Positions 1 through 64,000 of a stretch of 64,000 nt of DNA are shown piece after piece; the stretch's first letter is position 1; every line of letters begins with the position of its first letter. The stretch is from Macrostomum lignano (lineage: Eukaryota): assembly GCA_002269645.1 (NCBI GenBank), contig NIVC01002342.1, positions 7,559 through 71,558 on the forward strand, given 5' to 3'. Below the pieces are notes generated by a model. That model did not search any database and had not been told where the DNA came from. It worked only from the letters and a program-made list of their open reading frames with translations. A program made the translations under genes and the position numbers.

Positions 1-206
1 CGTTATCTCCCCCAGTTTCACCAGGCAGCGGTGGCTGCTGTAACTTTTGCCGGTGGTGTCTCTGCTTTGTTTTAGCTCCCAGCCTTCTGCTTTTGTTCGC
101 TTGCTCGCTTTGGGTTTGGAGGTCGCTTTTTCGCTGTGCGCCTCCCGCGCGTTGCTCGCCTTGCTCGCCAATTGTCTCAATGTGTCTCTTTGTGTCTGGC
201 TGGTCA
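1..206 (-). CDS. Possible further exon of the lectin gene or of a neighbouring gene (runs off the window)
   Basis: Acceptor-like CCTTTAG at 207-213 followed by frames open to the window edge, including the phase-1 frame. No recognisable domain. Confidence 0.3.
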
Positions 207-393
207 CTAAAGGATATTAGACAGATATTCTCATTCATACAATTCGCTTTTTGCAACTCCATCTTCTTTCTAATCAAAAGAAACATTACTACTTGAATTG
301 ACTGTCTATTTGTTTAGTTCTACTAGCACTTTTACTCCGATCTTACCCCAAATATCAAACAGAAAAGCTAAATAGATACTCTCAAAATCCTAC

Positions 394-3300
394 CTCCTTT
401 ATGAGCCAGAGAAGCATACGTTCCGAAAACCTGGACTTCGCACAACATCAGGTACGTTCTTTTTGCCATAGCCTGAATCTCTACAACCTGCCCGACTCTG
501 TTGCAGCTGAGAGTGATTGTCGAACCGAGTCCAACGCCCTTGTGTCTGGCACAGATGTGGCCGTCGACCTTGACGACGATGTGTCTAAAGTTCACCCTAC
601 AAGGCGGAGTGCACAGTCGAGTGTAGATTCGGACCTGCTTGATGTGAGCGAGACGGTTCGTGTTTGCCTGCCACCATGGGTTCTTCTGACGCTTAGTGTG
701 AGCACACGACTTTCCGGACCAATACTGGCTGAAGTTATTGTCGATGGCTCTTCGACAGGGTGTGTGAGTTGAGCTCTGTCTGCAGTCTTGAAGTGGCAGC
801 AGACCTGCAAAACATATTTTCGATAATCTGTCGGTAACATGTAATGTCGGTCGAACATGTAATTTTGTCAGAGTATGCCTAAAACTGCCACCTCTGTAAA
901 AAAAACTTACGTCCTTTGTGTGCTAACGAGGCGTAGTTTCCGAAAACCTGAACCTCACACAGCATCAGATAGGTCTTCGCTCGAGACCGAATTTCGACTA
1001 CCTGGCCAACTCTGTTGCACTCGAACGTGTGGGTCGAGAGGTAGCCCTTCGTCGATGTGTATCTGGCACAAACGTGCCCATCAACCTTGATGATTAGGTC
1101 CTTCAGGTATCTGGAGCACACTGGTCCGCAGAGCCGAGCGTAGATTCGCACCTGTCTGATGTGAGCCAATCGGTTTGTGCTCGCCTGCCACCACGGGCCT
1201 TTCTGCATCTTCGTGTGCGAGCAGGACTTTCCAGGCCAGTGTTGGTTCAGGTTGTTATCAATGGCTCTCCGACATGGCGTGTGCGTTGAACTCTGCCTGC
1301 ACTCTTGTAAGGGCAGCATACCTAGATTGGGAAAGTTTTATCGTATAGTTTCGCTCCTAATGGCGACATGATTGTACGATCGAATTCGATGGAGAAATAA
1401 CCATGTGCGTATTCATGCCCTGTAGTCTTACTTCCTTTATGAGCCAGAGAAGCATACGTTCCGAAAACCTGGACTTCGCACAACATCAGGTACGTTCTTT
1501 TTGCCATAGCCTGAATCTCTACAACCTGCCCGACTCTGTTGCAGTTGAGAGTGATTGTCGAACCGAGTCCAACGCCCTTGTGTCTGGCACAGATGTGGCC
1601 GTCGACCTTGACGACGATGTGTCTAAAGTACACCCTACAAGGCGGAGTGCACAGTCGAGTGTAGATTCGGACCTGCTGGATGTGCGCGAGCCGGTTCGTG
1701 TTTGCCTGCCACCATGGGTTCTTCTGACGCTTAGTGTGAGCACACGACTTTCCAGGCCAGTGTTGGTTGAGGTTATTGTCGATGGCTCTCCGACAGGGTG
1801 TGTGAGTTGAGCTCTGTCTGCAGTCTTGCAGAGGCAGTTTGGCTAAAATGGTTTCGGTACGAATGCATCATAAAATATCCTTGTTAGCATCAGAATGCAA
1901 AATCTGTACTAAATGATAGACTGGATTGCGTGACTTACCGCCTTTATGAGCCAGAGAAGCATACGTTCCGAAAACCTGGACTTCGCACAACATCAGGTAC
2001 GTTCTTTTTGCCATAGCCTGAATCTCTACAATCTGCCCGACCCTGTTGCAGCTGAGAGTGATTGTCGAACCGAGTCCAACGCCCTTGTGTCTGGCACAGA
2101 TGTGGCCGTCGACCTTGACGACGATGTGTCTAAAGTACACCCTACAAGGCGGAGTGCACAGTCGAGTGTAGATTCGGACCTGCTTGATGTGAGCGAGACG
2201 GTTCGTGTTTGCCTGCCACCATGGGTTCTTCTGACGCTTAGTGTGAGCACACGACTTTCCGGACCAATGCTGGTTGAGGTTATTGTCGATGGCTCTTCGA
2301 CAGGGTGTGTGAGTTGAGCTCTGTCTGCAGTCACTGAGCGGTATTCGGTCTGAAATCGGTGTTTGCAGTCATCTGTACTAATGTGCAAAATGTAAACTTG
2401 TGGATGTATTGTAGCTCTTAGCATGATAGTAGATGCCAATCAATTTTGGCTAATAATATATGCAAGCTACGAGTGTAAGCCTGTAGACATGCGTGTTAAT
2501 TTATTTTCTAATTGGAAATATATTTTAATCCCTCAGCGGTAGAAGCTTATTTTAAGCAAGCTTACGTCCAGTGTGGGCCAGTGAAGCCCATTTTCCGAAT
2601 GCCTGCACCTCGCACAGCATCAGATAGGACCGCACAGTGCTGTGGATCTCCAGAATCTGCCCGACTCGGTTGCAATGGAACGTCTTGACAGAGAAGTAGT
2701 GGCTCGAGTGGTACGAGGCGCAAGGAACGCCGTCCACCTTGATCACAATGTTGTTCTGGTGCGACGAGCAGCCGGGTCCGCAGAGGCGGTTGTAAATCCG
2801 GACTGTGTGGAAGTGCGCCAGTCTGGGCGTGTTGGCCTGCCACCACGGCTTGTTCTGCATGTTGGTGTGCGAGCAGGAGTTGCCGGACCACTTCTGGTTA
2901 GTGTTGCCGTCGATGGCTCGATGGCACGGAGTGTGCGTGGAGCTTTGCCTGCATGCCTGCAGGGGCAGCCGAACTGGAGAATTGTTGGTAAGTAAAAGTT
3001 ATGTGACTTGTGTGAGTACTAATTTTTGAATGCCACTTTCCGTTGCCAGTAATTGCTTCAAAAAAATAATTGAAGGGTTCGCAGCCACTCATCAGAAAAA
3101 CGGGGATCCAGCCTGTTGATTATTCTCTGAATTCCCGCAGCTGTCTTCTGATTTCACTGCTGGTACCAGAAGGATCATGCTACTCTGCAGCGATGGTATA
3201 TTTTGTTTGGAAAGAAATATTTTTCAACTTGCTTAGAGTCTCCCTTAGTTTTTAGTTCACTCACAGGGAGGCAGCTGACCTCTTGTCTTTTCTGAATTTG

Positions 3301-3523
3301 CTATCAACTACGTATAAAAGTTCCCAAATACAGATGCAGACAGCCAGAAAATGTTTGTCATAACGGAGGACACTAAGTACTGCTAAGCATGCTAACTGCA
3401 TGGCACCATTCAAAGTTTACTTGAGAAACATTGAGCACAGAAAACAAAGGGTGGCAACTCACTTGCGGCAGAGAAGCTGCACAAAATCGACACCAGCAGA
3501 AGCGCCCTGAAGACTCTCTGCAT
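394..3523 (-). CDS. Secreted protein with 5 tandem F-type lectin (fucolectin / F5-8 type C-like) domains. Exons 3463-3523 (signal peptide), 2566-2973, 1939-2349, 1432-1842, 911-1321, 394-804; may end at the stop at 368 or splice further left.
   Basis: Exon 1 reads MQRVFRALLLVSILCSFSAA then GTGAGT (phase 1). Five 408-411 nt exons have AG/GT borders, all phase 1-1, and each encodes QSST..RAIDxN..CxHT..PWWQ..VRIYxR..VDG..C..C...LMLCEVQVFG. Confidence 0.9.
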
Positions 3524-3613
3524 GTCTCTTTAATTCGCCTTTTTGTCAGTCTTTGGTTCGAAAAACTCTTTTTCTGAGCGCAGCGTGCTCCGATTTCTGA
3601 GTTTATGAGGCGT

Positions 3614-3621
3614 CTCTTATA
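3614..3621 (-). promoter_or_regulatory. Candidate TATA box of the lectin gene
   Basis: TATAAGAG on the minus strand about 90 nt upstream of the ATG at 3523. Confidence 0.35.
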
Positions 3622-3788
3622 GATGCTCCATCTCGTGGCCTCGCTGACACGAGCACGCTGGTCTCGCTCAAAAACAAGTGCGCTACAGACACGTGCGGCG
3701 GCCGCAGCTGTTGATGAAGCGTGAGGGTGAAACCTCAAACTCTCTACTCAACCCCCTGCCCACTCTATTCGCAGAAGACAAGTATCCA

Positions 3789-3816
3789 TCCATATACTAA
3801 AAATGGTCTGTCGGTA
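3789..3816 (+). mobile_element. 5' end of a Helitron-like element, same family as 18908 and 26190
   Basis: A|TCC-ATATACTAAAAATGGTCTGTCGGTA: the 25-mer is identical to the one at 18912 and 26194 and is followed by a short microsatellite. 3' end not identified. Confidence 0.55.
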
Positions 3817-5242
3817 GGTAGGTATGCGATCGCAGACGACAAGTACCCATTTAGACTAAAGTTAGGGCACAGCATGCCTGCGGCATTATGATATTGGTGA
3901 AGCCTGAAACACGAGATTTCATTTTACTGCTGTTTACGAGCATCGTGTGCAATTAATTCACTCCGAGTTGTGGCAGGCTTAGGAGATACAATAGAAATGT
4001 CTAGTCTTCTCTATACTAGTAGCTACGAGCTACTTCTATCTAGCCTAATTTATCTCTCAGAAAGCTGGGCGCTTTTATCTTTGCTTTGACATTCCAATTC
4101 AATGCTCCAGAGCCATTAAAATTGTGAGCCTCAGGCATTTGCAGTGGGCAGCAGGGAGCAGCATATGGTTGTATCTGCGGACGAGAGACCAAATGGATAA
4201 TTCCATGCATTTGGCGGGTCTGCACAGTTGCACGTGCTGCACTTAGCTGTCGTCCAGGCCTTACGTGTTGTTCGCTCTAAAGCGTGCCTTTTTTAAACAA
4301 AGTGTAGAAACAGTTATCATTTCTTAGAAACTCTAGTTTTAAAATTACGCGAAAATTATATGTTTGTTTTAATTTGCAAAATATTTTCGAGTTGGAAAAT
4401 TTGTTATAAATATAAGCGATTTTTTGTATAAATAGGGGCAAATTTTAGGGAAAAAAAGATAACTTGTTCGCAGCTTGCACTCGTTCGCTTGCTAACGAAG
4501 CTTCAAAGCTTATAAGCTTCAAAACGTGTTCACTAGAAATCGCTCTTAGATTCCTTAAATCATTTTACAGTAAGAGATTCCAAGAAGCATTCAGAGAAAT
4601 TCGGGAGTATCTGCAAAGAGAGTATCTGTTTAGAGTAGACGCCGTGACCCTCTAATCTCGGTAACGCCCAGACTGGAGAATAGTACGTGTACCAGTAAGA
4701 CCGCTCAGGCCAAGAGTACATAGACGCTACCAGACTTATACTTAGAACGCTACCAGAACGCTACCAGACTCACACGAAGAAAAGGTAGAACAATAGGGTT
4801 AATTAAATAGAAAGTTAGACCTGCAACAACTTTGGTGGCATTAGTAGAATTATTTATTAAGACAGAAGCAACCCCTGCGACAACTTTGGGGTATTACGAG
4901 CGTATTAAGAGGGAAGTAAGCCCTAGGACAAAAGTAACGAGGAATCACGGAAACACGGTGTTTTTTCAATGTCATCTATTGAAGTTTGCGCATAAGTCAA
5001 GTAGATAATCTGAAAATGATATTGAATCTACCGGGAATGACGTAATCAACCCCTCCTGAATTCAGCAGAAGAATAAGCAGTTATTTCTAACTACTGGCAC
5101 CGCTGGTCGTTGCGCTTCTCATTTGCGACTGAAGGCTACTTGGTGCTGAGCTTAAATTCGGGCTTCTGCTGCCTTTGAACTTCTTTAAAATGAGAACTCA
5201 AAATTATCTGCTATGCCTGACACTGCATGACTGCATTGTCGC

Positions 5243-6343
5243 TTGGAGTGCCTGTCTTGTTGGAGTGCCTGTCTTGTTGGAGTGCCTGTCTTGTTGGAGT
5301 GGCTGTCTTGTTGGAGTGGCTGTCTTGTTGGAGTGCCTGTCTTGTTGGAGTGCCTGTCTTGTTGGAGTGGCTGTCTTGTTGGAGTGCCTGTCTTGTTGGA
5401 GTGCCTGTCTTGTTGGAGTGCCTGTCTTGTTGGAGTGCCTGTCTTGTTGGAGTGGCTGTCTTGTTGGAGTGCCTGTCTTGTTGGAGTGCCTGTCTTGTTG
5501 GAGTGCCTGTCTTGTTGGAGTGCCTGTCTTGTTGGAGTGCCTGTCTTGTTGGAGTGCCTGTCTTGTTGGAGTGCCTGTCTTGTTGGAGTGCCTGTCTTGT
5601 TGGAGTGCCTGTCTTGTTGGAGTGCCTGTCTTGTTGGAGTGCCTGTCTTGTTGGAGTGCCTGTCTTGTTGGAGTGCCTGTCTTGTTGGAGTGCCTGTCTT
5701 GTTGGAGTGCCTGTCTTGTTGGAGTGCCTGTCTTGTTGGAGTGCCTGTCTTGTTGGAGTGCCTGTCTTGTTGGAGTGCCTGTCTTGTTGGAGTGCCTGTC
5801 TTGTTGGAGTGCCTGTCTTGTTGGAGTGCCTGTCTTGTTGGAGTGGCTGACTTGTTGGAGTGCCTGTCTTGTTGGAGTGGCTGTCTTGTTGGAGTGCCTG
5901 TCTTGTTGGAGTGCCTGTCTTGTTGGAGTGCCTGTCTTGTTGGAGTGCCTGTCTTGTTGGAGTGCCTGTCTTGTTGGAGTGCCTGTCTTGTTGGAGTGCC
6001 TGTCTTGTTGGAGTGCCTGTCTTGTTGGAGTGCCTGTCTTGTTGGAGTGCCTGTCTTGTTGGAGTGCCTGTCTTGTTGGAGTGCCTGTCTTGTTGGAGTG
6101 CCTGTCTTGTTGGAGTGCCTGTCTTGTTGGAGTGCCTGTCTTGTTGGAGTGCCTGTCTTGTTGGAGTGCCTGTCTTGTTGGAGTGCCTGTCTTGTTGGAG
6201 TGCCTGTCTTGTTGGAGTGCCTGTCTTGTTGGAGTGCCTGTCTTGTTGGAGTGCCTGTCTTGTTGGAGTGCCTGTCTTGTTGGAGTGCCTGTCTTGTTGG
6301 AGTGCCTGTCTTGTTGGAGTGCCTGTCTTGTTGGAGTGCCTGT
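5243..6343. repeat. 17-bp minisatellite (TTGGAGTGCCTGTCTTG)n, about 65 copies
   Basis: Near-perfect tandem array; explains the 379-393 aa repetitive ORFs. Confidence 0.97.
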
Positions 6344-7013
6344 TTGTTTCGAATAGGCCAATTTTTTACTTTATGCTTATAATTTTGTAACTGTTGCAGT
6401 TTCTATTGCTCTCCTGATTTATTTGATAGCTAGCAATATTTTTACACAGTTAAAGCGTAACGGGTACATTTTCAAGTATTCTGAAAATTCAAGATTTAGT
6501 TGGCATGTCATGCGGTTTCTCAACTGACAAAGCATAGTAAAATTTAAATATAAAGGACTGAATCTTCACATCCACACATGTGTTTCCTCACACTTCTGCT
6601 CATAGAAGTTCACGCTGATGAGCTGGTGGATTCGCCACTGCAAGTTTGTCGCTCGTGGGTAAGCGCCAACTTGTTCATGACTGAAGCCAGCAGCTGTTGG
6701 TCTTCACCACGCCGCAAATATTGTGCTAGCGAATATTTGTAAGCCAAAATGGCTAATATTGTACAACAGAAAACCAGCCAGGGACCACTGCCACTGCTGT
6801 CAATCTAAAAGCAAAGCACGAAGTACGAGCTATGCTTCAGAAAATTTGCAGAAGTATCTCGAAACTGTCTCCGAATACATGGAAACAACTACGTTCACGG
6901 TTCAGTATATTTTATTATCGAACCGAAATTTAATTCGCAATGTTGGTACCCAATTAGATTATGTTCTTTTCAATAATTCATAAACGTGCACTCAATTTTC
7001 AAGGCAGTTTCCT

Positions 7014-8485
7014 TCAAAACTTTGAGAAGAATTCCGTCACCATGTTCATAACCTTCTCAAAAAACATCAGACCAACGTGCGTGAACCAGGAGAAGTCGGA
7101 CCCCAGACTGGACATTTTCAAAATGAACGGCAGATAGTCAGTCGACCCATTGTTGGGCTGCGGCCGGATCTGCAGCAGGTGGCACATCAGACCGTAGATG
7201 TCCACCTGGCGGAAACTTTTTCGTCTGTTGCCGTCAATAAGGAAATTGTGATGGAAACTGGGCCCAACGGCGAACATCGGCACCCGCATGTCGCTGTAGC
7301 TGTTGTCGAAGCCGTGGTGACCGGCACTTACTGGCTTGGTATCCTTGCTGGTCAGCACCAGGTATCCCTGGTCGGGCAGCACGAGCACCTCTGGCGTCCT
7401 GCGGTTTTTGGCGTAGTGGAATCGCTCCGGCAGACTGTCCTTGTCGAACACGCGCATGGACAGGTTGCGCTGGCGCACCTGGTTGTTGAGGTACTCCACC
7501 AGCTGCTTCCGCTTACCCGGCTTGGCATTCATGGCCAGCAGCGGTCCGCTGTCCAGGACTCGGTCTACGAGCTCGTCCATGCTGCTGTCCAGGTGGATCA
7601 CCTTGTCAGGTGTCATGCCCATCATGCCTGAAATGTTTTAAAACGCACGACGCACGATAAAGCCTGATCATATTTTTTAGATTCGAAAAATATATTTTTA
7701 TCGGTGTCTAAATTACCTACGAATATGACCAATGGTTTTCTAAAGATGGTTTCTGTCCAGAAAAAAAGATGGCTCTCACCGTGGTCAGACACGATCAGGA
7801 CGTTGACTTTATTGGAGAATTTCTTCGCTTTGAGACCTTCGAATAGCGAGCGGATAGTGTCGTCAACTTTCTTTAGGGCCTCTCGGACCTGCTTTGACTT
7901 TGGACCGAACTTATGACCAGAGCTGTCGGGCTCATTTAGGTACATTGTGGCCATCTGCACGTCCTTCTCGGTGATCCACTCCAGCACGGTGCTCACCCGG
8001 GTCTCAAAGCTCACACTTCCGCTGTAGTTGAACCAGTAGTCCTGACGAACGCCCTTGAACGAGACCTCGCTGCCGGGCCAGAAGAACGTGGCCGACTTCA
8101 GTCCCTGCTTCTTCGCGTTGATCCAGATCGGCTCGGATGCGTTCCACCAGCGCTCATCTCGAGTGCCCTTGTTGAAGGAGGCGTTGAACAGCGGGTCGTA
8201 CATGCTGTTGCCGACGATGCCGTGGCTCTCCTGGTAGAGTCCCGTGGCGATGGTCCAGTGGTTGGGGAAGGTCTTTGTGGCAAAGGCCGGCTTCATGGAC
8301 TTGACGTGCACGCCCTGCTTGATGAGCGACCTCAGGAACTGCGTCTCGTTGGGGTACCAGTTGAGGTAGTCGTAGCGGAAGCCGTCGCAGGAGACCAGGA
8401 CCAGCGGGTATCGGGCTGGGCTGGCCGCCGATGCGCAGGCAGCGGCGCAGAGCAGAGCGAGAGCGGCGAGGCCAATCGACTGCAT
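7014..8485 (-). CDS. Ectonucleotide pyrophosphatase/phosphodiesterase (ENPP4/5-like, alkaline phosphatase superfamily). Exons 7780-8485 and 7014-7627; alternative start at 8512.
   Basis: Signal peptide, then DGFRYDY, TKTFPNH (catalytic Thr), EPDSSGH, SDHG|M split by a phase-1 GT-AG intron (7628-7779), and GHHGFDN. Confidence 0.93.
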
Positions 8486-10685
8486 TTCGAATTTGCCAGA
8501 GCAGAACACCATGGCTTTGAAATTATGCGTAGGTGAGTATTATATAGCGATTCTCAAGCGAGTCGGCTTCCATGAAGCCATGCTGTAGCCATATCATTTT
8601 TTGCTTGATTGCGAATTTGCGCAGCGCTTCTTCGATTCGACTGAAGGCAAAATGCGCATACAGCTATTCCTGTCAAGAATTTTTTGCATTTGGGGATCTT
8701 TTCTACACAAATAATGTCTTGTGGAATGTGTTGAGCCTCATAAAAATTTGTGGCATGAGCTCTATTCGTCAGTCCATGAGTTGCAAAATTTTCGATTTCC
8801 TATGGATACTAGACTCTTGGCGCTCATACCCCTTTGCAAATTCATTATGGGACAGAATTCATGCTCTGCTGTTTACTTTTTTCTGCTTTTTGGAACGCGC
8901 CTTACGAGTATCTTCCTTGAATTGCACATTTAAACGACTTGTCTTTCGTCTGAGGAGCGAATTTAGCTGCGTGGTTGAATATTAAATGCTGCTTGACGTG
9001 TTTCTCTTCATTTTGGTCTGGTACATAAGCGTTGAAAAAAAACAGGCTAATAGAACTACAGGCAGTTAAGATGTCTTCATTTTGACAGCCGTGGCAAATG
9101 TTTTTGGTAGATTTTGCACTTGCAGCACAAAAAAGCACCAAGCCAAACTGATTTCTTGGAGATGATTTTCAAACCAAAAACTCGTAGACTAGTCGTACCC
9201 GATAGCATTTTTCGTATTGCTGTTGACCTTGTCTTTCGAAAGCTATCAATATTAAGCCAAGGCCATGCAAACAAGGCTATAGGAGTCAACTAGCTCGTAG
9301 TCTATTGGTTGGAACAGAGCATGATGGCCGTTTTTCTGCTGTAATTGATCAATCAATAGCGCTCGCTCGATTTAGTCTGGCTACAAAATTCGGCGCTTAT
9401 CTTAATCTATTTTGGTTCTCAACTAGCAAACTCATTCGTTATAGAAACTTGATTCGCCCTCTCTGACTTTGCTGAGTCTCCTCTTCGATCGATCGAGATT
9501 TCAACTGTCCATGTGCCACTTTTCTGCTGTAGTCTCTGACACAACAGACGAGATCGTCTGGAAAGACACATGGCTGACTGAACCGTGACAGTAAAATGGT
9601 AGTTTAAAACCTGTTTAAAAGCGGGTTAATTTTTTTGACAGATCAGTTCCTCTTATATGACACATGTACTGTACATTTGTTTTACCAAGAATGCCAAGAA
9701 TTACCATTTAGGCTCTACACTTTTTACTGCGAATACAGGTGTTGTACAGGTGTTGTACATGTCTTCTTCTAATGCACACGAGAGGTTTTTTCAGAAGTTC
9801 TGACTTTTGCGCACGATTTACGAGTTCGATCTAATTTTTATGTGTCGGACCAAGTGCTTTACTCGTATTAAATAGAACCCGGCTCCCTCAGCCCGAGCGT
9901 CACGCCCTTAAGAACAGTTTCCAGCGGGCCAAGCCAACTAATGGAGTTGACACACCCATACCAACCAGCCCGGCTGCTACCAGATCCTAAAGGGCGGCTG
10001 AAGCGGCCTGCGGTGAACTCGGGCCATTCAGCTCAACGGCCTTCTAAGCCCTTGATCAAGGCTTGTCAGGCGGTAGCATAAAAATCAATCACGTAATGCT
10101 CAGGCAGCTCCAACTCCTGTCAGATAGTCACCCCAGCTTTAAGGTTGCATACGAGAAGATTATGGTTACATAGGTTGCATATAGATCGCGAGGAGCAAGG
10201 ACCACTAGTGAAACAGCTTAGGACGTAAAACTCAAGGATCGTGTATTTTAAAGAGGCAAACTTCCCGGAAAAGAAATACACTGCGGCGGAGATAGAAAAA
10301 CTTTTTAAAACATAGTCTATGATTTAATTTGATCTGGGACAGTAGAGATTTCAATTCTTTAAATTTAAGGCCCTAGGCCTAGCAAGCTCAACATATTACT
10401 CTCTATTGTATTTTAGATAGTTGTATAGTGAAAGTTTTATTAACTTCATGTTTTTTTATTCCATAAAACCCAAGCCAAAGTTGTAGTCACGCCCTTAAGT
10501 CACGCCCTTTGTCTACAATTGTAGACAAACAATTGGCACAAAAAATTTTTGTTTCGTTCCTTTTTTAATTGAATCAAGTATATTTGTAATAAATTTGTTG
10601 CATGCAGGTACTCTTAGCCTTAAGCAAAACCTTGGCTTTAAACTGAATAGCTTTCTAAAGACTATAAAAACAAGGGGTGCTGACC

Positions 10686-10780
10686 AGTTCGGCGACAAAC
10701 TAATTCGGCGACAGAGATTCACAATGGACTAATTCGGCGAAAGCAAATTCGGCGACAATCTAGGCAAATTCGGCAACAAT
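10686..10780. repeat. Cluster of (AA)TTCGGCGA motifs, possibly the subterminal repeats of a DNA transposon end
   Basis: About 5 imperfect copies in about 95 bp; no partner end found. Confidence 0.4.
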
Positions 10781-11019
10781 TGCGTATGATTTGAATAATT
10801 CTTTTTGTAGAATGGTATTCTATAATGCAGGTTAACTTTCCCTTTTTAACTAAGTTTGTTTTATCTATCATGTATTCTTATAGTGAGTTTTAAGTCCTTT
10901 CCAAGAAGTGTTCCGCGTTAATTTCAGGCTTGAGGCCTTGAGCGGCCGATCGTAAACAAAAACCTTTGGGACTTGGAAAAAACGAGAAAAATTATTTTAA
11001 ACAAGTAGGCCCCTACTGG

Positions 11020-11204
11020 CAGGGGCATAGGGAGGGGGGATGTATGTATCCCCCTGAAGAGCCTGACCAAAACTTTTTTGTTGCCCTTTGTTGCTATACA
11101 TGCTACCATGTGACTCTGTCACAGCACTTTTACCTTGGTGTATCCCCCGTAGAAAATTCACCTTGGTATACCCCCCGTGGGAAATTCCTGGCCATGCCCC
11201 CCTG
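11020..11204. mobile_element. hAT-type MITE, 185 bp
   Basis: 8-bp TSD CCTACTGG at 11012-11019 and 11205-11212; imperfect TIRs CAGGGGCATAG / CATGCCCCCCTG. Confidence 0.85.
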
Positions 11205-12385
11205 CCTACTGGCCTACCTAGGCCTATTATAAAAATGAAATTGGTAGGCTAGGCTTAGCTTAACCATTGTCTACATCTAAGTTATTTAGACTTAGGCATG
11301 TCTAAGAATAGCTAATAATATGCATTTAAATACTTGATTCATAAAATAACAAAATAAATTGGTTGCTTAATAAAGTGTTTTAACAGGTCAAGCATAGGCC
11401 ATAGATTAGGCCTAATAGAAATTGGATAAATAAATAAGTTGTGATACCAAGTATTTGTAAAAAACAACTTTTTGGCATTACAAAACTAGCCTATAAAAAT
11501 TAAATAAAAAAATTGTTCTTTCTTTGCATCTTTGGTCATTGACATTGCCATTAATGTTAACAATGAATTTGTTATTAATTCACAAAATTATTAATGCTAA
11601 TTTGTTAATCTGTTAGTTCAAAAAATCTTAATTAATGGTAGTCTATTATTAATAGTATTAATATTAATGAAAAATCTTAACACTTATTAACACTTATTAA
11701 TGGACTGGTGCCTAACACTGCAAGTAGGCCTAGTCATTGGTAGTTGACTTAGACTACCTAATTCTCTCTGATTAGGTAATACCTTACTCTTATATTATTT
11801 TGCTTTTTCTCATATTTAAGTAATTGTGCTACTTTGTATTTTTATCTTGGCCTTGCCCAATATTGTATAAGCTAGGCCTATCAAACTAATAGATCCAATT
11901 ATGCCAAAATTTTGCATAGCCAAGCTACTACTTCTATAATTGCCTATTGGCATAGTAGCTATGGCTGATTTCCATTTCCAAAAAAAATTATCTATCATTA
12001 AAATTATACTAAAGCATAAGGCAAATATACTATTAGCAATTAGAGTATGCATTTCTATAATTTTTATGCACAGATTTTTATTAGAGCATAGGCCTAGTTT
12101 TTATATGCTAATATTCAGAAATTGTGTCACAATTGGGAAAAACAGTTGTCAATCACTTTGCCAATAGTGTAGACTTTGTTATGCATATTGCTCAATAGTC
12201 TATTGAATAGAAATGGCTATGCAAGTCTAATTAGTGGTACCTATACCACCATAATATACTCTAGTGATATGAATTTGGGCTATAAAATTTTATAGAGTTA
12301 ATGTTTTCCAACTTCTTTTGTAAACACCAATAAATGCTAAAATATACTAGTAATATTCAATTAATATTTTAGGACATACTGAGCA

Positions 12386-13693
12386 ATGCCTCAGCCATTG
12401 CAGCAGCATACAGACCAAAACTGTGCCACAGCACTCTCACAGCCAGGCTTGTGGTTTTCTAAACCTACTGTTAATCCACTGAAATCTGATCTGAAGCTGC
12501 CCCCATGCACTAGTGAGCTGCAGCTCACTGCCAGCAAGTCCACTGAAGCCAAATCCAACAGTGCACCAACAGCCTCCTGCCACTGCTTCTTGGCTGAGAT
12601 TTGCCAGCTGCACCCCAATTCTGTCTTCGACTGCAAGGATTTGGCCTTGTGAGCATATTGAAGTGGCACAAGAGAGTAGATAGAGAGATTGTGATGGAAG
12701 GAGAGAGTAGATGGAGAGATGGTGATGGGAGGAGAAAGTAGATGGAGAGATTGTGATGAGAGGGAGAGAGAGAGTAGATGGAGAGATTGTGATGGGAGGG
12801 AGAGAGAGTAGATGGAGAGATTGTGATGGAAGGAGAGAGTAGATGGAGAGATTGTGATGGGGGGAGAGAGTAGATGGAGAGATTGTGATGGGAGGAGAGA
12901 GTAGATGGAGAGATGGTGATGGGAGGGGAGAGTAGATGGAGAGATGGTGATGGGAGGGAGAGAGAGTAGATGGAGAGATTGTGATGGGAGGAGAGAGTAG
13001 ATGGAGAGATTGTGATGGGAGGGAGAGAGAGAGTAGATGGAGAGATTGTGATGGGAGGAGAGAGTAGATGGAGAGATGGTGATGGGAGGGAGAGAGAGAG
13101 TAGATGGAGAGATTGTGATGGGAGGGAGAGAGAGAGTAGATAGAGAGGGACGGGAAGAGAGAGTAGATGGAGACATGGTGATGGGAGGGGAGTCATAGGG
13201 TGGTTGCCATCACGCCAACACCCGCCCCGCCGCCCGCAGGCGCTCGGTGACTGTAGAGCTGGACGTGTCGCCCCGCTCCTGCAGGCAGGAGGCGTGGCAG
13301 CTGATAAACTCAGAGGTGGCCGCTGGCTGCACCCTCGCGTCCATCAACGCCAGCCGACTGTCCAGCGGCCGAGTGCTGGTCAGGCCGGAGCTGTCCGCCG
13401 TGCTGCCGCTGACGCTGAGTCACGTGACCCGCCTGTCCGACATTATCGCCGGATGCTCGGTGCGGCTGTGCTGGCAGTGCCGCCACCGCAGGCGGGGAGG
13501 CCCCCTGCTGCGCTGCGCCCGCTGCCGCTACGCCCGGTACTGCGGGCCCGCCTGCCAGGCCGAGGACTGGCGCCGCCACCGTTTGGAGTGCGGCTCGGCC
13601 GTGCGCACCGTGGCCAGGCTGGTCTGCTTCAACTATGCCGGGCCTGAGCCGCCCTTCAACCCCTTCTATGCCTTTGTGTCTGACCTTGCCTGA
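12386..13693 (+). CDS. zf-MYND protein, about 238 aa. Exons 12386-12648 and 13240-13693.
   Basis: Phase-2 join GCC TT|GTGAG ... CGCAG|G CGC keeps the frame; C-terminal CWQC..CARCRYARYCGPACQAEDWRRHRLEC is a canonical MYND finger. Confidence 0.8.
12671..13195. repeat. Purine-rich intronic minisatellite (GAGAGAGTAGATGGAGAGATTGTGATGGGAG-like)
   Basis: Fills most of the MYND-gene intron; unit length varies with GA slippage. Confidence 0.9.
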
Positions 13694-14105
13694 CTCTCCC
13701 TGCCGCCTGACTCTCCCTGCCGTCTGACTCTCCCTGCCGCCTGACTCTCCCTGCCGTCTGACTCTCCCTGCCGCCTGACCTGACTCTCCCTGCCGCCTGA
13801 CTCTCCCTGCCGCCTGACCTGACTCTCCCTGCCGTCTGACTCTCCCTGCCGCCTGACTCCCTGTCGTCTGGCTCCCTGTCGTCTGACTCTGCCGCCTGAC
13901 TCTCCCTGCCACCCGACTCTCCCTGCCGCCTGACTCTCCCTGCCACCCGACTCTCCCTGCCACCCGACTCTCCCTGCCACCCGACTCTCCATGCCACCCG
14001 ACTCTCCCTGCCACCCGACTCTCCCTGCCACCTGACTCCCTGCCACCCGACTCTCCCTGCCACCTGACTCTCCCTGCCACCCGACTCTCCCTGCCACTTG
14101 ACTCA
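13689..14105. repeat. Roughly 17-bp minisatellite (CCTGACTCTCCCTGCCG)n starting at the MYND stop codon
   Basis: The first unit contains the TGA at 13691-13693. Confidence 0.9.
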
Positions 14106-14677
14106 CTGTTTTCCTTCCTGAGTTGCTGACTCCACCTTAATTGCGTTATGCACTCGCCGCCATTCATTGCATCTCCCTGTCTGCAGTAAGTTGCAGTATG
14201 TGTAAAATATGAGTACTATGTTCGTTTTTCGCACCTGTGATCCCATTGTTGATTTGTTTTTAAAATTCAGCTTTATCTAGTTGTACATAAAAACTGATCC
14301 AGGTGTACACTGCCTCATCGATCAATCAGTCATGTGGTTGTGCACGATGCTTTCATAAACAATAAAATTGATAAATAGGCAGTTTATTTCAATCTATAAT
14401 TAGCTGGCTTAAAGTGGCCAGTAAACTCTTTTTCCCCATGATCAGGCACTCATTCCGTGTTGGTAATTCGCTTGCTAATCAGCCAATATCCAGTCGCATC
14501 TGTTGATAGCAGCCAGCCAGCCAATGAGAGGCATTCGTTGCGGCACTAGTCAAGTCTTAAATGTTCTCCTGTGTGGGCAGCTGAAGACGACTATTTGTGA
14601 CCCGTCAGTCACTCATTTGCGCCTTTATTATTGAGTTAAATTGTGATTCAGCGCTGGCTCAGAATCCTTCCCGCCGC

Positions 14678-17123
14678 ATGGACTCGGGCTGGCAGCAGGT
14701 GGGGATGGTCTCCGACCTCGCCAAGGTGCGCTGCCGCCGGCTGTTCACCGAGCGAAGGGAGGACAGCATCGTCCTGGTGCACCTGCGGGGCCAGTTCTTC
14801 GCCATGAACGCCTGGTGTCCGCATCAGGGTAAAGGAGGGGGTAGTCTGCTCAGGATTCGAGTGCTGTGTGAATGTGTCTGCTCAGGATTCTAGTGCTGTG
14901 TGACTGTGTCTGATCAGGATTCTAGCGCTGTGTGAATGTGTCTGATCAGGATTCTAGCGCTGTGTGAATGTGTCTGATCAGGTTTCGAGTGCTGTGTGAA
15001 TGTGTCTGCTCAGGATTCGAGTGCTGTGTGAATGTGTCTGCTCAGGATTCGAGTGCTGTGTGAATGTGTCTGCTCAGGATTCTAACGCTGTGTGAATGTG
15101 TCTGCTCAAGATTCGAGCGCTGTGTGAATGTGTCTGCAGGGTGAGTGCAGTGTGAATGTGTCTGCAGTGTGAATGTGTCTGCAGGGCGAGTGCAGTGTGA
15201 ATGTGTCTGCAGGGTGAGTGCAGTGTGAATGTGTCTGCAGTGTGAATGTGTCTGCAGTGTGAATGTGTCTGCAGGGCGAGTGCAGTGTGATTGTGTCTGC
15301 AGGGCGAGTGCAGTGTGAATGTGTCTGCAGTGTGAATGTGTCTGCAGGGCGAGTGCAGTGTGAATGTATCTGCAGGGCGAGTGCAGTGTGAATGTGTCTG
15401 CAGGGTGAGTGCAGTGTGAATTTGTCTACAGGGCGAGTGCAGTGTGAATGTGTCTGCAGTGTGAATGTGTCTGCAGGGCGAGTGCAGTGTGAATGTGTCT
15501 GCAGGGCGAGTGCAGTGTGAATGTGTCTGCAGGGCGAGTGCAGTGTGAATGTGTCTGCAGGGCGAGTGCAGTGTGAATGTGTCTGCAGGGCGAGTGCAGT
15601 GTGAATGTGTCTGCAGGGCGAGTGCAGTGTGAATGTATCTGCAGGGCGAGTGCAGTGTGAATGTGTCTGCAGGGTGAGTGCAGTGTGAATTTGTCTGCAG
15701 GGCGAGTGCAGTGTGAATGTGTCTGCAGTGTGAATGTGTCTGCAGGGCGAGTGCAGTGTGAATGTGTCTGCAGGGCGAGTGCAGTGTGAATGTGTCTGCA
15801 GGGTGAGTGCAGTGTGAATGTGTCTGCAGGGTGAATGCTGTGTGAATGTGTCTGCAGGGTGAGTGCAGTGTGAATGTGTCTGCAGGGTGAGTGCAGTGTG
15901 AATGTGTCTGCAGGGTGAGTGCAGTGTGAATGTGTCTGCAGGGTGAGTGCAGTGTGAATGTGTCTGCAGGGTGAGTGCAGTGTGAATGTGTCTGCAGGGT
16001 GAGTGCAGTGTGAATGTGTCTGCAGGGTGAATGCTGTGTGAATGTGTCTGCAGGGTGAATGCTGTGTGAATGTGTCTGCAGGGTGAGTGTTGTTTGAATG
16101 TGTGCAAGGGATTGCTGGATGAATGCGAGTGAAATGCAGTGTGCAAATCACAGCGAGCTGATTGAAAATTTGGCCAACCGCCAAGGCAGTGTGCATTCCT
16201 GACCATTAGAAAATCAAAGCCAGTGCACCCTGTGTGAGCAGGAGTACGAGTGCGTGCCTGCGTACAGTATCCGCGTGCTTGTATGTGCTCGGGATTCAGC
16301 GGAACCGGCAGAATTGCTTCAGCGCCGGTTCTGCTGGTTCTGATCAATTCTTGTATCAAGGCGAATCCCAACAGAAGTAACATGAGATTCGTTCAAATCC
16401 GGCAGGCGGGCCGCTGTTCCGCGGCGACATCGAGGACGTGAACGGGCAGCACTGCCTCGTCTGCCCGCTGCACCGGTACGCATTCAGCCTCAGCGACGGC
16501 ACCGCCAGCTGCGGCCTGCGGGTAGGTTGCCGGTCTCTGAGCACTGAGCACTGAGCAGGCCTCTAAGAGCCGAGCCGGAGAAGCCGCCGTCGCGAACCCC
16601 TTTTCATCTCTCCCTCTCGAAATTTTGATGAGCGCCCGGCCCATCATTTTAATTCCGAGTCAGATTTTACCGTCGCGGCTCTTTGAGCACCGCGGCTTTG
16701 ACTTTGATGGGAGCAGGTGGTCGGCGGGGGAGGGGGGGGCTGCCCTCGCTATCCGAGTCATGCGACCGCCGCCTGCCCACCCAAGCTGGCTAAATCCCTC
16801 TCCCGCCTCGCTATAGGGAGGATTTCATGAGTTCAAACCGGGCTTTGCCTCCGGGACAAGCCGGTTGTTGTCCCCGGGATCCGGCCGTCTGCTCCTGTGC
16901 GTCTGCAGCCTCGCGGCGGGTTTAATCAGCCAGCGCTGCTACCCTTGATTTCTTTTCGCGGCCGGCTGCCTCTCCCTAGCGGAAGTCGGGGTGGGGGAGA
17001 AGGGCGGAGCTCACGCGGCTGTTTTTGCCCTGTCTTTTGCAGCAGTCGACTTTCGAGTGCAAGGAAGAGGCGGGCCAGTTGTACATCCGGTGCCCCTTCC
17101 GGTTGTCGCTGCAGCCATTATGA
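14678..17123 (+). CDS. RFESD: Rieske [2Fe-2S] domain protein, RFESD-like, 115 aa. Exons 14678-14828, 16406-16521, 17043-17123.
   Basis: Splicing gives MNAWCPHQG|GPLFRGDIEDVNGQHCLVCPLHRYAFSLSDG (CxH...CxxH ligands, GDIED motif); phases 1 and 0 are consistent. Confidence 0.88.
14845..16095. repeat. Intronic minisatellite: 32-bp units grading into 28-bp units (AGTGCAGTGTGAATGTGTCTGCAGGGCG)
   Basis: Shared core GTGTGAATGTGTCTG; occupies most of Rieske intron 1. Confidence 0.95.
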
Positions 17124-17695
17124 GCAGTCTGTTCTCCAAGGCCTCGCTGCTGCTCTGCTTTTTCATTAATTAGACAAAACTGACCTGACTCAGCCATGTG
17201 GCAGACTGGATTCCGCACAAATATTCCATTGACATGGAAATATGCATGCATGTAACTGCACTGCTGTATAGAATCCCTGCTCAGCCTCGTGAGGACATGC
17301 CATGTCACCTAATTTATGTTCTCACGCAGTAGTACAAGCTCTGTAATAAGAAAACTTGACGGCTTGAGGGCTGAAAACTCAGTCCTTTTGTAATCCTATC
17401 TCGCCTCCACACTTCCGCATTGCAACTCGAGCAAGCCTGTGTTTATCCGAGTGCAGCTCAACCAGCTTCCTGGAGTCGGAATGGCTGTATACAAGCCTCT
17501 ATGTCTGACATCTGGCAAGCGGAGTCAGTAATGAATTTGTTTCACAGCAGTTTTTTAGAGAAGACAAGTTCCAAAATCGTGCGTTTTACGAGCGTATGCT
17601 CTGCTGACCAACCAATTTTTTATTCTGAAACTGCATCTGCAGATCCATTTATAAGCTGTAAATGTAAGCTGTAAAATTAATCACTTCAAGTTTCT

Positions 17696-18731
17696 GACAG
17701 TCAAATCCGCTCCAGACAGTCAGATCCGCCAGACAGTCAGATCCGCCACAGACAGTCAGATCCGCCACAGACTGTCACATCCGCCACAGACTGTCACAGA
17801 TCCGCCCCAGACAGTCAGATCCGCCACAGACTGTCACAGATCCGCCCCAGACAGTCAGATCCGCCACAGACTGTCACAGATCCGCCACAGACTGTCACAG
17901 ATCCGCCCCAGACAGTCAGAACCGCCCCAGACAGTCAGATCCGCCCCAGACAGTCAGATCCGCCACAGACAGTCAGATCCGCCACAGACAGGCACAGATC
18001 CGCCCCAGGCAGTCAGATCCGCCCCAGACAGTCAGATCCGCCACAGACAGTCAGATCCGCCACAGACAGGCGCAGATTCGCTCCAGATATTCACATCCGC
18101 CACAGACAGATCCGCCACAGACAGTCACATCCGTCACAGACAGTCAGATCCGCCACAGACAGTCACATCCGCCACAGACAGTCAGATCCGTCACAGACAG
18201 TCACATCCGTCACAGATACTCAGATCCGCCACAGACAGTCAGATCCGCCACAGACAGTCACATCCGCTCCAGACATTCACATCCGCCACAGACAGTCACA
18301 TCCGCCACAGACAGTCAGATCCGCCCCAGACAGTCAGATCCGCCACAGACAGGCGCAGATTCGCTCCAGACATTCACATCCGCCACAGACAGATCCGCCA
18401 CAGACAGTCACATCCGCCACAGACAGTCAGATCCGCCCCAGACAGTCAGATCCGCCACAGACAGGCGCAGATTCGCTCCAGACATTCACATCCGCCACAG
18501 ACAGATCCGCCACAGACAGTCACATCCGCTACAGACAGTCAGATCCGCCACAGACAGGCGCAGATCAACCCCAGACAGGCACAGATCCGCTCCAGACATT
18601 CACATCCGCCACAGACAGATCCGCCACAGACAGTCACATCCGCCACAGACAGTCAGATCCGCGACAGACATTCACATCCGCCACAGACAGTCGGATCCGC
18701 CACAGACAGGCACAGATCCACCCCAGACAGG
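17696..18731. repeat. 19-bp satellite B (ACAGTCAGATCCGCCACAG)n, array 1
   Basis: Degenerate tandem array; the same family occurs at 25491, 35187 and 36717. Confidence 0.95.
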
Positions 18732-18736
18732 AGGAG

Positions 18737-18907
18737 GCTTCACAAGCGCTAATTTTCATAAGCGCTAACTCACCTACTTTCACAAGCGCTAAATTTCACA
18801 AACGCTAACTCACCTACTTTCACAAGCGCTAAATTTCACAGACGTTAAACTTTATAACCGCTAACTCACTTACTTTCACAAGCGCTAAACTTCACAAGCG
18901 CTAAACT
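18737..18907. repeat. Repeat C (TTCACAAGCGCTAAA core), left part, interrupted by Helitron copy 1
   Basis: Continues as TCACAAGCGCTAAA at 25285; same arrangement at 26019-26189 / 34981. Confidence 0.9.
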
Positions 18908-19456
18908 TCTAATATACTAAAAATGGTCTGTCGGTATGTGTGTGTGTATGTGTGTGTGTGATCGATTTTAGCAAAAATGGCTCAACCGATTTTCTTCGAA
19001 CTTGCACCATTCGATCAGAAATTTTTCCGTGACGGTACATGCATCGTGGCTAAGAAATTGCTCGATGCTAAAGGGATTAAATATTCGAAAAACATGCTTT
19101 TTTGCAAAGGTCAAGCAGCTATTTCGACTTGAAACGCACTGTAAAAATGCTAGAGAAAAAACTGACTGGTTGAATTCTGATTCTGAAATAGATTGCATCA
19201 CAATACACTTTATTTATCGTCTGTGTACTGGCTAAATTTGACACTCAATTGAATTGCGTCACAGCTTTGAGTGTGAAAGTATAGTGCAGTACTGAATTTA
19301 TATTACGTAACCATATTGTTAGCTTTCATAGACACTGGTACTGACTTGCCTAAGAAATTGATTATGTCATAACTGCTTCGTGTGACTTTTTACTCTACCT
19401 GACTTGGTGTGAGTGTTGAATTATATAAGTGGTACAAATTCACTGATAACTTCGAT

Positions 19457-19516
19457 GAGAGCTAGCCTAGAGCTGAGCAGACCAGACTGCTAATGCAGCG
19501 ACCTGGGTTCGAATCT
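19457..19516 (+). other. tRNA-derived (Ser-GCT-like) SINE-type head preceding each 24/48-bp array (5 copies)
   Basis: A-box-like TAGCCTAGAG, GACTGCTAAT resembling a Ser(GCT) anticodon loop, B-box GGTTCGAATC; no acceptor-stem closure or CCA. Confidence 0.55.
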
Positions 19517-19575
19517 AAGTAGTAGTGTAAAATTTTTTATTAAAAGCTTTTATTAAAGGACTAAATAAAAACACT

Positions 19576-20790
19576 TAGATTACTGCACTCGATAAGCTAA
19601 GGATTATTGCTCTTGGCAAACCAAGGATTACTGCACTCGATAAGCCAAGGATTGTTGCTATTAATAAACCAAGGATTACTGCACTCGATAAGCCAAGGAT
19701 TATTGCTATTAATAAACCAAGGATTACTGCACTCAATAAACCAAGGACTATTGCTATTAATAAACCAAGGATTACTGCACTCAATAAACCAAGGACTATT
19801 GCTCTTGGCAAACCAAGGATTACTGCACTCGATAAGCCAAGGATTGTTGCTATTAATAAACCAAGGATTACTGCACTCGATAAGCCATGGATTATTGCTA
19901 TTAATAAACCAAGGATTACTGCACTCGATAAGCCAAGGATTATTGCTATTAATAAACCAAGGATTACTGCACTCGATAAGCCAAGGATTATTGTAAACCA
20001 AGGATTACTGCACTCGATAAGCCAAGGATTATAGCTATTAATAAACCAAGGATTATGCACTTGGCAAACCAAGGATTACTGCACTCGATAAGCCAAGGAT
20101 TATTGCTATTAATAAACCAAGGATTACTGCACTCAATAAACCAAGGACTATTGCTATTAATAAACCAAGGATTACTGCACTCAATAAACCAAGGACTATT
20201 GCTATTAATAAACCAAGGATTACTGCACTCAATAAACCAAGGACTATTGCTATTAATAAACCAAGGATTACTGCACTCAATAAACCAAGGACTATTGCTA
20301 TTAATAAACCAAGGATTACTGCACTCAATAAACCAAGGACTATTGCTCTTGGCAAACCAAGGATTACTGCACTCGATAAGCCAAGGATTGTTGCTATTAA
20401 TAAACCAAGGATTACTGCACTCGATAAGCCAAGGATTATTGCTATTAATAAACCAAGGATTACTGCACTCAATAAACCAAGGACTATTGCTATTAATAAA
20501 CCAAGGATTACTGCACTCAATAAACCAAGGACTATTGCTATTAATAAACCAAGGATTACTGCACTCAATAAACCAAGGACTATTGCTCTTGGCAAACCAA
20601 GGATTACTGCACTCGATAAGCCAAGGATTGTTGCTATTAATAAACCAAGGATTACTGCACTCGATAAGCCAAGGATTATTGCTATTAATAAACCAAGGAT
20701 TACTGCACTCGATAAGCCATGGATTATTGCTATTAATAAACCAAGGATTACTGCACTCGATAGCCAAGGATTACTGCGCTTGATAAGCTT
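19576..20790. repeat. 24-bp alternating / 48-bp higher-order satellite (CCAAGGAYT core), array 1
   Basis: Alternating CCAAGGATTACTGCACTC(GATAAG/AATAAA) and CCAAGGAYTRTTGCT(ATTAATAAA/CTTGGCAAA). Confidence 0.97.
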
Positions 20791-20970
20791 GGCTACATGT
20801 ATAGGATTATTTCTATCCAGGGATGCTTGCTATTTAGGGATTCTTGCTATGTGCAGGATGCTTGCTATCTGGGTGGATGCTTGCTAGGAGTATTAGGGGA
20901 TGCTTGCTACTGGGGGGATGCTTGCTGTCTTGGGAATATTTTCTATTTAGGGGTAATGACTAAAATTCAT

Positions 20971-21030
20971 GAGAGCTAGCCTAGAGGTAAACAGACTAAA
21001 CTGCTAAATGCAGGGACGATGGTTCGAATT
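20971..21030 (+). other. Second, diverged tRNA-derived head following each 24/48-bp array (5 copies)
   Basis: GAGAGCTAGCCTAGAG...CTGCTAAATGCAG...GGTTCGAAT, a direct-repeat paralogue of 19457. Confidence 0.5.
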
Positions 21031-21087
21031 TTTAGAGAGTAGAGTTTTTTTAATTAAAGCTTTTTAACGTCAAGACAAAAAAAATTA

Positions 21088-21475
21088 TGGAAGCGTCATG
21101 TAAACAATCATAGAAGCGTCATGTAAACAATCATAGAAGCGTCATGCAAGCAATCATAGAAGCGTAATGTTAAAATCATACAAGCGTCATGTAAACAATC
21201 ATACAAGCGTCATGTAAACAATCATAGAAGCGTCATGTAAAAATCATAGAAGCGTCATGTAAAAATCATAGAAGCGTCATGAAAAAATCATAGAAGCGTC
21301 ATGTAAAAATCATAGAAGCGTCATGTAAACAATCATACAAGCGTCATGTAAACAATCATACAAGCGTCATGTAAACAATCATACAAGCGTCATGTAAACA
21401 ATCATACAAGCGTCATGTAAACAATCATACAAGCGTCATGTAAACAATCATACAAGCGTCATGTAAACAATCATA
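21088..21475. repeat. 22-23-bp satellite (GAAGCGTCATGTAAACAATCATA)n, array 1
   Basis: Also at about 23473, 28370, 30657 and 33170. Confidence 0.95.
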
Positions 21476-21720
21476 GACACTGGTACTGACTTGCCTAAGA
21501 AATTGATTATGTCATAACTGCTTCGTGTGACTTTTTACTCTACCTGACTTGGTGTGAGTGTTGAATTATATAAGTGGTACAAATTCACTGATAACTTCGA
21601 TGAGAGCTAGCCTAGAGCTGAGCAGACCAGACTGCTAATGCAGCGACCTGGGTTCGAATCTAAGTAGTAGTGTAAAATTTTTTATTAAAAGCTTTTATTA
21701 AAGGACTAAATAAAAACACT

Positions 21721-23175
21721 TAGATTACTGCACTCGATAAGCTAAGGATTATTGCTCTTGGCAAACCAAGGATTACTGCACTCGATAAGCCAAGGATTGT
21801 TGCTATTAATAAACCAAGGATTACTGCACTCGATAAGCCAAGGATTATTGCTATTATTAAACCAAGGATTACTGCACTCAATAAACCAAGGACTATTGCT
21901 ATTAATAAACCAAGGATTACTGCACTCAATAAACCAAGGACTATTGCTCTTGGCAAACCAAGGATTACTGCACTCGATAAGCCAAGGATTGTTGCTATTA
22001 ATAAACCAAGGATTACTGCACTCGATAAGCCATGGATTATTGCTATTAATAAACCAAGGATTACTGCACTCAATAAACCAAGGACTATTGCTATTAATAA
22101 ACCAAGGATTACTGCACTCAATAAACCAAGGACTATTGCTCTTGGCAAACCAAGGATTACTGCACTCGATAAGCCATGGATTATTGCTATTAATAAACCA
22201 AGGATTACTGCACTCGATAAGCCAAGGATTATTGCTATTAATAAACCAAGGATTACTGCACTCGATAAGCCAAGGAATATTGTAAACCAAGGATTACTGC
22301 ACTCGATAAGCCAAGGATTATAGCTATTAATAAACCAAGGATTATGCACTTGGCAAACCAAGGATTACTGCACTCGATAAGCCAAGGATTATTGCTATTA
22401 ATAAACCAAGGATTACTGCACTCAATAAACCAAGGACTATTGCTATTAATAAACCAAGGATTACTGCACTCGATAAGCCAAGGACTATTGCTATTAATAA
22501 ACCAAGGATTACTGCACTCAATAAACCAAGGACTATTGCTATTAATAAACCAAGGATTACTGCACTCAATAAACCAAGGACTATTGCTATTAATAAACCA
22601 AGGATTACTGCACTCAATAAACCAAGGACTGTTGCTATTAATAAACCAAGGATTACTGCACTCAATAAACCAAGGACTATTGCTATTAATAAACCAAGGA
22701 TTACTGCACTCAATAAACCAAGGACTATTGCTCTTGGCAAACCAAGGATTACTGCACTCGATAAGCCAAGGATTGTTGCTATTAATAAACCAAGGATTAC
22801 TGCACTCGATAAGCCAAGGATTATTGCTATTAATAAACCAAGGATTACTGCACTCAATAAACCAAGGACTATTGCTATTAATAAACCAAGGATTACTGCA
22901 CTCAATAAACCAAGGACTATTGCTATTAATAAACCAAGGATTACTGCACTCAATAAACCAAGGACTATTGCTCTTGGCAAACCAAGGATTACTGCACTTG
23001 ATTTATCAAGGATTATTGCTATTAATAAACCAAGGATTACTGCACTCGATAAGCCAAGGATTATTGCTATTAATAAACCAAGGATTACTGCACTCGATAA
23101 GCCATGGATTATTGCTATTAATAAACCAAGGATTACTGCACTCGATAGCCAAGGATTACTGCGCTTGATAAGCTT
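21721..23175. repeat. 24/48-bp satellite, array 2
   Basis: Same units as 19576. Confidence 0.97.
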
Positions 23176-24881
23176 GGCTACATGTATAGGATTATTTCTA
23201 TCCAGGGATGCTTGCTATTTAGGGATTCTTGCTATGTGCAGGATGCTTGCTATCTGGGTGGATGCTTGCTAGGAGTATTAGGGGATGCTTGCTACTGGGG
23301 GGATGCTTGCTGTCTTGGGAATATTTTCTATTTAGGGGTAATGACTAAAATTCATGAGAGCTAGCCTAGAGGTAAACAGACTAAACTGCTAAATGCAGGG
23401 ACGATGGTTCGAATTTTTAGAGAGTAGAGTTTTTTTAATTAAAGCTTTTTAACGTCAAGACAAAAAAAATTATGGAAGCGTCATGTAAACAATCATAGAA
23501 GCGTCATGTAAACAATCATAGAAGCGTCATGCAAGCAATCATAGAAGCGTAATGTTAAAATCATACAAGCGTCATGTAAACAATCATACAAGCGTCATGT
23601 AAACAATCATAGAAGCGTCATGTAAAAATCATAGAAGCGTCATGTAAAAATCATAGAAGCGTCATGAAAAAATCATAGAAGCGTCATGTAAAAATCATAG
23701 AAGCGTCATGTAAACAATCATACAAGCGTCATGTAAACAATCATACAAGCGTCATGTAAACAATCATACAAGCGTCATGTAAACAATCATACAAGCGTCA
23801 TGTAAACAATCATACAAGCGTCATGTAAACAATCATAGAAGCGTCATGTAAACAATCATAAAAGCGTCATGTAAACAAGCATAGAAGCGTCATGTTAACA
23901 TAGAAGCGTCATGAAAAAATCATAGAAGCCTCATATAAAAACTAATGAAAGTGTCATTTAAAAAATTAAGAAGCATCATGGAAGAATAAAAGAAGCGTAA
24001 CATAAAAATCAAAAGAAGCGTCATGTCAGACATGAAAGAAGTGTCATATAAAAATTAAATGAAGCTATAGTGCTGTGCTGGGGAGAATTACTGAGACGTC
24101 AAGGCTCACAGAGAATAACTGAGATTACAGGGGGGTTTCTGAGATGTTAAAGCAAAAGTCAGAAGCTACTTCAAAGTACATGTACTTTACTTAAGTTTTT
24201 TTATTGTATTCTTTGTTGGCTTGCCACGGTGGGGGGGCGCTGATAGAAGAAGAGTCATGTAAAAATAAAAGGAGCACTATGTATACATAAAATAAAAGTC
24301 ATGTCAAAGTTAAAAGATTCATTTGGGAATTGCTACGATGTCAAAGCTTGGAGGGAATCGTTATAGTGCTGTGATTCTTAAAGAAGGAATCACTTAAATG
24401 CCAAGGCTTAGGGAAGAAGAATTGCTGTGATTTCAAGGCTTTAGGTTGGGTTAAAGTTAGGTTTAGGTCAGGTTTGGGTTGAGGGTTAGATTTTAGCGGG
24501 TTTCAAGGTTAACAGGGGATTTTTTAGATTTCAAGGTTTATGGGGGGCATCGCTGACATGTCAAGGCTTACGAGGGGAATCTATCTATCTATCTATCTAT
24601 AGCTGAGATGTCAAGGCTCACGGGGGAATAAATGAGATGTCAAGGCTAATGTCAGAAGCTACATGTAGTTTATTGGAAAAAAGTTATTACATTATTTGTT
24701 GGCTCCTCACGGGAGGGATCGCTGATAGAAAAAGCGTAATGTAAAAAATAAAAGAAGCTTCATGTCGAAGTTAAGAGATTCATTTGGGAATCTTTACGAT
24801 GTCGAGGCTTGCAGGGAATCGCTATAATGCTGTAGTAGTGCTATAATGACTCTTAGAGAGAATTACTGAAATTTCAATGCT

Positions 24882-24933
24882 TTAGGGTTAGGGTTAGGGT
24901 TAGGGTTTGGGTTAGGGTTAGGGTTAGGGTTAG
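24882..24933 (+). repeat. Interstitial telomeric repeat (TTAGGG)n inside Helitron copy 1
   Basis: About 8 units including one TTTGGG variant; degenerate telomere-like tract also at about 24440-24490. Confidence 0.9.
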
Positions 24934-25490
24934 AAAGTAGACAGATTTTTTAAGATTTCAAGGCTTATGGGAGCATCGCTGAGATGTCAAGGGGGGAGTT
25001 GATATGTTAAGGCTTGTGGGGGGGGATTGCTGACATGTCAAGGCTTACAAGGGTACTGGTAGCGTACTGAAGCATACTGGTAGAAGTAGCTCTGAAAGAA
25101 GGCAAGTATGGTTGAATTTCAATGTCTGTTATAAAATTCTGCACAAGCATGTTTTATTGGTACATAAGCCTGGAATTAAAATGAGAATTCGATTCCTAGC
25201 CCCCCTCCCTAAGAATTTTTTTTCATTTTAAAGGATTCGTCCCTTGCTTATTGGCCACCCCAAAGGGGGGCGCTAGATTGCTAGTCACAAGCGCTAAATT
25301 TCACAAGCGCTAAACTTCACAAGCGCTAAACTTTACAAGCGCTAAACTTCAAATTAGTTCCAAAATCGTGCGTTTTACGAGCGTATGCTCTGCTGACCAA
25401 CCAATTTTTAATTCTGAAACTGCATCTGCAGATCCATTTATAAGCTGTAAATGTTAGCTGTAAAATTAATCACTTCAAGTTTCTGACAGT

Positions 25491-26011
25491 CAAATCCGCT
25501 CCAGACAGTCACATCCGCCACAGACAGGCGCAGATCAACCCCAGACAGGCACATCCGCCACAGACTGTCACAGATCCGCCACAGACAGTCACACATCCGC
25601 CCCAGACAGTCAGATCCGCTCCAGACAGTCAGATCCGCCACAGACAGTCAGATCCGCCACAGACAGTCAGATCCGCTCCAGACAGTCACATCCGCTACAG
25701 ACAGTCACATCCGCCCCAGACAGTCAGATCCGCCCCAGACAGTCAGATCCGACACAGACAGGCACAGATCCGCTCCAGGCAGTCACATCCGCTACAGACA
25801 GTCACATCCGCTACAGACAGTCAGATCCGCCACAGACAGGCGCAGATCAACCCCAGACAGGCACAGATCCGCTCCAGACATTCACATCCGCCACAGACAG
25901 ATCCGCCACAGACAGTCACATCCGCCACAGACAGTCAGATCCGCGACAGACATTCACATCCGCCACAGACAGTCGGATCCGCCACAGACAGGCACAGATC
26001 CACCCCAGACA
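25491..26011. repeat. 19-bp satellite B, array 2
   Basis: Same unit as 17696. Confidence 0.95.
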
Positions 26012-26857
26012 GGAGGAGGCTTCACAAGCGCTAATTTTCATAAGCGCTAACTCACCTACTTTCACAAGCGCTAAATTTCACAAACGCTAACTCACCTACT
26101 TTCACAAGCGCTAAATTTCACAGACGTTAAACTTTATAACCGCTAACTCACTTACTTTCACAAGCGCTAAACTTCACAAGCGCTAAACTTCTAATATACT
26201 AAAAATGGTCTGTCGGTATGTGTGTGTGTATGTGTGTGTGTGATCGATTTTAGCAAAAATGGCTCAACCGATTTTCTTCGAACTTGCACCATTCGATCAG
26301 AAATTTTTCCGTGACGGTACATGCATCGTGGCTAAGAAATTGCTCGATGCTAAAGGGATTAAATATTCGAAAAACATGTTTTTTTGCAAAGGTCAAGCAG
26401 CTATTTCGACTTGAAACGCACTGTAAAAATGCTAGAGAAAAAACTGACTGGTTGAATTCTGATTCTGAAATAGATTGCATCACAATACACTTTATTTATC
26501 GTCTGTGTACTGGCTAAATTTGACACTCAATTGAATTGCGTCACAGCTTTGAGTGTGAAAGTATAGTGCAGTACTGAATTTATATTACGTAACCATATTG
26601 TTAGCTTTCATAGACACTGGTACTGACTTGCCTAAGAAATTGATTATGTCATAACTGCTTCGTGTGACTTTTTACTCTACCTGACTTGGTGTGAGTGTTG
26701 AATTATATAAGTGGTACAAATTCACTGATAACTTCGATGAGAGCTAGCCTAGAGCTGAGCAGACCAGACTGCTAATGCAGCGACCTGGGTTCGAATCTAA
26801 GTAGTAGTGTAAAATTTTTTATTAAAAGCTTTTATTAAAGGACTAAATAAAAACACT

Positions 26858-28072
26858 TAGATTACTGCACTCGATAAGCTAAGGATTATTGCTCTTGGCA
26901 AACCAAGGATTACTGCACTCGATAAGCCAAGGATTGTTGCTATTAATAAACCAAGGATTACTGCACTCGATAAGCCAAGGATTATTGCTATTAATAAACC
27001 AAGGATTACTGCACTCAATAAACCAAGGACTATTGCTATTAATAAACCAAGGATTACTGCACTCAATAAACCAAGGACTATTGCTCTTGGCAAACCAAGG
27101 ATTACTGCACTCGATAAGCCAAGGATTGTTGCTATTAATAAACCAAGGATTACTGCACTCGATAAGCCAAGGATTATTGCTATTAATAAACCAAGGATTA
27201 CTGCACTCGATAAGCCAAGGATTATTGCTATTAATAAACCAAGGATTACTGCACTCGATAAGCCAAGGATTATTGTAAACCAAGGATTACTGCACTCGAT
27301 AAGCCAAGGATTATAGCTATTAATAAACCAAGGATTATGCACTTGGCAAACCAAGGATTACTGCACTCGATAAGCCAAGGATTATTGCTATTAATAAACC
27401 AAGGATTACTGCACTCAATAAACCAAGGACTATTGCTATTAATAAACCAAGGATTACTGCACTCAATAAACCAAGGACTATTGCTATTAATAAACCAAGG
27501 ATTACTGCACTCAATAAACCAAGGACTATTGCTATTAATAAACCAAGGATTACTGCACTCAATAAACCAAGGACTATTGCTATTAATAAACCAAGGATTA
27601 CTGCACTCAATAAACCAAGGACTATTGCTCTTGGCAAACCAAGGATTACTGCACTCGATAAGCCAAGGATTGTTGCTATTAATAAACCAAGGATTACTGC
27701 ACTCGATAAGCCAAGGATTATTGCTATTAATAAACCAAGGATTACTGCACTCAATAAACCAAGGACTATTGCTATTAATAAACCAAGGATTACTGCACTC
27801 AATAAACCAAGGACTATTGCTATTAATAAACCAAGGATTACTGCACTCAATAAACCAAGGACTATTGCTCTTGGCAAACCAAGGATTACTGCACTCGATA
27901 AGCCAAGGATTGTTGCTATTAATAAACCAAGGATTACTGCACTCGATAAGCCAAGGATTATTGCTATTAATAAACCAAGGATTACTGCACTCGATAAGCC
28001 ATGGATTATTGCTATTAATAAACCAAGGATTACTGCACTCGATAGCCAAGGATTACTGCGCTTGATAAGCTT
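26858..28072. repeat. 24/48-bp satellite, array 3
   Basis: Near-identical to array 1. Confidence 0.97.
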
Positions 28073-28979
28073 GGCTACATGTATAGGATTATTTCTATCC
28101 AGGGATGCTTGCTATTTAGGGATTCTTGCTATGTGCAGGATGCTTGCTATCTGGGTGGATGCTTGCTAGGAGTATTAGGGGATGCTTGCTACTGGGGGAT
28201 GCTTGCTGTCTTGGGAATATTTTCTATTTAGGGGTAATGACTAAAATTCATGAGAGCTAGCCTAGAGGTAAACAGACTAAACTGCTAAATGCAGGGACGA
28301 TGGTTCGAATTTTTAGAGAGTAGAGTTTTTTTTAATTAAAGCTTTTTAACGTCAAGACAAAAAAAATTATGGAAGCGTCATGTAAACAATCATAGAAGCG
28401 TCATGTAAACAATCATAGAAGCGTCATGCAAGCAATCATAGAAGCGTAATGTTAAAATCATACAAGCGTCATGTAAACAATCATACAAGCGTCATGTAAA
28501 CAATCATAGAAGCGTCATGTAAAAATCATAGAAGCGTCATGTAAAAATCATAGAAGCGTCATGAAAAAATCATAGAAGCGTCATGTAAAAATCATAGAAG
28601 CGTCATGTAAACAATCATACAAGCGTCATGTAAACAATCATACAAGCGTCATGTAAACAATCATACAAGCGTCATGTAAACAATCATACAAGCGTCATGT
28701 AAACAATCATAGAAGCGTCATGTAAACAATCATAGACACTGGTACTGACTTGCCTAAGAAATTGATTATGTCATAACTGCTTCGTGTGACTTTTTACTCT
28801 ACCTGACTTGGTGTGAGTGTTGAATTATATAAGTGGTACAAATTCACTGATAACTTCGATGAGAGCTAGCCTAGAGCTGAGCAGACCAGACTGCTAATGC
28901 AGCGACCTGGGTTCGAATCTAAGTAGTAGTGTAAAATTTTTTATTAAAAGCTTTTATTAAAGGACTAAATAAAAACACT

Positions 28980-30361
28980 TAGATTACTGCACTCGATAAG
29001 CTAAGGATTATTGCTCTTGGCAAACCAAGGATTACTGCACTCGATAAGCCAAGGATTGTTGCTATTAATAAACCAAGGATTACTGCACTCGATAAGCCAA
29101 GGATTATTGCTATTAATAAACCAAGGATTACTGCACTCAATAAACCAAGGACTATTGCTATTAATAAACCAAGGATTACTGCACTCGATAAGCCAAGGAT
29201 TATTGCTATTAATAAACCAAGGATTACTGCACTCAATAAACCAAGGACTATTGCTATTAATAAACCAAGGATTACTGCACTCAATAAACCAAGGACTATT
29301 GCTATTAATAAACCAAGGATTACTGCACTCAATAAACCAAGGACTATTGCTCTTGGCAAACCAAGGATTACTGCACTCGATAAGCCAAGGATTGTTGCTA
29401 TTAATAAACCAAGGATTACTGCACTCGATAAGCCATGGATTATTGCTATTAATAAACCAAGGATTACTGCACTCAATAAACCAAGGACTATTGCTATTAA
29501 TAAACCAAGGATTACTGCACTCAATAAACCAAGGACTATTGCTCTTGGCAAACCAAGGATTACTGCACTCGATAAGCCATGGATTATTGCTATTAATAAA
29601 CCAAGGATTACTGCACTCGATAAGCCAAGGATTATTGCTATTAATAAACCAAGGATTACTGCACTCGATAAGCCAAGGAATATTGTAAACCAAGGATTAC
29701 TGCACTCGATAAGCCAAGGATTATAGCTATTAATAAACCAAGGATTATGCACTTGGCAAACCAAGGATTACTGCACTCGATAAGCCAAGGATTATAGCTA
29801 TTAATAAACCAAGGATTATGCACTTGGCAAACCAAGGATTACTGCACTCGATAAGCCAAGGATTATTGCTATTAATAAACCAAGGATTACTGCACTCAAT
29901 AAACCAAGGACTATTGCTATTAATAAACCAAGGATTACTGCACTCAATAAACCAAGGACTATTGCTATTAATAAACCAAGGATTACTGCACTCAATAAAC
30001 CAAGGACTGTTGCTATTAATAAACCAAGGATTACTGCACTCAATAAACCAAGGACTATTGCTATTAATAAACCAAGGATTACTGCACTCAATAAACCAAG
30101 GACTATTGCTACTAATAAACCAAGGATTACTGCACTCAATAAACCAAGGACTATTGCTCTTGGCAAACCAAGGATTACTGCACTCGATAAGCCAAGGATT
30201 GTTGCTATTAATAAACCAAGGATTACTGCACTCGATAAGCCAAGGATTATTGCTATTAATAAACCAAGGATTACTGCACTCGATAAGCCATGGATTATTG
30301 CTATTAATAAACCAAGGATTACTGCACTCGATAGCCAAGGATTACTGCGCTTGATAAGCTT
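28980..30361. repeat. 24/48-bp satellite, array 4
   Basis: Same units as 19576. Confidence 0.97.
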
Positions 30362-31266
30362 GGCTACATGTATAGGATTATTTCTATCCAGGGATGCTTG
30401 CTATTTAGGGATTCTTGCTATGTGCAGGATGCTTGCTATCTGGGTGGATGCTTTCTAGGAGTATTAGGGGATGCTTGCTACTGGGGGATGCTTGCTGTCT
30501 TGGGAATATTTTCTATTTAGGGTAATGACTAAAATTCATGAGAGCTAGCCTAGAGGTAAACAGACTAAACTGCTAAATGCAGGGACGATGGTTCGAATTT
30601 TTAGAGAGTAGAGTTTTTTTAATTAAAGCTTTTTAACGTCAAGACAAAAAAAATTATGGAAGCGTCATGTAAACAATCATAGAAGCGTCATGTAAACAAT
30701 CATAGAAGCGTCATGCAAGCAATCATAGAAGCGTAATGTTAAAATCATACAAGCGTCATGTAAACAATCATACAAGCGTCATGTAAACAATCATAGAAGC
30801 GTCATGTAAAAATCATAGAAGCGTCATGTAAAAATCATAGAAGCGTCATGAAAAAATCATAGAAGCGTCATGTAAAAATCATAGAAGCGTCATGTAAACA
30901 ATCATACAAGCGTCATGTAAACAATCATACAAGCGTCATGTAAACAATCATACAAGCGTCATGTAAACAATCATACAAGCGTCATGTAAACAATCATAGA
31001 AGCGTCATGTAAACAATCATAGACACTGGTACTGACTTGCCTAAGAAATTGATTATGTCATAACTGCTTCGTGTGACTTTTTACTCTACCTGACTTGGTG
31101 TGAGTGTTGAATTATATAAGTGGTACAAATTCACTGATAACTTCGATGAGAGCTAGCCTAGAGCTGAGCAGACCAGACTGCTAATGCAGCGACCTGGGTT
31201 CGAATCTAAGTAGTAGTGTAAAATTTTTTATTAAAAGCTTTTATTAAAGGACTAAATAAAAACACT

Positions 31267-32875
31267 TAGATTACTGCACTCGATAAGCTAAGGATTATTG
31301 CTCTTGGCAAACCAAGGATTACTGCACTCGATAAGCCAAGGATTGTTGCTATTAATAAACCAAGGATTACTGCACTCGATAAGCCAAGGATTATTGCTAT
31401 TAATAAACCAAGGATTACTGCACTCAATAAACCAAGGACTATTGCTATTAATAAACCAAGGATTACTGCACTCAATAAACCAAGGACTATTGCTCTTGGC
31501 AAACCAAGGATTACTGCACTCGATAAGCCAAGGATTGTTGCTATTAATAAACCAAGGATTACTGCACTCGATAAGCCATGGATTATTGCTATTAATAAAC
31601 CAAGGATTACTGCACTCAATAAACCAAGGACTATTGCTATTAATAAACCAAGGATTACTGCACTCAATAAACCAAGGACTATTGCTCTTGGCAAACCAAG
31701 GATTACTGCACTCGATAAGCCATGGATTATTGCTATTAATAAACCAAGGATTACTGCACTCGATAAGCCAAGGATTATTGCTATTAATAAACCAAGGATT
31801 ACTGCACTCGATAAGCCAAGGATTATTGTAAACCAAGGATTACTGCACTCGATAAGCCAAGGATTATTGCTATTAATAAACCAAGGATTATGCACTTGGC
31901 AAACCAAGGATTACTGCACTCGATAAGCCAAGGATTATTGTAAACCAAGGATTACTGCACTCGATAAGCCAAGGATTATTGCTATTAATAAACCAAGGAT
32001 TACTGCACTCGATAAGCCAAGGATTATTGCTATTAATAAACCAAGGATTACTGCACTCGATAAGCCAAGGATTATTGTAAACCAAGGATTACTGCACTCG
32101 ATAAGCCAAGGATTATAGCTATTAATAAACCAAGGATTATGCACTTGGCAAACCAAGGATTACTGCACTCGATAAGCCAAGGATTATTGCTATTAATAAA
32201 CCAAGGATTACTGCACTCAATAAACCAAGGACTATTGCTATTAATAAACCAAGGATTACTGCACTCAATAAACCAAGGACTATTGCTATTAATAAACCAA
32301 GGATTACTGCACTCAATAAACCAAGGACTGTTGCTATTAATAAACCAAGGATTACTGCACTCAATAAACCAAGGACTATTGCTATTAATAAACCAAGGAT
32401 TACTGCACTCAATAAACCAAGGACTATTGCTCTTGGCAAACCAAGGATTACTGCACTCGATAAGCCAAGGATTGTTGCTATTAATAAACCAAGGATTACT
32501 GCACTCGATAAGCCAAGGATTATTGCTATTAATAAACCAAGGATTACTGCACTCAATAAACCAAGGACTATTGCTATTAATAAACCAAGGATTACTGCAC
32601 TCAATAAACCAAGGACTATTGCTATTAATAAACCAAGGATTACTGCACTCAATAAACCAAGGACTATTGCTCTTGGCAAACCAAGGATTACTGCACTTGA
32701 TTTATCAAGGATTATTGCTATTAATAAACCAAGGATTACTGCACTCGATAAGCCAAGGATTATTGCTATTAATAAACCAAGGATTACTGCACTCGATAAG
32801 CCATGGATTATTGCTATTAATAAACCAAGGATTACTGCACTCGATAGCCAAGGATTACTGCGCTTGATAAGCTTG
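31267..32875. repeat. 24/48-bp satellite, array 5
   Basis: Same units as 19576. Confidence 0.97.
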
Positions 32876-34577
32876 GCTACATGTATAGGATTATTTCTAT
32901 CCAGGGATGCTTGCTATTTAGGGATTCTTGCTATGTGCAGGATGCTTGCTATCTGGGTGGATGCTTGCTAGGAGTATTAGGGGATGCTTGCTACTGGGGG
33001 GATGCTTGCTGTCTTGGGAATATTTTCTATTTAGGGTAATGACTAAAATTCATGAGAGCTAGCCTAGAGGTAAACAGACTAAACTGCTAAATGCAGGGAC
33101 GATGGTTCGAATTTTTAGAGAGTAGAGTTTTTTTTAATTAAAGCTTTTTAACGTCAAGACAAAAAAAATTATGGAAGCGTCATGTAAACAATCATAGAAG
33201 CGTCATGTAAACAATCATAGAAGCGTCATGCAAGCAATCATAGAAGCGTAATGTTAAAATCATACAAGCGTCATGTAAACAATCATACAAGCGTCATGTA
33301 AACAATCATAGAAGCGTCATGTAAAAATCATAGAAGCGTCATGTAAAAATCATAGAAGCGTCATGAAAAAATCATAGAAGCGTCATGTAAAAATCATAGA
33401 AGCGTCATGTAAACAATCATACAAGCGTCATGTAAACAATCATACAAGCGTCATGTAAACAATCATACAAGCGTCATGTAAACAATCATACAAGCGTCAT
33501 GTAAACAATCATACAAGCGTCATGTAAACAATCATAGAAGCGTCATGTAAACAATCATAAAAGCGTCATGTAAACAAGCATAGAAGCGTCATGTTAACAT
33601 AGAAGCGTCATGAAAAAATCATAGAAGCCTCATATAAAAACTAATGAAAGTGTCATTTAAAAAATTAAGAAGCATCATGGAAGAATAAAAGAAGCGTAAC
33701 ATAAAAATCAAAAGAAGCGTCATGTCAGACATGAAAGAAGTGTCATATAAAAATTAAATGAAGCTATAGTGCTGTGCTGGGAGAATTACTGAGACGTCAA
33801 GGCTCACAGAGAATAACTGAGATTACAGGGGGGTTTCTGAGATGTTAAAGCAAAAGTCAGAAGCTACTTCAAAGTACATGTACTTTACTTAAGTTTTTTT
33901 ATTGTATTCTTTGTTGGCTTGCCACGGTGGGGGGGCGCTGATAGAAGAAGAGTCATGTAAAAATAAAAGGAGCACTATGTATACATAAAATAAAAGTCAT
34001 GTCAAAGTTAAAAGATTCATTTGGGAATTGCTACGATGTCAAAGCTTGGAGGGAATCGTTATAGTGCTGTGATTCTTAAAGAAGGAATCACTTAAATGCC
34101 AAGGCTTAGGGAAGAAGAATTGCTGTGATTTCAAGGCTTTAGGTTGGGTTAAAGTTAGGTTTAGGTCAGGTTTGGGTTGAGGGTTAGATTTTAGCGGGTT
34201 TCAAGGTTAACAGGGGATTTTTTAGATTTCAAGGTTTATGGGGGCATCGCTGACATGTCAAGGCTTACGAGGGGAATCTATCTATCTATCTATCTATAGC
34301 TGAGATGTCAAGGCTCACGGGGAATAAATGAGATGTCAAGGCTAATGTCAGAAGCTACATGTAGTTTATTGGAAAAAAGTTATTACATTATTTGTTGGCT
34401 CCTCACGGGAGGGATCGCTGATAGAAAAAGCGTAATGTAAAAAATAAAAGAAGCTTCATGTCGAAGTTAAGAGATTCATTTGGGAATCTTTACGATGTCG
34501 AGGCTTGCAGGGAATCGCTATAATGCTGTAGTAGTGCTATAATGACTCTTAGAGAGAATTACTGAAATTTCAATGCT

Positions 34578-34629
34578 TTAGGGTTAGGGTTAGGGTTAGG
34601 GTTTGGGTTAGGGTTAGGGTTAGGGTTAG
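34578..34629 (+). repeat. Interstitial telomeric repeat inside Helitron copy 2
   Basis: Copy of 24882-24933. Confidence 0.9.
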
Positions 34630-35186
34630 AAAGTAGACAGATTTTTTAAGATTTCAAGGCTTATGGGAGCATCGCTGAGATGTCAAGGGGGGAGTTGATA
34701 TGTTAAGGCTTGTGGGGGGGGGATTGCTGACATGTCAAGGCTTACAAGGGTACTGGTAGCGTACTGAAGCATACTGGTAGAAGTAGCTCTGAAAGAAGGC
34801 AAGTATGGTTGAATTTCAATGTCTGTTATAAAATTCTGCACAAGCATGTTTTATTGGTACATAAGCCTGGAATTAAAATGAGAATTCGATTCCTAGCCCC
34901 CCTCCCTAAGAATTTTTTTTCATTTTAAAGGATTCGTCCCTTGCTTATTGGCCACCCCAAAGGGGGCGCTAGATTGCTAGTCACAAGCGCTAAATTTCAC
35001 AAGCGCTAAACTTCACAAGCGCTAAACTTTACAAGCGCTAAACTTCAAATTAGTTCCAAAATCGTGCGTTTTACGAGCGTATGCTCTGCTGACCAACCAA
35101 TTTTTAATTCTGAAACTGCATCTGCAGATCCATTTATAAGCTGTAAATGTTAGCTGTAAAATTAATCACTTCAAGTTTCTGACAGT

Positions 35187-36110
35187 CAAATCCGCTCCAG
35201 ACAGTCACATCCGCCACAGACAGGCGCAGATCAACCCCAGACAGGCACATCCGCCACAGACTGTCACAGATCCGCCACAGACAGTCACACATCCGCCCCA
35301 GACAGTCAGATCCGCTCCAGACAGTCAGATCCGCCACAGACAGTCAGATCCGCCACAGACAGTCAGATCCGCTCCAGACAGTCACATCCGCTACAGACAG
35401 TCACATCCGCCCCAGACAGTCAGATCCGCCCCAGACAGTCAGATCCGACACAGACAGGCACAGATCCGCTCCAGGCAGTCACATCCGCTACAGACAGTCA
35501 CATCCGCTACAGACAGTCAGATCCGCCACAGACAGGCGCAGATCAACCCCAGACAGGCACAGATCCGCTCCAGACATTCACATCCGCCACAGACAGATCC
35601 GTCACAGACAGTCACATCCGTCACAGACAGTCACATCCGTCACAGACAGTCAGATCCGCGACAGACATTCACATCCGCCACAGACAGTCACATCCGTCAC
35701 AGACAGTTAGATCCGCGACAGACATTCACATCCGCCACAGACAGTCACATCCGCCACAGACAGTCAGATCCGCCACAGATAGTCCAGTCAGATCCGCCCC
35801 AGACAGTCAGATCCGCCACAGACAGGCGCAGATTCGCTCCAGACATTCACATCCGCCACAGACAGTCACATCCGCCACAGACAGTCAGATCCGCGACAGA
35901 CATTCACATCCACCACAGACAGTCACATCCGCCACAGACAGTCAGATCCGCCCCAGACAGTCAGATCCGCCACAGACAGGCGCAGATTCGCTCCAGACAT
36001 TCACATCAGCCACAGACAGATCCGCCACAGACAGTCACATCCGCCACAGACAGTCAGATCCGCGACAGACATTCACATCCGCCACAGACAGTCGGATCCG
36101 CCACAGACAG
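35187..36110. repeat. 19-bp satellite B, array 3
   Basis: Same unit as 17696. Confidence 0.95.
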
Positions 36111-36116
36111 GGGGAG

Positions 36117-36712
36117 GCTTCAGAAGCGCTAATTTTCATAAGCGCTAACTCACCTACTTTCACAAGCGCTAAATTTCACAAACGCTAAACTTCATAACCG
36201 CTAACTCACTTACTTTCACAAGCGCTAAACTTCACAAGCGCTAAACTTCACAATAGCTAAAAATTCGCCACCTACTTTCACAAACGCTAAATTTCACAAG
36301 CGCTAAACTTCAGAATAGCGAAACCACCTACTTTCACAAGCGCTAAACTTCACAACCGCTAAAACACAAATGTCGCCTACTTTCACAAGCGCTAAACTTC
36401 ACAAACGCTAACCTTTACAATCCCCAAAACACGAATGTCGGATTCTTTTACAAGCGCTAAAATGTTAATTTACTATATATACTAATATACTATTTTAGCG
36501 CTTGTGAAAGTAGCCGACATTCGTATTTTAGCGGTTTTTTTAACGTTTAGCGCTTGTGAAGTTTAGCGCTTGTGAAGTTTAGCGCTTGTGAAGTTTAGCG
36601 CTTGTGAAAGTAGGCGGCAAATTTTTAGCTATTATGAAGTTTAGCGCTTGTGAAATTTAGCGCTTGTGAAAGTCAATGTCGTTAGCGGTTATGAAAATTA
36701 GCGCTTGTGAAA
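36117..36712. repeat. Repeat C forward arm (36117-36443, no Helitron insertion) and inverted arm (36491-36712) around an AT-rich spacer of about 47 bp
   Basis: ...CGAATGTCGG..TTTTACAAGCGCTAAAAT faces ATTTTAGCGCTTGTGAAAGTAGCCGACATTCG; long modular inverted repeats resemble foldback-type TIRs. Confidence 0.8.
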
Positions 36713-36716
36713 GCGA

Positions 36717-37790
36717 CCCCCAGACAGTCAGATCCGCCACAGACAGGCACAGATCCGCCCCAGACAGTCAGATCTGCCACAGACAGTCAGATCCGCCCCA
36801 GACAGTCAGATCCGCCACAGACAGTCAAGATCCGCTCCAGACAGTCAGATCCACCACAGACAGGCACAGATCCGCCCCAGACAGTCAGATCTGCCACAGA
36901 CAGTCACATCCGCTACAGACAGTCAGATCCGCTCCAGACATTCACATCCGCCACAGACAGTCACATCCGCCACAGAAAGTCAGATCCGCCCCAGACAGTC
37001 AGATCTGCCACAGACAGTCACATCCGCCACAGACAGTCAGATCTGCCACAGACAGTCACATCCGCCACAGAAAGTCAGATCCGCCCCAGACAGTCAGATC
37101 CGCCCCAGACAGTCAGATCCGCCACAGACAGGCACAGATCCACCCCAGACAGTCAGATCTGCCACAGACAGTCACATCCGCCCCAGACAGTCAGATCCGC
37201 CCCAGACAGTCAGATCCGCCCCAGACAGTCAGATCCGCCACAGACAGGCACAGATCCGCCACAGACAGTCACATCCGCCACAGAAAGTCAGATCCGCCCC
37301 AGACAGTCAGATCCGCCACAGACAGTCACATCCGCCACAGAAAGTCAGATCCGCCCCAGACAGTCAGATCCGCCCCAGACAGTCAGATCCGCCACAGACA
37401 GGCACAGATCCACCCCAGACAGTCACATCCGCCACAGAAAGTCAGATCCGCCCCAGACAGTCAGATCCGCCACAGACAGGCACAGATCCACCCCAGACAG
37501 TCAGATCTGCCACAGACAGTCACATCCGCCACAGAAAGTCAGATCCGCCCCAGACAGTCAGATCCGCCCCAGACAGTCAGATCCGCCACAGACAGGCACA
37601 GATCCGCTACAGACAGTCACATCCGCCACAGAAAGTCAGATCCGCTACAGACAGTCACATCCGCCACAGAAAGTCAGATCCGCCCCAGACAGTCAGATCC
37701 GCCACAGACAGGCACAGATCCGCCACAGACAGTCAGATCCACCTCAGTCACAGATCCGCCCAGACAGTCACAGATGAGCCACAGGCAGTC
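36717..37790. repeat. 19-bp satellite B, array 4 (same orientation as arrays 1-3)
   Basis: Explains the 356 and 383 aa repetitive ORFs. Confidence 0.95.
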
Positions 37791-38566
37791 ACAGATCCAC
37801 CGTGACACGGCGTCAAAGATAATATGATAAGAATTATTAAAAATATCAAAAGACAAGTACGCTGTCAAGTATTGGCAAGGCGGCTACAATGAAAAGACCT
37901 AGCTCATAAAATTATTCCCTGTGCGAGTATTATCGGCACACGAAGTTAGCAAATAAACTAAGACTTGTGTCTGATCGTGGAACAAGTAGTCCACCACTAA
38001 ATTGCAATGCGCGGTGCCCGAAAGAATCACATTCAATTTTGCTCGGTAGCCCTTTGCTTTCTGTTGAGAAAGACTCTGGCCAAGGCCAGCGGCTTGCATG
38101 TGATGTTCAAAGGTAGCCGTGCATAAAAAACAAGCTTATCTATCTCTGTCTTTAAAATATGCGGGCTATATTTTTATTTTGCTCCAATAAAACTGACATT
38201 GAGAGGCTGGGCAGGTCAGCAATCAAAGCTCGCTAAGATGAACGCACAAAGGTAGGAAATTTGATTGCAGCATCGAGATAGTTTAACATACATGTACTCA
38301 GTCAGCAAGTCAGTGCATTGCAGATAGAAAAGTGTAGAAGTGTAGCATATAGAAAAATATCCTCAAGACAAGTCTTCCTGCATTATTTAGTTCACATCCC
38401 AGAGTCTGAAATCAATCAGCGGGTTTGCCTCCTAGAGATATTTAATTAAACCTAAAAAACTACAAAGATTAACAATGCGGGGAAATAAATAAGCCTCTTA
38501 AACATTGGGCAGTTGAAGTAAGGATTTCAGACTAAAAAATCGCTGGTGTTTTCATTCGCGCTACCG

Positions 38567-41500
38567 TCACTGAATGTTGCAGACTTTGCTCCTGTTCTTC
38601 TTCAGTGACACCTGGCTGGCAGTCAGCGCCTCCGCCTCCGCCTTCTCGTCTGCCACTGCTCGTCCACCGCTGCTCCGCTGGCGCGGCTGCGGCGTCTTCA
38701 TTGTTGGCGCACCGCCGGTTTCGTTGGCCGCGGCCGCCGCCTCGAGCTGGCCGATGGCTACAGAAGTTCTGTGCCGCTGCAGCCTCCGCTTCGCTTCATC
38801 ACCGGTGTCTTTTTTGCTTGCCACGTGCTTCTTTGATGCTATGTACTTTTCCTGCTCCTCCAGGTACTTCATGTACTTTTTAACCGACTCGTTATACTGC
38901 GTATTGCCGAGCTTCAAAGCGTCCAGCTCCTTGTGCAGCAGATCGCGCAGGAGGGCTTCGCCGGCGGAGAAGAGATTCTCCTGCGCGCCGGAGCCCGACG
39001 CCTCGTCGTCTGGCAACACCGTCACCCGGCCGTTGCCGGCTCTCTGGTGCTCCAGGCACAGCCACAGCAGCTTGCCGCTGCCCAGCGCACACTTGGACAG
39101 CCCGGAGTGGCGCTGCTCGCCCTCTGGAACATGCACACGGAAGACCGGATGAGACTCAGACAAAATTTCGAGCTGAGCGGCATTACAGGAGATCAATCAA
39201 ACCTATGATCTATCAGTCAAATAAAAGTTCGAACATGGTCTGTATTTATGGATTGCTATTGTGGCCTGCTAAGGAAGAGTAGGAACTCTCTGAAACCGAA
39301 TGCCCTGGGCTATTGCGCGTTCGAATCTCAGTTCTGGACACAGAACTAGAAGCTGAAATTTATGTTCAGTGACGAAAACCGTTGACTGTCATCGAGTTCT
39401 ATATTCATGGTTGCGCATGAACTTGCGACCAAGTAACGCATAGAAATGCATTCACGGAGCACTGAGTTTAAAAAAACCAGCAAACGGACTTTGAGCAATC
39501 GACACCCGCCCCACTCACTGGTGGCATCCGTGTACAGCTGCTGCACCGTTCGGTAGGCGTCGATGAACGACTTCGGCGACACCGCAGCCTCCACACGGAC
39601 TGCCTGCAGGAACTCCTCGGCTTGGATTCCCTCGAGGCAGTTCAACCGAATGCCGCTGGCCTGCAGCAGCGAGCAGATCCTTAGCAGGTACACGGAGGCG
39701 GCGGACAGCAGGTTTTCCCGGCCCGTCTTGCTGGTGGTCGCGAGGCTCACGGCCGGTCCGTGGGCGTGCCAGCCCTGTAGTGTTTCAAGGGATACATTGC
39801 GTTTTGGAAACCAAACCTATCATGCATTTCGACACTATAATCAATCTATTCTTAATGAGTGGAGACATTGAGAAGCATAAGTGTGAAGCGCGATGATGTT
39901 AAAACATTCCAAGCCATGGATCGGAAGTTGTCCCGGTGTCCCTCAAAGCCCTGCTAAGAACCGCTTGCGCTTCAATCTGCCATACCATGCAACTCACCCG
40001 CTGATTCTCGCAAAACACTCTGATCAGCACCTGTGGATTTGCGGTGGAAGGAAAAGCTGTATAAAATTCAATCAATGGATCACACTGCACATTACTGCAA
40101 TTTTGGTAGGGTTCGTAGGTAAACCAACCAATTCTTCCAGCTTGCCGCCGTCTGAATCCTTGCTCCGGCTCTCGTCACTGAAGTCGGTGACGTCGCTGAA
40201 GTCCGGCACAAGCAGCCGCGGCAGGTCGCTGTGGCTGAACTGCTTGAGAAACCGGCGCTGCGCAAGCTCGGCCTCCTCTCGAAACAGGCCGGGCTGGCTT
40301 GGCAACGGCATAGCAACGGTGGTCTTTCGTTTCATCAACGGCACGTTTGCCGATCTTTTTTCGGCCTCTTTGGCCAGCAGACTTTTGATTCCGGCAACCA
40401 GTCTTTTAAATTCCAAAGCCGGAACATCCTTGCGAAAGTCGAACTCCTCGTAGCCCAGGCTGAGCATGCCCAGCTCTTGGGTCTTAAAGGCCTGCGTCTG
40501 GCCCACCACGACAGTCACAATCGGCTTGCGCAGGTTCTTTGCCGCGAAGCGAAACTCCATCATGCAGTTGGCGCTGCGCTGGTACTCGTCGCTGACAAAA
40601 GCCAGGACTAGCGGGCACCGGCCGAGGCCCGAGCTGATGTCCTCGAATAGGCTGCGCTGCAAGTGAAACCGGACAGGGAGAGCTTCGTGTCTATCTGCTC
40701 CATTTTTACTGTTCTAACAAATTCCCACAACATGCCTTTTAAAGACTGACACGATAACTACTAACAGCCCTATAATCTAAGGATTGATATCAGAGATACA
40801 ATGAGCTTTAATGAATGTGTGAATGCTCTTCTTCACGTTACACGTCGAGATCTTGAGATGTTTACGAGCATTGGAGATAAAATACCATCACTTCAAAGCT
40901 TTACTGACACATTCATCGATTTATAGTGTAATTAATATCTGCGAAACCTACGGTTCCAGTGTCCTTGACGTCGAGCCAGCATCGAATCCCCTCTGCTTCC
41001 AATCTCTCCCTGAGCCGACGCGGGTCACTGTCCTCGCAGCCAAGAGCTCCGTTTCGGGTTCCCTTCGCCACGGCGTCGTGAGAATTTGCCCAGCAGTAGG
41101 AAACAAAGACGTCCTTGTCGCGAGAGTCATCGTCACTGGGTTTTTGATTGGATGTTTCAACCGCAGCCGAGACGTCCTTGATGACCTCTGCGAGCTGCCC
41201 TTCGTAGACTGACTTTTTGGCTTCCGTCAGATCAATATACTTGTCTGTACCGACGAGGAAGGCGAGCTCGGTGCAGTCCCGCCACGACTTGTCCGCCCCA
41301 ACGCTGAGGTAGACGAGCTTCTTGCGCAGGTTGTTCTTGGCGCTGAACAGCGAGTTCAGGCAGGCCTTGTCTGAGCCGAAGGACTTTGTGAGGAACACGA
41401 GCACAGCGCTACAGTCGCTCATGTGCAGCTGCTTGTCCTCCTGCTGCTCGGGGTACGGCGGGTAGCTGAAAAGTGAACAGCATCTGGGATAAGCAAGGTG

Positions 41501-44500
41501 AACAGAAGCGAGGTGCACCAGAGTATTCCGCAATGGCTTACCAGCTGAGCCCTTCTGCCTCCAGCTTCTTGGCCACAGCCTCAGGGCAAGTTGGTCCTCT
41601 GTCCTTGCCGTCTTTCGGAAAATCATCCGCAAGAAACAGCAGACACACATCTCTGCTCATCTCCAGTCGAGCTCTGCGAAGCCGCAGCAGACTCTGTTCA
41701 AGCTGATGGTCGAACTCCGTCAGACTTTCTGGGCGGATGCTTGCGAGCAGCTGGCTCAGGTTTAGGATGTGAAACTCGAACGGGCACTGCAGGAATGACA
41801 CCTGACGGCTGCTGGCCTTGCGAATCATGGCAACTCGGATGACGCTGCGCTCACTGTCACCCGATGAGGAGTTCAGGCACTCGGGACAGGGCAGAATCTC
41901 TTCATAGTGGACGCCGTGGAACGTCTCCTTGATGAGACTGTCGAACACGTCGTTAATCATGAAGAGTACGTTCTCGGGCCTCGGTCCGAACACAGTCGCG
42001 ATCAGGCGCTGTCTCTCGTCCATGGTGATGACGGCGATGTGGGCGTCCTTTCGGAGCAGCGAGCCGCGCTTCCAGATGGTGTTGCTGTCGGTGAACTCGA
42101 ACAGCCGGACCTGAGCCCGGTTGAACAGCCCGGCTGGTAGGTAGTCGAACTGGTAGATGAACCTCGCCAGCGTGTTGCCCTCGCCGTCCGCCTCTTGCGG
42201 GAACGAGTACTGCGCGAAGGTGTTCGAATTAAATCGCTAATTCACAATGGATCTCGGTTTTCCTGCATGAACTATGGGCAATGGCTTCAGTCTAGTTGTT
42301 TGAGCAAAGCACCTGCACCAGCCGACGTAGCGGAAGCGCCGTGGCCAAGGGCGTACTGTGACACTGACAGACTGTTTTGTGACAGACTTGTAGGCCCAGA
42401 GTCTCAGCCCCAGACCGCAGTTGCCTGCCCCTCCTACCTGTTTCTTGAGCGCGTGTGCGCAAGAACTCACTAGTTTTTGTTCAAGATAGATAGATGGATA
42501 GAGACACAAAACACAAGCTCGTCAGAATCAAAAGTACCTCCGGCACGTCCTCTGGAAGCAAGCAGGGCACGATGTTGCAGTCCTCCTTCATCGCGTACGT
42601 TAAGTCGAAGGCCTCTGTAAGCTTCAGCAGCCACTCGTGAAGTGCTGGATCGAACTTGCTCCAGATCGCTGGAATGTCGGATCTTTTCAGCTGGCCGTTC
42701 TGCAGTTTGATGGGTTGTTAAAGTTCGGCTCAGGTTCATGCCATGCTGATAATGTACAAGCTACTGTGACGGAGAAGCTCACCTGAATGGGCGAGTTCTT
42801 CACGCTGACAACGCACGCCATGACATCCACAATCCACTTCGGGTTGATGACCACTTTGTGTCTGAGGTAGTCCGTGTCGAAGTACTGCACCGAGCCGATG
42901 TCGTTCAGAAAGCTGACCGCTTGCCTCACGTGCTTGTCCTCGTAGAGGCCCTGCGACTGGGCCAGGTCGGCCACTTCCTGCCAGTCCAGAATTTTCACGT
43001 GGTCCCGGGTTCGTTTCTCGATCAGGCGGTCTTCAAAGTCCAGGAAGATCCGCGGCAGCCGCTCGCTCATGTACGGCTGCTGGAGGGCGACCTGAACCAG
43101 CTGCTTGCGGAGGTCGCCGATGCCCATGCCTGCGGTGGTGGGGAATGCGGTGTTCTGCTTAGGAGGGGAAGCCACCTGGGCAGAAAGACTTGCTGTAACT
43201 GCTTACCGCTGTGCGATGAAATGATGTGAAATCCGCAGATCTGAGGATATCGCGATTTGAACGTCTCCATGGGAATCTTGTCCGGTTTCTCCACCTGAAA
43301 CAGTATATTTGTAACCTCCATTGTAGGCACAGTAAGGTGTTAGGTGACTTAAAGCACTTCTCACCTGATCAGCATGGGTTCCCACCACCAGAATCGGAGC
43401 GTTCGGTGCGTGGCTGGCGATGGAGCTGAGCCAGAAGTTCAGGCCGGCGTGCTCGTAGCCAGTCCTCACTGTGTACAGCAGCAGGTAGACAGCCCTGTGT
43501 GTGAGGAAGAACTGGTGGGTGTTGTAGTACACCCGCTGTCCAGCAAAGTCCCACGTGCTGAAGTGCAGCGGCGGACTGCCGTCGCCGATGTCGATTTGCC
43601 AGTCGCCAATGTCGATGCCGTCGGTGATCTCCTCGGCACCGATGACGCTGGTGGTCCCGGTGGGACTGCGCAGGGCGCGCAGCAAGCTGGTCTTCCCAAC
43701 TCCGCCTGGAAGCGGTAAGAAGCTGATTAACTATGCACACTGTTCTGACCGGGTACCACATGCTCCGGCCAGGAGAGACCCGGAAACTTACCCAGTCCGA
43801 CAAACATCAGCTTTGTTCTCTTGCACTCCACTTGGTCGGAAGCGAGAAATTTGAGGTAGCTGAGCATAGCGCTCGAGCCCCTCTTGGCAACCTCCACAGG
43901 CGGAGTCTGCAGAGACGGGCACCTGGACACGTCCACGTGACTCAGTTGTGGCAGCTCAGACAGACAGGGCGACAGGGACTTCAGCCTCGGATTGTGATCG
44001 AGGACCAGCCTTTGCAGCTTTTTCAAGCTTTTTATCTTGTCAGGAACTTGATGGATTGCCTGCAGTGAGATGTGACGCTTGTGCACTCCAATGGCCACTG
44101 ATAAAGTTTATCTAAAAAAAAACAGTTTCAAAGGAGTATTTAAGAAGCCACATATCCCGCTTACCTGATGCGAAAGTCGCAGCTCCCTGAGGTTGGTCAG
44201 CTCGAACAGGCAGGGCGGGATCCCGCCGGTGTCATCATCGTCCACGCTCTCCAGCCCCATGCGCGGCACGTCAGTCAGCATGTAGTGAAGGCCGCGGCAG
44301 TCCGCGATCCGTTTGGCTTGCTCCTCGGTGATGAGCAGGCTGAAGAACTGCTGCTCAGGCGGCACGGGCTCCAGGCCCGCCAGTGTAACGCCAGGGTTGC
44401 GCAGGTAAGTCGCATCCAAAGGCGATGCTGTTCCCGCGCCGCTGTCGTGCTCATCCATCTGGTCCGCCACTCTGTCAGGCCAAGCAATCCCGTCGATGAC

Positions 44501-47500
44501 GAGCTCCTGCAGCGAGCGCAGGTTGGAGAACTCCTTCGGCAGAGTGCGGATCGGCAGCTGCAGGAGGTGCAGCATGGTTAGTCTGTCTAGCTGTCCGATG
44601 GATGCTGGAAGGGCAGTGATGAGGCACCTGTCAAGCGTCAGAGACTCGAGCTTGGTGCTGCAGGTGTTTGGCAGCTGTGAGACCTTCGCGATGCTGATGG
44701 TGAGGCTCTGCAGATTAGGAGCGTTGCAGTCAATGGACAGCAGGTCGGACTGGGTTATCGTGAGGCTTCGCAGGCGCTGCATCGGCCAGCTTTTGTCCAG
44801 ACTCTGCATCTTCTCCATCCTGTGCAGATGGAGAGTCTCTAATCCGGTGAGGCCCGTCAGGCAGGAGGCGCTGCTGATGAGGCGCGAGCTGATGAGGGCC
44901 GAGCGGACGCAGCTGCCGAAAGTGGCCAGAGTGGCCGCCACAGCCGCTTCTCCCTCGCCTGCAGCTGCGGAGCCGACCAGCTCGTCAATGAGGGTCGGGC
45001 TGCCGGCAGCCAGCTGGTGAGCCCTGCACACGGGCTGCAGGTCCTGGCCCTGCTGCTGCTGCGCCTGCAGAACCAGCGGCCCGCCAGGGGGCTGAGTGAA
45101 CTCCGCAGTCAGGCGCTTCTTGAGGTCTTCGAGTCCATCGGGCTGCTCAGCGGCTGATGCGGCGAAGAGGCTGCGCCAGTGCGAGAGGGCGGCTCCGAGC
45201 AACAGCAGCCGCTTCACGACAGCCTCCGCAACTGAGCGGCAATGGCCGGGGCCGGTGAGCAGCTCGTGGCATGGCAGCATCAGCTGAGGGTGGGGGTGGG
45301 GTGGCAGCATCAGCTGAGGGTGGGGGTGGGGTGGCAGCATCAGCTGAGGATGGGTGGGGTGGCAGCATCAGCTGATGGTGGGTGGAGCGGCAGCATCAGC
45401 TGAGGATGGGTGGGGTGGCAGCATCAGCTGATGGTGGGTGGAGCGGCAGCATCAGCTGATGGTGGGTGGGGTGGCAGCATCAGCTGAGGATGGGTGGGGT
45501 GGCAGCATCAGCTGAGGATGGGTGGGGTGGCAGCATCAGCTGAGGATGGGTGGGGTGGCAGCATCAGCTGAGGATGGGTGGGGTGGCAGCATCAGCTGAT
45601 GGTGGGTGGAGCGGCAGCATCAGCTGATGGTGGGTGGGGTGGCAGCATCAGCTGAGGATGGGTGGGGTGGCAGCATCAGCTGAGGATGGGTGGGGTGGCA
45701 GCATCAGCTGATGGTGGGTGGAGCGGCAGCATCAGCTGAGGATGGGTGGGGTGGCAGCATCAGCTGAGGATGGGTGGGGTGGCAGCATCAGCTGATGGTG
45801 GGTGGGGTGGCAGCATCAGCTGAGGATGGGTGGGGTGGCAGCATCAGCTGATGGTGGGTGGGGTGGCAGCATCAGCTGAGGATGGGTGGGGTGGCAGCAT
45901 CAGCTGATGGTGGGTGGGGTGGCAGCATCAGCTGATGGTGGGTGGAGCGGCAGCATCAGCTGGTATTCAGCCCCTTACCCTGTGCTGCATCAAAGCCCTG
46001 ACGGCAGCCTGTGCTGTCAGGTGGCAGTCCAGAGCTGATGGCAGTGGGTGCTTCACTCCGGCAGAGTCCACCAGGTGCACGTCCGTCACGGAACCTGCGT
46101 GTTGGTTAAGCAGGGAGTCAATGATTTAGTGAAAATGGTCCCAGTGAGGAACTCAGACGGAATCCACTGAGCACGGTGTTTACTAACCGCTGTTGCACAG
46201 CAGGTGCGCTTTCAGTTTGCCAGAATCTGCTACATCCAGGATGCTGGGCTGGCACAACAGGCGGCCCTCTTCGCTGGTGAGTTCGGGCAGGAAAACCCAC
46301 AGGAAGCCGTGGCCAACGCCGGCCTTCTTCGCCAGAGACGCCAGCACACTGCGGCCGAAGCCGGCGGGCCCTCGGAAGCCGACGCAGCGGCAGGGCTGGC
46401 CGTAGAGGATGGAGTCGTCCGTCAGGTCGCTGGTCTGATTCCAGCGGGGCAGGACGTTCGGGCTGGGGAAATTGGGTATCGGTAGCGCCGGATCGCTGAT
46501 CGTTGAGGCTGAAGTGGTGCGTGAGTTAAGCAGGCCGTTAGCGCAGCTGTCCACCTGCAGCGGAGTATTTCTAATGCTATTTCTAATGCTATTTCTAATG
46601 CTATTTCTAATGCTATTTCTAATGCTATTTCTAATGCTATTTCTAATGCTATTTCTAATGCTATTTCTAATGCTATTTCTAATGCTATTTCTAATGCTAT
46701 TTCTAATGCTATTTCTAGTGCTATTTCTAATGCTATTTCTAATGCTATTTCTAATGCTACGCGCTTACAGCTGAAGTTCGCTCTGTCTAGCCGGTCGGGA
46801 GCTCTGAAGCTGCCAGCACTGATGTCAACCGTCACTGCAGCCAGTGCGGCGTCTGCCGGTTGCAGAGTAACCGACTTGGAGTCGGCCTTGACGACCCTGC
46901 CGAGTTCGCCGCCGGGTTTTCTGGACTTCCCGGCTTCGAGTCGCAGCCAGTCGCCAGGGCTGAGCTCTCTCGAGTAGTTCACGGCCTGGAGTTGGAGCGG
47001 TCTGTGAGTTTCACTGCGCCGAGGAAAACTGAAGATATTCATTAAAACCCACCGGGAAATTCGAAGCGCTGACGCAGACGGCGGCACCCGCCGAAGCGTT
47101 GAAAACCCAGCCGTAGTTTCTGCGCGGCACGAGCACCTTTCGGACGGTGACTCCATTCTCCAGCACCTCCAACAGGTCGCACGAGCCGCCCAGCTTCCTT
47201 CTGTTCTCCTCCCTGTCCTGAAGAGCCACGAGAGGTGCCGAGTTGTGCCGCGACATCTCCGGCTGCAGATCGAAGGTCAGCCGCTTCTCCTGGTGCCCCG
47301 CCGACTTGTTGTCCAGCGAGATCTCCAGACTGCACTCTTTGCGCAAGAATTCCGAAAACTCCAGCGACTGAGCGTCGGGACTCGAATCCGGGTCTTTGCT
47401 GCTCTCTTTTGGGTACAAAATGAGCACGTTGAGAATCACGATTCTCTCCTGATCTTTGGGCGACAATGCGAAGTATGCCGTCCGCTTCTGGTCCTGCTCG

Positions 47501-50500
47501 CCGCCGGACAGTGCGGCACCCGGGTCCACCGTTGCAGAATTGCAGATAACGTGACGGGATGAAGTCACCTGGAATTCCGTGAGCTCGTACAGATTACTGC
47601 GGAAGGTGAACAGTGCCTCAATAATTGTTTTCATAACGGTTTCTCACCTTCAACTCCGTCTGCCCGGGGGCCAGCAGCTGCAGAGCGACTACAGCTGAGA
47701 AGCTGGGCTGCATCTCGGTTTTCTCCTTCAGGCAGAGCAGGCGGCTGTCTTCGGGGAAAATCTTCGCAACAGCGGTTGTGTCGGCAGGGTCATCCAGGAA
47801 GTCTTCCGTCACACCGACCGGGAGCTGCTCAGCGTAGGTCGCTGGCAGCCAGGGAATTCGGTTGGTCAGCCGCACAGCCTCCCTGGGCGACTGCATAGTA
47901 ACGCAGGGGAACAGCCCCGTGGGCGGGACGTCCACCGGCTCGCTGACGTGGCAGTCCTCGAACGAGCCGCTGCCCCGCTGGTCCACCGAGAACAGGACCC
48001 GCGCCCGGCTGGGGCCCACGAAACGCAGCTGGCAGCGCACGTGGCAGCCCGGGGCCGCTTCGGTGCCGGAGAACTGGAACTTCGGGTCCGGCTCTGCCGC
48101 TCCGCCAGCTGTGAGCAGTCTGCGGTTTGTGTCAAGATGGCGTGGATATTTTGCATTTGCAATGCATTGGCTTTGAGTCCGGCTCAGCTTCAACTGAGTT
48201 GTCTTAGTCTAGCACCATCAATCAGGTGTCTCTCACCTGCCGTCCACGCCGCTGTAGCCAACAGAGCCAGGCAGCGTGCCGGGCTGGGCCATCACGGGAA
48301 AGTCGGCCGGCACGACTCCAATGGAAATATTTCCTTTAACGCCCTTGTTCTCAATGCCTGCAATGGAGTCACTTACAGTTAAGCGACGTACGCCAGTGGT
48401 TCTCGTTTCGATTGAGTTTTGCAGTCTGGCAACTTACAAATCTCAAACGAACTGCTGCTCCTGGTCAGGCGTCTCTCCCCGATCAGGGTGGCCACGGGAA
48501 CGAATATGTTGGAGGCGGCCAGCCCAGCAGATTCCTGCAGCGTGTTGAACCAGTAGAACGCGACGCCCGTCTCCTGCCACACCGAGCAGAAGGACCTCAG
48601 AGCGAAGCTGAACCTGCGGTCCACGCCGAGTGCGCCGTCCATCACATCGTCAACGGGCTGGAAGGCCAACCAGTGGGGATCCCAATCACCATTTATCGGC
48701 AAGAGCTAAAACAGCAAGCCGCGCTCACATTAACAGCGGACAGCCGGAAGGTGACAGTAATCGGCTCCTCCAGCAGCACCTGGCTTGTGGAGAAAACCGC
48801 ATCTGCGGGCACGGTGCAGCAGACGCATATTCAGGCTTCGAAATATCATTATAAAAAAGTTTTCATTTTCTCACCTGTCTGGCTTTCGGATAGCTTTGGA
48901 TAAACCTCCAAGTACCTCGGCGTATGCTTTCTAAAATAGCAGAAGCGAGCAGAGGTCATCGAGTCAAGTTCTGCTTCATCTTCCTAAACCCCAAAAAGTT
49001 TTCGTATTCTGATGACTCTCTGATCAGTTTTGATTCGTGACTGATTGTTGCCAAGAAGCCATTCTGAAGCACCAACGCTTCGAAAAACTTTTCAATGAGA
49101 CTTTTCTAACTATACAGCCCAAAAAGATTGGTCGTCAACTCACTCCCAAAGCAGGACACTGAGCTGCGGCTGCTGGGAACCACTGGGGCTGATGCTGAAG
49201 CTGACCTCAGGCGCCAGCACCGACTGCAGCGGGGCGCTGGGGCAGAGCCGCACGCACCGGCTGCTGTCCGCGATGTCGCCATCGTCGATGTAGCCCGGCA
49301 GGACACGGCTGGGACGCACGTCGCTGCCAACCGCCCAGAGCCGCGCGGCGCAGCGGCCGCAGACGCCGCAGGAGTCACAGCTGGCGCCGCCGAGGGCGCC
49401 GCAGAGGCAGCGGCCGGGAGTGCCGGAGTCGATCCGGTTGAAGGCGCAGTCGGAGCCGCCGACCGAGCAGCTGCCGCACAGCGAGCAGACCGACTGCTGC
49501 GGCTCGCCGTCCAGCTGCTGCGGCTCCCAGCAGTGCTCGCTGTGGACGGAGCAGTTCTCTGCTCAGGCGGGGAACGGCGGTTGCGCTGACCAGTTTGTTA
49601 CCGGGTAGTTCGAGAGGGTGGCTTCTTGGGCGACAGGAGACCCGCAGCGCAGGAAAGTCAGGGAAAATCAATGATAGTGCGCTTTTGTACTAATCCGTGC
49701 GCGTGCTCAGGGACCAGGGAAGCGACCATAACTGCTGGCCTTCTCTCTGCCTGTGGGTCAACTGTTGCCTCAGAACTAGCTCAGGGCATGCACACGGATG
49801 CGCATCTTACGTGAATCGGACAAGCCCATAAAAAATTTTGATTCATGAGCCTCAAAGTAAATGAAGACAGGCGTTCACGCGTGTGTAAGCATGCAATCAT
49901 CCATGGACTCAGAATTTCCACTGCATGCAAACAACCATGGACTCAGAATTCCTTGAAATCCTCCCAAAACCCCGGCGCAGTCCCGCTGCCTACCCGGTTC
50001 GCCATTCGATGGCGCAGTCTCCGCGATGACGCCGTGCCTCATCATGAGGCAGTCAGCGCAGTCCGTGAACAGGTGCAGTGCGGACCACAGCATCCGCTGA
50101 GTGGCCTCAGCCGCTCCACCAGAGCTTGCTCCAGCAGGCTGGTAGGCAGTCAGCCTCAGCAGCCGCTCCTCATCGTCAAAGTGCACCGCCACCTCCGCTC
50201 CCCACAGACACCTGACAAAGCCGCGGGCAGACAGGCAGCAGAGGGAGCCGAGATGCGACGTCAGCGAGCTGAGGGCCGGCAGGATTCGGTCCGCACTCAG
50301 GTTGATGCCGCGGTACCAGCGGTGGACGGCCGCGAGACCCAGGCCTTCGGCGTCCTTGGCGGACTTAACGGGCCAGTCCAGCTGCCTGGCGTTGGCACAG
50401 AACATGTTGGTGTAGAACAGCTTGGCATCGGCAGGCGACTCTCGAATTGGAAGCACCTCTAGCAGGGCTCCGGAGTCCTTGAATATGCTGATGAGGTGGT

Positions 50501-53500
50501 CCATCTGCAATGATGATTAAGCAGGTGGTTGAGCATGTGATTGAGCTAATTGATTGAGCAAGTGGTGAGCAAGTGATTGAGCAGGTGATTAAGCAGGTGG
50601 TTGAGCATGTGATTGAGCAGGTGATTGAGCAGGTGATTGAGCAGGTGATTAAGCAGGTGGTTGAGCATGTGATTGAGCAAGTGGTGAGCAAGTGGTGAGC
50701 AAGTGATTGAGCAAGTGATTGAGCAGGTGATTGAGCAGGTGATTGAGCAGGTGATTGAGCTAATTGATTGAGCAAGTGGTTGAGCCAGTGATTGAGCAAG
50801 TTATTGAGCAGGTGATTGAGCAAGTGATTGAGCAAGTGATTGAGCAGGTGATTGAGCAGGTGATTGAGCAGGTGATTGAGCAGGTGATTGAGCAGGTGAT
50901 TGAGCAAGTGATGAGCAAGTGATTGAGCAAGTGATTGAGCAGGTGATTGAGCAGGTGATTGAGCAGGTGATTGAGCAAGTGGTTCAGCCAGCGATTGAGC
51001 AGCTGATTGAGCTAATTATTTGAGCAAGTGATTGAGCTAATTATTTGAGCAAGTGATTGAGCTAATTATTTGAGCAAGTGATTGAGCAAGTGATTGAGCA
51101 GGTGATTGAGCAAGTGATTGAGCAAGTTGTGAGCAAGTGATTGAGATAATTATTTGAGCAAGTGATTGAGCAAGTGGTTGAGCAAGTGATTGGGCTAGTT
51201 ATTTGAGTAAGTAATTGAGCAGCTGATTGAGCTAGTTATTTGAGCTGGTGACTGAGTAAGTGGTTGAGTAGATGATCTGCTCACCTCCTGCACGGACAAG
51301 CCGGCCTGCTGCAGCGACTTGTCCAGCTCCAGCTGGCTCCACACTCCGGCCCCGGGGCTCAGTCCGGGCAGCAGCGGCCCGGCAACCAGGGGCGGCTCAA
51401 ATGGCAGCGACTCCAGCAGGGTGAAAAACCATGGCGGGTCGGTTACCACGATGCGGAGGCGCTTCAGATAGATGATGATGCCCTGAAAAATTGAATATGC
51501 GCTTATTGTTCGTGTAGTGCCGAGAATTTTTGCATCACAAGCTGAGGCGACTCACCCTCTGGTGCAGCCAGTCCAAATCGTGAGTCAAGAAGGTCCGGTC
51601 GATCTCCGTGTTGCCCGCCAGCTGGTCCACGGAAACCAGCCGGCCGCCAGCCTCCTTGCTCGCCAACTTTCGGCACGCAGCGACGACGACTTCTGTGGTC
51701 GCCGCGTGCGCTGAGGCCGCAGGCGCCAGCGCGGAGAAGGCGGCAACCGCAGTCTCTATGAGAGCCTGGCGCAGGTCTCGAAGTCCGCCCTCGCCCCCTC
51801 CACCGTCGGCTTCGGCGTCGAAGATGTCCAGCTCTTGGTCGAAGCGAGTCCGCAGGAACCGCTGCACTCGTTCCGCTGCCACCAGCGACTCCGCTGCGCG
51901 CCGCTCCGCTTCGAAGCCCTGCGTCACCGAAGCCGACTCTGCTGCAGCCAGAGATGCTGCTTCCAGCGCTGCCGCGTTGGCCTTCATGGCATCTTGGACG
52001 GCCGAGCGAAGCCGGTCAGCGCCTCCTCGCTGATGGTCGATTTTGCGGCAAAGGATGCGAAATCGCGTCCGATGCGCACCCTCGTCGCTGACTTCCACGT
52101 CTCCTGTCATCTTCAGCTGGTCCAGGTGCTTCTTAATGTCCTCGTTGGTCAGCGCCTTGTCGATCTGGCAGAAGCCCATCTTCTCGGACACGTCCGCGGC
52201 GGCCCAGGAGACGAAGCCGTGCGTCAACTCGGACACATCGCCGAACAGAGCGCTCGTTCGGACTTGAAAGTCTTGAAGCAAGTCTTGGTTAACGAAAATG
52301 CTGACGTGGCAGGCGTCCTTGCTGTCGATCGGGTCCGAGATTTCCACGGCGAATTGGAACTCTCCGGCGGCTGCGATGGGGATGCTCTGGGTCTTCGTCC
52401 TGCCGCCATCGGGCCTGGCGTAGCTGCAGGTCAGCGTGCTGCGGATGGGGAAAAGCAACTGACTGCAAGCCTGCATAATTTGCAACAAAGTTAATTCGCA
52501 CCGGCTGCTTACTATTGATTCGGATTTTTGCTGCTGAAGAGCAGCAGAACTCCCGCTGACTGCTCGAGCTGCTCCTGCAGCTGCGCCAGCTGAGGATTGT
52601 CAAAGAATTTTGCCGAAATTTTCCCAATCCCAGCGCTGAAGGAAGAGCGGCTCGCGCTCTGCACTGAGAAGCCGCACAGGGGAGTCTGCTTCAGCGGCTG
52701 CCGGCTCAGAAAGGCGCCGCCTCGGTTTAGCAGGGGTAGCCTGGAATAGGAAGGCTTGGGATGGTCAAGTCACTGCACCCACTGACACCCAGCCCTGCTC
52801 CACCTACACCCAGCCCTGCTCCACTTACACCCAGCCCTGCTCCACTTACACCCAGCCCTGCTCCACTTACACCCAGCCCTGCTCCACTTACACCCAGCCC
52901 TGCTCCACTTACACCCAGCCCTGCTCCACTTACACCCAGCCCTGCTCCACTTACACCCAGCCCTGCTCCACTTACACCCAGCCCTGCTCCACTTACACCC
53001 AGCCCTGCTCCACTTACACCCAGCCCTGCTCCACTTACACCCAGCCTGCTCCACTTACACCCAGCCCTGCTCCACTTACACCCAGCCCTGCTCCACTTAC
53101 ACCCAGCCTGCTCCACTTACACCCAGCCCTGCTCCACTTACACCCAGCCCTGCTCCACTTACAGCCAGCCTGCTCCACTTACACCCAGCCCTGCTCCACT
53201 CCCAGCCCTGCTCCATTCACCAGCATCTCCACTTACACAGCTGCTCCACACACCGCCTGGACTTACACCCAGCTGCTCCACTTTTCTTTGTAATTAAGTT
53301 CAATTTCGAGGCGGTCTTCAGCTGCACTGGCGCCTCTCGACTGACAACAGGAATGGCGGCGGCGGGCTGCTGCAGGACCAGGCGCGGCTCGGTCCTCTTA
53401 CCTGAGCACTGGGTTCTCCTATGAGTAGTGGATGTGGGATTTCAGTTGCAATCTTTCTCAGTGCTTATCAGTTGGCTCAAGAACTCACGTACTCAAGAAC

Positions 53501-55382
53501 TCACCCGAGACACGAAGTTGGTCAGACAGGCGGTCACGTGGGCGACGGCGCTGTCAAAATCGTTTTCCACGGCGATCACAACCTGATCCGGCTGGCCGGT
53601 GAAGAACTGCGTGTTGTAGGCCTGCGCGCGGGGTTGCGAAGGGGCTGTGAAATTTCATGCACTTTTGATGCTGCAGACAGACAGCAGAACTGATGCTGAA
53701 ATCCCGCTGATCTGGCCTATTTCGGGCTCTCCAAGGGGACAAACAAAGAAGCGGGGGATTTAAATGAGCTTGCAACCTTTCAAATGGAGACGGTGACAGA
53801 GTAAGCTCACGTGAAATCCCAATTCTTTCATGTTTATCCGCTCTGGGATTCATATGTTGGGCATCCTTGTTAAAATAATGAAACGTTTTTTTTCAAGCCA
53901 TTTTTTGGAGTTGATAAAACGCAGGATTACGCTCACCGACAGGCACAGCTCAACCGCAGCCACTTTGAGCAGCCCGCCGGCCTCCATAAATTGCGAGTCC
54001 GCTGCCGTTCCCCGCACAGCCGGCCTGAGGCGGCACTCCTTCACGGTGCGCAGCGGGCTGTACTGCAGGTCCGGCGGCGTCAGGAACAGCAGGCTGGACA
54101 CTGACAGAGCGGCGGACAGATCCGGCTGCAGCTCGGCCGGGCTGTCCGGAATGCCGGACAGCAGATCGCTGCGAACTGTCGATTTGGAGCCGAATGTGTT
54201 GAGCAGCAGATGGACGGAGTTAGCAGTGAGTCCGGGGCACTGGCGGATGTCCGCATCCACCGTCAGGGTCTGCAACTCAAAGCAATTGAAGGCAGCTGGT
54301 TTCTTTGCCATTCCGTGACTGATGCCTGCACCCATCGCTCTCACCTTAGCCACTGCTCACTCACTGCTGCCTGCACCCATCGCTCTCACCTTAGCCACTG
54401 CTCACTGACTGATGCCTGCACCCATCGCTCTCACCTTAGCCACTGCTCACTGACTGATGCCTGCACCCATCGCTCTCACCTTAGCCACTGCTCACTGACT
54501 GATGCCTGCACCCATCGCTCTCACCTTAGCCTCTGCTCACTGACTGATGCCTGCACCCATCGCTCTCACCTTAGCCACTACTCACTGACTGATGCCTGCA
54601 CCCATCGCTCTCACCTTAGCCCGATTCGCATCTCCGCCCTTGAGAGCCTCGCAGAGCCAGCGAATTCCCTCGTCTGTGATGTGACTTTCGCCCCTGAACG
54701 ATAGGCGAAAGCGATCGGCTGCAGCCTTCTCGGCCTTCATAGCCTGCAATGAATTGGGGTTACAGCAACAGCTAAGAATTGTTTGCTGAATTTTGCATAA
54801 GTTTTGCTTGTCAAATTTAAAATATTTATGAGAATCTGCCTACCAGCGCCGCAGAAAGGTGCTTGAGGGTGAGGTCGGTCAGCAGGCTGGACCAAACCGG
54901 CATTATTTCGCTCCTCGGAGCGGCTCCGTCCGAGCTGAAAAACACCGTGGAGTCTTCGACCGCAATGTTTTCTAACTTTCTCTGCAAAGTTTAAGTGTTT
55001 CAAGAGAGAAATTTAACAAATATTTTGTACATTTGGGGAACTCCAAGAAAATTCTGGATCGTAGCGTTCTCGGGGCGATCATCCATCTTACCGCCAGCAA
55101 GCCGTCTCTCAGTCTGAACCGTTCGAACACGTCAGCCACGACCTCCGACTTGGCGGCCTTTCGCAGCGGCTCAACCGACCCGGTTGGCGATTCAAACCTG
55201 GGCGAACGCTGCGGCGAAGCCTCCACTGAACGCAGCTCCTGCTCATTCAAAATGTCGTCATCATCGCTCCCAAACAGGCCGCCATATTTATCCTCAACTC
55301 CGAAAGATGACATGCTGTAGGCTGGGCTCCCCGCTCTGTCGCTTGGCAATCGTTTTAATGGCCTGCGGGGTTGTGATACTTT

Positions 55383-55437
<55 letters not shown>

Positions 55438-55574
55438 AGTGGCGGTGGCGGCTGCTGCTTCTGTTGCTGCTGAATCTCAGGCAGCGGTGGAGGCTTCTGT
55501 AGCAGCTGCGGCGGAGCCTGCTTTGATACCTGACTCCTGGCAGGCGCCTTTTTGGAAAGGAAATTTTTATCCAT
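38567..55574 (-). CDS. Giant Roco-family protein (about 32 exons, about 3,500 aa): polyQ, LRR-like, degenerate Roc/COR, Cys-rich, SPRY, LRR, Roc, COR, TIR, TIR, CaaX-like end
   Basis: Phase-consistent exons: 55092-55574, 54844-54981, 54615-54743, 53937-54269, 53505-53621, (uncertain exon about 53260-53410), 52513-52740, 51556-52462, 51285-51482, 49994-50504, 49144-49558, 48875-48930, 48729-48802, 48438-48705, 48237-48357, 47648-48119, 47053-47568, 46769-46985, 46188-46508, 45979-46094, 44165-45283, 43792-44059, 43365-43705, 43207-43294, 42783-43129, 42538-42699, 41542-42209, 40952-41465, about 40130-40656, (about 39998-40030, uncertain), about 39485-39775, 38567-39172. Confidence 0.85.
40300..41660 (-). 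other. Tandem TIR-like domains of the Roco gene
   Basis: TIR1: DVCLLF..KKLEAEGLSC..CSAVLVFLTKSF..KACLNSL. TIR2: DVFVSYCW..RLEAEGIRCWLD..LFEDI..VLAFVSDEYQRSANCMMEFRFA. Confidence 0.88.
41700..43129 (-). other. COR domain of the Roco gene
   Basis: RLPRIFLDFE..AVSFLNDIGSVQYF..VVINPKWIV..LTEAFDL..VPCLLP..YQFDYLPAGLFNR..IWKRG..CPEC. Confidence 0.9.
43207..43830 (-). other. Intact Roc GTPase domain of the Roco gene
   Basis: G1 FVGLG|GVGKTS, G2 ITDGIDI, G3 WDFAGQ, YYNTHQFFL, G4 VGTHAD, G5 IISS. Confidence 0.93.
43792..44830 (-). other. Leucine-rich repeats upstream of Roc
   Basis: LTGLETLHL, LESLTLDRCLITALPASIGQLDRLTML, LTNLRELRLSHQ, LKKLQRLVLDHNPRLKSLS. Confidence 0.92.
45284..45965. repeat. 28-30-bp intronic minisatellite containing the splice acceptor
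   Basis: Minus-strand unit ...CCTCAG|CTGATGCTGCC duplicates the acceptor of exon 44165-45283. Confidence 0.93.
46566..46759. repeat. 12-bp intronic minisatellite (ATTTCTAATGCT)n
   Basis: About 16 copies fill intron 46509-46768. Confidence 0.95.
47800..48705 (-). other. SPRY (B30.2-like) domain
   Basis: FEI|CIENKGVKGNISIGVVPADFPVMAQPGTLPGSVGYSGVDG ... VLFSVD ... GLFPCVTMQSPREAVRL. Confidence 0.8.
50516..51270. repeat. 12-bp intronic minisatellite (GTGATTGAGCAR)n
   Basis: Fills intron 50505-51284. Confidence 0.95.
52781..53280. repeat. 21-bp intronic minisatellite (CACCCAGCCCTGCTCCACTTA)n
   Basis: Minus-strand unit carries GGGT|GTAAGT. Confidence 0.93.
54316..54620. repeat. 45-bp intronic minisatellite containing the splice donor, 7 copies
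   Basis: GCTAAG|GTGAGAG recurs every 45 bp (plus-strand TCACCTTAGC at 54341, 54386, 54431, 54476, 54521, 54566, 54611). Confidence 0.95.
55382..55438 (-). repeat. (CAG)n encoding a polyQ tract of about 17 residues in Roco exon 1
   Basis: Uninterrupted GCT run on the plus strand. Confidence 0.9.
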
Positions 55575-57453
55575 TCGGTGGACTTCAGAAATTAACGAAG
55601 TGACCCTGAAAAAGCATCAGCATCAGAAGCTTCATGCGTGCATTGTAAAAGTTTATATATTATGATAAAGCTGCGACAAGAAACCAGAGTGTATTTATAA
55701 TCCAAAAATGCAGATGAGCAATTCTTTCTAAAAAATATTGGTGACTGAAAGTTACTAAATAAGTTTTGTTAGCATCTAAATCAGTGCGTGAAATCTAATG
55801 AAGTAAATCTCAGAACAAACATAATTTCAGCAGCTTTTCATTTTGCACTCCCTGCTACTTAAAAGGAAATTGCCAGCGCTATATAGTCTAAAACTATTTC
55901 TTTTATGCATCCTAATCAATAATCAAAACAAATTTCTCATGTGCCTGTGTAACAAATTTAATACTGATGAGTGATGTTACTATTCCGAAAATTAAATCGA
56001 AAATTTATAAAATCTCTGTATTGCATGCATATTAAATGTTTCGAGTGAGTTATGAGTCACAATATGTTGGTCTAATCGAAACTACGTTTAGAAAATTTTA
56101 GCCTTTGTCCGTCCAAAGCAAGCAAAAAATCTTGTGCAGTAAAATTTGAATATGAAAATTTTGCGGCACAGAAATTTGTATTAGCAGCACATTTAAGTGA
56201 TTGTAGTAAATAAAACCAAATATCAGATGTCAAAAGCTAATAGACCGCGTAGTATTTATTTATTTAATCGCCGTTTATCTGGCAACCTCTGTAGTGCCTT
56301 TAAAAACCGGATTGTATGAATTATGCCTTATCGAACGCGTGCTCAATTCATACTTGAACTTCAGTTTAAATTAGGTTTGGCTTGTTTACACTGTCAACAT
56401 AATTTGAGCACATATTTAGCAATAATAAGTGTTATTTTAAGGTATATTTTTTAAAAATATAATCAATCTTAGGTAGTTCTGCAACTTAGTTATTGTGCGT
56501 AAGCGACTTTGTTTTTTTTCTTGACACGACGCAAAAATCTGTTATTCCGTAAATTCCGGTAAATTTAGTGTACGTACAGGTTATATAGATTCTCCAGATT
56601 CATATCTGTTATAGCAAGTTATAGCAAAACTGTTATAGCAAAATAAGATTTAGTTCATTGGGATAAAATTTTATTTAACATTTTTTAATTCTGCTAAAAT
56701 TGATCACATATTATTCCAATTCGCATATTGCTACCTAGCGTGTAGCGTTCTTAACTTCAGATTTAATTAGGCCTACCCCTAATCTAAATAACTTTTACCT
56801 GTGAAGCAGCAATTAAGGCAGAAGAAAAAAGAACAACTTTCTTAGCATGATTTCCGATTTTGTCATTGCAGTGTAAGTAGAAATTATCTCAGCTAGGCCT
56901 AGTTTTATTGTATTTTAGAATAAAATAAGCTTAATAAAAATAATGTCAATAGCTTCAATAAATGACCTTTTTGTGTTGCAACAAAACTTGCATTACAACA
57001 TTTTGGTCTTTTGTATGCCAACAGCTATGGCCTATGCCATAAGCCAGCTCTGCCTCAATTATCTAGCAAACTGTTCTATACATTAGATACTTTATGTTGT
57101 CCATTTTTTACTTTTCAGGTCCATTGTAGGCTCTATATTAGAATTTTAGGCAATTGTCAAGTTCCATTCATTAAATTATTTTAATATTTTGACTTTGTCT
57201 ATGGTCAAATTGGCAACAAACAGCAAAAGCTTTATGCACTATAGTAGGCCTAGAGGGAAATCTATAATAGGATATTCCCAAATGGTTTCATTAGGTTTAG
57301 TTGATACTTGATACAACAATTCCTCTAAGTTTCAAATAGGGTTTGTAAAGCCCTTGCAAAGCATGGCAGCATAGCCTTGCTAAATTTACGACTTTTTGTT
57401 ATTTGTTATTTGTCAACTTGTTAAAGATCATTGATGTTTTGACTTGACCATAA

Positions 57454-59100
57454 ACCTTTAGGTCATCGCAAGTGGTTGAATTGAAGACACTCCTGAGCAT
57501 GTGTGTTGCATGCTAGGCCTGAGTCTTCCTGTCAGAGACAATGGTGTCAGGGCTCAAGACAAGGGAGCCAAGGTAGCGGAAGTCCTTGCACACCTTGACA
57601 ACTTCTCCATTTAGAAAGCTAGTGCAGGGATAATTGCAATGCCCACGTGGAGTACATCAGTCTTAGATACATTGATCACCAAGCCAACTTAGGTGCCCTC
57701 TTGTAGAGTCTAAACAGCCCATTGGGCAGCAGCTGGATTGCAGCATAGAAGAGCAATGTCATCAGCATAGGCAAGAGCAAGCAGTAAGATAACAGGATAT
57801 TGGAGCTTTGGCATGAGATTAGCACATAGCCATCATCTTCATGCAGGCATTGGCGAAGAACATAGTCTACCACAACAATGAATAGTAGTGGAGCCAGTGT
57901 GTCACCCTGAAGGATGCCAGAAGTTGTGCTAAATTCTTTAATGGGGCCATTGCTCAACTGAACAAATGCTCTTGAATTACTGTACAAGTCCATCATAGCA
58001 GCTACAGGTTCAGAAGGAATGCCATAGTAGGACAGAATCCATAGAAGTGTAGGTCTGTCAACTAAGTTGAATGCTTTGTGGAAGTTGACAAAATCAATTG
58101 AGATGAAACACTGGTGCATCTTATAGGCTTCAATGATGTAGTGGATGGTTGCAACCTGCTCAGTTATAGACCTGCCTGGTCTGAAACCACTTTGCCAGCT
58201 AAGAAGCAGCAGATTTAGCCCAGGCAGAAGGCAGTTGCGCAGCACTGCATTAAGTAGCTAGGCCGCAGTATATTCTAGTGCTATGCTATGCTTATTGTCC
58301 AGGCTAGTATAGGTGCCCTTCTTTGGAATAGAAACTATCTTAGAAATGTGCCACAGAGCAGGGGCGTGGGCTTTGGCGTTGCCTCCAAGAACACAGTGCT
58401 TGTTAAGCAAGCTGGTAATTGCTAGAGTCAGTTCTGAAAGCTTTAAGACCCTTGGGGGTAGAGGTCGGATAGGATTGAAATCTTCGGGCGGGATTGGGAT
58501 CGGGAATAATTTTTTTCTCGGGATTGGGATCGGGATTCGGGAATCGGGATCAGGTCTTTTAGTGTATTGTCCATGTAAAGTTAAACAAAATTGAGAAAAG
58601 ATTGTCAAGATCAAGAAGTAAAACACAACGAAATTGATATGAAGTTTTGTAACCAACAAAGTAAATAATGTAACGAGTACAAGTTAAAGCAAAATACTTT
58701 CAAGTAATCACTAATTCTATAAATTATTAATCGAAAGACCTGTTCCCGAATCTCGAGTTTTTCAGGGTCGGGATTCTGGTCCCGCGGGAATTCAATTTTC
58801 CTCGGGATCCCGAGATTTCGGGATCGGGATCGGGATCCCGTCCAACCTCTACTTGGGGGTATCAAGTCAACACTGGCAGCAGCATTTGCTCGCATGGTCT
58901 TTAGAGCTTGGCTGACCTTGTCCACCATAATAGGACTAGTGTTGAAGGCACTGGTGTCTGCTGGTCTAAAGTTTGGTATTGAAAGCAGTGGTAGTGATGA
59001 GGCAGGGCATTGAGCATATTGTGGTAATGTTAGCCAATAGGGCCTTTTGGTGCTCAATGGAGTCTGCTCCAACAACTATGCTGGGCCTTGGCTTTCTCTC
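57454..59100 (-). mobile_element. Decayed RTE-like non-LTR retrotransposon, 5' RT part (inverted relative to its own 3' part)
   Basis: DLIP|PRVLK, ISKIVSIPKKG, QSGFRPGRS, FHKAFNLVDR, GILQGDTLAPLLF, GLVINVSKT, DFRYLGS; contains stops and frameshifts. Confidence 0.88.
58459..58851. mobile_element. hAT-type MITE (393 bp) inserted in the RTE RT
   Basis: TIRs TAGAGGTCGGA / TCCAACCTCTA with CGGGAT subterminal repeats; 8-bp TSD CTTGGGGG at 58451-58458 and 58852-58859. Confidence 0.93.
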
Positions 59101-59592
59101 GTAAGCCTTTTCTGCAAAAGGCCATTGAGCCAATTCTCCTATATGACATAGAGGCTATGCCAATGACTGCGATGCGACAGCAAGCCCTGGATGCCCACTA
59201 TGGGTCACTGCTCTGCTATGCCCTAGGCATGCACTACCCTGATACTGTGCCGACCAGGGACCTGATGACTCGCGCTGGTGTTCCCCTGCTCAGCTGCACT
59301 ATCCGTAAATGCTGTCAGATGTTACTTGGCCACTGCCTAAGAAGCCACGGCTGCAGCAAGCTAAATCCTCTGGCGCTGGCTCTCCTGCATTAGCCCACTG
59401 AGCGCCTGCGCTGTGGCCAAGGCCAAACTGTGACGCTAAATGATATGTTTCTGACTGACTTGCAGGCCACTAGGCTTAGTCCCCAGTCTGCCATGACTTG
59501 CCTCTCTTGGTTGTTCTGCAAACGTGTCGGCACAAAGTCTAGCTAGATCTCTTTTTGTCTGTGTTACTCTGCGTTGCAGATCTGCGTTGCAG
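59101..59592 (+). mobile_element. 3' part of the same RTE-like element
   Basis: AIEPILLY..ALDAHYGSLLCYALG..IRK..LLGHCLR (post-RT region); ends in a tandem CTGCGTTGCAGAT x2 tail. Confidence 0.8.
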
Positions 59593-60536
59593 ATAGACAT
59601 TTATTTATAGACCTTTATTCAAGTCAAAAAATGTTCAAATGTTCTAGCCATAGACTATTGCAGCTTTCTGGTGTCAGATACATTATAACAAGTTTTGAAG
59701 CATCAAATTAGTGCTTAATCAGGCTTAAGTCTCTTAAAAGTATTTGTTTGTATTTAAAAAAGTTTGCAGATTACTTTTCTGTAGTCAAAATAAGTTAACA
59801 AATAAAACTTGACAATTGCCCTTAATATATATAAGATTCAAGAATGGGGAGCTCTATTAACTATTGTTTTAGTTTGTTGATAATTTTCTTCTTTTTGTTA
59901 ATATTTTAGTTTATTTAAAGCACTTAGGTAATTGTAACTTTAGGATATTTTACTCTTGACATTGTTTTTTGAGAGAATTCCTATCTACAACAAGGTTGTA
60001 ATGAACGCGCAACCGAGAGAAACTTGTATTATTCAAGAGTGCCAAAAAGCATATTATATAGAGGGGCGAGAGGGGCTGAGCAATCGATAGCAACGTATAT
60101 GATTGGGGGATGGGGCGGCTGGGGTGCAGATGTGCGTACAATAAATTATAGTTACAAGTGCATCACTGACATCTCTCTTCTAATAGCAAAAATTAAGAGG
60201 AATTAAAATCAATTGTTTGAAGAATTATCACTAATCACTCCTTTCTAATAGCAAAAAAACGAGAGGAAATAAAATCAATTTCTCGAAGGAATTATTGCTT
60301 CCAAAACATTTCATTATTTGCACATTAGGCATGTGCGAGAACTCAAAAAAATATTTCTATTAAAACAAATGCAAAAAATTAATTTTTTCAATATTTTTAG
60401 ACAAAAAAATCAACAACAAAATTCGATTTAGATAAGGAATAAAAATATTTGGAATATTTTCTCAGCAACAAAATCAGTGGATTAATTGAAAATCCGTGTT
60501 ACAGTCCTTGAAAACAAACAAAAGTCACTGTCCCTA

Positions 60537-62364
60537 TCACTCACACGTCATGTCTGTAGCGGAGAGGCGTAATGCCCTTTGTGGCCCTGGCAGAGCGGTG
60601 CAGTGGCTCTTCAGGCTCCGCAAGATCTGATGCCGCCAACTCATTGCCGGCTGGAGCCGCCTGGGCCGCCGCTGGATGTCTTCGGCTTTAGCAGTGGACT
60701 GCTGCGGCGGCATTGGTCGCAGGTCTTGGCGATTGCGAATCAGCTCCCTGCCGCTTTGAGTCAGCAGTCGATAGTTGCTGTGCTCCGGGTCAGCTTGCGT
60801 CACAACAGCTGGCTCCCATCTGAAACCATGCCAAAAACAAACTGCATCTCCCTGATTCAGTGTTGAGAGTGGTCAGGCTTGCTGGTTGTAGTGCCGTTTT
60901 TGAGCAGCCTGCAGCGGGGCTTTAGAGAATCCGGTTGTTCTGTCTTTGAGCAGCGCCTCCTCACCTGCTGGCAGCTTCGTACGAATCAACCGACCAAACA
61001 TGAGCTCGCTGGGGCTGGTGCTCGTACCGCTAATTGGTGAAGCTCGATATTCCATTAGCGCAATTTCAGGCTGATCAGCTTTCCTCAGGATGCTCTTTGC
61101 CACTTTGACTGCCTTTTCAGCCATCCCGTTGGACTGTGGATATCCGGGTGACAAGTGCGTGTGCATGAAACCAAACTGTTCAGCAAACTCTTGAAACTTA
61201 AATGAGCTGAATGGGGGCCCATTGTCACTGACCAGCTCTTCGACAATACCGAACCTGGCGAACATCAACTTAATTCGAGCAATCACTAGGTCAGCTCCAG
61301 ACTGTTGACCTAACTTTGCCAGTTCGATCCATTTGCTATAATAACAGGTAACGACTAGCCACTTGTCACCATTGAAGTCCAGCAGATCACAACCAACCTT
61401 GGTCCATGGTGCATTCGGAATCTTATGGTTCAACAGCGGTTCCTTTGGGTTGGCCAGCTGAAAAGTTTGACAAGTGCTGCAGTTCTTCACGAAGATCTTA
61501 ATGTCCGCTGACATGCCTGGCCAGTATAGAATTTGACGAGCTCGGGCCTCCGTCTTGCCCGCGCCAGCATGACCTTTGTGTAAAATTTGCAGAATCTTCT
61601 GCCGCAACGATGCTGGAACAATAATGCGGTCCAACTTCATCAACACGCCATCATTGTAGGTCAAGTCCTCCTTGAAGCTCCAATACGGACAGACAGAGTG
61701 GCAAATGTTCCGAAAGTTGCTTGGCCAACCCATCAGAACAAACCGGGCTACAGAACTTAAGTCCGAATCTTTGCGGGTCTCGTCTCGGATTTGTTGCAAA
61801 CAAATGGTGGAAATCGGGAGGCTCTTGCTCATTTGATGCACCTCCACTTCAATTTTGTCGTCTAGAGCAGCCTCGGCCTCCAGAAGGTAAGCTCTTGAAA
61901 AGCGTATCGGCAATCAGCATCTTGGATCTGGGTGCCCAGGATACACGCAGATTATATCTTTTGAGTTGGTACAGCATTCGAGCAATGCGTGGCGGAACAT
62001 GCAGCAAGTCACGCTTAAAAATAACCTCCAGGGGCTTGTGGTCTGTAGTCACTCGTACTACTGGGAGGCCATAGATGTAGTCATGAAATTTCTTGCAAGC
62101 AATAACAACGGCCAGAGTTTCCTTCTCAATCTGAGCATAGTTTTTTTGCGTGTTGTTCAGCGCAGCCAATCCATACGCCACAGGCTATCCATTCTGCAGC
62201 AAAACGCAACCAACTCCGACCGATGAACTGTCAACTTGAAGCTCAACTTCCATATCGGTGTCAAACAACCTTAGCACAGGAGCGTCCGACAGAACATCTT
62301 TTAGCTTCTCAAAAGCTTGCTGCTGCTTCTCTTGCCAGTCAAAAAGAACCTCCTTCTTGAGCAG
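60537..62364 (-). mobile_element. Decayed Ty3/Gypsy pol (RT end, RNase H, integrase)
   Basis: NYAQIEKETLAVV..TDHKPL (RNase H), HKGHAG..CSTC (HHCC), DLLD..SDNGPPF..MAEKAV (DDE). Frameshift at about 61900, in-frame TAG at about 62185 and TGA at 60873. Confidence 0.92.
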
Positions 62365-63913
62365 TGAAGTGAAGCGAAAGCGCCGTTAGCAAGAGGATGG
62401 GAGAAATCAGCCGACACGCGCGTGATGCGTGAACAAGCATCCAGCCTTGGCAGCAACTCCCCAGATGCACAAGATCTGCATGCCTAAAAATAGTCCTGAT
62501 GATCGGCGAGCAAGAAGCCCAGCCATGCGACCCTCGCGTGATGCATGCACAACCTCTGATCGACACTGCCTATTGGGCCTCGAAATCCCACTCTCTCCCC
62601 CTACTGCTCCTATTCCTCATTGCTCGCGTACAGTGTGCTAGCTTATAAAATATACTGATTGAAGAGGAAAGATCCTCGCCTGAAGTTTAAGAATGTGACT
62701 CTAGAGATCACACAGAGAAAGTTACCATCGAGGTCCATTGTTCGTTGTCTTCCTGAACTATTGGCAGAAGGAAACGATTATAATATGGGAAAACCCAAAT
62801 AAATTTTTCGTTTCAATTGGTTCCACTGACCGCGTGAGTCGCCGCTAGACAGAAGTCTCAGACACCATGCAGTTATCGCTCTGCTGCATGTCTTCAACAG
62901 CCATTTGAATGAATCGAGAACTGAGACTTTCCTGCCTTCAGTAAAGGAAAACTTCGAACTAAACAAGACCAATGGACGAAGATCAAGAAGCGACGCAGTT
63001 TACCATTCCAAGAAGAAACTCTCGTTGAGAGATCTACACAATCAATTTGGTCAAGACGGTATTTTTTGACGTCCTATTTAACTGCAATGTACCTTCAGCC
63101 AGCATCCCAATCTGACTGTCTACCAGACGCTGTTTCAATTTGTCGAGTCTCCGTGTCCAGTCCTATTTGCGTCACTGTTTAGGGCATCAAAAAGCCCATT
63201 CAATTTGTCGAGTTTCCGAGTTCACGTCAATCCCCCTCTCAGATCTGATTAAATAGTCAAGAGGATATGCTGGTACAATTCATCCACTGTTGTCACAAGT
63301 TCACTTTGCCCCTTGACCAAGTTTCGTGTTTCAACAACATCAACTCAACTGCAAGTTACCAAGTGGGACTGCGAATCGCAAGCAAATGCACAACTGTACG
63401 CCATGTCATCATTGCTCCAAGCTTATTTTCAACAGAGCTCGGAGGGCCTCGCTTCCCTGAAAAAAGAGTGAAGCGAAAGCGCCGTTAGCAAGAGGATGGG
63501 AGAAATCAGCCGACACGCGCGTGATGCGTGAACAAGCATCCAGCCTTGGCAGCAACTCCCCAGATGCACAAGATCTGCATGCCTAAAAATAGTCCTGATG
63601 ATCGGCGAGCAAGAAGCCCAGCCATGCGACCCTCGCGTGATGCATGCACAACCTCTGATCGACACTGCCTATTGGGCCTCGAAATCCCACTCTCTCCCCT
63701 ACTGCTCCTATTCCTCGTTGCTCGCGTACAGTGTGCTAGCTTATAAAATATACTGATTGAAGAGGAAAGATCCTCGCTTGAAGTTTGAGAATGTGACTCT
63801 AGAGATCACACAGAGAAAGTTACTATCGAGGTCCATTGTTCGTTGTCTTCCTGAACTGTTGGCAGAAGGAAACGATATAATATGGGAAAAACCCGTATAA
63901 ATTTTTCGTTTCA
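62365..63913 (+). mobile_element. Complete non-autonomous LTR retroelement (TRIM-like, 1,549 bp)
   Basis: LTRs 62365/62370-62815 and 63469-63913 (TG...CA); PBS-like TGGTTCCACTGACCGCG at 62818; purine tract GAAAAAAGAG before the 3' LTR; 4-bp TSD GCAG; internal part of about 650 bp has no coding sequence. Confidence 0.9.
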
Positions 63914-64000
63914 GCAGGGCACTAAGAGGTTCAGTGATGTCCGACGCATTCGGAATGAACTTGCCCGTAGGTTGCCATGCCAAGCAACCGCATCACTGCC
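63914..64000 (-). mobile_element. Continuation of the Gypsy pol (RT C-terminus) beyond the TRIM
   Basis: GKFIPNASDITEPLSALL joins to KKEVLFDWQ once the insert and one GCAG are removed. Confidence 0.9.

What the first reader, a model, noticed from the sequence alone, without database searches (positions are those of the whole stretch)
40300..41660. Tandem TIR pair: one without and one with the catalytic glutamate
Seen: TIR2 has SANCMMEFRFA, with Glu at the CxxE position; TIR1 has DKACLNSLFSA, with Ser there. Established: SARM1, plant and bacterial TIRs need this Glu for NAD+ cleavage and are activated by self-association. Inference: an LRR-sensing, GTP-switched NADase in which TIR1 is a scaffold or inhibitor, i.e. 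a candidate invertebrate immune or cell-death switch built on Roc-COR rather than NACHT/NB-ARC.
Basis: partly seen in the sequence, partly recalled or inferred. Interest (0 to 1): 0.72.

Follow-up and report, generated by a model that had tools for sequence, protein, structure and literature searches.

The report
ROCO GTPase with paired TIR domains
This flatworm gene encodes a large cytosolic GTP-switch (ROCO) protein ending in two TIR domains, one that has lost the NAD-cleaving glutamate and one that always keeps it, and the same uncharacterised design is conserved from single-celled relatives of animals to amphioxus, so it is a good but unproven candidate for an ancient immune or cell-death enzyme switch.

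Summary
On the minus strand of a Macrostomum lignano window, a 12+ exon gene (about 50.1 to 38.6 kb) encodes Cys-rich/SPRY-like N-terminus, LRR, Roc, COR-A, COR-B, TIR1, TIR2 and a conserved Cys/His C-terminal domain with no match in Pfam or the PDB.

TIR1 (41657..41150) has Ser where TIR2 (41116..40360) has the Glu of S-x-N-C-x-x-E. Profile-profile alignment puts one on the other (98.9%, E 2e-17).

Across representatives from molluscs, an annelid, a nemertean, amphioxus and protists, TIR2 keeps the Glu in 123/123. TIR1 is mostly hydrophobic there, with 0/18 Glu in large animal proteins. An apusomonad homologue keeps Glu in both copies.

- The architecture is real and the Roc GTP-binding motifs are intact.
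- NADase activity is not shown.
- TIR2 has Asn, not the usual Trp, four residues before the Glu.
- Non-enzymatic TLR2 has a Glu at the same column.

The concept is not new. LRR-Roc-COR-TIR proteins were predicted as bacterial conflict systems and noted in Aplysia. What is new is the conserved dead/live TIR pair, the C-terminal domain and the pre-animal age. I rate it a new variant of a known kind, of moderate interest.

The parts
38567..50093 (-). Whole gene as far as it can be traced: at least 12 exons from the LRR region to the stop codon, plus N-terminal exons mapped from the 98%-identical database protein P0005. The true 5' end is uncertain.
   Evidence: Exon model with GT..AG at every junction and an unbroken frame to TGA; tblastn of P0005 onto the window.
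49149..49559 (-). N-terminal Cys-rich exon (CxxC-rich), conserved with bivalve and nemertean orthologues.
   Evidence: tblastn of P0065, P0073 and P0076 onto the window, E 1e-10 to 1e-13; no Pfam match.
47645..48394 (-). SPRY-like region. It is weak in this copy and clear in orthologues.
   Evidence: tblastn hits of the paralogue P0006 (residues 55-183) and P0065 (933-1049) at 48355-47843. Those stretches carry the SPRY domain: weak in P0006 (E 0.006), 72 bits in P0065.
43792..44860 (-). Leucine-rich repeats, in two exons (intron 44164..44060).
   Evidence: Pfam LRR_8, LRR_4 and LRR_14; exon model.
43207..43813 (-). Roc GTPase domain, with P-loop GLGGVGKTS (split by intron 43791..43706), DFAGQ (43553..43536) and THAD (within 43385..43365).
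   Evidence: Pfam Roc 54 bits; motifs read from the spliced translation. The public model P0005 mis-splices the P-loop.
41679..43129 (-). COR-A and COR-B domains (exons 43129..42783, 42699..42538, 42209..).
   Evidence: Pfam COR-A 57 bits and COR-B 44 bits.
41150..41657 (-). TIR1, a diverged TIR without the catalytic Glu. It has Ser, codon TCG at 41353..41351. Intron 41541..41466.
   Evidence: hhalign to the TIR2 profile, 98.9%; Pfam TIR_2 only 18.2 bits; AF2 beta-alpha fold; coordinates.
40360..41116 (-). TIR2, a TIR_2 domain with the invariant Glu (codon GAG at 40557..40555) in S-A-N-C-M-M-E-F. Intron 40951..40657.
   Evidence: Pfam TIR_2 52.6 bits; PDB profile alignments; Glu in 123/123 family members; coordinates.
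39040..40284 (-). Conserved C-terminal domain with no database match: ELAQRRFL...PRLLVPD...[acidic linker]...FCENQRGWH...YLLR...KCALGSGKLLWLCLEH. It spans exons 40656..40096, 40030..39998, 39774..39519 and 39123...
   Evidence: Found in 31 of 74 family members with more than 150 aa after TIR2. Invariant C, E, W, H, Y, W, L, C. AF2 pLDDT 80, pTM 0.73. No Pfam, PDB-sequence or Foldseek match.
38567..39039 (-). Low-complexity, charged C-terminal tail and the stop codon (TGA at 38569..38567).
   Evidence: Translation.

Best explanation
The gene encodes a cytosolic ROCO-family switch protein. Variable N-terminal recognition modules (here Cys-rich and SPRY-like, then LRR) sit in front of a Roc GTPase and a COR dimerisation unit. 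These control a C-terminal output made of a catalytically dead TIR (TIR1), a Glu-bearing TIR (TIR2) and a conserved Cys/His domain.

The most likely mechanism has three steps. Ligand or stress sensing by the N-terminus and LRR changes the nucleotide state and conformation of Roc-COR. That rearranges or brings together the TIR pairs of a dimer or higher oligomer. TIR2 then becomes an active NAD(P)+ or nucleotide-processing enzyme that uses its invariant Glu. TIR1 serves as its built-in non-catalytic partner, either supplying the neighbouring surface an active TIR site needs or holding TIR2 off until activation. This would be an intramolecular version of Glu-less sensor TIRs paired with signalling-competent TIRs in plants.

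Shown here: the gene structure, the domain order, intact GTP-binding motifs, homology of TIR1 and TIR2, the Ser/Glu difference, and their conservation pattern.

Inferred: catalysis, the substrate, oligomerisation, the role of TIR1, and any role in immunity or cell death.
For: - Domain order and splicing.
- Roc motifs GLGGVGKTS, DFAGQ, THAD.
- TIR1 is a duplicate of TIR2, with Ser aligned on Glu.
- Internal control: within the same proteins the TIR1 copy tolerates L/V/I/M/S at this column (57/75 hydrophobic; 0/18 Glu in animal proteins over 1500 aa), while TIR2 keeps Glu in 123/123 representatives. Sampled members come from protists to amphioxus. This points to selection on chemistry rather than on the fold.
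- Thecamonas LRR-Roc-COR-TIR-TIR keeps Glu in both copies, so the loss in TIR1 is derived.
- The best PDB sequence matches of the TIR2 profile are enzymatic TIRs: Cat1 9e-9, plant RPPT-TIR 3e-4, RPP1 8e-4, AbTir 2e-3. In the printed alignments (Cat1, RPPT, RPP1, 7uxr) the Glu sits on that protein's W-x-x-x-E Glu. I take that to be the catalytic residue from my own knowledge.
- Foldseek ranks plant NADase TIRs and TIR-1/SARM1 above MyD88 and TLR1.
- Flatworms have no TLRs (PMC8609888), so a TLR-adaptor role is unlikely in this species.
- There is no TM-like segment.
- Bacterial LRR-Roc-COR proteins carry TIR in the effector position (P0023 and P0034; PMC8195603).
Against: - No enzymatic evidence exists for any member of this family.
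- TIR2 has Asn, not Trp, at Glu-4 in 112/123 members. Cat1, the plant TIRs and 7uxr have Trp there in the printed alignments.
- TLR2, a scaffolding TIR, has both Trp and Glu in these columns, so the Glu is not diagnostic.
- The margin between enzymatic and scaffolding TIRs is small in both sequence and fold searches. TLR1/6 score 4e-3 and MyD88 5e-3, while SARM1 scores only 0.2.
- The AF2 inter-domain geometry is uncertain (pTM 0.53), so no TIR1-TIR2 interface can be claimed.
- The function of the C-terminal domain is unknown.
Confidence: 0.5

Rival explanations
1. TIR2 is a non-enzymatic assembly (scaffolding) TIR, as in TLRs and MyD88. The ROCO switch would nucleate a TIR-TIR signalling complex that recruits other TIR adaptors or kinases. 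The Glu is kept for a polar contact in that assembly, not for catalysis, and TIR1 is a second assembly surface.
For: - TLR2 has Glu (and Trp at -4) in the same columns and is a scaffold.
- TLR4 and MyD88 lack NADase activity (PMC7282519).
- TIR2 lacks the Trp at Glu-4.
- MyD88 and TLR1/6 are within about ten-fold of the plant and bacterial TIRs in profile E-value.
- Authors of the Aplysia survey read the gastropod relatives as part of a 'novel GTPase TLR signalling cascade' (PMC9334734).
Against: - Glu is invariant in 123/123 TIR2 copies, while the sister TIR1 copy freely replaces it with hydrophobic residues.
- MyD88 itself has Gln at this column.
- M. lignano has no TLRs (PMC8609888).
- The same architecture occurs in the apusomonad Thecamonas. 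That organisms outside animals lack TLR/MyD88 pathways is my own knowledge, not tested here.
- The top sequence and fold matches are enzymatic TIRs.
Confidence: 0.3
2. TIR2 is an enzyme, but not a plain NAD+ depleter. It would make a small-molecule signal (a cADPR isomer or another ADPR-derived nucleotide) or act on nucleic acids. The conserved C-terminal Cys/His domain, or a separate protein, would read that signal.
For: - The atypical active-site neighbourhood, Asn instead of Trp at Glu-4, is conserved in 112/123.
- A 20-25 residue insertion with invariant N-S...A...D-P-R lies between the first strand and first helix of TIR2.
- The C-terminal domain co-occurs with the TIR pair in 31 family members.
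- The closest solved relative by sequence is Cat1, a CRISPR-associated TIR.
Against: Nothing here distinguishes products or substrates. The C-terminal domain has no detectable similarity to any nucleotide-binding fold, and it is missing from the remaining family members with long tails.
Confidence: 0.12
3. The locus is a decaying or mis-assembled copy, and the tandem TIR is an annotation artefact with no function in this genome.
For: - The gene sits next to about 20 kb of satellite DNA and has tandem repeats inside introns.
- The public model P0005 is mis-spliced in the P-loop.
- M. lignano carries many duplicated genes (my own knowledge).
Against: - All 12 modelled exons are open, with canonical GT..AG sites and an intact P-loop.
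- A 98%-identical protein and a 59% paralogue keep the same architecture.
- Every conserved family residue checked is present.
Confidence: 0.03

Closest known systems
Molluscan LRR-ROC-COR-TIR proteins described as 'putative TLRs with ROCO domains' in Aplysia californica (PMC9334734)
   Same: The core architecture LRR, Roc, COR, TIR. One Aplysia gene carries MBT repeats, like the Batillaria, Pecten and amphioxus members found here. By architecture they appear to belong to the same family as the window's gene, but no Aplysia sequence was retrieved here.
   Different: Those proteins were only listed from InterProScan output and called TLRs. The tandem dead/live TIR pair, the invariant Glu, the C-terminal domain and a cytosolic, non-TLR nature were not described in the passages read. 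The window's protein has no TM-like segment and belongs to the SPRY-type rather than the MBT-type subfamily.
Prokaryotic LRR-AP-GTPase(Roc)-COR conflict systems with variable C-terminal effectors, including TIR (Kaur et al. 2021, PMC8195603)
   Same: The logic is the same: rapidly evolving LRRs, a Roc-COR switch and an effector slot that can hold a TIR. Bacterial examples with TIR_2 were recovered here (P0023 and P0034).
   Different: The two bacterial sequences read here show a single C-terminal TIR, of a different subtype that lacks the S-x-N-C-x-x-E motif. They have no pseudo-TIR partner, no Cys/His C-terminal domain, and no SPRY, MBT or PLAT modules. Their function is also only predicted.
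SARM1 / TIR-1 (ARM-SAM-SAM-TIR NADase)
   Same: An animal cytosolic protein whose C-terminal TIR needs the equivalent Glu and oligomerisation for NAD+ cleavage (PMC7282519). It is a structural neighbour of the model.
   Different: There are no ARM or SAM domains here. The regulator would be a GTPase rather than an NMN/NAD+-binding ARM domain. SARM1 is only a weak sequence match to the TIR2 profile (E 0.2). TIR2 has Asn, not Trp, at Glu-4.
Plant TIR-NLR pairs such as RPS4/RRS1, and TNL resistosomes (RPP1, ROQ1)
   Same: A nucleotide-switch receptor with LRRs drives TIR enzymes. Glu-less TIRs act as partners of Glu-bearing ones (PMC7282519). Plant TIRs are the best fold matches.
   Different: The switch is Roc-COR, not NB-ARC. 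The TIRs are C-terminal rather than N-terminal. The dead and live TIRs are fused in one chain instead of sitting in two paired genes.
MFHAS1/MASL1 and LRRK1/2 (animal ROCO proteins)
   Same: The LRR-Roc-COR core. The amphioxus member is annotated 'MFHAS1', and UniRef names the flatworm protein a 'serine/threonine protein kinase' by transfer from LRRK.
   Different: No kinase domain is detected, so the kinase name is wrong. That MFHAS1 and the LRRKs have no TIR domains is my own knowledge.

Membership tests
TIR domain superfamily (TIR2) | Match to a curated TIR profile above its cut-off | tested here: met
   Pfam TIR_2 52.6 bits against a cut-off of 28, E 8e-14.
TIR domain superfamily (TIR2 and TIR1) | Flavodoxin-like beta-alpha fold that matches solved TIR domains | tested here: met
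   The AF2 model has pLDDT 79.6, with five strand/helix units in each half. Foldseek top hits are RPP1, SNC1, RPS4, RUN1, TIR-1/SARM1, Hydra TRR-2, MyD88 and TLR1. The output does not say which half was aligned.
TIR domain superfamily (TIR1) | Match to a curated TIR profile above its cut-off | tested here: not met
   Pfam TIR_2 18.2 bits against a cut-off of 28, and no PDB sequence hit. Homology is instead established through TIR2: hhalign 98.9%, E 2e-17.
NAD+-cleaving (enzymatic) TIR domains | Glutamate in the alpha-C helix at the catalytic column | tested here: met
   For TIR2, the Glu (codon 40557..40555) is aligned to the W-x-x-x-E Glu of Cat1, RPPT-TIR, RPP1 and 7uxr, and is present in 123/123 family members. 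For TIR1 the feature is not met: it has Ser.
NAD+-cleaving (enzymatic) TIR domains | Aromatic Trp four residues before the Glu (W-x-x-x-E), as seen in Cat1, the plant TIRs and 7uxr in the alignments | tested here: not met
   TIR2 has Asn (S-A-N-C-M-M-E). Asn occurs in 112/123 family members and Trp in none. Whether this Trp is strictly required is my recollection, not tested here.
NAD+-cleaving (enzymatic) TIR domains | Glu-dependent NAD+ consumption on self-association | not testable with these tools
   This needs biochemistry. TLR2 shows that the Glu alone is not sufficient evidence (PMC7282519).
ROCO proteins | Roc GTPase immediately followed by a COR domain | tested here: met
   Pfam Roc 54 bits, COR-A 57 bits, COR-B 44 bits, in that order.
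ROCO proteins | Intact GTP-binding motifs (P-loop GxxxxGK[ST], DxxGQ, [NT][KH]xD) | tested here: met
   GLGGVGKTS, DFAGQ and THAD are read in the spliced translation. The P-loop appears only with the corrected splice, which matches the paralogue and the gastropods.
LRRK-type protein kinases (the name given by UniRef) | Protein kinase domain | tested here: not met
   There is no kinase family in the Pfam scans of the exons, nor in the precomputed Pfam list of P0005.
Toll-like receptors (the name used for gastropod relatives) | Single transmembrane helix between ectodomain LRRs and a cytoplasmic TIR | tested here: not met
   No 19-residue window reaches Kyte-Doolittle 1.6 or more in the window protein or in P0005. 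Roc-COR lies between the LRR and the TIRs. Signal peptide prediction was not run.
STAND NTPase immune receptors (NLR / TNL) | NACHT or NB-ARC domain | tested here: not met
   No such Pfam hit anywhere in the protein.
SARM1 family | ARM repeats plus tandem SAM domains before the TIR | tested here: not met
   There are no ARM or SAM hits, and SARM1 TIR reaches only E 0.2 against the TIR2 profile.

The most novel reading that the evidence does not exclude
The fused dead-TIR/live-TIR pair on a COR-dimerised ROCO scaffold would build a four-TIR platform with two active sites, functionally like the TIR layer of plant TNL resistosomes. Under this reading it is a GTP-gated TIR-enzyme receptor that predates animals. 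It is present in apusomonads, and appeared absent from vertebrates and ecdysozoans among the roughly 20 representatives whose source was looked up. Its output would be read or relayed by a previously undescribed Cys/His C-terminal domain. That would make it a third, independent class of nucleotide-switch TIR immune receptor, beside NB-ARC TNLs and SARM1.
Probability: 0.2. Interest if true: 0.8.

Novelty: new variant of a known kind. Interest (0 to 1): 0.55.

Why it matters
TIR domains that cleave NAD+ drive axon death (SARM1), plant immunity (TNLs) and bacterial anti-phage defence. In animals, though, SARM1 is essentially the only studied enzyme of this kind.

This family would add a second animal lineage of candidate TIR enzymes, under a different switch: a Roc-COR GTPase, the module mutated in LRRK2-linked Parkinson's disease. 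It also comes with a built-in pseudo-enzyme partner. That gives a natural system for asking how a non-catalytic TIR controls a catalytic one, and how a ROCO GTPase transmits its state to an output other than a kinase.

It would also bear on how flatworms, which lack TLRs, sense danger. Macrostomum lignano is a laboratory model in which gene knock-down is feasible (my own knowledge).

If TIR2 turns out to be a scaffold, the family still defines a conserved, unstudied ROCO signalling protein with a new C-terminal domain.

Tried and rejected
- Treating the bacterial-style ORFs as genes. Rejected: the locus is spliced, and the ORF starting 'MLPPHPHPQL' is read-through of a 28-bp intronic tandem repeat.
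- Word-indexed homologue searches with the tandem. They gave only 4 to 6 hits and wrongly suggested a tiny family. The exhaustive profile search found 163 representatives at E <= 1e-30.
I replaced them with exact substrings of P0005 and P0007. P0005 differs from the window by one residue (P to Q) in this region.
- Identifying the C-terminal domain. Pfam, a PDB profile search and Foldseek all gave nothing significant; the best Foldseek hit was FERM at E 0.5, probability 0.13. A zinc site is only suggested by the invariant Cys and His.
- PADLOC defence-system models gave no hit for TIR1, TIR2 or LRR-Roc-COR.
- Trying to separate enzyme from scaffold by nearest solved relatives. Enzymatic TIRs rank first, but the margins are too small to decide.
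- I considered whether the upstream 317-aa ORF (52488..51535) is part of the gene. It has no Pfam match and no similarity to family N-termini, so this is left open.
- The kinase (LRRK) and TLR labels were rejected (see the membership test).

Full report
WHAT IS THERE

The finding lies on the minus strand of a eukaryotic, intron-containing gene. Reading the DNA and joining exons at canonical GT..AG sites gives an unbroken frame of 1656 codons, from the LRR region to a TGA at 38569..38567.

A database protein 98% identical to this model identifies the organism as the free-living flatworm Macrostomum lignano (P0005). Mapping P0005 back onto the window places further N-terminal exons up to about 50.09 kb.

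The public model mis-splices the Roc P-loop. It reads KLMRSWEDQLAARPAQS. The splice chosen here restores KLMFVGLGGVGKTSLLRAL, which is what the paralogue P0006 and the gastropod orthologues have.

DOMAINS

Pfam finds LRR, Roc (54 bits), COR-A (57 bits), COR-B (44 bits) and then TIR_2 twice.

- The Roc motifs GLGGVGKTS, DFAGQ and THAD are intact.
- No kinase, NACHT, NB-ARC, ARM, SAM or death domain is detected.
- No transmembrane-like segment is present.
- The N-terminus has a Cys-rich exon (49559..49149) and a SPRY-like region (48394..47645). Both are conserved with bivalve and nemertean orthologues, in which SPRY is clear.
- Other subfamilies carry MBT or PLAT domains instead.

THE OBSERVATION

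TIR1 runs 41657..41150, with an intron at 41541..41466. TIR2 runs 41116..40360, with an intron at 40951..40657.

TIR2 reads SDEYQRSANCMMEFRFAAKNLRKP and TIR1 reads TKSFGSDKACLNSLFSAKNNLRKK. The two are visibly duplicates.

A profile of TIR1 sequences against a profile of TIR2 sequences gives 98.9% probability, E 2e-17, and places TIR1 Ser (TCG 41353..41351) on TIR2 Glu (GAG 40557..40555).

TIR2 passes Pfam's threshold at 52.6 bits. TIR1 does not, at 18.2 bits. AlphaFold gives both halves the TIR strand-helix order (pLDDT 79.6), but the orientation between the domains is uncertain (pTM 0.53). Foldseek returns TIR domains.

A 32-sequence TIR2 profile matches, in order, Cat1 (9e-9), plant RPPT-TIR, RPP1 and AbTir. 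In the alignments that were printed (Cat1, RPPT, RPP1 and the 7uxr 'TIR domain protein'), the Glu falls on the W-x-x-x-E Glu.

THE FAMILY

Word-indexed searches found few relatives. An exhaustive profile search of 1.84 billion representatives found 3808 hits, 163 of them at E <= 1e-30. Many are 2000 to 3300 aa proteins that match the whole tandem in one stretch.

Named members come from:
- scallops (Pecten, Ylistrum, Argopecten)
- abalone and other gastropods (Haliotis, Physella, Bulinus, Nucella, Batillaria, Lymnaea)
- the annelid Dimorphilus
- the nemertean Tubulanus
- amphioxus, where the protein is annotated 'MFHAS1'

Outside animals:
- The apusomonad Thecamonas trahens has LRR-Roc-COR-TIR-TIR.
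- Chytrid fungi have this TIR type together with SPRY.
- A choanoflagellate has it together with Tudor domains.

Within animals, the ctenophore Pleurobrachia has a multi-TIR protein.

CONSERVATION OF THE KEY COLUMN

In 123 TIR2-type domains the Glu is invariant, and the residue four positions before it is Asn in 112.

In 75 TIR1-type domains the column is L 25, V 14, I 11, M 7, Q 6, E 7, A 2, S 1, F 1, W 1. Three of the seven Glu cases are TIR2 domains re-hit by the TIR1 profile. None of the 18 animal proteins over 1500 aa has Glu in TIR1. The window's Ser is unique.

In Thecamonas both copies keep the Glu, so the loss in TIR1 is derived.

This gives an internal control. The fold tolerates hydrophobic residues at this position, yet TIR2 never changes it. 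That argues for selection on chemistry.

THE C-TERMINAL DOMAIN

After TIR2 and a linker comes a conserved domain with this consensus:

ELxQRKFLRQ...PRLxxxD...[acidic linker]...FxxLCExExGWH...PYLxR...RCxLPxGKxxWLCxxH

It is present in 31 of the 74 members with more than 150 aa after TIR2, including amphioxus and the nemertean. The AlphaFold model is fairly confident (pLDDT 80, pTM 0.73). Neither Pfam, nor PDB sequences, nor Foldseek give a significant match. The invariant Cys and His residues suggest a metal site, which is inference only.

MECHANISM

Best explanation (about 0.5): a cytosolic ROCO switch in which the N-terminal modules and LRR sense a ligand, Roc-COR changes state, and the TIR pairs are rearranged or clustered so that TIR2 becomes an active NAD(P)+ or nucleotide-processing enzyme. 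TIR1 acts as its non-catalytic partner.

This parallels plant TIRs that lack the Glu and act as partners of signalling-competent TIRs (PMC7282519). It also parallels the bacterial LRR-Roc-COR-effector systems in which TIR is one of the effectors (PMC8195603). Two bacterial examples, P0023 and P0034, were recovered here.

ROCO proteins are known to dimerise through COR (established knowledge). A dimer would therefore hold four TIRs, two of them catalytically competent. That step is inference.

CAVEATS

The Glu does not identify an enzyme.
- The TIR2 profile aligns without gaps to TLR2. Profile position 92 falls on chain residue 81, which is the Glu of SEWCKYEL.
- TLR4 and MyD88 have no NADase activity (PMC7282519).
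- MyD88 has Gln at this column.

TIR2 also lacks the Trp at Glu-4 that Cat1, the plant TIRs and 7uxr show in the alignments.

The main rival (about 0.3) is therefore a scaffolding TIR. Against that rival:
- Flatworms have no TLRs (PMC8609888).
- The same architecture occurs in an apusomonad, a lineage that to my knowledge has no TLR/MyD88 pathway.
- The Glu is invariant in TIR2 but not in TIR1.

COMPARISON WITH WHAT IS KNOWN

The protein itself is already in databases, uncharacterised and misnamed as a kinase. LRR-ROC-COR-TIR proteins were listed in Aplysia as 'putative TLRs' (PMC9334734). The Roc-COR-plus-TIR logic was predicted for bacteria. A search for papers linking ROCO and NADase found nothing relevant.

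What appears new is:
- the conserved dead/live TIR pair
- the S-x-N-C-x-x-E subtype of TIR
- the C-terminal domain
- the pre-animal age of the architecture

VERDICT

This is a new variant of a known kind, and its interest is moderate (0.55) until the enzymology is done.

Noticed in passing
window 17696-37791: About 20 kb of composite satellite. Arrays of a 19-bp unit (GACAGTCAGATCCGCCACA), a 56-bp unit, an AT-rich 48-bp unit and a 23-bp unit recur in the same order several times, which amounts to a higher-order repeat of roughly 7.3 kb. The block ends about 800 bp from the 3' end of the ROCO gene.
   Followed up: partly
window 5243-6348: A very homogeneous 17-bp tandem repeat (TTGGAGTGCCTGTCTTG), 65 copies at 98% identity.
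   Followed up: no
window 45272-45962: A 28-bp tandem repeat (24.5 copies) inside an intron of the ROCO gene. It creates the spurious open reading frame beginning MLPPHPHPQL, which runs into the LRR exon. Further intronic or intergenic repeats lie at 46566-46759, 50514-51268, 52779-53238 and 54316-54621.
   Followed up: partly
window 43686-43813 and 40096-40125: The public gene model for this protein (P0005, UniRef 'non-specific serine/threonine protein kinase') mis-splices the Roc P-loop, destroying GLGGVGKTS. It also uses an alternative donor that skips GLPTNPTKIA. It contains no kinase domain, so the name is wrong too.
   Followed up: yes
window 7014-8512, minus strand: Two adjacent ORFs match Pfam Phosphodiest, the type I phosphodiesterase / nucleotide pyrophosphatase (ENPP-like) family, at 260 and 45 bits. 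They are probably exons of one gene. Whether ENPP enzymes act on NAD-derived nucleotides is my recollection. The gene is about 30 kb away across satellite DNA, so a link to the TIR gene is unlikely.
   Followed up: no
window 57676-58245 and 60873-61913, minus strand: Fragments of an LTR-type retroelement: reverse transcriptase (RVT_1) and integrase (Integrase_H2C2 plus rve). The element was not assembled or examined further.
   Followed up: no
window 51535-52488, minus strand: A 317-aa open reading frame upstream of the mapped 5' end of the gene. It has no Pfam match and no similarity to the N-termini of family members. It could be an upstream exon, a separate gene or chance.
   Followed up: partly
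window 54972-55574, minus strand: A 200-aa ORF with a long poly-glutamine run and only weak, sub-threshold Pfam matches (TFIIA, E 0.002). It is probably an exon of a neighbouring gene.
   Followed up: no
family proteins P0132 and P0137 (Thecamonas trahens): The apusomonad LRR-Roc-COR-TIR-TIR proteins keep a Glu in both TIR copies (VSVEYFNDPAAVREYEYA and VSDAYAASDNCRMEFLHA in P0132; P0137 differs slightly). The dead TIR1 of animals is therefore a later degeneration of an originally double-Glu tandem.
   Followed up: partly
TIR2, window 41090-40990 (between the first strand and first helix): TIR2-type domains carry a 20-25 residue insertion after F-I-S-Y-C-W with invariant N-S, A and D-P-R residues. 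I have not seen this in other TIR families. It lies near where the substrate-binding loop of enzymatic TIRs would be.
   Followed up: no

Follow-up and report, generated by a model that had tools for sequence, protein, structure and literature searches.

The minus strand of contig NIVC01002342.1 of Macrostomum lignano encodes a Roc GTPase with COR and TIR domains and, upstream of these, a long N-terminal extension. What is this extension related to? A first-pass annotation of the window (the whole stretch of 64,000 nucleotides analyzed here) had proposed that it holds a second, GTPase-dead Roc-COR module, produced by internal duplication and pairing in cis with the active one as a single-chain pseudo-dimer. 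If true, such a pseudo-dimer would be a natural single-chain model of Roc-COR dimerisation regulating an effector, and would bear on LRRK2 biology.

Here we compare the extension with the Roc and COR families by profile, motif and structure searches on spliced models. With moderate confidence, we read the locus as one ROCO-TIR gene whose lineage-restricted N-terminal extension carries a COR-A-like winged helix and no second Roc-COR.

Exons and domains of the gene

The gene is plausibly a single, very large one on the minus strand, whose 29 or more exons span about 55574-38567 and encode no fewer than 3,200 aa (Table 1). Between 54743 and 49994, 7-9 GT-AG exons give one uninterrupted frame of 780 aa, which grows to 859 aa when one further upstream exon is included. 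Position 54743 is the first base of its exon (acceptor ttcattgcag) and 49994 the last base of its exon (donor gtaggc); reading of the splice sites confirmed the peptides and exon borders that had been quoted for this interval. The codon usage of these exons resembles that of the remainder of the gene, with log-odds of 0.08-0.41 per codon in frame, while the two remaining frames give -0.3 to -0.8.

Table 1. Exons and domains along the minus strand, in window positions
Feature	Position	Strand	Basis and remarks
Putative first coding exon, ATG at 55574, polyQ, low complexity	55092..55574	-	Open frame; donor GGCG/gtaagatg; 3' part aligns with transcript-derived P0003
Exon ...VWSSLLTDLTLKHLSAAL	54844..54981	-	tblastn match of P0003; also in DP gene model
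Exon B, ...HITDEGIRWLCEALKGGDANRAK; contains ITDEGIRWLCEAL; upper limit of region studied	54615..54743	-	Splice sites read; P0003 aligns
Exon C, TLTVDADIRQCPGLT...AAVELCLS	53937..54269	-	Splice sites read; 60% identity to P0003
Exon D, AYNTQFFTGQPDQVVIAVENDFDSAVAHVTACLTNFVSR; contains AYNTQFFTGQPDQVVIAV	53505..53621	-	Sequence read; paralogue alignment
Possible 17-nt micro-exon (ENPVL-R)	53402..53418	-	Uncertain part of model
Exon E1, LPLLNRGGAFLS...FSSKNPNQ; beta-rich domain begins	52513..52740	-	Conserved in P0001, P0002, P0003
Exon E2: beta-rich domain, long helices, first winged-helix part (...LDWLHQR); contains ILCRKID	51556..52462	-	Splice sites read; 97-98% identity to M. lignano P0001 and P0002; domain and helices from low-confidence AF2 secondary structure
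COR-A-like winged-helix segment, aa 708-807, GLRDLRQAL...VVTDPPWFFTLL	51414..51786	-	hhalign, family HMM
Exon F, GIIIYLKRLRIVVTDPPWFF...GVWSQLELDKSLQQAGLSVQE	51285..51482	-	Sequence read
Exon G, MDHLISIFKDSGALLEVLP...LWSALHLFTD...SNGEP	49994..50504	-	Splice sites read
Cys-rich exon without ATG	49144..49558	-	Phase-compatible with exon G donor; no Pfam match
SPRY-like domain, exons 48357-48237 and 48119-47648	47648..48357	-	Pfam SPRY below cut-off: E 0.0013, 19.2 bits (cut-off 26.3)
LRR region, exons 45283-44165 and 44059-43792	43792..45283	-	Pfam LRR_8 46.5 bits, LRR_14 46 bits
Genuine Roc GTPase, exons 43705-43365 and 43294-43207	43207..43705	-	Pfam Roc 69.5 bits (cut-off 27)
Genuine COR-A, exons 43129-42783 and 42699-42538	42538..43129	-	Pfam COR-A 94.4 bits (cut-off 35.3)
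Genuine COR-B; TIR 1 starts at exon 3' end	41542..42209	-	Pfam COR-B 94.5 bits (cut-off 27)
Two TIR domains: rest of TIR 1 ~41465-41219; TIR 2 ~41018-40952 and 40656-40429	40429..41465	-	Pfam TIR_2; junctions read

The C-terminal third is canonical ROCO-TIR, in the order LRR-Roc-COR-A-COR-B-TIR-TIR (Pfam, spliced model). Its G motifs GLGGVGKT, DFAG and THAD are intact, the COR-A match spans the full profile (positions 1-143 of 143), and the TIR domains lie C-terminal to COR within the same reading frame, the second on the adjacent exon. TIR_2 scored 27.9 and 25.9 bits on single exons; the spliced model raised this to 59.6 bits, the cut-off being 28. The nearest relatives of this module are invertebrate Roc-COR(-TIR) proteins with 44-52% identity, from Candidula, Brachionus, Plectus, Haliotis and Capitella; these database relatives are partial (<880 aa), and the comparison covers their Roc-COR. 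The gene probably encodes an innate-immunity-type signalling NTPase.

In the extension, the COR-like motif is cut by an intron (LDWLHQR/GIIIYLKRLRIVVTDPPWFF straddles the 51556/51482 junction), which is part of why Pfam on raw open segments missed everything upstream, and spliced models were therefore built. The DP gene model was hand-corrected from P0001 and P0002 and by junction reading for the 907-nt exon E2, the polyQ exon and both TIR exons; 3' of TIR 2 it is uncertain. Homologue searches and AF2 predictions were run on the paralogues P0001 and P0126 as stand-ins for the spliced window protein. The two AF2 models reached mean pLDDT values of only 31.3 and 40.3, unusable for fold assignment, because the alignments are too shallow.

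Order along the extension can be proposed in outline. It would possibly begin with an LRR-like cap and continue with a short beta-beta-alpha piece, which is conserved, and a linker. Next would come a beta-rich domain and long helices, then a winged helix of about 100 aa resembling Roc-alpha5 and the first half of COR-A, perhaps a second, weaker one, and a further alpha/beta region. Exon C, joined to exon B at the junction K/TLTVDADIRQCPGLT, is possibly RNI-type LRR-like by its sequence, and no Pfam LRR matches exons B and C even at E <= 10. Exon D is the best-conserved piece of a Macrostomum-specific family in paralogue comparison; after it the window has an in-frame TAA, at a place where the paralogues continue through a longer linker exon. 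The roughly 350 aa before the winged helix appear, in low-confidence AF2 secondary structure, as the beta-rich domain and then the long helices.

A COR-A-like winged helix in the extension

One signal in the extension is reproducible. About 100 residues (GLRDLRQAL...LDWLHQR/GIIIYLKRLRIVVTDPPWFF) align, profile against profile, to the last Roc helix (alpha5) and the first winged helix of COR-A, with hhalign scores of 41.6-44.4 (P 1.3e-4 to 3.8e-6), whereas 60 block shuffles reached at most 25.9 and the reversed query 17.2. An independent alignment pair reproduces the match (score 36.0, P 4.7e-4), and an HMM of the first half of COR-A gives the segment 7.2 bits versus a maximum of 2.2 across 300 shuffles. 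The segment is co-linear with the first ~90 positions of the N-terminal half of Pfam COR-A (PF16095) and the preceding Roc helix, and shares with that family the patterns L-x-(W/F)-L-H-x-x-G and V-V-x-(D/N)-P-x-W. The topology assigned by DSSP to the low-confidence AF2 model is H-beta-H-H-beta-beta-H.

By sequence, the resemblance to COR-A is nonetheless weak. Pfam COR-A reaches E 0.22 and 11.9 bits on the segment, far below the cut-off of 35.3, and the HH probability varies with the slice between 32 and 87%. The second half of COR-A (positions 89-143) finds no match in the extension, hhalign remaining inside the shuffle ranges. Of the COR signature that had been proposed here, the first winged helix thus stands above shuffles over ~100 aa, and the remainder of COR-A has no signal.

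Could the likeness be a generic one, convergent or common to wHTH domains at large, with no evolutionary link between the extension and COR? We consider this unlikely, though it is the likeliest of the alternatives. Pfam lists just two families for the segment, and Rrf2, a bacterial wHTH regulator, ranks ahead of COR-A (E 0.082 versus 0.22); pairwise BLASTP finds no significant similarity to the COR-A of the gene itself; and Foldseek of the low-confidence second model against PDB returned nothing at E <= 0.001, its sub-significant matches being assorted generic winged helices exclusively, with no Roco or LRRK2. The hhalign alignment, however, outreaches the wHTH core on both sides: the preceding helix is aligned (GLRDLRQAL versus GIGDLRKQL), as is the V-V-x-D/N-P-x-W stretch beyond the wing, and the whole is co-linear across ~95 columns. 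Moreover, in the genuine module of this gene the matched template range (157-262) falls within one exon (43129-42783, residues 156-271).

A COR-A-type resemblance of ~100 aa upstream of the genuine Roc-COR makes a partial, exon-sized duplication plausible, and the extension may have received a copy of a piece comprising the last Roc helix and the first COR-A winged helix. This is the part of the proposed internal duplication that finds support; G domain and COR-B give no signal. The extension copy is interrupted by an intron (51555-51483) at the helix-wing junction, whereas the genuine COR-A copy has no intron at that position. If such a piece was copied, it would represent exon shuffling within ROCO genes.

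One transcript or two genes

A single mRNA across the extension and the ROCO-TIR part is plausible from the exon structure: an in-frame GT-AG path runs through all exons, and P0003, a contig that derives from RNA of a related species and has no introns, links exons A to E1. A DP search of this kind does often find an in-frame path joining neighbouring genes, and the locus might instead hold two, an N-terminal gene from 55574 to ~49878 that ends by read-through of the exon G donor, and a ROCO-TIR gene that begins downstream, its start possibly supplied by trans-splicing. Read-through of the donor at 49994 does meet a stop after 37 codons (~49878), and the paralogue fragment P0125 stops exactly at the exon G border. 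No matches came from a homologue search with the middle region, so that neither a database protein nor a transcript linking it to exon G was found.

Several features of the junction nevertheless make two genes rather improbable. The exon at 49558-49144 has no ATG and starts directly after a stop codon, so that it needs an upstream donor, and exon G is phase-compatible. Codon bias stays the same on both sides of the junction, exons outside the training set included; inter-exon gaps are just 70-440 nt; and neither AATAAA nor ATTAAA occurs between 50000 and 48650, whereas both are present after the final stop.

Roc, COR-B and the relation to known Roco proteins

The search for the remainder of a second module gave a different outcome from that for COR-A. 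Upstream, neither Pfam nor an unfiltered search with the family HMM (hmmsearch --max) nor hhalign found a Roc G domain, the hhalign scores staying within shuffles. Pfam found no family at E <= 0.1 in the N-terminal 1020 aa, and for the 780-aa N-terminal model it listed no Roc, Ras or COR even at E <= 10. The motifs GxxxxGK[ST] and [NT]KxD are absent from 54743-49994; the missing P-loop had been correctly noted before, and NKxD is missing as well. Profile searches thus recover a resemblance to the first half of COR-A in the extension and none to Roc or COR-B. Exon G (50504-49994), which had been called COR-B-like, scores within shuffle ranges with all profiles, as does COR-B in the whole N-terminal segment by local and global hhalign, and hmmsearch --max and Pfam find nothing. 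It does hold a second, weaker winged-helix-like start (hhalign P 0.03-0.04). Sensitivity for Roc and COR-B is limited here by a query profile of very low depth (Neff ~1.3-1.5).

Two short peptides had been read as echoes of Roc, AYNTQFF and, as a G4-like motif, ILCRKID. Both fail profile tests and neither lies above chance, an illustration of how short motif echoes can mislead. The T and first F of AYNTQFF vary among paralogues, and hhalign of exon D with Roc gives 12.2, inside the shuffle range and not Roc-like.

Wider searches give the same picture. Neither BLASTP of the N-terminal part against its own Roc-COR (best E = 4.8) nor an internal repeat test against the middle region revealed similarity, and PDB sequence and profile searches with the N-terminal part returned no Roco and no LRRK2. 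Among 1.84 billion (1.84e9) representative proteins the N-terminal part has only 5 relatives; all are Macrostomum-like with the same Macrostomum-type architecture. P0127 (E 8.8e-6), a repetitive TPR/STAND-like protein in which a short stretch matched five times, was judged spurious.

That the extension is a complete but strongly eroded pseudo-GTPase Roc-COR, packing in cis on the active module and gating the TIRs, is in our view very improbable. It would explain why the COR-A-like winged helix sits at the right relative position, with an alignment that starts in the would-be last Roc helix, and pLDDT values this low leave room for a strongly eroded G-domain or COR-B fold. By eye, moreover, the ~200 aa after the winged helix are co-linear with the second half of COR-A and COR-B (AEVAVHFDDEERLLRLTAYQP versus AHIAVITMDERQRLIATVFGP, the pair that gave the BLASTP E of 4.8; another co-linear pair gave E 8.3). 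However, these regions score inside shuffle ranges and Roc signal is absent by every method; the stretch expected to be the G domain is the beta-rich domain plus ~120 aa of helices in low-confidence AF2, and AYNTQFF lies ~350 aa ahead of the winged helix, separated from it by a disordered linker and a further domain. COR-B is the dimerising part of these proteins, so that the element which a single-chain pseudo-dimer requires lacks support upstream, and the pseudo-dimer itself is not supported.

For the preferred reading, one ROCO-TIR gene with a single Roc-COR, the working would follow established Roco proteins: GTP would be bound and hydrolysed in the single Roc domain, and COR-B-mediated dimerisation of two chains would control the assembly or action of the C-terminal TIR domains. 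The extension, with its LRR-like, beta-rich and SPRY-like parts, might serve as the ligand- or partner-binding region. The extra winged helix would most simply be a relic of a partial exon-sized duplication, now a packing or docking domain, and by analogy with COR-A it could make contact with the Roc domain. In a milder version of the very improbable pairing in cis, the duplicated COR-A-type winged helix could act as a decoy for the Roc/COR-A interface.

ROCO-TIR proteins have been described in Aplysia californica as 'ROCO-domain TLR/TIRDC' genes (PMC9334734). Judged by its sequence, the present gene is a further invertebrate ROCO-TIR protein with a lineage-specific, fast-evolving extension in front. 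The order LRR, Roc-COR-A-COR-B, TIR is common to it and to the proteins of A. californica, Candidula unifasciata, Plectus sambesii, Capitella teleta and Batillaria attramentaria. Its N-terminal ~1,800 aa hold no above-cut-off Pfam family, the SPRY-like exons and the COR-A-like winged helix included, whereas the Aplysia genes instead carry MBT, EF-hand or Death domains (PMC9334734).

In its order of Roc, N-COR and C-COR the downstream module agrees with Chlorobium tepidum Roco and human LRRK2 and, like their RocCOR, it has complete G1, G3 and G4 motifs, so that the same GTP-dependent monomer/dimer cycle would be expected from motifs and family. C-COR is the main dimer interface of RocCOR (PMC6337361), whereas the match of the upstream segment is confined to the Roc-alpha5/N-COR winged-helix part and includes no C-COR. 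This gene has TIR domains as its output and no kinase domain.

The ROCO-TIR gene and its exon model

Our best reading of the sequence is a ROCO-TIR protein with one active Roc-COR and a lineage-specific N-terminal extension that carries a COR-A-like winged helix. The gene region lies in a GC-rich stretch of ~18 kb, on whose minus strand many short open segments are separated by minisatellite-filled gaps; the minus-strand gene is eukaryotic and intron-rich. A dynamic-programming search yielded an in-frame GT-AG path from ATG to stop, which after manual correction comprises 29 exons encoding 3,194 aa, counted up to the second TIR domain. In Pfam searches the spliced model matched Roc (69.5 bits), COR-A (94.4 bits, full length), COR-B (94.5 bits), TIR_2 (59.6 bits) and several LRR families, and its Roc domain contains GLGGVGKT, DFAG and THAD. 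The closest relatives of this module are invertebrate Roc-COR(-TIR) proteins (44-52% identity); ROCO-TIR genes are on record in Aplysia (PMC9334734). The two TIR domains stand in tandem. Where the motif WCxxEL is found in many TIR domains, the second carries the stretch C-M-M-E-F and the first A-C-L-N-S-L.

The seven exons of the N-terminal part encode a 780-aa frame without interruption, or 859 aa when one upstream exon is added, and their in-frame codon log-odds resembles that of the confirmed domain exons, far above the other two frames. All peptides quoted in the first-pass annotation were found in the window with correct exon borders: ttcattgcag precedes 54743, gtaggc comes after 49994, and the boundaries between K and TLTVDADIR and between LDWLHQR and GIIIYLKRL are genuine GT-AG junctions. 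Compared with P0001 and P0002, two fragmentary Macrostomum lignano proteins, the N-terminal exons are 90-98% identical; identity is 69% with P0003, an ORF without introns that comes from a related species, on an RNA-derived Logan contig 1,383 nt long. These identities place the window in M. lignano or a very close relative. With P0001 as query, an exhaustive HMMER search of 1.84 billion representatives returned five proteins, four of them Macrostomum-type paralogues of identical layout; the fifth was judged spurious.

Public M. lignano models of this family in UniRef (P0001, P0002 and P0004) are fragments that partly read through intronic repeats, and their clusters bear unrelated names, among them 'SWIB domain-containing', 'Helicase ATP-binding domain-containing' and 'SHR-BD domain-containing'. 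In the window, the linker exon that follows exon D reads ENPVLR then TAA, whereas P0001 and P0002 read ENPVLRKRT…; its remainder sits in a different frame, and a GT at the TAA permits a 17-nt micro-exon spliced in frame to 52740. The difference could reflect a frameshift, alternative splicing or an error in the assembly. Five minisatellite arrays fill introns of the gene (table).

Features of the window
Feature	Position	Strand	Remark
GC-rich gene region	38.5-55.6 kb		
ROCO-TIR gene	55574-38567	minus	ATG to stop
N-terminal part	54743-49994	minus	exons B-G
COR-A-like winged helix	51786-51556 + 51482-51414	minus	model aa 708-807
Exon with corresponding range, genuine module	43129-42783	minus	Roc-COR residues 156-271
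Tandem TIR domains	40429-41652	minus	
Linker exon	53290-53420	minus	
Cys-rich exon	49144-49558	minus	
SPRY-like domain	47648-48357	minus	
Minisatellite array	54316-54621		period 45 nt; ROCO gene intron
Minisatellite array	52779-53238		period 21 nt; ROCO gene intron
Minisatellite array	50514-51268		period 12 nt; ROCO gene intron
Minisatellite array	46566-46759		period 12 nt; ROCO gene intron
Minisatellite array	45272-45962		period 28 nt; overlaps modelled acceptor of big LRR exon
ENPP-type ORFs	7014-8512	minus	
MYND ORF	13247-13693	plus	
AT-rich satellite region	~19500-33000		GC about 0.36

A COR-A-like winged helix in the N-terminal part

The N-terminal part had been proposed to hold a second, GTPase-dead Roc-COR module. 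That observation is partly confirmed and its interpretation partly supported: the part does lack a P-loop and NKxD in a motif search, and it contains a COR-A-like piece, but a second Roc-COR is not supported. When hhalign compared an alignment of the N-terminal family with an 88-sequence Roc-COR alignment, a single clear match emerged: residues 547-646 are co-linear with Roc-COR residues 158-259, which take in the final helix of Roc and COR-A's first winged-helix. The score was 41.6-44.4 (P 1.3e-4 for the whole sequence, 3.8e-6 for sub-slices), against a maximum of 25.9 in 60 block shuffles and 17.2 for the reversed query, and an independent alignment pair repeated the match (score 36.0, P 4.7e-4). 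An HMM of the first half of COR-A scored 7.2 bits on the N-terminal part, with a shuffle maximum of 2.2. Searched against 24,736 Pfam families, the isolated segment listed only two: Rrf2, a generic winged-helix family (E 0.082), and COR-A (E 0.22, 11.9 bits, far under cut-off). A weaker winged-helix-like match lies downstream of the first (P 0.03-0.04).

Two AlphaFold runs on paralogues gave mean pLDDT of 31.3 and 40.3, too low for fold assignment; in the second, the segment follows the winged-helix order H-beta-H-H-beta-beta-H at pLDDT of about 47-59. Foldseek with this low-confidence model found no significant match in PDB, and its non-significant list consisted of assorted winged-helix proteins and no Roco. 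The matched range of the genuine module falls inside a single exon, and the winged helix probably arose by duplication or shuffling that was partial and of exon size.

In BLASTP the N-terminal part matched the Roc-COR of its own gene at E 4.8 at best, phmmer and family-profile searches of all PDB sequences returned neither Roco nor LRRK2, and the 780-aa model had no Pfam match to Roc or COR at E ≤ 10. Scores stayed inside the shuffle range for the AYNTQFF exon region and the 360 aa preceding the winged helix against Roc, for the region past it against the second half of COR-A, and, in both local and global mode, for exon G against COR-B; hmmsearch with filters off found nothing for Roc, the second half of COR-A or COR-B in those regions. 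AYNTQFF, taken earlier for a Roc echo, varies in paralogues at its T and first F (AYNLQYF, AYNIQYF), and in the low-confidence AlphaFold model a linker, a beta-rich domain and ~120 aa of helices separate its exon from the winged helix. The COR-B-like character attributed to exon G was likewise not borne out. COR dimerises mainly via its C-terminal half, RocCOR without that half being monomeric (PMC6337361); a single-chain pseudo-dimer, as first suggested, would need both a second COR-B and a second G domain, and neither finds support. By family membership, the TIR domains would assemble or act under the control of the Roc GTPase cycle and of COR-B dimerisation between chains, and the N-terminal extension may bind ligands or partners.

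Continuity of the gene and neighbouring features

That the N-terminal part is a gene separate from the downstream ROCO-TIR gene appears unlikely. In favour of two genes, a homologue search found no protein or transcript bridging exon G and the downstream exons, the relative P0125 stops at the exon-G border, and read-through of the exon-G donor would meet a stop after 37 codons. Against two genes, the in-frame path runs through all exons with uniform codon bias, the exon following G has no ATG and begins just past a stop codon, and AATAAA/ATTAAA are absent from 50000-48650 and both occur past the final stop.

In the spliced model, neither the N-terminal 1,020 aa nor the following 818 aa match a Pfam family at E ≤ 0.1. 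The Cys-rich exon following G (CSLCGSC…CDSCGVCGRC) has coding-type codon bias and no Pfam match, and its sequence may represent an undescribed zinc-binding module. A SPRY-like domain falls under the Pfam cut-off (E 0.0013, 19.2 bits); its exons read …GSVGYSGVDGR…FSVDQRG…LFPCVTM….

Elsewhere in the window, an ENPP-type type I phosphodiesterase/nucleotide pyrophosphatase is encoded by two neighbouring ORFs that resemble exons (Pfam Phosphodiest, 259.6 and 45.4 bits, profile positions 1-224 and 224-342), and an ORF with a MYND zinc finger (zf-MYND, 39.5 bits) adjoins GC-rich repeat ORFs at 12.4-16.4 kb. Satellite blocks in the AT-rich region give long repeat ORFs (e.g. NPWFINSN…, ILGLLSAV…); their spacing of about 7.3 kb (ORFs at 19575 and 26857; 21720, 28979 and 31266) suggests a higher-order repeat.
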